This document shows, one piece after another, positions 1 to 32,000 of a stretch of 32,000 nt of DNA. Position 1 is the first letter of the stretch. The number at the start of each line of letters is the position of its first letter. Source of the stretch: Bdellovibrionales bacterium (GTDB taxonomy: Bacteria > Bdellovibrionota > Bdellovibrionia > Bdellovibrionales > UBA1609); NCBI GenBank assembly GCA_963692945.1, contig OY843585.1:810001-842000 (forward strand), given 5' to 3'. The notes under the pieces are model-generated. The model searched no databases, had not been told where the DNA came from, and saw only the letters and a list, made by a program, of their open reading frames with translations. Position numbers and translations under genes: made by a program.

Positions 1-1437
1 CTTTTTAGCAGTCTCCCATTTTCTTTTTAATTTATTAAGTTTTTGGGAGTAATCTTTGGAGTCTTCAGAATATTCTGCTTTTTCATTATGTCCTGAACCT
101 CTTGTTAAATAAGATTCCTCAGGATGTTTTGTGCCTGGCAGGCTTCTATAAGAAATTCCATCTTGATCTGAATCTTTATAACGAGAAAAATCTCTATTTT
201 GAAGGTCTTTTTCTGTTAAGATTTTTCCTCTGTTGAGAGGTCGCTCTTTATAATCAAAAGTAGAACTTTGGTGTAAGTTCATTCCTAAATCTAAATCACT
301 TAAAAGAATAACAAGAGTTTGGAGTTCTTCAGCCAGATCAAAAGCTTTTTGACTTAAGGAAAAACATTCTTCTACTGTTCCGGGCATGAGAACAATATGG
401 GAAGTGTCCCCATGAGATAAAAAACAAGAGGAGAGTAAATCTCCCTGTTGTGTTCGTGTCGGTAACCCTGTTGATGGACCTCCTCTTTGGACATTGCATA
501 GAACGGCTGGTATTTCCGAAAAATAAGACAGACCTGCCGCTTCGTTCATAAGGGAGAGTCCTGGTCCTGAAGTGACAGTCATAGCTCTTAAACCAGCCCA
601 ACTTGCTCCGATCACTTGAGTGAGTGCAGAGATTTCATCTTCAGATTGAATGATGGCAAATTTCTTTTTTCCTTCTTTATCTTGTTGATATTTATTTGTA
701 AATTTCTCAAAAGTTTCAGCGATAGAGGATGAAGGTGTGATGGGATACCAAGATAGAAATTGGCATCCTGCAAATAAAGACCCTAAGGCAACGGAAGTGT
801 TTCCGTCAATAAGAATAGAATTTTTAGAAAGACTCGTTTTTATTTTTTTAATCTGGTTTTTTTCTAGAGAAATAGGAAGAGGATTTTGTTGTGCGATCTC
901 TTTGCCTTTATTGAAAAATTTTAAATTTATTTCTAACAATTCTGAAGACTTGTGATGATTTTGAAAAAAATCACTTAAAGTTTTTGTGGAGATCTCTTCC
1001 TCTATTTTTAACCATTCAGCAAGTAACCCAACATAAACTGTATTTCTTAAAAGAGGTTTGATTTTAATAGGGACATCTTTTGATTCAGAAATAACTTTTG
1101 TGAAAGGGAGATCATAATGAGGGCCTTTAAAAGAAATATTAAATTTGTTTTTTTGATCTGTTACAAGCAGCCCTTCTTCTCTTAAATGTTTAAAGTTTTT
1201 TGGAAGAGTTTTAGGGTTTAAACTTATAAGGATGTCTGTTTTTGGGTCATAGGCTGTATAGCCTTTTGAGTTTAAGCGAATCTTATAGGAGCAAGGGAGT
1301 CCTGCTATATTGGAAGGGAAAAAGTTGTAAGAACCTACAGGGTATCCTGAACGAAATAACATTCGTGTTAAAATTTGATTAGCAGATAGACTTCCTGTTC
1401 CGTTGATGGTGTCAATTTGTAAGGATAGATTTTTCAT
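1..1437 (-). CDS. 2-oxoacid:ferredoxin (acceptor) oxidoreductase, fused gamma/alpha subunit; first 479 codons, C-terminus runs off the left edge
   Basis: Own translation of the minus strand from the ATG at 1437. It begins MKNLSLQIDTINGTGSLSANQILTRMLFRSGYPVGSYNFFPSNIAGLPC (POR gamma-type domain). It continues IDGNTSVALGSLFAGCQFLSWYPITPSSSIAE, IQSEDEISAL, SGPGLSLMNEAAGLSYFSEIPAVLCNVQRGGPSTGLPTRTQQGDLL (alpha-subunit motifs). The frame is open down to position 1. It is absent from the ORF track, presumably because it is edge-truncated. Confidence 0.8.
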   Translation of the reverse strand, partial: MKNLSLQIDTINGTGSLSANQILTRMLFRSGYPVGSYNFFPSNIAGLPCSYKIRLNSKGYTAYDPKTDILISLNPKTLPKNFKHLREEGLLVTDQKNKFNISFKGPHYDLPFTKVISESKDVPIKIKPLLRNTVYVGLLAEWLKIEEEISTKTLSDFFQNHHKSSELLEINLKFFNKGKEIAQQNPLPISLEKNQIKKIKTSLSKNSILIDGNTSVALGSLFAGCQFLSWYPITPSSSIAETFEKFTNKYQQDKEGKKKFAIIQSEDEISALTQVIGASWAGLRAMTVTSGPGLSLMNEAAGLSYFSEIPAVLCNVQRGGPSTGLPTRTQQGDLLSSCFLSHGDTSHIVLMPGTVEECFSLSQKAFDLAEELQTLVILLSDLDLGMNLHQSSTFDYKERPLNRGKILTEKDLQNRDFSRYKDSDQDGISYRSLPGTKHPEESYLTRGSGHNEKAEYSEDSKDYSQKLNKLKRKWETAKK

Positions 1438-1639
1438 GTAGGGTATCCTGAACGAAATAACATTCGTGTTAAAATTTGATTAGCAGATAGACTTCCTGTT
1501 CCGTTGATGGTGTCAATTTGTAAGGATAGATTTTTCATGTAGGGTATCCTGAACGAAATAACATTCGTGTTAAAATTTGATTAGCAGATAGACTTCCTGT
1601 TCCGTTGATGGTGTCAATTTGTAAGGATAGATTTTTCAT
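1340..1639. repeat. Perfect 101-bp tandem repeat, about 3 copies (1340-1440, 1441-1541, 1542-1639), duplicating the first 98 nt of the oxidoreductase CDS plus 3 upstream nt
   Basis: Read directly: gggtatcctgaacgaaataacattcgtgttaaaatttgattagcagatagacttcctgttccgttgatggtgtcaatttgtaaggatagatttttcat(gta) occurs three times with no mismatch. The third copy diverges right after the cat (ATG on the minus strand). Confidence 0.95.
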
Positions 1640-1939
1640 TGTATTGTTAAGGGTTTGTTTATTAACATAGGTCATCCTTTAAAACTAGAGGTTTTTTATT
1701 CAAATTTAGAAAATGAAGAGGTTTGTAATCTAGGGATTTATATCTTCTTAGAAATTAAAAGCCATCTGACTTGAATTTTTGAAATAGAGATAGGGGTTTC
1801 TTTTTAAGTGTAAGATTTTATATAATTTCTTTTTCTGTTTTTTTACAAACAATGGTTTTTATATTTGACCAATCCCTTTATTTTTTATACACCGCCATGA
1901 TGCTGATATGTGGGATTAAAGTTTAGGAAGAGTCATGTT

Positions 1940-2980
1940 ATGAACAAAATTTTGTTTATTTTAAATCTTGTCCTTTTTGGAAGTTTTGTCTCTCAATCTT
2001 TCTCTCAATCTTTCTCTCAATCTTTCCCTCAATCTTTCTCTCCAGCTGAAAGGCTTCATAATGCTGTTTCATCTCGTCAGTTAGAGGAAATAAAAGATCT
2101 TATTCAAAAAGGTGTAGATGTGAACATTCAAAATGAATGGGGAGTGACGGCTCTTCATATAGCTGTTAGTCAAGGGAGTTTAGATATTATAAATCTTCTT
2201 TTAGAAAACAATGTGAAAGTGAATCTTAAAGATAAAATTGGATCAACAGCTCTTCATATAGCTGTCAATCAATTGGATTTAGACTCTATGAAAATTCTTA
2301 TAGCAAATGGTGTAATGGTGAATGCCTTAGATTTTATAGGAGAATCGGCTCTTCATATAGCTGTTAATCAAAGAGATTTTAAAATGACGAAATTTCTTCT
2401 AGAAAACGGTGCAGATGTAAATCTTGTAGATAAATTTGGATCAACATCTCTTCATAGAGCTGCTGGTCAAGAGAATTTAGAGATTATGAAACTTCTTATA
2501 GAAAACGGTGCCAGTGTGAATATTCAAAACAGATGGGGTGGAACTGCTCTTCATGCAATACATACATTTAAACATCCACACACTATAAAACTTCTTATAG
2601 AAAACGGTGCAGATGTGAATGCTCAAAATCAATCTAAAGTGACGATTCTTCATACAGCTGCTAGTCGTGGATATTTAAAACTTGTGGAATTTCTTATAGA
2701 AAACGGTGCGGATGTGAATCTTCAAGATAAAAAAGGAGCAACGGCTCTTCATAGAGCTGCTTATCGTGGAGATTTAGAAATCGTAAAAACTCTTGTCCAA
2801 AACGATGTAGATACACTCCTGCAAAACCGATCTGGAAAAGCTGCTTTTAAAATTGCAAAAAAACGAAAAAACAAAGAAGTCTTTGATTACTTATCAGAGA
2901 TTGCTGCTGCTCAGAAACAATCAAAAATCAATACACTGAACATGATGGCATTGAATTGTATTGCTTTGTTTAAAAGGTAG
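1940..2980 (+). CDS. Secreted ankyrin-repeat protein (about 8 ANK repeats)
   Basis: ORF 1910-2980. The ATG at 1940 is preferred: AGGAAG lies 9 nt upstream and the N-terminus MNKILFILNLVLFGSFVSQ looks like a signal peptide. Repeated motifs are G-x-TALH-x-A and LL-x-NGADVN. Confidence 0.85.
   Translation: MNKILFILNLVLFGSFVSQSFSQSFSQSFPQSFSPAERLHNAVSSRQLEEIKDLIQKGVDVNIQNEWGVTALHIAVSQGSLDIINLLLENNVKVNLKDKIGSTALHIAVNQLDLDSMKILIANGVMVNALDFIGESALHIAVNQRDFKMTKFLLENGADVNLVDKFGSTSLHRAAGQENLEIMKLLIENGASVNIQNRWGGTALHAIHTFKHPHTIKLLIENGADVNAQNQSKVTILHTAASRGYLKLVEFLIENGADVNLQDKKGATALHRAAYRGDLEIVKTLVQNDVDTLLQNRSGKAAFKIAKKRKNKEVFDYLSEIAAAQKQSKINTLNMMALNCIALFKR
1989..2043 (+). repeat. 12-bp microsatellite (tctcaatctttc, about 4.4 copies) encoding (SQSF)n just after the signal peptide of the first ankyrin protein
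   Basis: Copies at 1991-2002, 2003-2014 and 2015-2026 are identical. 2027-2038 has one mismatch, then a partial copy follows. Confidence 0.9.
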
Positions 2981-3070
2981 AATCTATAAAAATTTATGTT
3001 TTTTTAGAGTTCAAAATATTCAGAATCCTTAGTTTTATTGTGATTTAAAGAGAAAATACTATCTATTTAT

Positions 3071-3098
3071 TTGACATATTTTTTTATTTTTATATATT
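3071..3098 (+). promoter_or_regulatory. Candidate sigma70-type promoter for the second ankyrin gene
   Basis: TTGACA at 3071-3076, a 16-nt spacer, TATATT at 3093-3098, about 35 nt upstream of the ATG at 3132. AT-rich context makes chance matches likely. Confidence 0.3.
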
Positions 3099-3131
3099 GA
3101 GTGGGAATAAAAACAATAGGATGTGGTTATT

Positions 3132-5411
3132 ATGAAAAAGTTTGTATTCCTTTTAAACTTTATCTTTTTTGGATCTTTTGCTTTCCAAGTTTTTTCTCAA
3201 TCTAAACCTAAAACTCTAAATGATAGATCTTTAGCTATAGATTTCTTTCAGGCTATTGTAGATAACAATTTGACAGATGTAAAAGCTCTTGTTCAAAAAG
3301 GGTTAAATGTGAACATGGAAGATAGTATGGGGGGAACGCTTTTTTATAGAGCTGTTGAACTAGGTCATGTAGATATTATTGAGTTTCTTCTTAAAAATGG
3401 TGGAGATGTGAATGCTCAAAATGGTATGGGAGTAACAGCTCTTAAGGCTGCGATTTTTAGTGGCAATGATGAAATTGTAAAACTTCTTTTAAAAAATAAA
3501 GAAATAGATATAAATATTATAGACAAACGTAGAGAGACCGCTCTTCATCAGGCTGTTGAAACAGGAAGTTTAGAAATTGTAAAAGCTCTTATAAAAAACG
3601 GTGCGGATGTGAATGCTCAAAATGAGATTCAAGCGACGGCTCTTCATATAGCAGTCAATCGTGGAATTTTAGATATGGTAAAAATTCTTGTGAAAAACGG
3701 TGCCTATATAAATATTCAAGATCAATGGAAAGCAACAGCTTTGCATTTAGCAGCTGAGATAGGTGACTTAGATATTGTTGAATATCTTATAGAAGAAGGT
3801 GTAAGTGTGAATCTTCAAGATAAAAAAGGAGCAACGGCTCTTCATCTAGCAGTCCATAATGGAAGTGAAAAAGTTGTAAAATCTTTTTTAAAAAACAATA
3901 GAGTTGATTTGAGTATTAAAGATAAAAGAGGAGTAACGGCTTTGGCATTAGCAGCTAAACTAGACCATCTAGATATTATTAAACTTCTTTTAGCGAAAAG
4001 AACTGGTGAACAAGATGTTATAGATTTAGCCCCCCCAGCAATTGTAGAGAAGCCAGATTTTTATAAAATGATTGAGATAGGTGACCTAGATATTGTTAAG
4101 TCTCTTATAAAAGATGATACCGATGTGAATTTTAAAGATGCAGAAGGTTTGACGGCTCTTCATCTATTGGCTGAATTAGGTCATGTAGATATTATTGAGT
4201 TTCTTATAAAAAACGGTGCAGATGTGAATGCTCAAAGTAAAGATAACGAAACGGCTCTTCATTTGGCTACTATTTTTACAAACACAGAAGCTGTTAGACT
4301 TCTTCTTGAAAGAGGTGCTGATATTAATGTTCAGGATAAAATTGGTAAGACAGCTCTTCATCAAGCCATTGATATGAAATCTGTAGGAATAGCGAAACTT
4401 CTTTTAAAAAATAAAAACATAAATGTGAATCTTCAAGATAAATTACTAGGAACACCTCTTCATTTGGCTATTATTAGAGGAAATGAAGAAATAGTAAAAA
4501 TTCTTTTAGAAAATGAAAAAATAGATTTGAGTATTGAGAGTAGGGGAAAAACACCTCTAGATGTAGCGGCTTATTATAAAAATGCAAAAATTGTAAATCT
4601 TCTAGAAAAAAATATTGATTTTTTAAAACTTAAAGAAAATTCTCATTTTGTTCGTCCGCCTCTTCAACCTGAAGATGCTATTGTAGATGCTATAGAACAA
4701 GATTTTCGTTTTGAAAAAAATAAAAAGGATTCTCATTCTGTTATTCCGCCTCTTCAACCTGTAGATTTTGAAATAAAAACTTACACATTGAAAGATCAAT
4801 CTGTTTCTGATGAGAAACTTGTTAAAGCTATTCGTAGTCATGATATAGCAACTGTTAAATCTTTTATAGAAAAGGGTGGAGATATAAATCACAAAGTGAG
4901 TGATGGAAATTCTCTTATTCGTTTGGCTATTATGCATGAAAGTTTAGACATTGTAAAATTTCTTTTAGATAAGGATGTGAACTTAAAAAATCAAAATGGA
5001 GTAGGAGAGTCAGCTATCTTTTCAGCTGTTTATAAAGGGTCAGAAAATATCTTAGATCTTCTTCTAGAGTTTGGTGCAGACCCACATGTTATTGACCATT
5101 TTGAAAGAACTCTTCTTCATAAAGCGATTCAAGTTGGTGGAAGCTTAGATACTATCAAGCGTCTTGTTAAAGAAGGTGTGAGTATGGATGCTAAGGATAA
5201 GAATGGAAACACGGCTGTTCAGGTCGCCATTTTTGCTGGCCATGTAGAGGCTTTTAAACTCTTTGCAAAAGAAGGTGCAGATTTAGAAGTTCAAAATAAA
5301 GATGGCGAAACTCTTATGGATTTTGCAAAAAAAATGAAAAGAGAAAAAATCATAGAGTATTTAGAAAGCAATACATCTACGAAATCTAGTTGTGCTAAAA
5401 CTTTTGAATGA
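3132..5411 (+). CDS. Large secreted ankyrin-repeat protein with three ANK blocks separated by linkers
   Basis: ORF 3123-5411. The ATG at 3132 is preferred (AGGA upstream). The signal peptide MKKFVFLLNFIFFGSFAFQVFSQS is homologous to that of the upstream ANK protein. There are many TALH..A / G.DVN repeats. A 90-bp-period duplication in the linker (4641-4670 vs 4731-4760) encodes SHFVRPPLQP / SHSVIPPLQP. Confidence 0.85.
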   Translation: MKKFVFLLNFIFFGSFAFQVFSQSKPKTLNDRSLAIDFFQAIVDNNLTDVKALVQKGLNVNMEDSMGGTLFYRAVELGHVDIIEFLLKNGGDVNAQNGMGVTALKAAIFSGNDEIVKLLLKNKEIDINIIDKRRETALHQAVETGSLEIVKALIKNGADVNAQNEIQATALHIAVNRGILDMVKILVKNGAYINIQDQWKATALHLAAEIGDLDIVEYLIEEGVSVNLQDKKGATALHLAVHNGSEKVVKSFLKNNRVDLSIKDKRGVTALALAAKLDHLDIIKLLLAKRTGEQDVIDLAPPAIVEKPDFYKMIEIGDLDIVKSLIKDDTDVNFKDAEGLTALHLLAELGHVDIIEFLIKNGADVNAQSKDNETALHLATIFTNTEAVRLLLERGADINVQDKIGKTALHQAIDMKSVGIAKLLLKNKNINVNLQDKLLGTPLHLAIIRGNEEIVKILLENEKIDLSIESRGKTPLDVAAYYKNAKIVNLLEKNIDFLKLKENSHFVRPPLQPEDAIVDAIEQDFRFEKNKKDSHSVIPPLQPVDFEIKTYTLKDQSVSDEKLVKAIRSHDIATVKSFIEKGGDINHKVSDGNSLIRLAIMHESLDIVKFLLDKDVNLKNQNGVGESAIFSAVYKGSENILDLLLEFGADPHVIDHFERTLLHKAIQVGGSLDTIKRLVKEGVSMDAKDKNGNTAVQVAIFAGHVEAFKLFAKEGADLEVQNKDGETLMDFAKKMKREKIIEYLESNTSTKSSCAKTFE

Positions 5412-5427
5412 ATTTAAAAATCCACCT

Positions 5428-6654
5428 CTAAGAAAAAAATCTTGTTTTTAAAGAAGAGTCCAATTGAGACATTTTATTACAAAGGTCTTGAACATTTTTC
5501 TTTTCAATATCCATCACTAAATAACCAATTGTTTCATTGGTTGAGAGATATTGATTTTTAATGTTAGCACCTGATTGAGAGACAAAGTTGTTGATTTTGC
5601 TTAGGACTCCAGGTTGATTTTTGTGCACATTAGATATTCTTTGAGTGTTTTCAGGTATAGGGGGAAGATGCAATTGTGGAAAGTTCACAGAGTTTTCTGT
5701 AGAACCTAAAAAAATAAAATTTTTAAGATTGTCTGAAACTTCTCTAGCTATAGATTCTTGAGCCTCTTCTGTGCTTCCTCCAATGTGAGGTGTTAAAATC
5801 ACTTTTTTTGTATTTCGTAATGGAGACTCAAAAAGTTCCCCATTGTTTTTTGGTTCTTTAGGAAACACATCAAGAGCAGCTCCTGAAAGATGATTTGAGT
5901 CTAGAGATTCTTTTAAATCAGAAATATTAACAACTGTTCCCCGACTTGTATTTATTAACTTAGATCCTTTTTTCATACATTGTAGTTCTTTTTTACTGAT
6001 AAGATTTATAGTTTCTGAAGTTTCAGGAACATGTAAAGTTACGAAATCTGATTCTTTTAAAAGGCTTTCTTTATCAGAAGTGGGTTTCGCATTTCCTATT
6101 GGTAATTTTGTAATGATATCATAGTAGATGATTTTCATTCCTAAAGATTCGGCTAAGATACTAACTTGACTTCCTATATGTCCATATCCAATAATTCCCA
6201 AAGTTTTTCCACGAACTTCAAAAGAACTTTTTGCTGATTTTCTCCAGTGTCCTTCATGAATTTCTTTTTGAGAGGTGTCAAAGCGATTTCTAGAAAGGGA
6301 GATAATAAAATTTATAACCAACTCTGCAACACTTCGTGTATTGCTATAAGGAGCGTTGAAAACAGAAATGGCTTCTTTACAAGCAGCTTCTAAATCAATT
6401 TGATTCACCCCTATACAAAAAGCTCCAATACAAAGGAGGTCGCTGTTTGTGAGTATTTCTTTAGTGATTTGGGTTTGAGAGCGAGAACCTAAAATAGAAA
6501 CCCCTTTTAGTTTCTTGATTAAATCTTCTGTATCAGGTGCTTGATCTGGACTTTTGACTTTCAAACCCTTTTTTTCTAAAGCGAGCTTGGCTTTAGGGTG
6601 AATGCCTTCCAAAAGAAGTGCTGTATAAGGATTGTTTTGATTCAATTTTTTCAA
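5428..6654 (-). CDS. serA: D-3-phosphoglycerate dehydrogenase with C-terminal ACT domain
   Basis: 408 aa, colinear with my recollection of E. coli SerA. Motifs: CIGVNQIDLEAA, FNAPYSNTRSVAELV, LGIIGYGHIGSQ, TLHVPET, NTSRGTVV, LTPHIGGSTEEAQ. Confidence 0.9.
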   Translation of the reverse strand: MKKLNQNNPYTALLLEGIHPKAKLALEKKGLKVKSPDQAPDTEDLIKKLKGVSILGSRSQTQITKEILTNSDLLCIGAFCIGVNQIDLEAACKEAISVFNAPYSNTRSVAELVINFIISLSRNRFDTSQKEIHEGHWRKSAKSSFEVRGKTLGIIGYGHIGSQVSILAESLGMKIIYYDIITKLPIGNAKPTSDKESLLKESDFVTLHVPETSETINLISKKELQCMKKGSKLINTSRGTVVNISDLKESLDSNHLSGAALDVFPKEPKNNGELFESPLRNTKKVILTPHIGGSTEEAQESIAREVSDNLKNFIFLGSTENSVNFPQLHLPPIPENTQRISNVHKNQPGVLSKINNFVSQSGANIKNQYLSTNETIGYLVMDIEKKNVQDLCNKMSQLDSSLKTRFFS

Positions 6655-6765
6655 CCTTTCTAGATCAAGGTTTTATTATTAACATAAAATTAGAATTTAA
6701 ACAATTATTACTACCTTAAAGGTCTCTCCTTTTATAAACTACAAAAGGATAGAAAAGGAGTATGT

Positions 6766-7305
6766 ATGTATAAACAATATGGAATGATTCTTTTAGTTTT
6801 TTTAAGTCTTGGTTTTGGTTTTGAAAGTTCAGGGAAAAGGAAGAAAAGAAAAAGAACAGCGAAATGGTCGGTTTCTATTTCTAACGGCTATACTTTTTAC
6901 AGTCAGAAAAAAAGCAGTGTAAAAGGCTTAGAATTTTGGTCTCATTTAGATGGTCAGATGAACACCTATTTTTCTTCTCTGGAAGTGGGAAGAAATTTTG
7001 GATCTTATGAAGTTGGAGGTCGGTTGCAATTCCTAGGTCCTTCTTTTGTTTCTCCTTATTTGAAATGGAATATAGTCAATAAAAACAGTCGGACTGCTTT
7101 TAAACCTTCTCTTACATTTGGTGTTGTTCCTTCTCATCTTATAGGTGGCTATGTAAAATTCAATTTAGGATTAGCAGTGAATTCTTACTTTGTTTTGAAT
7201 CCGTTTGTAGGCTTTTATGCTTGGTATAGATTGAAAGATATTATGGAGTATGAAAAGTCCAATTACCATGTCAATGCAGGTCTAAGCTTAAGCATGTATT
7301 TTTAG
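6766..7305 (+). CDS. Hypothetical small outer-membrane beta-barrel-like protein
   Basis: N-terminal signal-like segment, alternating hydrophobic/aromatic pattern, C-terminal ...GLSLSMYF ending in Phe as in many OMPs. No family recognised. Confidence 0.4.
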   Translation: MYKQYGMILLVFLSLGFGFESSGKRKKRKRTAKWSVSISNGYTFYSQKKSSVKGLEFWSHLDGQMNTYFSSLEVGRNFGSYEVGGRLQFLGPSFVSPYLKWNIVNKNSRTAFKPSLTFGVVPSHLIGGYVKFNLGLAVNSYFVLNPFVGFYAWYRLKDIMEYEKSNYHVNAGLSLSMYF

Positions 7306-7809
7306 ATCTTGTTGGTCAAAAAGTTTAAAAACTTTAAGATTTTCTTTTGTGAGAGGGGCTATGCTTTTTCCTCTGTAAATGATACACAAAACGGAATCCA
7401 CAATAGCTCCTTGTTCTCTTAATTTTTTCACAGATTGTATCACCTGACCACCTGTTGTAATTACATCTTCTATAATGCAAAGTCTTTTACCTTTTATTTC
7501 TCCACCTTCGCAAATTCTTTGAGTGCCATAATCTTTGGCTTTTTTCCTCACAAAATACACGGGAATTTTTGTCTTTAAAGATAAGGCTGTGCCAATAGGT
7601 AGGCCTCCCATTTCTAAAGCAGCTAAACCTTCTGTATTTTTTGGAATAAGGGGAATGAGATAATCTCTAATCGCTGATAAAAGTTCAGGAGAGGATTCTA
7701 TAGTGTATTTATCAAAATACTCTTTAGAGGTGATTCCAGACCTTAAAGTGAAGTTTCCTTGCAAATAACAGGTTTGAAATATTTTTTTTGCCAAATCTGA
7801 TTTTTCCAT
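7288..7809 (-). CDS. pyrE: Orotate phosphoribosyltransferase
   Basis: 173 aa. FTLRSGITSKEYFD N-region and the PRPP-binding motif RLCIIEDVITTGGQ. Confidence 0.8.
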   Translation of the reverse strand: MEKSDLAKKIFQTCYLQGNFTLRSGITSKEYFDKYTIESSPELLSAIRDYLIPLIPKNTEGLAALEMGGLPIGTALSLKTKIPVYFVRKKAKDYGTQRICEGGEIKGKRLCIIEDVITTGGQVIQSVKKLREQGAIVDSVLCIIYRGKSIAPLTKENLKVFKLFDQQDLKIHA

Positions 7810-7837
7810 TGTTGTTATTTTGTGTTAATTTAACAAA

Positions 7838-9685
7838 ATGTCAACTAACAAATTAAACTTAGTGGAAAGGATTAAAGGGTTTCCAAGTTCGCCGGGTATT
7901 TACATTATGAAAAATGCCCAAAATAAGATTCTTTATATAGGAAAAGCAAAATCTCTTCGTTCAAGGATTCGTTCTTATTTTAACGAAAAAAAACCTACTT
8001 TAAAAAATCAATTTTTGATTCATCAGATGAAAAAAGTTGACTATATTATGACAGATAATGAGGTAGAGGCTTTTTTGTTAGAAGCTTCCTTAATTAAAAA
8101 ACATAAACCTCGTTACAATGTGAGATTAACAGATGATAAAAATTATCCCTATATTCGTTGTAGCGTAAAGGACAAATTTCCAAGGCTTTATTTTGAAAGA
8201 AAGGTCAAAGACTCAAAGTCTCTTTACTTTGGTCCCTACACACAAGGATTTTTTACTCGTCACATTATAGATTTTTTAAATCAAAATTTTCAGTTACGAG
8301 ATTGTTCCGATTCCAATTTTAAAACAAGGAGCCGACCTTGTTTAACTCATCAAATGGGGTTTTGCACAGCCCCTTGCGTAAGTTTTGTAGATGAAAAAAA
8401 ATATAGACATCAATTTCAAAAAGCCATTCGTTTTTTAAGAGGGCAGCATATTCATTTAGCAAAGTCATTGGAAAAAAAGATGGAAGTTTTTTCAAAAAAT
8501 TTACGTTTTGAGGAAGCGGGAAGAGTGAGAGATTATTTGAAGGCCATTTCAATGATTGATCAAAATCAATCTATCATTCAAAAAAGTGATAAAGACAGAG
8601 ATGTTGTTGTTTCAAAGGGAGATGAGAGGGGGTCTTTGGTGGAGTTTCTTTATTTAAGAAAAGGGAGATTGATCGGTAGTCGCTATCATTTTTTATCTAA
8701 AATTGTTCATGAAGAAGAGAATTTATTATCCTATCTCAATCAGTATTATGAAGAAAATATTATACCCGATGAAATTCTTTTAGATGCACCTATTAAAAAA
8801 TCTCAGATTAAAATTTTGGAAAAAGTTTTGAGTCAAAGGAAAGGGGAGAGTTGTAGGGTTTATTTTTCTTCAAAAGAGAAAGATTCGTCTTTGATTCAGA
8901 TGGCTTTAAAAAATGCTGAAAATCATTTTAAAGATGAGTTGAAGCAAAGTGAAGATCATAAAAAAATTCTAATAGAGATACAGCAGAAATTTCACTTAAA
9001 ACAATTGCCTTTGCGAATAGAGTGTTACGATATTTCTCATTGGAAGGGCTCCCATGTCATAGGTTCTCAAGTTGTTTTTAAAAATGGTCTTCCTTTTAAA
9101 AAAGATTACCGTTTGTATTCTCTTAAAAAAGCGACTAAGGAAGATGATTATGCGAGTTTGCAAGAGGTTTTGGAACGTCGTTTAAAACATACGGAGTATG
9201 AAAATCCTCACCTTATTTTAATAGATGGTGGTCGTGGTCAGTTGCATGCTGTTCAAAAAACTATGAAATCTTTAAACAGACAAGATACACCTATTGTTTC
9301 TTTGGCAAAAGATCGTATTAAAGAAAAAGTTAAATACAGTTCTTCCATCTCTTCTTCTGGTGAAAGATTTTATTTGGTGGGAAGAAAAAATCCTGTTTCT
9401 TTTTTGTCCTCTTCTAAAGCGTTTCATCTTTTGTTACATCTTCGTGATGAAGCTCATCGTTTTGCTATAGAATCTCATAGAAAAAAACGAGAAAAAACTT
9501 TTTTGTTAGGTGATTTGGATGAAATTAAAGGCTTAGGAGTAAAAAGGAAGAAAAGATTGCTAGATCATTTTAGGTCTTTGGAATCTTTAGCTCAAGCTTC
9601 AGAAAAAGAAATCTCTTCTATACCCTTTGTGTCTCAAAAAGTGGCTCGTGAAATAAGACTTTACTTTTCTAAAAGGAAAAAGTAG
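7838..9685 (+). CDS. uvrC: Excinuclease ABC subunit C
   Basis: 615 aa. GIY-YIG N-terminus (PGIYIMKN...ILYIGKAKSLRSRIRSYF), UvrB-interaction region (FEEAGRVRDYL), RNase H-like endonuclease region (ECYDISH) and a C-terminal HhH (GLGVKRKKRLLDHF). Confidence 0.95.
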   Translation: MSTNKLNLVERIKGFPSSPGIYIMKNAQNKILYIGKAKSLRSRIRSYFNEKKPTLKNQFLIHQMKKVDYIMTDNEVEAFLLEASLIKKHKPRYNVRLTDDKNYPYIRCSVKDKFPRLYFERKVKDSKSLYFGPYTQGFFTRHIIDFLNQNFQLRDCSDSNFKTRSRPCLTHQMGFCTAPCVSFVDEKKYRHQFQKAIRFLRGQHIHLAKSLEKKMEVFSKNLRFEEAGRVRDYLKAISMIDQNQSIIQKSDKDRDVVVSKGDERGSLVEFLYLRKGRLIGSRYHFLSKIVHEEENLLSYLNQYYEENIIPDEILLDAPIKKSQIKILEKVLSQRKGESCRVYFSSKEKDSSLIQMALKNAENHFKDELKQSEDHKKILIEIQQKFHLKQLPLRIECYDISHWKGSHVIGSQVVFKNGLPFKKDYRLYSLKKATKEDDYASLQEVLERRLKHTEYENPHLILIDGGRGQLHAVQKTMKSLNRQDTPIVSLAKDRIKEKVKYSSSISSSGERFYLVGRKNPVSFLSSSKAFHLLLHLRDEAHRFAIESHRKKREKTFLLGDLDEIKGLGVKRKKRLLDHFRSLESLAQASEKEISSIPFVSQKVAREIRLYFSKRKK

Positions 9686-9698
9686 ATTTTTTAGATCA

Positions 9699-10124
9699 AT
9701 GTCTTTTAAATCTTTTTATTTGTCAGAGATTCTAGGTGTTAAAAAATATTTATGCCCGAAAGATGTTTTTGATGTTCGTCAAATAACAGGTGGTTTGCCT
9801 TGCACTATGCTTGTTGTTGTCAAAGGAGAGATTTCCTTAAAAGAAAATCAGTTGCTTCATAAAATCATGCAGTCTATTGGTTACTCTGAATTTACTTTAT
9901 TAGAATTGAAGAAGGTCCATTTTTTAGAATCTTTTATGAATTCTGTTGAAAAGGAAAAATTAGCCCATGCTGTTATTTTTTTTGGTCAAGAATTATCTTA
10001 TAAAAAATTTAAACAAGTGAAGTGTTTAAACACTTATTCTTTAAAGGAATTAGAGGGAAATAATGGAGATGTTCAAACTAGGAAAAAAGAGTTATGGTTG
10101 AACTTAAAGCAATGGATAAGTTAA
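9699..10124 (+). CDS. Hypothetical protein; weak pattern resemblance to DNA polymerase III psi (HolD)
   Basis: 141-aa ORF placed tightly after uvrC and overlapping the nfeD start. See findings for the recollection-level HolD comparison. Confidence 0.35.
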   Translation: MSFKSFYLSEILGVKKYLCPKDVFDVRQITGGLPCTMLVVVKGEISLKENQLLHKIMQSIGYSEFTLLELKKVHFLESFMNSVEKEKLAHAVIFFGQELSYKKFKQVKCLNTYSLKELEGNNGDVQTRKKELWLNLKQWIS

Positions 10125-11425
10125 AAAAAATAATTTTTGGAATCCTTTTTTTTTCCAACCTTTTTTTGGGTGTTCATTCTTCTTTAGCTTGCACGGTTGA
10201 AACACCTGTTCAAGCAGCCATCACTCCTATCATTTTGGAAATTGTTAAAAAATCTGTAGAAGTGGCTAAAAAAGAAAACTGTTCTTCTGTTTTGTTAAAG
10301 ATAAACACTCCAGGTGGAAGTTTGTCTATAACACGTCTTATTGTTCAAGAGATTTTAAATTCTCCTACGCCTTTTCTTTGTTTAGTTTCTCCTTTAGGAG
10401 CTCAAGCGGCAAGTGCTGGAGCTATTATTTTACAAGCTTGCCATATCAGTGGTGCTTTGAAAGGAACCAATTTAGGAGCTTCCACTCCTGTTTTACTAGG
10501 TAAAGACATGGATAAAGAAAGTGATATGAGAAAAAAAGTTATGAATGATACAGTTTCTTTTGTGAAAACTCTTACTCGTTTAAGAAAGAGGAATGAAAAG
10601 TTTGGAGAAGAGATTGTAACTCAAGCTAAATCGGTTACAGCCGAAGAGGCTTTTCGTCTAAAGGCTATAGATTTTGTTGGAAATACGAGTCAGGAGTTTT
10701 TGGAATTTTCAAAAGGGCGATCTGTTGAAATGTCTGGAGGGCAGACATTGAATGTAAAAGTTGGGGAAATCAGACCCATTCCATTAGGGTTTCGTTATAA
10801 TATTTTAACTTTTTTTGCAGATCCTCAAATTTTATATCTTATTTTTTTAGGTAGCCTTATGCTTATTTATTTTGAACTCACTCATCCAGGGATAATGATG
10901 CCTGGTGTTGTGGGAGGTATAGGTCTTATTTTGTCCTTGATAGGTCTCAACACTTTAAGTGTTGTTTGGGGGGCTGTAGCACTTGTTTTTTTAGGTTTAG
11001 CTTTATTTATTTTGGAAATGTTTATTCCAAGTTTTGGAATTTTGGGTGTTGGTGGTATTGTTTCTTTTGTGATAGGAAGTATTTATCTTTTTGATCCTAT
11101 AGAAATGGGAGGTTATCAACTTCCTCTATCGCTTATTTTTATGGTGTCTTTATTTATTGGTCTTCTTATGTTAGGGGCGGCTTACTTGGCTTTCAAAACT
11201 TTAAATCTAAAACGAAATTCTACAGGTATGGGTAATATTGTTGGTGAAACAGGTGAAGTTACAAAAATTTTAGAAGATTCTTCTCCTACAAAAGCTTGGA
11301 TTATTATTCATGGGGAGAACTGGAAGGTTTCTTCTAAAGATAAATTAAAAGTTGGTGACATGGTTAAAGTTCTTAGTTATAAAAAGATGATTTTAAAAGT
11401 AGAAAAAACGGAGGAGGAAGTATGA
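10094..11425 (+). CDS. nfeD: NfeD-family membrane-bound ClpP-class serine protease
   Basis: 443 aa. ClpP-like periplasmic domain (INTPGGS, AASAGA), a multi-TM middle and a C-terminal OB-like NfeD tail (GENWKVSS...GDMVKV). The start may be the ATG at 10112 (MDKLKKIIF...). Its stop overlaps the start of the SPFH gene (ATGA). Confidence 0.8.
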
Positions 11426-12171
11426 GTTGGATTTACATTTTAGTTGGGATTGTTTTTCTTGGTTCTATGATTGTTAAAATTTTACCAGAATGGGAGCGAG
11501 GAGTTGTTCTTCGTTTCGGTCGTTCGGTTGGTGTTCGTGGACCAGGTCTTATACTGTTAATACCGGGAGTGGAAAAAATATATCGTGTAGATACAAGAAC
11601 TGTCACAATGGATATAAAACCTCAAGATGTGATCACCTTTGATAATGTGAGTATGAAAGTCAATGCTGTGATTTATTTTCGTGTAGTGGATACGGAAAAA
11701 TCTATCACACAAGTTGAGGATTATTTGTTTGCTACCAGCCAGTTGGCTCAAACCACTTTACGATCTGTATTGGGGCAATACCATATGGATGACTTGCTTT
11801 CCAGTAGAGATAAAATCAATCAGACCTTGCAAGAGATTTTAGATAAGGCGACAGAACCTTGGGGAATTAAAGTTTCTGTTGTGGAAGTTAAACATATTGA
11901 TTTACCAAAAGAAATGCAAAGGGCTATGGCTCGTCAAGCCGAAGCGGAAAGAGAACGAAGGGCTAAAGTGATTAGTGCTGAGGGAGAATTTCAAAGGGCT
12001 GAAAAATTAAAAGATGCTGCTAAAATTATGGAAGAAAGTCCGTCTGCTTTGCAATTGGCTTATCTTCAAGCTTTGACAGAAGTAACAGGCGAGGGGAAAC
12101 AAACTATAGTTTTTCCTATCCCTATAGATTTATTTAAACCTTTTGTGGATATAATGGAAAAAAAGACTTAG
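11422..12171 (+). CDS. SPFH/band-7 (stomatin/slipin-like) protein
   Basis: 249 aa. N-terminal [40 protein letters not shown]. This is the classic NfeD-stomatin operon partner. Confidence 0.9.
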
Positions 12172-12188
12172 GATTCATTTCTAAAATA

Positions 12189-13310
12189 TCATATATTTTT
12201 TTCAAAAAGACTCTCAAATAAAAAACCTGTTGGTTCATAAGAGGTGATTTTATAAATGCCTTTGAGTAACCTTAAATCGTTGATTTTATCTAGCACAACT
12301 AAAGATTGAAGACTTGAAAAAATAAGTTTTTGGATGGTAGAACTTTGCCATTGAGGAGCTCCCATTTGAGTCAACATTTCTAACTTCCAAAGAGTTTGTT
12401 TGTGATGATTTCCATGAATGGTTCCAATGCTGCCATGATGTCCGCTGGCTAAAGCCAACAAAAGGTCTTTGGCTTCTGGACCACGAACTTCTCCCATAAC
12501 CAATCTGTCGGGTCGTAATCTGAGGCTTTGTTTCAAAAGTTCTTCTTGATTGATGAGAGATAGAGAGTTTTCAGCTGATGTTTGAGTTAAAAGTTTTGTG
12601 CTTACACAATTAGGAAGCACCAATTCATCTGCGTCTTCAATAGTGATGATTCTTTCTGTGGATCCTAGTTCTTGAAGGCAGGCATTCAAAACAGAAGTTT
12701 TTCCAGAATTGGTTGGACCTACAATGAGAAAATTTTGCTTTTCTTTGATGATGTTTTTTAAAATATCAATCGCTGATTCAGGAGCCCAACTTTTATCTTG
12801 CAATTTTTTAAAGTTCCAAATTATTTTAGGGTGTTTTCTCAAGCTGATATGAAAATCTTTTTTGATAAGAGGGGGTCGGATGATATGAATACGAAACTGT
12901 TTCCATCGCCCCTCTGCAAAAGGTTTTTTGTAGTTCACAGTCAGTTGTGATTCGGTTGATAATTTTTCTATAATGTTATTAAAAGTGATATCTGATAAAA
13001 AAGAATCATTTAAGATTTTTAAAAATCCATTGGATTCGAAACAGATATGATCTTTATTATTGATAATGATTTCAGTGATGGAGTCATCATGGATTAGATA
13101 ATTTAAGGGACCATATTCGCAAAATTCAAAAATGATTCTCTGAGCATTTTCTGAAGAGCTATTTTCATGAATGATTTGAGTGATGATTTTTTCTTGTTGA
13201 TCGTCTAACAGATCTCCTTTTGAAGAGAGCGAATTTTGAAAAAGATAAAGTGTATTTTCAAACTCTTCTTTAAGAGAAGGGGAGTGTTTAAAATTATTTT
13301 CTAATTTCAT
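12189..13310 (-). CDS. cpaF: Tad/Flp pilus assembly ATPase (CpaF/TadA, VirB11-superfamily)
   Basis: 373 aa. Walker A GPTNSGKTS, Asp box ITIEDADEL, Walker B region RLRPDRLVMGEVRGPEA, His box GHHGSIGTIHG. Confidence 0.8.
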   Translation of the reverse strand: MKLENNFKHSPSLKEEFENTLYLFQNSLSSKGDLLDDQQEKIITQIIHENSSSENAQRIIFEFCEYGPLNYLIHDDSITEIIINNKDHICFESNGFLKILNDSFLSDITFNNIIEKLSTESQLTVNYKKPFAEGRWKQFRIHIIRPPLIKKDFHISLRKHPKIIWNFKKLQDKSWAPESAIDILKNIIKEKQNFLIVGPTNSGKTSVLNACLQELGSTERIITIEDADELVLPNCVSTKLLTQTSAENSLSLINQEELLKQSLRLRPDRLVMGEVRGPEAKDLLLALASGHHGSIGTIHGNHHKQTLWKLEMLTQMGAPQWQSSTIQKLIFSSLQSLVVLDKINDLRLLKGIYKITSYEPTGFLFESLFEKNI

Positions 13311-14532
13311 GAGATTCTTTTTTTATAATTTTTGGATAAAGCAAAATCATTTGGGATGTTTTGTATCGGTTGTTGTTTCGGACAATAGAGTTTAGAAAAG
13401 AGAAAGAAAAATCAAGTCCTCCTTTTGAGAAAGTCCCTTGTCCTTCTTTTTTTTGATGGTAGATTTTTACAATCTCTTTGTTTTTAACTTTTATTGTGGT
13501 TTGTAAAGTTTGAGATTTTATAGGAGGTGGTTCGTCTTTCATTAAAAGGGAAAGAGGTTCAGATATTTCTCCTTTTATTTTGAGTTCAATGGTTTCTTTT
13601 TTATCCAGTAAAGCTGTGATTCGTAAGTTGAGTCCGTAGGATTTCCATTGGGTGCTGTGTTGTTTTGTTTCACTATTGTATTGTGAAAAAGGAATTTCTC
13701 CTCCATTGTGAATATGAACTTCTTGCCCGTTTTGAGCCAATACGGAAGAGTGATGGATGGTTTTTCCTTTTCCTGATGTTTTCAGTAAGTTTAAAAGTTT
13801 TAACAAAGAGCTGAAAGGTAGAATCTCTTCTTTGCTTGTGTGGTTGTTTCCAAAAAAGAGAGAAGAGGAGTTGTTTGTTTCTAAGAGAGCGATTTCAATT
13901 TCAATAAAAGGAGATTTGGTAAACCACTTTTCATCATTTTGAATGGTAAGTCCAAAGGGAGAAAGTTTTTTCTGATAAAAAGGCGTAAGTGTTTCTTTTG
14001 GTATAAGAGTTAAGGGGAGTTTAGACCATTGTATTTCTGGGGAAGTATGATTTTTAAAAAGAGATTTAAAATAAGCGACAATAACGGGTTCTAAATCTTC
14101 TCCTGGTTGAGCTATAAATTCATATTTGATATTGTGATTTTTTGCGAGTTTTGCAATTTGAACCCAGTCATACATACGATTGAGTTGTCCTGTGATTTGA
14201 ATGATATTCTTTTTTGAAATCATCCAGCTCAAACCCCAAGTTTGTTTCACCTTTTGATCTAATAAAAGAAGATGTTTTTTTATTTTTTCTTTAAGGACAA
14301 TGATTTTGTGATTTTTTGAACCAAGGATGAGGAATGTTTGTCCTTCTTTTTTTCCTAGAAGATGAAGTTGATTGTTATAAGTGGAAATGGATAAAAATTC
14401 TTTATGGCCAACATGAATCACTTTGTCAGAACTTAAGGTGAGTGTCCTTTTTTCCCCTAGAGATAAAAGGATGATTTCTGAATAGCAAGTGAAAGAGTAA
14501 AACAAGCTAAGGCTGGCAAAAAGAAATTTCAT
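13294..14532 (-). CDS. cpaC: Flp pilus secretin (CpaC/RcpA-like)
   Basis: The ORF track gives 13294-14622. I prefer the ATG at 14532, which gives the signal peptide MKFLFASLSLFYSFTCYSE. The N-terminal region matches the pilus-formation pattern (LSLGEKRTLTLSS...LLGKKEGQTFLIL). The C-terminal secretin-like core is VLAQNGQEVHIHNGGEIPF...YGLNLRITALLDKKETIELKIKGEISEP. Confidence 0.7.
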   Translation of the reverse strand: MKFLFASLSLFYSFTCYSEIILLSLGEKRTLTLSSDKVIHVGHKEFLSISTYNNQLHLLGKKEGQTFLILGSKNHKIIVLKEKIKKHLLLLDQKVKQTWGLSWMISKKNIIQITGQLNRMYDWVQIAKLAKNHNIKYEFIAQPGEDLEPVIVAYFKSLFKNHTSPEIQWSKLPLTLIPKETLTPFYQKKLSPFGLTIQNDEKWFTKSPFIEIEIALLETNNSSSLFFGNNHTSKEEILPFSSLLKLLNLLKTSGKGKTIHHSSVLAQNGQEVHIHNGGEIPFSQYNSETKQHSTQWKSYGLNLRITALLDKKETIELKIKGEISEPLSLLMKDEPPPIKSQTLQTTIKVKNKEIVKIYHQKKEGQGTFSKGGLDFSFSFLNSIVRNNNRYKTSQMILLYPKIIKKESHEIRK

Positions 14533-14538
14533 TCTTTT

Positions 14539-14630
14539 TATTTTGCAAAAATAAAGGCTTAAAAAAGCTTGTATTTGCAGGTGTTTTTTAGGTTTTTGTT
14601 GAAATAGACGAGTTTTGTTCATTCTTCGGC
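14539..14630 (-). promoter_or_regulatory. Conserved upstream block of the cpaC-cpaF operon: near-palindrome TATTTTGCAAAAATA (14539-14553) plus a block at 14580-14630 shared with the flp operon upstream region
   Basis: Direct comparison with 22691-22770 (see findings). ttttttaggtttttRttga is almost identical at both sites. Confidence 0.4.
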
Positions 14631-14680
14631 AAAATAAGCTGGGTTTAGATGATTTTAAGCCTTAGAGCTCTCCTAGTCTT

Positions 14681-14710
14681 TAGTCATTATTTTGATTTGT
14701 TTTTTAATAT
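14681..14710 (+). promoter_or_regulatory. Candidate promoter of paralog A (TAGTCA, 18 nt, TAATAT)
   Basis: The same TAGTCATTA element and spacing occur upstream of paralog B (16883-16912). Confidence 0.25.
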
Positions 14711-14750
14711 TTCTAAGGAATTCATCCGATATTTATTCTAGAGGTTTCTA

Positions 14751-16823
14751 TTGAGATTGTTGAAGTTTTTTATATTTTTTCCTTTTTTATTTTTTTATAG
14801 TGAAACATCTTTTTCTTGGGGGCAGATGCAAGGCTATAATCATTACAATTATGTAGGTTATCCTCAAGCCTATTCACCTTATAATCCCATTCCAAGTTGT
14901 CAGTCTCTAGAGTATCGAGCTCTTTTTTCACGACCAGGTTCTTCAAAGACTTCTAAAAAATCAAGGGTTAGTAAATTGGAAAAGAAGATAAAGAGATATG
15001 AAGGTTATTACGATAAATACGAAGACAGATTAGAGAAATATACAAAAAAATTAAAAAACTCTTTAAAGAACAACGCTTTTAAAAAATCAGATGGAACAAG
15101 TGAAAGTAAGGGTACTGTTGCAAAAGCTATAAAAAAGTACATTCAACATAAAAAAGATAAATGGGATTGTGAGAGTGGAAGTGGGAGCTCAAATCTTATG
15201 TTTTATTATCCCAATGTATTTATTTTCTTAAAGGAAGCTCTATTGCCTCAAGCGGAAGCTCAAACTGAAGCTAAAACTGAAGCTAAAGCTAAACCTGTTA
15301 GCTTTGCTGATGACACGGTAAATATCACTGTAGATCATAATTGTGAACCGGGTTCTTTTGAAGATGCAAAAGGAAAATGTGTAAAGTTAACAGAGAAGCA
15401 AAAGTGTATTAAAAAGAAGGGTTACAGTTGGAATCCCTTTGTAGGAGGAGGAGTATGTATTAAAAACCCTGTTCCTAAAACACAAAGACAAAAGTGTATT
15501 GAAAAGAAGGGTCACGGTTGGAATCCAAATACAAGAAGATGTGTTAAAAACCCTGTTCCTAAAACACAAAGACAAAAGTGTGTTGAAAAAGAGGGTCACG
15601 GTTGGAATCCAAATACAAGAAGATGTGTTAAAAACCCTGTTCTTAAAGCCCCTGTTTCTGAAAAACCTGTTCTTGAAAAAGAGGAAAAAACGAGCCTTGC
15701 TGGAGAAACAAGAGAGATCGCTGTAGATCATAATTGTAAACCGGGTTCTTTTGAAGATGAAAATGGTGAGTGTAAAACAGAGGAGCAAATATGTGTTGAA
15801 AAAGAGGGTCACAGTTGGGATCCAGGTATAAAAGCATGTGTTAAAAACCCTGTTCCTAAAACAAAAAGACAAAGGTGTGCCGAAAGAAAGGGTTACAGTT
15901 GGAATCCACATGTAGGAAGAAACGGAGTATGTGTTAAGAGTCCTGTTTCTAAAAAAGCAGATGCATCTAGTGATTCTGTTTCTCCTTTAATTTATGGATA
16001 CGATGGTGATAGTCCTGATGGGAATGCAGATGTAGCAAGTCCAGCAGCAACAGCTCCTCCAAACGAAGACCCTTCTCCTAAAACAAAGATGCAAAAATGT
16101 GCTGAAAAAAGTGGTTACAGTTGGAATCCACATGTAGGAAGAAACGGAGTATGTGTTAAGAACCCTGCTTCAACAGCAGCGGATCCAGTAACACCAACAA
16201 CTCCACCAGAATCAGCTTCAGAAGAACCAGCAGATGCATCCAGTTCAGTAACTCCACCACCAAAATGTAAAAAATCCAAATGGAAAAAAGATGAATATTT
16301 TGGAGAAGAGGGTGAGGTATCCGAGGAGTTTTGTGCAGATTATGCGAAAGATGTAGAAGCTTGTAAATTGGCTCTTAAAGGTATCAAAAGAAATTCTAAT
16401 AAAATAGATAAAAACCGTCGTCATCTTACACATTTTAATAATCAATTATCTAAATTAGAAGATTCAGATGAAGATGAAAGTGAAACAGAAGCTGGTATCA
16501 ATGAACCTTGTTGGGACTGTTTAAAAAAGGTGAGAAAAATAATGAGTCCTACAAGAGGTCAAAAGTTGGGTCATATAGCAACTCTACTTGGAGGGCTTGC
16601 TTTAGGTCATTACGCTTCAAGAGAAGGACGAAGATCTACAAAAGAGGCGAATAGATTAAGAGCTTGGCAGGGTGAACCAGCCTTAGCTAGCAATCATTCC
16701 TTAGCAGGTATAGGTGTAGCTTACCCTTTTATATCTCAAGCGGTGTATGGTTTAACAAATCCTAGGTCTTCTGTTTGTAGTCCATCAGTGAATCCTTATG
16801 GTAGGCAGTTTGGTTGGCGGTAA
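14751..16823 (+). CDS. Secreted repetitive protein, paralog A: Cys-bounded module array plus conserved C-terminal hydrophobic module
   Basis: 690 aa. TTG start with GAGG 7 nt upstream. Signal peptide MRLLKFFIFFPFLFFYSETSFS. Six modules of the form C-x3-G-[YH]-[SG]-W-[ND]-P-x(3-7)-C-[VI]-K-[NS]-P and two of the form VDHNC-[EK]-PGSFED-x3-G-x-C. The C-terminal 63 aa are identical to paralog B. Confidence 0.75.
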   Translation: MRLLKFFIFFPFLFFYSETSFSWGQMQGYNHYNYVGYPQAYSPYNPIPSCQSLEYRALFSRPGSSKTSKKSRVSKLEKKIKRYEGYYDKYEDRLEKYTKKLKNSLKNNAFKKSDGTSESKGTVAKAIKKYIQHKKDKWDCESGSGSSNLMFYYPNVFIFLKEALLPQAEAQTEAKTEAKAKPVSFADDTVNITVDHNCEPGSFEDAKGKCVKLTEKQKCIKKKGYSWNPFVGGGVCIKNPVPKTQRQKCIEKKGHGWNPNTRRCVKNPVPKTQRQKCVEKEGHGWNPNTRRCVKNPVLKAPVSEKPVLEKEEKTSLAGETREIAVDHNCKPGSFEDENGECKTEEQICVEKEGHSWDPGIKACVKNPVPKTKRQRCAERKGYSWNPHVGRNGVCVKSPVSKKADASSDSVSPLIYGYDGDSPDGNADVASPAATAPPNEDPSPKTKMQKCAEKSGYSWNPHVGRNGVCVKNPASTAADPVTPTTPPESASEEPADASSSVTPPPKCKKSKWKKDEYFGEEGEVSEEFCADYAKDVEACKLALKGIKRNSNKIDKNRRHLTHFNNQLSKLEDSDEDESETEAGINEPCWDCLKKVRKIMSPTRGQKLGHIATLLGGLALGHYASREGRRSTKEANRLRAWQGEPALASNHSLAGIGVAYPFISQAVYGLTNPRSSVCSPSVNPYGRQFGWR
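15460..15650 (+). repeat. 84-bp (28-aa) tandem repeat, about 2.2 copies, within paralog A
   Basis: Units start at 15460, 15544 and 15628 (ttaaaaaccctgttcctaaaacacaaagacaaaagtgt...). A further 48-bp identical stretch links about 15891-15938 and 16113-16160. Confidence 0.9.
16572..16760 (+). repeat. 189-bp block 100 percent identical to 18232-18420 (copy in paralog A)
   Basis: Compared base by base: catatagcaactctacttggagggcttgc...ggtgtatggtttaacaaat in both genes. The flanks diverge immediately. Confidence 0.95.
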
Positions 16824-16882
16824 AGCAAAATTTTTTCTTAGTAGAAGGGTTTTAATTTATTCAATCCTTAAGTCTTGTTTTT

Positions 16883-16912
16883 TAGTCATTAAATGGAGTT
16901 ATTTTTTATTTA
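16883..16912 (+). promoter_or_regulatory. Candidate promoter of paralog B (TAGTCA, 18 nt, TATTTA)
   Basis: Shared TAGTCATTA element with 14681-14689. AAGGA RBS 7 nt before the ATG at 16978. Confidence 0.25.
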
Positions 16913-16977
16913 AAGTTTCGGATTATAGAAAAAATTTATATACTATTTAAAGAGCTTTTAACCTTAAGGAATAAATT

Positions 16978-19458
16978 ATGAAATATATATTGATTCTCAT
17001 CTTCTTCTTTCCTTTTTTATCTTTTGCTAATTACTGTTTTGATCCTATGGAGCAGGCGATATTATTTGGAAATCAGCAACAAGGAGAGGATGATAGCTTA
17101 CAAGGTCAGATAAGACAGAAGAAGAGAGATTTAAAATCTAAAGAAGAAGAGATTAAAAGTAAAGAAGATAAGGAAGAGAAAGAAATAAACGGAAAATCTG
17201 ATTGTGGTAGAGTCATTAGTACACGTTGTGGTATCGAAAAGTTGAGAGGAAAACTATGGAATTCATTGGATGATGATAAGGTTTTTCCACCAGAGGGAGG
17301 AAATCGTACTGATAATGACAAGAGGGATATTACTAAGAAAATATTAGAATATATGGAATCTAAACATAAAGACGAGCCAAAAGAAAGTTGGAATGATGTA
17401 AATAAAGATTCCTGTAATCCTAATGATAATCTTGATTATACTGGTCCTGTAACTTCTACTTCTACTGGACCTAGTTCTGTAACTTCTGCTTCTGCTACTC
17501 CTGCTACTGCTACCCCTGTAACTTCTAATCCTGCTACTGCTACCCCTGTAACTTCTAATCCTGCTACTGCTACCCCTGTAACTTCTAATCCTGCTACTTC
17601 TAATCCTGTAACTTCTACTTCTACTGATGATACTGCCGATTCTGATTCTAATGATGATGGCGATACCATTATTTTTATGAATCCAAATGAGTTACAAGCT
17701 ATAGATTCTTTAAATATTTCCATTCAAAATTTATTAAATAGTTTTAAAAATCCAAATCAGACAGTTGCGACTTACTTAGAATTGGGATGGAATTTTTTAA
17801 TTCCTATTGCTGAAGCAACAGCTGTTGATCCAGGTTTTCCTAATATAAACACATTGAAGCAATGTCCAGCTTGGGAAAATAATAATGCTATTGTTACAGG
17901 TGATGGTGAGATTGAGATAGACGAATTTTGTGACAAATATGGACGAGAGGATGATGATAGTAAGGTTCAAGAGTGTAAAGATTCTTTGAAAAGCTTAGAT
18001 GAAAAATATGAAAAGATAGCTAAATATAGAAAAGAGCTGAAAAAATTTAGGAATCAAGAAGATAAATTACATATTGAAATTGATGAGTTGCTGGAAAAGT
18101 TAGAAGATGAGGAGGATGATGAAGAAACAGAAGCCAGTGCTGGTTGTATTGATTGTATTAGCGATAGTAGATTAGAGACATTAAAAAAATATCGTGAAAT
18201 GAATAAGCTTACATGGGGTCAGAAAGCTGGGCATATAGCAACTCTACTTGGAGGGCTTGCTTTAGGTCATTACGCTTCAAGAGAAGGACGAAGATCTACA
18301 AAAGAGGCGAATAGATTAAGAGCTTGGCAGGGTGAACCAGCCTTAGCTAGCAATCATTCCTTAGCAGGTATAGGTGTAGCTTACCCTTTTATATCTCAAG
18401 CGGTGTATGGTTTAACAAATGGAAATAGACGTAATTATGTTTGTACTGGAGGTATGAATCCTTACGCAGGTGCTTATCAAAACCCTTACGGTAGGGCTTA
18501 TCAAGGGGGTTTTCCAGGTGCTTATCCAGGAGTATTTCCTGGAGCAGGATTTGGTGCAGGATTTGGTGGCGGAGCTCACTTAGGTTTAGGAGGTCTTGGC
18601 GGAATGCCGTTTGGACCAGGATTTGGAGCAGGATTTGGTGGCGGAGCTCACTTAGGTTTAGGAGGTCTTGGCGGAATGCCGTTTGGACCAGGATTTGGTG
18701 GCAGAGCTCACTTAAGTTTAGGAGGTCTTGGCGGAATGCCGTTTGGACCAGGATTTGGCGGTGGATTTGGCGGAAGCCCATTTGGTGGCGGATTTGGTGG
18801 CGGAGCTCACTTAGGTTTAGGAGGTCTTGGCGGAATGCCGTTTGGACCAGGATTTGGAGCAGGAGCTCACTTAGGTATAGGAAATCCCTATGGCGGATTT
18901 GGCGGAAACCCATATGGAGGTTTTGGCGGAAACCCATATGGCGGATTTGGAGCAGGAGCTCACTTAGGTTTAGGAAACCCCTATGGTGGATTTGGCGGAA
19001 GCCCATATGGAGCGGGAGGTCCTTTCAATGGAGGTATAAATCCTTATGCTCAATATCAAGCTCAAGTCGCTGCTCAACGATCTCAAGCTTATCAAGCCCA
19101 ACTGGCTCAACAACAATATCAAGCCCAACTGGCTCAACAACAGCTACAAATTCAAATGGACGCCCAAAAAGCTTGGTTGGAAAAGCAACAATCTATTCAG
19201 CAAGAAAGAGTAAGAAAACAACAAGTTATTTCTGGTCTTACTCAAGAGATGTATAAAATTCAACAACAAATCAATTTGGTGGCTACAACTGGAGTGGGTG
19301 GCTCTTCTTCTATTCTAGGAGCTAGTTCAGGAAGTGTAAATGCTGGGTTTCAATTAGGAACATCTGGTGCTACAGCTCCTTCTGCAGGGACTCTCTCAAC
19401 ACCAAATACAAATATAAATACAAACCCTGGTGATCTACCTGTTATACAAGCTCGGTAG
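16978..19458 (+). CDS. Secreted repetitive protein, paralog B: T/S/P linker, conserved hydrophobic module, Gly-rich array, Gln-rich coiled coil
   Basis: 826 aa. Signal peptide MKYILILIFFFPFLSFANY. (TSNPATATPV)n linker. The shared scaffold with A is EFC..Y...ECK...LED-acidic-ETEA..C-x-DC...GQK-x-GH plus the identical 63 aa. Downstream come GAHLGLGGLGGMPFGPGFG and NPYGGFGG arrays, then YQAQLAQQQ repeats. Confidence 0.8.
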   Translation: MKYILILIFFFPFLSFANYCFDPMEQAILFGNQQQGEDDSLQGQIRQKKRDLKSKEEEIKSKEDKEEKEINGKSDCGRVISTRCGIEKLRGKLWNSLDDDKVFPPEGGNRTDNDKRDITKKILEYMESKHKDEPKESWNDVNKDSCNPNDNLDYTGPVTSTSTGPSSVTSASATPATATPVTSNPATATPVTSNPATATPVTSNPATSNPVTSTSTDDTADSDSNDDGDTIIFMNPNELQAIDSLNISIQNLLNSFKNPNQTVATYLELGWNFLIPIAEATAVDPGFPNINTLKQCPAWENNNAIVTGDGEIEIDEFCDKYGREDDDSKVQECKDSLKSLDEKYEKIAKYRKELKKFRNQEDKLHIEIDELLEKLEDEEDDEETEASAGCIDCISDSRLETLKKYREMNKLTWGQKAGHIATLLGGLALGHYASREGRRSTKEANRLRAWQGEPALASNHSLAGIGVAYPFISQAVYGLTNGNRRNYVCTGGMNPYAGAYQNPYGRAYQGGFPGAYPGVFPGAGFGAGFGGGAHLGLGGLGGMPFGPGFGAGFGGGAHLGLGGLGGMPFGPGFGGRAHLSLGGLGGMPFGPGFGGGFGGSPFGGGFGGGAHLGLGGLGGMPFGPGFGAGAHLGIGNPYGGFGGNPYGGFGGNPYGGFGAGAHLGLGNPYGGFGGSPYGAGGPFNGGINPYAQYQAQVAAQRSQAYQAQLAQQQYQAQLAQQQLQIQMDAQKAWLEKQQSIQQERVRKQQVISGLTQEMYKIQQQINLVATTGVGGSSSILGASSGSVNAGFQLGTSGATAPSAGTLSTPNTNINTNPGDLPVIQAR
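17501..17610 (+). repeat. 30-bp tandem repeat (acttctaatcctgctactgctacccctgta) encoding TSNPATATPV
   Basis: Identical full copies at 17521-17550 and 17551-17580, with partial copies on both sides. Confidence 0.9.
18232..18420 (+). repeat. 189-bp block 100 percent identical to 16572-16760 (copy in paralog B)
   Basis: See the partner entry. Confidence 0.95.
18541..19010 (+). repeat. Imperfect tandem array (periods of roughly 60-100 bp) encoding Gly-rich units
   Basis: The core ggagctcacttaggtttaggaggtcttggcggaatgccgtttggaccaggatttgg recurs starting near 18571, 18643, 18703 and 18801. Shorter NPYGGFGG units follow to about 19010. Confidence 0.9.
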
Positions 19459-19460
19459 AA

Positions 19461-20489
19461 CTAATAAAAGATTTTTGAAGAGGAAGAGGTTTTATTATCT
19501 ATTGTAAGAGATAATAAAATTCCTGTTGTTAAAAGAGCTCCTCCAACAATAAGCCATGTAGATGTATCTTTTTTCAAAAAGTTAAATTTTTTCTGTTTGT
19601 TTTTATAAGAGGTCTTAGTGAGAACCTCTTTATAATTTTTGTTATCAAAGGTTTTAGAGAAAGATTCTTTATAGCCTTTTTGTTTCCATAGAGGTTTTTG
19701 ATTTTCACAATCTTTATTGTAAAAAATTTTTATATTGTTTTTCATCCATTCCGATTTCACTTTTAAAGTTTTGCAATATCCTAAAGTGAGAGGATTTGTT
19801 TTTATAGATTGAGTCATCAAATAAGAAATAGGAACAACTCTTGTCCAAGAAGTGTGAGAGGAACTCAAAGCTGTTATACGATAGGAGGATTCTGGAACTT
19901 GGATTGTTTTATTTTTCAAAGAAACCCGTTTTCCATTGATGAGAATGATTTCATGGTGAGGAAAGAGTTTTTTTAAAGGAAGAGATAAAAGAGTTTGTTG
20001 ATTTTGAATCTCTTCTAGTTTTTGAAGTAAAGGAGGTGGAAATAAATTATAATCTGGATGATCTTTTGTAAATTTAGACATGGTGAATTGACTTGCTAAC
20101 AGGAGCAAAGCTTGTTTTTTAGGAATGTCTTTTTCACTTTGAGATCGTCTTAAAAAAGAATAAAGAATCATTCTTCTTTGTTCTTTATCCCAATCGGCTG
20201 AATGACTTAAAGAAGTGATTTTTTCAAAGACTTCTAGTGCTAACTGTATTTCACCAGATAAGTAATGCTCTTGAGCTTGTAAAATCAAATCTTTAAGTTG
20301 GAATTTTTTTGTTTCCTCTCTTTTTAAACTTAATAAATGTTTTCCATAACTAATATGATTTGAACCTAAAGAAGTGAGGTGACTTGTAAAGCCAAAGAAA
20401 GGGCTTTTTATATCTTTGACCCAAATATCAGATTGTGATGGTTGAGAAGCAAAGATAAGATAAAAAATAAAATACTTTAATGGATTCAT
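19461..20489 (-). CDS. Hypothetical exported protein with a TPR-like segment and C-terminal TM; possible Tad accessory
   Basis: 342 aa. Signal peptide MNPLKYFIFYLIFASQPSQS, a TPR-like stretch AQEHYLSGEIQLALEVFEKI and a C-terminal TM WLIVGGALLTTGILLSLTI. It is the last gene of the flp operon by position. Confidence 0.4.
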   Translation of the reverse strand: MNPLKYFIFYLIFASQPSQSDIWVKDIKSPFFGFTSHLTSLGSNHISYGKHLLSLKREETKKFQLKDLILQAQEHYLSGEIQLALEVFEKITSLSHSADWDKEQRRMILYSFLRRSQSEKDIPKKQALLLLASQFTMSKFTKDHPDYNLFPPPLLQKLEEIQNQQTLLSLPLKKLFPHHEIILINGKRVSLKNKTIQVPESSYRITALSSSHTSWTRVVPISYLMTQSIKTNPLTLGYCKTLKVKSEWMKNNIKIFYNKDCENQKPLWKQKGYKESFSKTFDNKNYKEVLTKTSYKNKQKKFNFLKKDTSTWLIVGGALLTTGILLSLTIDNKTSSSSKIFY

Positions 20490-20954
20490 TTAAAAATTTT
20501 CCTCAATAAGAGTTATAGGTTTTCTTACTCTTTTTTTATGTATTTGTGAACCTTGTTTTTCAGGATTTTGAATAACAGCATAAAATGGTGGAGAATGTTC
20601 AAAAAGTTTTTTTACTTCTTTTTCAGGTATTAAAGCCACAAAAAGGCTATCTTCTGTTTCTGGAGGTAAAATTTTAATGAATTTTGCAATTTGTTCTTGA
20701 GGCAAATCTGTTTTTATGGAGTAGGAATAGAGATCTACAACGCCATGGGAGCCTATGAGATTGATAATGTCTTTCCCATTTGAAATATCTATAGGTATTA
20801 AAACAAAGTCTTTTGGGACTAGAGAATCTATAGATGTTGTTGTAGTTTCTTCTGTATTTTTAAGAAAAGATAAAAAATAAGAGATGACCGATAACACTAA
20901 AACCACTCCTAACATAATAAAATAAGATGCGTATGTATTTAAAATGTACTTCAT
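20490..20954 (-). CDS. Short CpaB/RcpC-like protein (N-terminal TM plus beta-clip-like segment)
   Basis: 154 aa. TM segment FIMLGVVLVLSVISYFL. DFVLIPIDISNGKDIINLIGSHGVVDLY resembles the RcpC/CpaB C-domain pattern. No SAF domain is apparent. Confidence 0.3.
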   Translation of the reverse strand: MKYILNTYASYFIMLGVVLVLSVISYFLSFLKNTEETTTTSIDSLVPKDFVLIPIDISNGKDIINLIGSHGVVDLYSYSIKTDLPQEQIAKFIKILPPETEDSLFVALIPEKEVKKLFEHSPPFYAVIQNPEKQGSQIHKKRVRKPITLIEENF

Positions 20955-21247
20955 AGATTAGGCCTTAATTTTTTTTGACTGAAAGGCCAATTTGTTTTTT
21001 TATAGGAATGATTTTTTTTAGAATGCCAGTTTGTTTTTTTATAGGAGCGACTCTTGTAATTCTTTTTAAATCTATGTTTATTGATTTCTTTATTTGCATA
21101 CTCTTGAAAGAGATTGACAGTCAATAAGAAACCCAAAAGACAACAGATGAAAAATAAGCTTTCCATAAAAATTTGACCTTGCTGTGATATTAGTGAAACA
21201 GTCTTTCTTTCCATTGAGTGGGACTCCTTTCTAAAGTGGCTATACAT
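20951..21247 (-). CDS. TadE-like pseudopilin with Lys-rich tail
   Basis: QQG-QIFMES followed by a hydrophobic helix fits G-XXXX-E prepilin-like processing. The probable start is the ATG at 21214 (MERKTV...). The tail contains a SYKKTNW duplication. Confidence 0.4.
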   Translation of the reverse strand: MYSHFRKESHSMERKTVSLISQQGQIFMESLFFICCLLGFLLTVNLFQEYANKEINKHRFKKNYKSRSYKKTNWHSKKNHSYKKTNWPFSQKKLRPNL

Positions 21248-21915
21248 TGATATTTTGAAAATTTAGATTTATACAAGGGAAAAAAAGGATTCATTGTCCA
21301 AGAGAATATGGTTTTTTGTTGATGAGAAAAATGGGGTAGAGGATGATAAGTTGTCGCCTCTTTACTGAGTTTTCTTTTAGAAAGAGCAAGAGGTTTTTTA
21401 AAAGAACTTATTTCTGTAACCGATTGAATGTAAGGTTTATTCAAAGATTGTTTTAGATTTTTAAGAGAGTGTTTTTTTACAGTTTGACTTTTCTTTAATA
21501 GACTATTTTGTTGATGAGATAAGATTTTTTGTTGAAATTTAATGATAGCAATTTGCATTTTTAATGCGGCTACACCTTTTGTAAGACCTAAAGCCAAAGA
21601 AGATTCTAATATTTTTCTTTTTTTATGTAGAGTTAGGACTTTTTTATTTAAAAATAAAAGTTTATGTAAAAGAATCTTTAATTGTTTTTGAGTTGATAGG
21701 TTTTCTAAGAGACAAACTTTTTGAGAGAAAGTGATATTTTTAATCCCTAGACTCATTATGGAAAGTCCTAATAAACCTGTCATCATTAAGCCAAAAAAAG
21801 GTATAAGTAACACAAGAACAAATCCTTTCTGGTTGGTTATAAATTTTTGAGATTGAGATGGCTTTTTATAAGAATAACTTTTTTGAAAAATTCCCATTCT
21901 ATAGACCCTTTCCAT
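21190..21915 (-). CDS. TadG-like pilus assembly protein (short)
   Basis: 241 aa. N-terminal NQKGFVLVLLIPFFGLMMTGLLGLSIMSL resembles the TadE/G-like N-terminal helix. The start may be the ATG at 21897. Confidence 0.35.
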   Translation of the reverse strand: MERVYRMGIFQKSYSYKKPSQSQKFITNQKGFVLVLLIPFFGLMMTGLLGLSIMSLGIKNITFSQKVCLLENLSTQKQLKILLHKLLFLNKKVLTLHKKRKILESSLALGLTKGVAALKMQIAIIKFQQKILSHQQNSLLKKSQTVKKHSLKNLKQSLNKPYIQSVTEISSFKKPLALSKRKLSKEATTYHPLPHFSHQQKTIFSWTMNPFFPLYKSKFSKYQCIATLERSPTQWKERLFH

Positions 21916-22199
21916 TCGTTTTGAAAATTCGTTAGTTTCAACTCCTTAAAAGATCCTGTTTTATTTAGTCTTTTTATATTTTTTAAAGTTTGTTGTTTGC
22001 ATACAGTCATTGATTTTTTTTCTGCTCTACAAATAAGACCTTGATAGAGGCTATGTTCTATCCATAACTTATTTGCAAATATCCAAAATAAAATCACAGA
22101 AAAATTTATGGAAATAATTAACGCAAAACTAAATAGAATCATTTCAATAACACCTTGTCCTTTTTTGTTTTTTATAAACTTATCAGTTTGAATTTTCAC
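21837..22199 (-). CDS. TadE-like pseudopilin
   Basis: 120 aa. KKG-QGVIEMILFSFALIISINF has the G-XXXX-E motif plus a hydrophobic helix. Confidence 0.45.
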   Translation of the reverse strand: MKIQTDKFIKNKKGQGVIEMILFSFALIISINFSVILFWIFANKLWIEHSLYQGLICRAEKKSMTVCKQQTLKNIKRLNKTGSFKELKLTNFQNEWKGSIEWEFFKKVILIKSHLNLKNL

Positions 22200-22666
22200 A
22201 GCCTTTCTCTTCTATTTATTTGTTTTTTTGATTTTTTCTTTTTTTCTTTGGAGCTAGCCGCTCCATTCATGAAATTACTAAGGTCACTTTTTTGAAAATC
22301 TTTTTTGTTTACACTTTGAGTTTTGGCTTTTTGTGATCGTCCTTGAAGTGCATAAATGGCATTTGCAAAACGAGCTTTGACCGTTTGATTAAGAGTTCTC
22401 ATAATTCCAATGGTTGCAACTCCCATAAGAGCAATGAGTATGAGGTATTCAATCAAACCCTGTCCTTTTTGGTTTATTTTTTTTGAAAAAGAAAGGTTTT
22501 TGAAAAAAGAAAAATTTTTGAAAAGATAATAGGCTCTTAAAATTTTATCCATGACAAGAAAAAGAGTCTTATAAGTTTTTTTTATTATGAGAGAAAGAGC
22601 CTTATCCTTTCTTTTTTTTATAAAGAAAAGGATTGAATTTGTTTTTGTGTTGAAAGAAAAATGCAT
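22196..22666 (-). CDS. flp: Flp-family prepilin, atypically long (68-aa leader, Lys-rich C-tail)
   Basis: KG-QGLIEYLILIALMGVATIGI matches the Flp G-XXXX-EY motif. AGGAGG lies 4 nt upstream of the ATG at 22666. The next in-frame ATG (22552) has no SD. Confidence 0.65.
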   Translation of the reverse strand: MHFSFNTKTNSILFFIKKRKDKALSLIIKKTYKTLFLVMDKILRAYYLFKNFSFFKNLSFSKKINQKGQGLIEYLILIALMGVATIGIMRTLNQTVKARFANAIYALQGRSQKAKTQSVNKKDFQKSDLSNFMNGAASSKEKKKKSKKQINRRERL

Positions 22667-22690
22667 AAAACCTCCTAAGTTTTAAAACTC

Positions 22691-22770
22691 TATTTTGCAA
22701 AATAAAAAGATAAAACACTGGGTTTTTTTAGGTTTTTATTGAGAAAATTGTAGGCTTGTTCGGAATTCGT
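22691..22770 (-). promoter_or_regulatory. Conserved upstream block of the flp operon: perfect 14-bp palindrome TATTTTGCAAAATA (22691-22704) plus a block at 22720-22770 shared with the cpaC upstream region
   Basis: Direct comparison with 14539-14630. Confidence 0.4.
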
Positions 22771-23032
22771 CAGTTTTTAACAAAATCAAGAAGAGGATTT
22801 GATTTGAGTCTTTTCTCTTTTGTCTTTGATATAGACTTTTAAAAGACTTTTATAGGCTTCTTCTCTTAGATTGTATTTTTTTATGATCTTGTAGAAGATT
22901 TCTATCTCTTTAAGTTGTAGAACTTTTTTTCTTGTTAAACTTTCAGATTGAACCATAGTCCATCTATATATTGATTGGATTTGGAAGTCTATAAAAAAGG
23001 ATTTTGAGTTGAATTAATATTTAGAAAAGGCT

Positions 23033-23920
23033 ATGTTGGAAGAGTTTTTTATTATGATCCATTTAGACGGTAAATCTTTAAGTTTTTCTATTCTTGAGAG
23101 TTTAAAATCTCGGGTTGTAGAGTTTCAAAAAAAACACTCTGTAGTTCCGGGTTTGGCTGTTCTTTTAGTCGGCGATGATTCGGCAAGCCATGTGTATGTT
23201 CGTCAAAAATTGAAGCAATGTTCAAATATAGGTTTTCATTCTAAGTTGAAAAATTTTCCAGCCAATGTAAAGATTTCGGATTTAAAAAAACAGGTGGAAG
23301 AGTTCAATAAAGATTCTCAGTTTCATGGAGTGCTCATTCAACTGCCTTTACCCTCTTCATTAAAAGAAGAGGAGGTTTTATCTTGTTTAGACCCTGCAAA
23401 AGATGTGGATGGTTTGACTTTAGAAAATAGAGCTCTTTTATGGTCTAATAGACCGCGAGTTGTTCCTTGCACTCCTTTAGGTATTATAAAACTTTTAAAA
23501 CATTATAAAATTTCCATAGAAGGTCAAAAAGCTGTTGTTGTAGGGCGTAGTCAAATTGTTGGTCTTCCTATGGTTCAGCAACTTCTTTATCATCAAGCCA
23601 CTGTGACGGTTTGCCATTCACGAACTAAAAATTTGAAAGAAGAATGTTCTCAAGCAGATATTGTTATTGCTTGTGCAGGGAAGAAATCTTTGCTTTCTAA
23701 AAAGGATTTTAAAAAAGAGGCTGTTGTTGTGGATGTAGGAATCCATAGAGTGGTTCAAGATTCTAAAACCTATCTCGTTGGGGATGTGGATTCAGAGGGT
23801 TTAGAAAATCATTTGAAAGCTTTATCACCTGTGCCAGGAGGTGTTGGCCCTATGACAATTGCCATGCTTTTAGAAAATACTTTTCATTTGGCGGAGCAAT
23901 TTATGAAGGAGAGTTTATGA
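23033..23920 (+). CDS. folD: Bifunctional methylenetetrahydrofolate dehydrogenase/cyclohydrolase
   Basis: 295 aa. Motifs: GLAVLLVGDDSASHVYV, VLIQLPLP, VVVGRSQIVGLPM, PVPGGVGPMTIAMLLENT. The start may be the ATG at 23054 (MIHLDGK). Confidence 0.9.
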   Translation: MLEEFFIMIHLDGKSLSFSILESLKSRVVEFQKKHSVVPGLAVLLVGDDSASHVYVRQKLKQCSNIGFHSKLKNFPANVKISDLKKQVEEFNKDSQFHGVLIQLPLPSSLKEEEVLSCLDPAKDVDGLTLENRALLWSNRPRVVPCTPLGIIKLLKHYKISIEGQKAVVVGRSQIVGLPMVQQLLYHQATVTVCHSRTKNLKEECSQADIVIACAGKKSLLSKKDFKKEAVVVDVGIHRVVQDSKTYLVGDVDSEGLENHLKALSPVPGGVGPMTIAMLLENTFHLAEQFMKESL

Positions 23921-25005
23921 ACAAGACGGCTTTGTATGAATCTCATATTCAACTAGGTGCAAAAATGATTTCTTTTGCAGGTTGGAAGATGCCTTTTTCT
24001 TACTCTAGTCCTAGAGAGGAGCATCTCAATGTCCGAAAGCATGGAGGGCTTTTTGATGTCTCTCATATGGGGGAAATTCGTATCAAGGGTAAGGATAGCC
24101 TCGCTTTTTTAGAAACTTTAGTTCCTAGTGATGTTCAATCTTTAACTCAAGGAAAAGCACAATACTCTGTTTTTTGTAATGAAAAAGGTGGGTTGATTGA
24201 TGATTTAATTATTTACTGTTTCGCGAAAGCCGAGGATTATCTTTTATGTGTTAATGCAGCTACAAAAGATAAGGATAAACAATGGTTGGAGTCTCATAGA
24301 AATCATCAAGAAGTGGAAATTCAAGATGAGAGTTCTTCTTGGGGAATGATAGCTGTTCAAGGTCCAACATCTATAAAACTTTGTCAGGAAGTTTTTCCTT
24401 CTATTGATTTTTATTCTATCAAAAAATTTCATTTTGAATTTCAAGAAGGTTGTATTTTTTCTAGGACAGGCTATACGGGAGAAGAGGGATTTGAAATTTA
24501 TATCCCTTGGCAACAGTGTGCGGAGGATTGGAAGAGATTTTTAAAAAAAAGTTCTGATTTTTCTATATTACCCATAGGTTTAGGAGCAAGAGATACTCTA
24601 AGACTTGAAATGGCCTATCTTTTATCGGGTCAGGATTTTGATGAATCTTATAGTCTTTTAGAATCGGGCTTATCTTGGGTGATGAAAAATCCTAAAAGTT
24701 ATATAGGGAAAGAGGCACTTTTAAAACAAAAAGAAGGGTCACAAAATGACATTCAACAGCGATTAAAGGGGTTTATTATGGAAGAACCTTTAGGTGTTCC
24801 GAGGAAGGGTTGTCCTATATTATCAGAAACGGGTGTATCTATTGGAAAAGTGACAAGTGGTGCTAAATCTCCGAGTCTTGAGAAAATGATAGGATTAGCT
24901 TATATAAAAAGTCAGGAAAAAAATTGTCTTGTGGATATTAGAGGTTCTAAAGTAAAGGCTCATATTGTATCAAGACCCATTTTAAAAAAGGAGAATAGAA
25001 AATGA
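23917..25005 (+). CDS. gcvT: Glycine cleavage system aminomethyltransferase (T protein)
   Basis: 362 aa. Motifs: TALYESHIQLGAKMISFAGWKMP, GLFDVSHMGE, TGYTGEEGFEI, GLGARDTLRLEM. Its start overlaps the folD stop. Confidence 0.9.
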   Translation: MNKTALYESHIQLGAKMISFAGWKMPFSYSSPREEHLNVRKHGGLFDVSHMGEIRIKGKDSLAFLETLVPSDVQSLTQGKAQYSVFCNEKGGLIDDLIIYCFAKAEDYLLCVNAATKDKDKQWLESHRNHQEVEIQDESSSWGMIAVQGPTSIKLCQEVFPSIDFYSIKKFHFEFQEGCIFSRTGYTGEEGFEIYIPWQQCAEDWKRFLKKSSDFSILPIGLGARDTLRLEMAYLLSGQDFDESYSLLESGLSWVMKNPKSYIGKEALLKQKEGSQNDIQQRLKGFIMEEPLGVPRKGCPILSETGVSIGKVTSGAKSPSLEKMIGLAYIKSQEKNCLVDIRGSKVKAHIVSRPILKKENRK

Positions 25006-25427
25006 GTATTGAAGAAACGCCAAGGCATCTTATGGTGCCAGAAGATAATTATTATTATACAAAAACTCACGAGTGGGTTTCCTTAGATGATAAAAACTCT
25101 ATCACTATTGGTATCAGTTATTATGCTCAAGATAGCTTGGGTGAGATTGTGAGTTGGAAACTTCCTCAAAAAGGACAATTCTTTGAGAAAGGTCAAGCCT
25201 TTGGCTGTGTGGAAAGCAATAAAAGTGCTAGTGATGTTTATATGCCTGTTTCAGGAGAGGTTGTAGAAATCAATAACAGTCTTACTCCAGGATTGATTAG
25301 CGATAATCCTATGGATGAGGGTTGGTTGATTCGTGTTGAAATTGCAAAGGAAGGGGAACTGGCTAGTTTGTTAAGTCCAGCGGCCTACCGAAAAATTTTA
25401 GAGGAAGAAGTTAAAAGTTTAGAATGA
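25002..25427 (+). CDS. gcvH: Glycine cleavage system H protein
   Basis: 141 aa. YTKTHEWV and the lipoyl-lysine motif VESNKSASDVYMPVSGEV. Confidence 0.9.
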   Translation: MSIEETPRHLMVPEDNYYYTKTHEWVSLDDKNSITIGISYYAQDSLGEIVSWKLPQKGQFFEKGQAFGCVESNKSASDVYMPVSGEVVEINNSLTPGLISDNPMDEGWLIRVEIAKEGELASLLSPAAYRKILEEEVKSLE

Positions 25428-25494
25428 TAGTTTTTGTGAATGAGTGGAGTTGGGATGACTTACTATTTTCAAAAGAGTTAAGAAATTAGAATAA

Positions 25495-25581
25495 GCCCAC
25501 GTGGCGGAACTGGCAGACGCGCTAGACTTAGGATCTAGTACCTTTTTTGGTGTGGGGGTTCAACTCCCTCCGTGGGCACCA
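25495..25581 (+). tRNA. tRNA-Leu (anticodon UAG), type II with long variable arm, CCA encoded
   Basis: Folded by hand. Acceptor gcccacg/cgtgggc, D-arm gcg-gaactggcaga-cgc, anticodon stem ctaga/tctag with loop cTTAGga, variable arm tacc-tttttt-ggtg, T-arm ggggg-ttcaact-ccctc, then a-cca. Confidence 0.9.
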
Positions 25582-25631
25582 TTTTTAGAAAAACTCCTTT
25601 AAATACAAGGCTTTCATGTCTTCAAAATGGC

Positions 25632-25653
25632 TTTTGGCGTGATTTTGGCGTGA
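25632..25653. repeat. 11-bp direct tandem repeat (ttttggcgtga x2) between the tRNA 3' end and the integrase stop
   Basis: Read directly. Candidate integrase/Xis arm-type site. Confidence 0.6.
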
Positions 25654-25685
25654 TTTTTTTTGAATCAATAAGTATTTTTATTTTT

Positions 25686-26825
25686 TTAACTATCTTGAAA
25701 AATTGCAGAAGCTGTTTTCTCTCCTGTATCTGAACTCAAAAGAGCGATAGTCTTTGCATACTTTTGAGTTACTTTCTGTTCTGTGTGACCAAGGCTTGCT
25801 TGAACTGCAGAAAGATTTTTTGTTTCCATTAAAGCAATCGTTGCAAATGTATGTCTTAAGATGTGAGTTGAACGCCAAGGAAGTTTTAATGCTACAAAAC
25901 CAGCATTGAAAGCTGATTGAATAGCGTTATACTTTAAAAGTCCTCCTTTGCTGTTTGTAAAGACTAAGTCATTTTGAGTTTCTTTTCTCATATCTTTAAG
26001 CATATCTTGTAATTTCTTTGGAAGGATAAGTAGTCTTGTTGATTGAGAAGTTTTTGTAACATCATCCAATTCAGGAGTTTTAGTCACTCTATCCCAACCA
26101 ACACGTCTTACAATCTGAATAGAGCCTCGTTCTAAATCTACAGCATCCCATTTTAAGCCACAGGCTTCACTTACTCTTGTGCCTGTAAGTAACATAAAAG
26201 TTGCAAGCTTGTAATAAACATAATTGCTTCTATTTTCTTTAAGCCACTCAACCCATCTCTTAGCGTCTTTTGGTTTAATATAATAATCAGGTCTTCTTGG
26301 TTTTTTGTGTCTTAAAAAACAATACTCTTTATGTTTTTTAGTGATAGGAACATTAAAATCTTCATTTAAAAAATTCCTATACCAATTTAAAATAGCTGTT
26401 AAACTTTTTAACTCTATAACAAAATTATTTCTTTTTTTACATTTAGCCGTTGGTTTTTGTTTTAACCAATCAATCCATTCAATAATTTTTACTCCTTTGA
26501 TCTCTGACATTTTTACATCTGCTAAAGGGCTATTGTAAAAATAAACTGAGTGTTGTTCGTACTTTTGAAAAGAATATTTCGTAATGCGAACTTTAGCATT
26601 TTTTAAAAACTTATCTACGCACTCCCTAAACTTCATTTGGTCGTTAAGACTTGTCGGACTAGATGTAAACTTATGCTTTTCATTTTCATGCCACAGCATA
26701 GCTTCTCTTTTTGTAGTGAAAGTTCTTGTAGAAACACGAACTCCCTCTATATAAACTTCAGCACGATATGAAATGATTGATTTTTTTTGATTTTTTACTT
26801 TGTAATTTCTTTTAGTTATTCCCAT
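25686..26825 (-). CDS. int: Tyrosine site-specific integrase
   Basis: 379 aa. N-terminal arm-binding-like segment (YRAEVYIEGVRVSTRTFTTKREAMLWH). Catalytic region LTGTRVSEACGL, HILRHTFAT, LGHTEQKVTQKYAK (R...HxxR...Y). Confidence 0.9.
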   Translation of the reverse strand: MGITKRNYKVKNQKKSIISYRAEVYIEGVRVSTRTFTTKREAMLWHENEKHKFTSSPTSLNDQMKFRECVDKFLKNAKVRITKYSFQKYEQHSVYFYNSPLADVKMSEIKGVKIIEWIDWLKQKPTAKCKKRNNFVIELKSLTAILNWYRNFLNEDFNVPITKKHKEYCFLRHKKPRRPDYYIKPKDAKRWVEWLKENRSNYVYYKLATFMLLTGTRVSEACGLKWDAVDLERGSIQIVRRVGWDRVTKTPELDDVTKTSQSTRLLILPKKLQDMLKDMRKETQNDLVFTNSKGGLLKYNAIQSAFNAGFVALKLPWRSTHILRHTFATIALMETKNLSAVQASLGHTEQKVTQKYAKTIALLSSDTGEKTASAIFQDS

Positions 26826-27096
26826 GTGGTTTCTCCTTTTGGTTTAACCACTTTTCTAAACTCCTTTCTCTAAAGAATTTCTTTCGTCCAATTTGGACGT
26901 AAGGAATCTTCTTTAAAGCTATCCAGTTACGAATAGTTTGAGGAGCCAATCTGAAAATAACTGCTAATTCCTCTACTGATATTAAGTTGTCAAAGAGCAT
27001 ATCTCTTGTTTGAGATTTATTTATCTTATCTTTTTTCTCTAAGTTAGACAATAAATTATCACTTTGAGTCATAAGGTCTAATTGTTTATCTTTCAT
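26812..27096 (-). CDS. xis: Excisionase-family HTH DNA-binding protein
   Basis: 94 aa. VEELAVIFRLAPQTIRNWIALKKIPYVQIGRKKFFRERSLEKWL is the typical MerR-like excisionase HTH. GGAGG lies 4 nt before the ATG. The gene overlaps the int start. Confidence 0.75.
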   Translation of the reverse strand: MKDKQLDLMTQSDNLLSNLEKKDKINKSQTRDMLFDNLISVEELAVIFRLAPQTIRNWIALKKIPYVQIGRKKFFRERSLEKWLNQKEKPHGNN

Positions 27097-27167
27097 AAAA
27101 CCTCCAGCATCTTGAAGAGTTTTATAAGCCCCTAATATAAGAGGCTTATAATCTCATTTCTCCATTA

Positions 27168-27419
27168 TTAAAACGGAGTTTTTTCATTCAAATCAGATTT
27201 ACCTTTTCGGGGTAAAAGAAAATATTCCCCTGACTGATTTTGGAGTTTTAATTTGATGTAAAACCCGTCTTTGTCTTTTCTACTCCAACAAGCTCCAACA
27301 CGAGTAAAACTCATCTTCTCATCATTTGATTTTTTGTCTGTGTATTTCTCACCACTGACAATGTCATATATCGGTTGACTTATTTTTTTGTTTGGCTTTA
27401 CGCCTCCTACATTACCCAT
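27168..27419 (-). CDS. Small DUF736-like ICE protein (83 aa)
   Basis: The ATG at 27419 is preceded by AAAGGAGGA. RVGACWSRKDKDGFYIKLKL resembles the DUF736 core (xIGAAWxKxSxxGxxYLSxKLD, from memory). The longer GTG-started 124-aa version in the ORF track is rejected. Confidence 0.45.
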   Translation of the reverse strand: MGNVGGVKPNKKISQPIYDIVSGEKYTDKKSNDEKMSFTRVGACWSRKDKDGFYIKLKLQNQSGEYFLLPRKGKSDLNEKTPF

Positions 27420-27583
27420 AATTTCCTCCTTTGTTTTGATTATGGTTTCTTTTTTTTCCTTCTTTTTTATCTTTAACTTTTTACATTTTATCCTCCTTGT
27501 TTTAATTAAACTTAATCTTCCCTCCACTCTTTCCTTACTCACTCACCCAACCACTAACCACACCAACCACACTCCCAACCCAC

Positions 27584-27631
27584 CTCCTGACCACCCTCAA
27601 TTATCGCAAGATGAGTGGGGGTGGTCAGGAG
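27584..27631. other. GC-rich perfect 13-bp inverted repeat (ctcctgaccaccc / gggtggtcaggag) with a 22-nt loop; candidate oriT or regulatory hairpin
   Basis: Read directly. It is extendable to about 16 bp with one bulge. It is flanked on the left by a C/A-rich tract (27520-27583), which is unusual for this AT-rich DNA. Confidence 0.5.
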
Positions 27632-27723
27632 TGGGTATCCTTAAAACTTTAGTGTTTTTAATTGGTTATAAAAAATCTTAAAAAAAGTATTTTAGTAGTA
27701 ACTTTAGTTCCAATGTAAGATTT

Positions 27724-29247
27724 TTAATGGGTTAACCAAACTTTAAACAAATCCTCCCTGTGTCTTTTTTTATCAATCAAAATCGCTTCACCAATAGACA
27801 ATCTTTTAAATACGTCAAACTCAATTTTCATTTCCCGAACTTCTCTTAAACTACCTTTTCCAGTTAGCTCTTCATTTAAATTGGTATCTTCTAATTGATA
27901 AGTTTTCTTGTTTGATTTAAAAGTTCCAGCCATTTCGGAAAAAACTTCTACATCATTTGGAATATCTTGTCGGAACAAAATTTTATAAATTGTGTTCCCT
28001 AAAATTTGATTTTTAAACTCAAGATTAACCACATCTAAGTCTGAAAGTCCTTGAAAAAAAAGATGAAGAGCCATACGAGAAGATCTTGCCATTTTCAAAA
28101 AATCTGCAAAGTCAGAGGTTGCAAATGACCCAAACTCATCAATAAAAATGGGACAAAAATCATAATCAAAAGTTCTTTGACCACATTGAATTTGGTTAGA
28201 TAGAACTTTTAAATCTTGCACTATCATTTTTCCAATAGACCTAGATAAACCTCCATAGCCGTTTGTGTTCATCTGGAAATAGGCAATTTTTTTATGTTGA
28301 AGAACATCACATAAAGAAAGATTAGGTTTCAAGCTATCACTTTTTGGGGACAAAATCTCAGAAAATCTAGGACTATCAAAAGAAGATATTTGGGCTAACA
28401 GCCCTGCTAAATCTTCCTTTTTAATTTGAAGAGTAGAGTTTAAAAAAAGAAGCATATCACTTTTTTTATCACTCTTAGATGCTTTTATTTCTTTATTAAG
28501 AAATTCAATATAAATTTTATCTGATAAAAGTTTTCTTAATAAATTAAAAGTAATAGTCTTATTTAAAAACTTAAGTGTAGATAAAATAGCACTAAGCCAT
28601 AAGGCACTCTGAGCTCTATAGTAAGAATGTTCAAAATAAAGTCCGTCAATCAAACGAGCTTTAATTTGTTCTGCTGTTCCATTTTGCAAAGGATTATAAG
28701 AACAACTCTCATTAGGAAAAGAGAGAGAAAAAAGAATGAAATCATCTTTTTTTCTATAAAGCTTTGCCTTTTCTCTTATCTCTAAGGTGTCTTCTTTTTG
28801 CCCTTTTGGGTCTATGATAATTGCAGGATGATTGTGTTTTAAGGAATGATTAAGTAAAGTTTTTAAAAGAGTTGTTTTTCCAACTCCCGTTGCTCCTGTG
28901 ACGATTGTATGTTCACACCTTGCTTTTAAATCTAAACATATTGGTTTTTTGTCTATTAGACTTAAACCAATAGGAGTTTTGTTCTTATCTTTAAAAATAG
29001 TTTCTAAATTTTTAAAGTTAAGATTTTTTGCCGCTAAATCCTCTTCTGTGATCTTTTTTATATCTTTTTTAATTTCTTGTTTAAAAATATGTTTCTTAAT
29101 CAAATTAAAAAATAAACTCCAAAAAAACTTTAAAAGTTCTAAAAGTAAATCAATTAAAATTTCAAGAGCATTTGTTAAGAGTTTAAATATCCCCTCAAAA
29201 AGTTCTTCAAACGGGTTTAACTCTCTTTCTTTTTTAAAGCTGTCCAT
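27724..29247 (-). CDS. Type IV secretion coupling protein (TraD/VirD4-like T4CP)
   Basis: 507 aa. N-terminal hydrophobic segment, Walker A HTIVTGATGVGKTT, YNPL, Walker B PIFIDEFGSF, LFFQGLSDL. Confidence 0.7.
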   Translation of the reverse strand: MDSFKKERELNPFEELFEGIFKLLTNALEILIDLLLELLKFFWSLFFNLIKKHIFKQEIKKDIKKITEEDLAAKNLNFKNLETIFKDKNKTPIGLSLIDKKPICLDLKARCEHTIVTGATGVGKTTLLKTLLNHSLKHNHPAIIIDPKGQKEDTLEIREKAKLYRKKDDFILFSLSFPNESCSYNPLQNGTAEQIKARLIDGLYFEHSYYRAQSALWLSAILSTLKFLNKTITFNLLRKLLSDKIYIEFLNKEIKASKSDKKSDMLLFLNSTLQIKKEDLAGLLAQISSFDSPRFSEILSPKSDSLKPNLSLCDVLQHKKIAYFQMNTNGYGGLSRSIGKMIVQDLKVLSNQIQCGQRTFDYDFCPIFIDEFGSFATSDFADFLKMARSSRMALHLFFQGLSDLDVVNLEFKNQILGNTIYKILFRQDIPNDVEVFSEMAGTFKSNKKTYQLEDTNLNEELTGKGSLREVREMKIEFDVFKRLSIGEAILIDKKRHREDLFKVWLTH

Positions 29248-29923
29248 TGACCCATTCCTTCAGGTTAAAGTTTCCGTGATAGCGAGAATAAGGCTGTTTT
29301 AAATAGTTGTAGTAAGTCACAGCAAATGAGTCTTGATACTCAAAGACTTGTAAAAGACTATCTTTCATCTTCTTTTTTAAAACAATATAAAGGATATGAG
29401 TATAAGAAGACCTTAAATAGCTAGCAATTTTCTTCTCATATCTATCAAGACTTTTTAAATTAAGTTCCAACTCAACAGCTAATTTATAACTATCTCCTTT
29501 TATAACAAAATCAGGATAAGGTTCCTCAAAGCTTTCATATATTGTACCTTTCAAATTTTTTAGTTCATTTTCATAAAGTCCTTTTTGTTCTAAAAGACGT
29601 TCTAGTTTTTCTTTTACTTGAAAAAGTAAAACTTGATGAGTTGCTTTATAAAAAGAGGGTCTTCTTTTTTTATGAATTTTTCTCAAACCTTTTTTGTTTA
29701 AATAGATGATTTTTCTATTTGAAGGAATTTGAGAAAAAAGACTTTTCAGTTTTGTCTGATTGACTCTTATCATAGACAAGAAATCATTATTTCTAAGTTT
29801 TGATATTTTTTGCGAACAAGCTGAGTCACTTCTAAAAAATTTCTTTCTTATATCAGATAAAAAACAAAATTCTTGATTGCCTACAAAATGAATAATATCT
29901 TTTTCTTTTTCACTTAAAATCAT
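29234..29923 (-). CDS. Replication-relaxation (Replic_Relax)-like protein: N-terminal wHTH plus C-terminal PD-(D/E)xK-like core
   Basis: 229 aa. The wHTH is EKDIIHFVGNQEFCFLSDIRKKFF...ISKLRNNDFL. YPDFVIKGDSYKLAVELELNLKSLDRYEKKIASY fits the family pattern PD-x(n)-E-x-D/E...kl..Y, recalled from memory. Confidence 0.45.
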   Translation of the reverse strand: MILSEKEKDIIHFVGNQEFCFLSDIRKKFFRSDSACSQKISKLRNNDFLSMIRVNQTKLKSLFSQIPSNRKIIYLNKKGLRKIHKKRRPSFYKATHQVLLFQVKEKLERLLEQKGLYENELKNLKGTIYESFEEPYPDFVIKGDSYKLAVELELNLKSLDRYEKKIASYLRSSYTHILYIVLKKKMKDSLLQVFEYQDSFAVTYYNYLKQPYSRYHGNFNLKEWVNGQL

Positions 29924-30209
29924 TTAACCCTCTTTTTTTACTTTCTTCTTTTAAAAGTTTTTCAATTTTAATTTTTGTTTTTGGATTTTTTAAAGCATTG
30001 GATAAAAGAAATTCTATAGGAGTATACTTTGTTATAAATTTTTGTTCCATTTCAGGAGTTAAATTTGAAAGTAACTCTGTTAAAAGAAGATTCCTTATTT
30101 GAGAAGGTCTTTTTTTCCAACCTCTAACAAGCAATTTATCACTTATTTCTTTAAGCCTTTCTTTGTCTTTAGAAGTTACATTGAATTTTATAACACTATC
30201 TTTTTCCAT
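29910..30209 (-). CDS. Putative ribbon-helix-helix accessory DNA-binding protein
   Basis: 99 aa. A beta-strand-like IKFNVT followed by the helix SKDKERLKEISDKL. Its position next to the relaxation and coupling genes fits this role. Confidence 0.3.
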   Translation of the reverse strand: MEKDSVIKFNVTSKDKERLKEISDKLLVRGWKKRPSQIRNLLLTELLSNLTPEMEQKFITKYTPIEFLLSNALKNPKTKIKIEKLLKEESKKRGLNDFK

Positions 30210-30220
30210 AACATCCTCCT

Positions 30221-30817
30221 TTATTTTATGATGATTTTTATAGGTTTAGTTTGTTTGATAACTAAATACTCACTAAGTTCTTTTTTCTCTTTTTCTATAA
30301 GGTTTATTTTTTGACTATCAAAAAAATGAAAAGACCTTTTAAACAAAAAACTTAAGTTTTTTGGTAATTCTAAGAAGAAATTAAGAAGTATTTCTTTTAA
30401 AAAAGCTTCTTTTTTATCTCCTTGTAAAATAATAGGAAAAACATCAATAGGAATTGTTTTTTCATTTAAAAGAACTTTATTCAAAGAAACAAGAGCGTTG
30501 CTTGTATTTTGTAAAGCTTTTATTTCACCAAGAAATAAAGATTTAGGTTTATAAACTTTTACATAAACTGGAAGAGCCGTTTTGTCTGTAGCAAAAACTT
30601 CTTTTTCCATATAACCTTTTAAAATTGTTCCTTTTTTAAAAAGAGTGCTACTAGAGTGAATTAAGAAATTCTCATTAAATTTAAACCCTGTTCTTTTCAT
30701 AACAAAAGACGAGTCTTTTTTCTTCTTCTCTTTTACTATAGGATTTTTAAGATTAAAAATGATTTCAGAGTGAGCATAAAAACTTAATAAAAAAAGTGTT
30801 ATCATTTGATTCTCCAA
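30221..30817 (-). CDS. Small exported VirB10/TraB-like protein (C-terminal barrel region only)
   Basis: 198 aa. Signal peptide MITLFLLSFYAHSE. KGTILKGYMEKEVFATDKTALPVYVKVYKP...LGEIKALQNTSNALVSLNKVLLNEKTIPI follows the TrbI/VirB10 pattern (GT-I-a-L...pV-a-V...G-a...r-v-f-l...I). Confidence 0.35.
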   Translation of the reverse strand: MENQMITLFLLSFYAHSEIIFNLKNPIVKEKKKKDSSFVMKRTGFKFNENFLIHSSSTLFKKGTILKGYMEKEVFATDKTALPVYVKVYKPKSLFLGEIKALQNTSNALVSLNKVLLNEKTIPIDVFPIILQGDKKEAFLKEILLNFFLELPKNLSFLFKRSFHFFDSQKINLIEKEKKELSEYLVIKQTKPIKIIIK

Positions 30818-31257
30818 GAGCTTTTAAGGATTTTTTTTATATCTTTAGATTTATTGATTTTTATAGATTTATAATGGGAAAAAGATTTTATTTGAGGATG
30901 TTTTATTTTAGATTGAAATAACACTTCAACTAAATCATTATGTGTGATTTTTGAAGGAACAATATCAAATATCAAGTAAGATTTTTTACATTTAACTAAA
31001 AGATTTGTAGGCTGAGATTTCCATTTTTTTAAAAGAAGATGAATTTCTTTTTTACCCATAGAAACAGATAAATCATTAGGGGAACCTACTAAAACCTTAT
31101 TGATCTCACAAGGGACTTGTAAAACAGAGATTCTTCCTGCTGAAAGATAGATTCTTAAAGCACTATCTTCTTTTAAAATAACTCTATTGACTCTTTTAAA
31201 TCCATAAGATGAGAATCCTATAAGAAATAAACTACTTAACTTTAATATCAGATACAT
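30802..31257 (-). CDS. Small exported VirB9/TraK-like protein
   Basis: 151 aa. Signal peptide, then RISVLQVPCEINKVLVGSPNDLSV...PTNLLVKCKKSYLIFDIVP, which resembles the VirB9/CagX N-domain (TNL-V-T-x-r-Y-F-L). Confidence 0.35.
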   Translation of the reverse strand: MYLILKLSSLFLIGFSSYGFKRVNRVILKEDSALRIYLSAGRISVLQVPCEINKVLVGSPNDLSVSMGKKEIHLLLKKWKSQPTNLLVKCKKSYLIFDIVPSKITHNDLVEVLFQSKIKHPQIKSFSHYKSIKINKSKDIKKILKSSWRIK

Positions 31258-31780
31258 AATATCTCCAAGGATTTTTATAATTTCTTTGATTGTTTGATAA
31301 ATGAATGACTAATTTTTTAAAACTTTTATCTGTTTTTCCTTTTTTAAATTTAATATTTTCAACTTTTATTTCATAAGTTCTATCTGTAATTTCTTTAACC
31401 TCTATAATCTGCGTTGTTTGTATGATTTGATTTTCTTTGATATAAAAACTAGTTTTTATAAAATCCTTTCTTTGTTTATTCCATAAAGCATCTGACATCA
31501 TATCACCTGCTTTTGATATATTTTTATCATAAGAATTTTTATCAAAATTGAGTGAAAGACCTATAAAATGTCTAAGAAAATTTTGAACTTCTAAATTGGT
31601 TTCTTTTTCTTTTTTTAAGACTTCAAAAAAACCTCTATCTTTTGTAATAACTAAAATCTCATTTTTTTGATTAAAAATTAAAATACTCATAAAGCTTGCC
31701 CATAAAAATAAACAAATAAACAAACTAGATAAAATAAATTCTTTTTTATATAGTTTAAATATCAACATCTTGACCCTCAT
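31232..31780 (-). CDS. VirB8/TraE-like bitopic T4SS protein
   Basis: 182 aa. One N-terminal TM (LSSLFICLFLWASFMSILIF). The periplasmic part has a pattern colinear with my recollection of F TraE (FLRHFIGLSLNF...; TYEIKVENIKFKKGKTD...LVIHLSNN). Confidence 0.4.
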   Translation of the reverse strand: MRVKMLIFKLYKKEFILSSLFICLFLWASFMSILIFNQKNEILVITKDRGFFEVLKKEKETNLEVQNFLRHFIGLSLNFDKNSYDKNISKAGDMMSDALWNKQRKDFIKTSFYIKENQIIQTTQIIEVKEITDRTYEIKVENIKFKKGKTDKSFKKLVIHLSNNQRNYKNPWRYYVSDIKVK

Positions 31781-32000
31781 TGTGTTCTTCTCTATGCTCT
31801 TTTATAAAAGATTCTTTTTCTTCTTTTGCGGGGGGCGATGTATTTTTATCCTCGCAAACAAAATCTAACTGATTGTGATCTTCATTAAACAAATTATAAT
31901 TTTCATTTTTTGTATCTTTAATAATTTCATTATTCAATAAAGAGTGATCTTCAAGTCTAATTCTAGTGTCTTCATTGATGTCCATTTCTAATTGATTTTC
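31755..32000 (-). CDS. Hypothetical acidic protein, probably partial (frame stays open to the window edge)
   Basis: The ORF track starts at the ATG at 31985, but the five codons upstream (ENQLE) contain no stop. The C-terminus overlaps the VirB8-like gene start. Confidence 0.3.
   Translation of the reverse strand, partial: ENQLEMDINEDTRIRLEDHSLLNNEIIKDTKNENYNLFNEDHNQLDFVCEDKNTSPPAKEEKESFIKEHREEHNEGQDVDI

Follow-up and report, generated by a model that had tools for sequence, protein, structure and literature searches.

Exported paralogues A and B within a reduced Tad/Flp locus of Bdellovibrionales: a previously undescribed protein family with a probable role in contact or as cargo

Introduction

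In many bacteria, adhesion and predation are driven by Tad pili, and the determinants of their target specificity are only starting to be understood. The locus described here raises this question for two neighbouring genes, A and B, which lie between the two halves of a Tad/Flp gene cluster: what does an uncharacterised, lineage-specific pair, in genetic linkage with a minimal Tad-like machine and evolving far faster than it, do for this machine? The window, i.e., the whole stretch of DNA that was analysed, comprises 32,000 nucleotides. The lineage from which it comes is uncultured, possibly eukaryote-associated and Bdellovibrio-like.

Results

The surrounding Tad-like machine

The two plus-strand genes of 690 and 826 aa proposed in an earlier sequence-only reading of this DNA were recovered by ORF calling (Table 1), and domain matches agree with it that the pair is flanked by minus-strand ATPase and secretin genes on one side and, on the other, by a minus-strand block that ends in a Flp-like pilin. 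The label of Tad/Flp locus given to this arrangement stands in part. The locus contains a TadA/CpaF ATPase, a secretin and a Flp prepilin together with TadE/F-like pseudopilins, but this is a partial set, since genes for TadB/TadC (T2SSF), TadZ/CpaE and the prepilin peptidase TadV/CpaA were found neither in the 32-kb window nor in the Tad-linked loci of relatives. By analogy with B. bacteriovorus, these genes may sit elsewhere in the genome; in that species, the type IVb set at the hit locus is reported as partial, while tadC and additional cpaF genes are found at other sites (PMC3818213). The Flp pilin is the best-conserved gene of the pilin block, with 96% identity in the sister strain and 61-76% in other genomes (76% in the most distant locus), and its processing motif KGQGLIEY is kept in six loci. 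Related KGQxxIE motifs are present in the 120-aa and 98-aa pseudopilin-like genes, and the gene for the 342-aa exported protein is the first one seen at the end of the pilin-block operon. The secretin gene, which is divergent from A, likely starts at 14532 (MKFLFASL...). An inovirus pI/pIV module was considered for the locus and rejected because the ATPase is of the T2SSE and not of the Zot type.

Table 1. Coordinates of genes, domains and sequence elements in the window
Feature	Position	Strand	Evidence or remark
TadA/CpaF/VirB11-clade secretion ATPase, 373 aa	12189..13310	-	PF00437 E=1e-30; TIGR03819 (TadA-family) E=7e-53, below the curated cut-off
Secretin, RcpA/CpaC-type	13294..14622	-	PF00263 E=1e-15
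17-nt exact repeat CTTTTTATTTTGCAAAA, palindromic core TTTTGCAAAA	14534..14550	+	beside secretin start
Sigma-28 (FliA)-type promoter-like site, TTAAT-N17-CCGATA	14704..14731	+	20 nt upstream of A start
ORF A, type-A member, 690 aa, TTG start	14751..16823	+	ORF call, BLASTP, HMMs
A signal peptide MRLLKFFIFFPFLFFYSETSFS	14751..14816	+	Sec/SPI type by inspection, hydropathy
Lys-rich coiled-coil part of A N-domain, aa 61-170, hypervariable	14931..15260	+	strain comparison
A central cassette, six C-x(6-7)-W-x(5-9)-C hairpin repeats	15342..16154	+	TRF, repeat analysis
A scaffold domain	16248..16820	+	HMM, alignment, AlphaFold
64-aa module, A copy, direct repeat 1	16569..16760	+	sequence identity
ORF B, type-B member, 826 aa	16978..19458	+	ORF call, BLASTP, HMMs
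B N-terminal half: N-domain, ATPVTSNPA repeats, first scaffold half	17029..18228	+	strain comparison
64-aa module, B copy, direct repeat 2	18229..18420	+	sequence identity
B Gly-rich repeat region, 44% Gly, predicted disordered	18478..19041	+	TRF, composition, model
B Gln-rich long helix, aa 689-770	19042..19287	+	pLDDT about 70-80; kept across type B
Conserved 342-aa exported protein, C-terminal hydrophobic segment	19461..20489	-	convergent on B
Conserved 154-aa bitopic protein	20490..20954	-	cross-locus comparison
Three pseudopilin-like genes, 98, 241 and 120 aa	20951..22199	-	KGQ-x-IE / QKGF-hydrophobic N-termini
Flp-type pilin, motif KGQGLIEYLILIALMGVATIG (G-XXXX-EY)	22196..22666	-	motif; PF04964 only E=1.6e-3
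17-nt repeat, second copy	22693..22709	-	27 nt upstream of Flp pilin ORF

Architecture of A and B

Both proteins start with Sec-type leaders (MRLLKFFIFFPFLFF..SFS in A and MKYILILIFFFPFLSFA in B), as had been recognised before. By inspection, the signal peptide of A contains neither a lipobox nor a prepilin motif, and the features of a class III signal peptide (Gly at -1, Glu at +5, hydrophobic helix) are absent from both A and B, which have no G-XXXX-E. A and B were consequently rejected as lipoproteins, for want of a lipobox, and as pilins, for want of a prepilin motif. In A, the signal peptide is followed by the N-domain, the Cys-hairpin repeats (84-nt period, Pro/Ser/Thr linkers, copy number varying between strains) and a C-terminal scaffold with six Cys, a coiled coil, an acidic ETEA run, a CxxC motif and two small-residue-rich helices. 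B continues from its signal peptide and N-domain into Thr/Ser/Pro repeats, a mid-protein scaffold, Gly-rich repeats of 20-24-aa units, a Gln-rich helix and a conserved tail, ...DLPVIQAR.

The resemblances claimed between the two proteins in the sequence-only reading proved sound. The C-proximal scaffold of ~190 aa is readily detected by BLASTP (A520-687 vs B309-500, 54% identity, E=3e-50), while the common N-region lies below the reach of this method (E=0.26) and is real at the profile level, where an HMM of the type-A N-domain matches window B with E=2e-10. TRF and repeat analysis confirmed that the central parts are unlike repeat cassettes, and the picture of a conserved scaffold with exchangeable repetitive inserts fits paralogues that combine common N- and C-domains with unrelated inserts. 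AlphaFold models consist of elongated helices, have a low pTM of 0.37-0.38 and are uninformative about any interface.

A protein family with two types

An exhaustive HMM search, with representatives clustered at 50% identity, collected 126 family representatives, all of them unnamed and 105 with E<1e-10; ORF A itself matches the scaffold HMM with E=2e-62 and the N-domain HMM with E=3e-32. Judged from these profiles, A and B are members of a protein family that had not been described before and has two recognisable domains; as far as sampled, it is confined to one clade of uncultured bacteria with the label Bdellovibrionales. The scaffold is C-terminal in 76 of the 126 representatives and mid-protein in the other 50. 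Two types can be distinguished: type A is basic and rich in Cys, and type B is acidic and has a tail rich in Gly and Gln. They differ in median net charge per 100 aa (+3.0 and -3.2, respectively; P=1e-6 for the type contrast) and in the number of Cys upstream of the scaffold (27 and 2). Common to both types are the N-motif C[LYH][HS]P[LVI][EQ]xAAL and six invariant or near-invariant Cys across the scaffold, and the A gene precedes the B gene in all paired loci (7/7).

The earlier view that the pair belongs to no characterised family was borne out by Pfam, NCBIfam, PDB sequence and PDB fold searches. No consistent Pfam domain was found in 42 type-A and 37 type-B relatives (DUF5874 in three of these 79, other matches being sporadic and of low complexity), and PF05593 RHS repeats are absent from A, B and the same relatives. 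A PDB sequence profile search gave nothing under E=0.015, and Foldseek against the PDB returned only helical hairpins of a generic kind, e.g., MexA and VanR, all with E>1. Evidently, the word index misses this family and only the exhaustive HMM search succeeded: word-indexed homology searching yielded no relatives with the A scaffold alone and one fragment with a 25-sequence profile. A profile search of genome contigs with a 7-sequence alignment yielded two loci, profile searches of metagenome contigs no relatives, and an exact look-up of window protein B no record. An Rfam scan of the window gave tRNA only.

Linkage of the family to Tad genes

Synteny with tad genes in relatives, which the sequence-only reading had suggested as a check, was observed widely. 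In 10 of 13 loci, which were hand-picked non-randomly across the E-value range and include four fairly close relatives, family genes adjoin the TadA-like ATPase and secretin, the Flp/pseudopilin block, or both. Both halves are present in six loci (the window, L002, L004, L005, L008 and L009), only ATPase and secretin in three (L006, L007 and L010) and only the pilin block in one (L012); the remaining three (L001, L003 and L011) have no Tad gene within 10 kb. On the evidence of gene order, the A/B family and a reduced Tad-like machine, with ATPase and secretin on one side and Flp and pseudopilins on the other, form one conserved gene module. In L003, a T2SSF platform-like gene lies about 8 kb from the family gene.

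These neighbourhoods bear on the proposal that both proteins act independently of Tad at the surface or in a matrix, as in an envelope or S-layer-like coat or a biofilm matrix, and that their position is historical, reflecting low rearrangement in small genomes. Conserved order in L004, L005 and the window indeed runs well past the Tad genes and spans uvrC to gcvH, and most of it is shared by L002 (SPFH to gcvH) and L006 (without the pilin block); the three unlinked loci and the low-complexity Gly/Gln/Thr-rich composition, as found in matrix proteins, point in the same direction. However, Tad linkage outlasts complete replacement of the outer flanks in L007, L008, L009, L010 and L012, including loci that retain both halves, and where the Tad halves are separated the family gene stays with the remaining half. 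We regard a Tad-independent role as quite improbable.

Hypervariability between strains

Divergence of A and B was measured against the sister strain, L004, with the accession ERZ22155170. Background DNA identity between both strains is 98-100%, with the ATPase and the secretin being 100% identical, whereas A and B are mosaics with blocks at 64-85% identity. Taken from one strain pair and low-complexity sequence, in which conversion of several nucleotides at once from a paralogue outside the sample could look like selection, pN/pS is 1.8 for A overall, aa 61-170 of A carry 41 nonsynonymous and 0 synonymous differences (binomial P=1.6e-4), aa 591-690 have a pN/pS of 0.16, indicative of purifying selection, and the variable stretches in the N-terminal half of B have a dN of about 0.29 and a dS of 0.16-0.37. 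The divergent blocks in this half of B (17029..18228; ~75-84% DNA identity) look like imported alleles, while hardly any change between strains is seen in the 64-aa module and in the C-terminal half of B. A second copy of the variable A stretch was not found. A and B were rejected as targets of a diversity-generating retroelement because the window contains no RT domain or template repeat and the spectrum of differences is not adenine-specific.

Hypervariability argues against a purely structural anchor role for A and B, which had been among the roles considered before. In a wider version, both proteins would be structural accessories of the machine and would remain in the cell envelope, as an envelope-spanning tether, a secretin-assembly factor or a periplasmic gel, with a role like that of FimV, TsaP or pilotins. 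Such a role would fit their tight, divergent linkage to the secretin gene, their predicted long helices combined with disordered Gly-rich regions, and the constancy of the module and of the C-terminal half of B. Yet pN/pS values above 1 and imported alleles are unexpected for machine parts beside an unchanged secretin and ATPase, A and B contain no LysM, TPR or lipobox, and family copies occur away from any secretin (L001, L011), all of which makes a structural accessory unlikely.

The gene-converted module and its helices

The run of identical residues in the two scaffolds, counted as 63 in the sequence-only reading, exists and is 64 aa long (GHIATLL...YGLTN). With 1 mismatch in 192 nt, it is the longest identical run between the A and B genes. 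Within genomes, the A and B modules are 100% identical in the window, 97% in L004, 83% in L005 and 77% in L007, whereas module identity between genomes is only 31-58%, which places this segment among the fastest-diverging parts of the proteins between species. Because identity between A and B is high within genomes and divergence between species is fast, the 64 identical residues are, by this comparison, the product of within-genome gene conversion and not of deep conservation.

The description of the module as two hydrophobic helices separated by a basic loop had to be given up on both points. Hydropathy is only moderate, with Kyte-Doolittle values of 0.8-1.2 for the helices in the window and best-17 medians of 1.28 and 0.82 for the 124 members analysed, and AlphaFold places the basic stretch within one long helix. 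Under a transmembrane criterion of two segments of ~19 or more residues with a Kyte-Doolittle mean of at least about 1.6, a classical transmembrane or integral inner-membrane hairpin was rejected in the window and in the family, in which values of at least 1.6 occur in 7% of helix-1 and 0% of helix-2 segments.

Helices with about 40% Gly/Ala/Ser and intermediate hydrophobicity would also suit membrane-active effectors, the hairpin of which inserts in a target membrane in glycine-zipper style while the variable N-part picks the target; predicted secretion by means of signal peptides, disulfides and hypervariable N-parts would be in line with such an activity. Nevertheless, hydrophobicity stays under the usual transmembrane thresholds, A and B lack a toxin or immunity domain and a conserved small immunity-like neighbour gene, and a toxin model leaves the conserved pairing of A and B with opposite charge unexplained. 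An effector function is thus very doubtful.

Upstream elements

The only match to TTAA-N16-19-CCGATA in the window is the site upstream of A, and of six matches in other loci, five immediately precede the first family gene; with the window included, this makes six loci with a sigma-28-type site ahead of that gene. The site matches the attack-phase FliA consensus of B. bacteriovorus, TTAAG-N16-CCGATA (PMC3627812), and the TAD operons of Bdellovibrio are FliA-dependent (PMC5430801). The 17-nt repeat CTTTTTATTTTGCAAAA sits in the divergent region between the secretin gene and A. Upstream of Flp there is a conserved TAAA-N12-CCGAA element, the spacing of which is unfit for sigma-28 and which is not claimed as a promoter. 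A scan for generic sigma-70 promoters and terminators gave counts at shuffle level.

Discussion

Taken from gene order, leaders and divergence, A and B are probably contact or cargo proteins of a reduced Tad/Flp machine. The closest functional model for a Tad-like cargo would be TcpF of the Vibrio cholerae TCP and CofJ of ETEC CFA/III, exoproteins that are encoded in type IVb pilus operons and secreted through the pilus machine (PMC10120004, PMC9565799, PMC6048534). Like these Sec-exported non-pilins, which need the pilus machine and the secretin for exit, A and B are encoded in a pilus cluster and carry a Sec signal peptide. They show, however, no sequence or fold similarity to TcpF or CofJ (Pfam, PDB sequence, Foldseek PDB), and, unlike these single globular proteins, they are paralogues of each other that contain repeats, coiled coils and a module subject to gene conversion.

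Other systems share some of these features. Bd0108/Bd0109 of the B. bacteriovorus hit locus are also a lineage-specific periplasmic or secreted pair associated with a partial type IVb/Tad set, in which one partner is intrinsically disordered and both interact (PMC3818213, PMC4267844). Nevertheless, Bd0109 is an RHS/YD-repeat protein and Bd0108 a disordered protein of 101 aa, while A and B have no RHS match, are mutual paralogues, and are divergent from the ATPase and secretin genes with which Bd0108/Bd0109 share one operon. The 'Tip' minor-pilin complexes of the Kil Tad pilus of Myxococcus xanthus provide a predator with variable, interchangeable domains that are proposed to decide target recognition (PMC12075869), but they consist of minor pilins with prepilin leaders, in contrast to the ordinary Sec signal peptides of A and B without G-XXXX-E. 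The MAT fibre proteins of B. bacteriovorus (PMC10769870) form a predator family of several copies, in which the parts for assembly are conserved and those that bind the target are variable and chimeric. Searches of Pfam, NCBIfam and the PDB with A and B gave no match that would point to homology with them. MAT proteins reportedly form trimeric fibres with variable C-terminal tips, with no reported Tad linkage. In the filamentous-phage protein pIII, which is exported by Sec and disulfide-bonded, Gly-rich linkers separate the binding domains, and a hydrophobic C-proximal segment incorporates the protein at the filament tip; this filament is extruded through a secretin. The likeness to A and B is an analogy only, since the ATPase here is T2SSE/TadA and not Zot/pI and there is no sequence similarity.

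We see about even chances that an exported A/B complex acts for the Tad-like machine as a contact factor, be it on the surface, associated with the pilus or secreted. In this pathway, both proteins would be exported by Sec and folded with disulfides outside the cytoplasm, as suggested by the signal peptides and the six (near-)invariant scaffold Cys. A and B would then associate via the scaffold coiled coil and the small-residue-rich helical hairpin, to which the identity kept by conversion and the opposite charges of both proteins point. The conserved neighbourhood suggests that the Tad-like secretin or pilus would bring the complex to the surface, as a pilus-associated or secretin-dependent exoprotein complex. 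There, a putative target (prey, host or kin) would be contacted by the N-terminal coil together with the central cassettes, both of which selection and recombination would diversify. The A-B unit would be transcribed from the sigma-28-type promoter, of which the motif is observed and the activity predicted, and which would link the pair to the motile or 'attack-phase' regulon that drives the Tad genes in Bdellovibrio. A bolder and much more tentative proposal, which we consider unlikely, is a heteromeric contact or tip complex of both proteins on the Tad-like machine that diversifies itself. Its 192-bp module would be both a matched assembly interface and a recombination pivot for head swapping, which could also collapse the two genes into a single fused gene, such as that seen in L002, or re-expand them, with host- or prey-range or antigenic variation as the outcome.

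At minimum, a new protein family with two recognisable domains is defined. If the pair is a contact or cargo element, it would represent a new way of functionalising a Tad-type secretin or pilus and a natural case of an assembly interface held matched by gene conversion. It would also offer a handle on the host or prey interaction of uncultured, ankyrin-repeat-encoding relatives of Bdellovibrio.

A Two-Type Protein Family Without Prior Annotation

A and B, the two paralogous genes arranged head to tail on the plus strand, share a C-proximal scaffold, as had been proposed from the sequence alone: residues 520-687 of A and 309-500 of B are 54% identical (BLASTP, E=3e-50). The run of complete identity within it, hereafter the module, is present but measures 64 aa instead of the 63 counted earlier, and its 192 nt differ by a single mismatch between the two copies. 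Sec-type signal peptides start both proteins, and the common N-region, insignificant in BLASTP, is real in profile searches, in which an HMM of the type-A N-domain (type A being one of the two family architectures) matches B (E=2e-10) and 42 of the 46 type-B relatives searched. As the earlier reading held, the central cassettes consist of different repeats: six C-x6-W-x6-C repeats in A, and ATPVTSNPA repeats, a repeat region with 44% Gly and a Gln-rich helix in B.

Searches of Pfam, NCBIfam, PDB sequence profiles and, by Foldseek, the PDB gave no match for the family, which bears out that no characterised family had been recognised. An exhaustive HMM search covering 1.84 billion cluster representatives yielded 126 family proteins (105 with E<1e-10); ten representatives looked up all came from metagenome assemblies (ENA; P0007 also NCBI) and had no name. 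The family is real, of two types and without prior annotation. In type A (76 representatives), signal peptide and N-domain are followed by Cys-rich repeats, often after an [LI][LI]PxAEA segment, and the scaffold is C-terminal. Type B (50 representatives, few Cys) has a signal peptide, the same N-domain as type A, the scaffold in mid-protein and a tail of ~250-320 aa with Gly-rich repeats, a Gln-rich helix and, frequently, a [DE]LP[VI]IxxR end. Both types carry C[LYH][HS]P[LVI][EQ]xAAL directly past the leader, and the scaffold consensus reads C..W...F...G.V...FC..YA....CK.AL(coil)TEA..LC.DCL...PT..Q..GN.L.... and continues G.GLS..G..EGRRAQ..AN.LR..QG...SLAGAS.G.PFI..G.YGL......CSP..PY. The region upstream of the scaffold is basic in type A and acidic in type B (median charge per 100 aa +3.0 vs -3.2, P=1e-6).

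AlphaFold models the scaffold as an all-helical domain (pLDDT 77) formed by a long coil, a short helix past CxxC, one long helix and a final helix. The long helix unites the first hydrophobic stretch with the basic segment once read as a loop between two hydrophobic helices. Those two helices are only moderately hydrophobic (Kyte-Doolittle 0.8-1.2 in the window; family medians 1.28 and 0.82) and rich in small residues. The whole-B model is confident for the N-domain, scaffold and Gln-rich helix, and disordered in the Thr/Ser/Pro region, Gly-rich region and tail. The family proteins are exported, Cys-containing, helical and disordered, and because of their Sec leaders and conserved Cys A and B would work outside the cytoplasm. 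In A, in B and in many other members of the family, a hydrophobic stretch precedes the [LI][LI]PxAEA segment. This segment looks like a signal-peptidase (AxA) site within the chain, at which the proteins could be processed. A and B were also considered as pilins and failed the pilin test.

Features of the window and of named further loci
Feature	Position	Strand	Remarks
Ankyrin-repeat proteins	1910-5411		356 and 762 aa
TadA/CpaF/VirB11-clade ATPase	12189-13310	-	divergent from A; PF00437 E=1e-30; TIGR03819 E=7e-53, below cut-off
Secretin	13294-14622	-	probable start 14532; divergent from A; PF00263 E=1e-15
CTTTTTATTTTGCAAAA, first copy	14534-14550	+	
TTAA-N16-19-CCGATA	14704-14731		promoter-like
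ORF A	14751-16823	+	690 aa, TTG start
LLPQAEA of A	15255-15275		aa 169-175
AAAAAATTTATATACTA element	~16925-16945		upstream of B
ORF B	16978-19458	+	826 aa
LIPIAEA of B	17800-17825		aa 275-283
Pilin block	19461-22666	-	six genes, convergent on B
TadG-like pseudopilin	21190-21915	-	241 aa
CTTTTTATTTTGCAAAA, second copy	22693-22709	-	
TAAA-N12-(T)CCGAA	22740-22790	-	upstream of Flp genes
tRNA-Leu	25495-25581		
tRNA-Leu and region beyond it	25495-32000		G+C 24-25% past the tRNA
Tyrosine integrase	25686-26825	-	beyond tRNA-Leu
HTH_17 excisionase-like gene	26812-27096	-	beyond tRNA-Leu
TraG/TrwB-like coupling ATPase	27724-29247	-	beyond tRNA-Leu
Split family ORFs, L003	8343-10732		ENA contig
Ankyrin-repeat proteins, L006	15195-17439		
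Ankyrin-repeat proteins, L007	4463-6033		

Conserved Linkage to Tad-Like Genes

In the window (G+C ~32%; nearest named relatives two MAGs labelled 'Bdellovibrionales bacterium'), the secretin and ATPase genes lie upstream of A and the pilin block downstream of B. The last gene of this block is that of a Flp-type pilin carrying KGQGLIEYLILIALMGVATIG, and three others have pseudopilin-like N-termini. TadB/C, TadZ and prepilin peptidase were looked for across the 32 kb and none was found, so the locus is a partial Tad-like set, as likewise reported for the hit locus of B. bacteriovorus (PMC3818213).

Twelve further loci (L001-L012) were compared, with family membership assigned by the scaffold HMM and neighbour homology by BLASTP. 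ATPase and secretin upstream (divergent) and the pilin block downstream (convergent) recur in L002, L004 (the sister strain), L005, L008 and L009; L006, L007 and L010 have only ATPase and secretin, and L012 only the pilin block. L001, L003 and L011 have neither within 10 kb. The expected synteny with tad genes is kept despite unrelated outer flanks in L007 (S8 peptidase/GMP synthase), L008, L009 (Lon/ABC permease), L010 (AspRS/transketolase) and L012, which makes the association more than general synteny; linkage of the family to a reduced Tad-like gene set is conserved. Type A precedes type B in 7/7 loci with two or more linked copies. Single genes with a B-type tail occur in L002, L010 and L012, that of L002 having an N-part nearest type-A N-domains and a tail nearest type-B tails. 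In L003 the family genes are split into several short ORFs, probably through frameshift errors of long-read assembly or pseudogenisation.

Ankyrin-repeat genes are found in the window, L006 and L007, in the last of which two stand between the secretin and family genes; they may hint at a eukaryote-associated lifestyle of this Bdellovibrio-like clade.

Candidate Regulatory Sites

The window holds one match to TTAA-N16-19-CCGATA (0.23 expected by chance), 20 nt upstream of the A start; 5/6 matches in other loci occupy the same position ahead of the first family gene, among them perfect TTAAG-N16/17-CCGATAAG sites in the distant L010 and L012. In B. bacteriovorus, TTAAG-N16-CCGATA is the consensus of attack-phase FliA (sigma-28) (PMC3627812), the TAD operon promoter is FliA-dependent (also in B. 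exovorus) and predation needs Flp pilins (PMC5430801). The sigma-28-like site is conserved, and is a predicted promoter.

The two minus-strand operons (secretin-ATPase and Flp) each have at their head the same 17 nt, CTTTTTATTTTGCAAAA, which contain the palindromic core TTTTGCAAAA; this exact repeat is a candidate shared operator. Its core occupies the same places in L004 and occurs in the secretin/A region of L006. The AAAAAATTTATATACTA element is conserved in L005, and its -10-like TATACT suggests that B may have its own sigma-70-type promoter besides read-through from A. The conserved TAAA-N12-(T)CCGAA upstream of the Flp genes, also seen in L005 and L009, was rejected as a sigma-28 site for its off-consensus spacing.

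Strain-Level Hypervariability and a Homogenised Module

L004 is collinear with the window over 6915-25584, at a background DNA identity of 98-100%. Collinearity stops at the 3' end of tRNA-Leu, beyond which G+C drops, and the remainder has the look of an integrative element, possibly a conjugative one, that is specific to this strain. Inside A and B, blocks fall to 64-85% identity. By Nei-Gojobori counts, A overall has pN/pS 1.8 (P=0.019) and its residues 61-170 show 41 nonsynonymous and 0 synonymous differences (P=1.6e-4), while residues 41-235 and 296-417 of B (dN ~0.29, dS 0.16-0.37) have values as expected of imported divergent alleles. The module and all of B beyond it have pN/pS of 0.11-0.16, and the range is 0.11-0.34 for the housekeeping neighbours uvrC, folD and gcvT together with the pilin-block genes of 342 and 154 aa; dN/dS is elevated in the TadG-like pseudopilin (1.12), and the Flp pilin has 0 nonsynonymous changes. 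A and B are hypervariable at strain level. The adjoining 10251-14500 (NfeD, SPFH, ATPase, secretin) suggests a recent transfer or sweep, since it is 100.0% identical to L004 vs 98-99% around it.

Within one genome, the modules of A and B are 100% (window), 97% (L004), 83% (L005; 88-98% in DNA) and 77% (L007) identical, vs only 26-42% for the first half of the scaffold; across genomes module identity is only 31-58%, even with the ATPase at 59-83%. One module, itself fast-evolving, is homogenised within genomes, which is consistent with recurrent gene conversion between sharp boundaries or with co-selection. Recombination between the module's 192-bp direct repeats, 1,660 bp apart, would give an A-head/B-tail fusion exactly as in L002.

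Functional Interpretation

The functional precedents that fit best are TcpF and CofJ (PMC10120004, PMC6048534), the hit-locus pair Bd0108/Bd0109 (PMC3818213) and, in Myxococcus, the Kil pilus with its variable Tips (PMC12075869); among those testable, none is homologous to A or B. The finding holds up: A and B amount to more than two low-complexity ORFs, and the parent system is of a known kind. From their opposite charge, matched module and fixed gene order, we infer that A and B act together. Possible alternatives are a structural envelope accessory, a membrane-active effector and a coat protein independent of Tad. Because the neighbourhood is conserved and such hypervariability is unexpected in a housekeeping machine part, A and B may, with the balance about even, serve the Tad-like machine as its contact element, whether at the surface, in association with the pilus or secreted.
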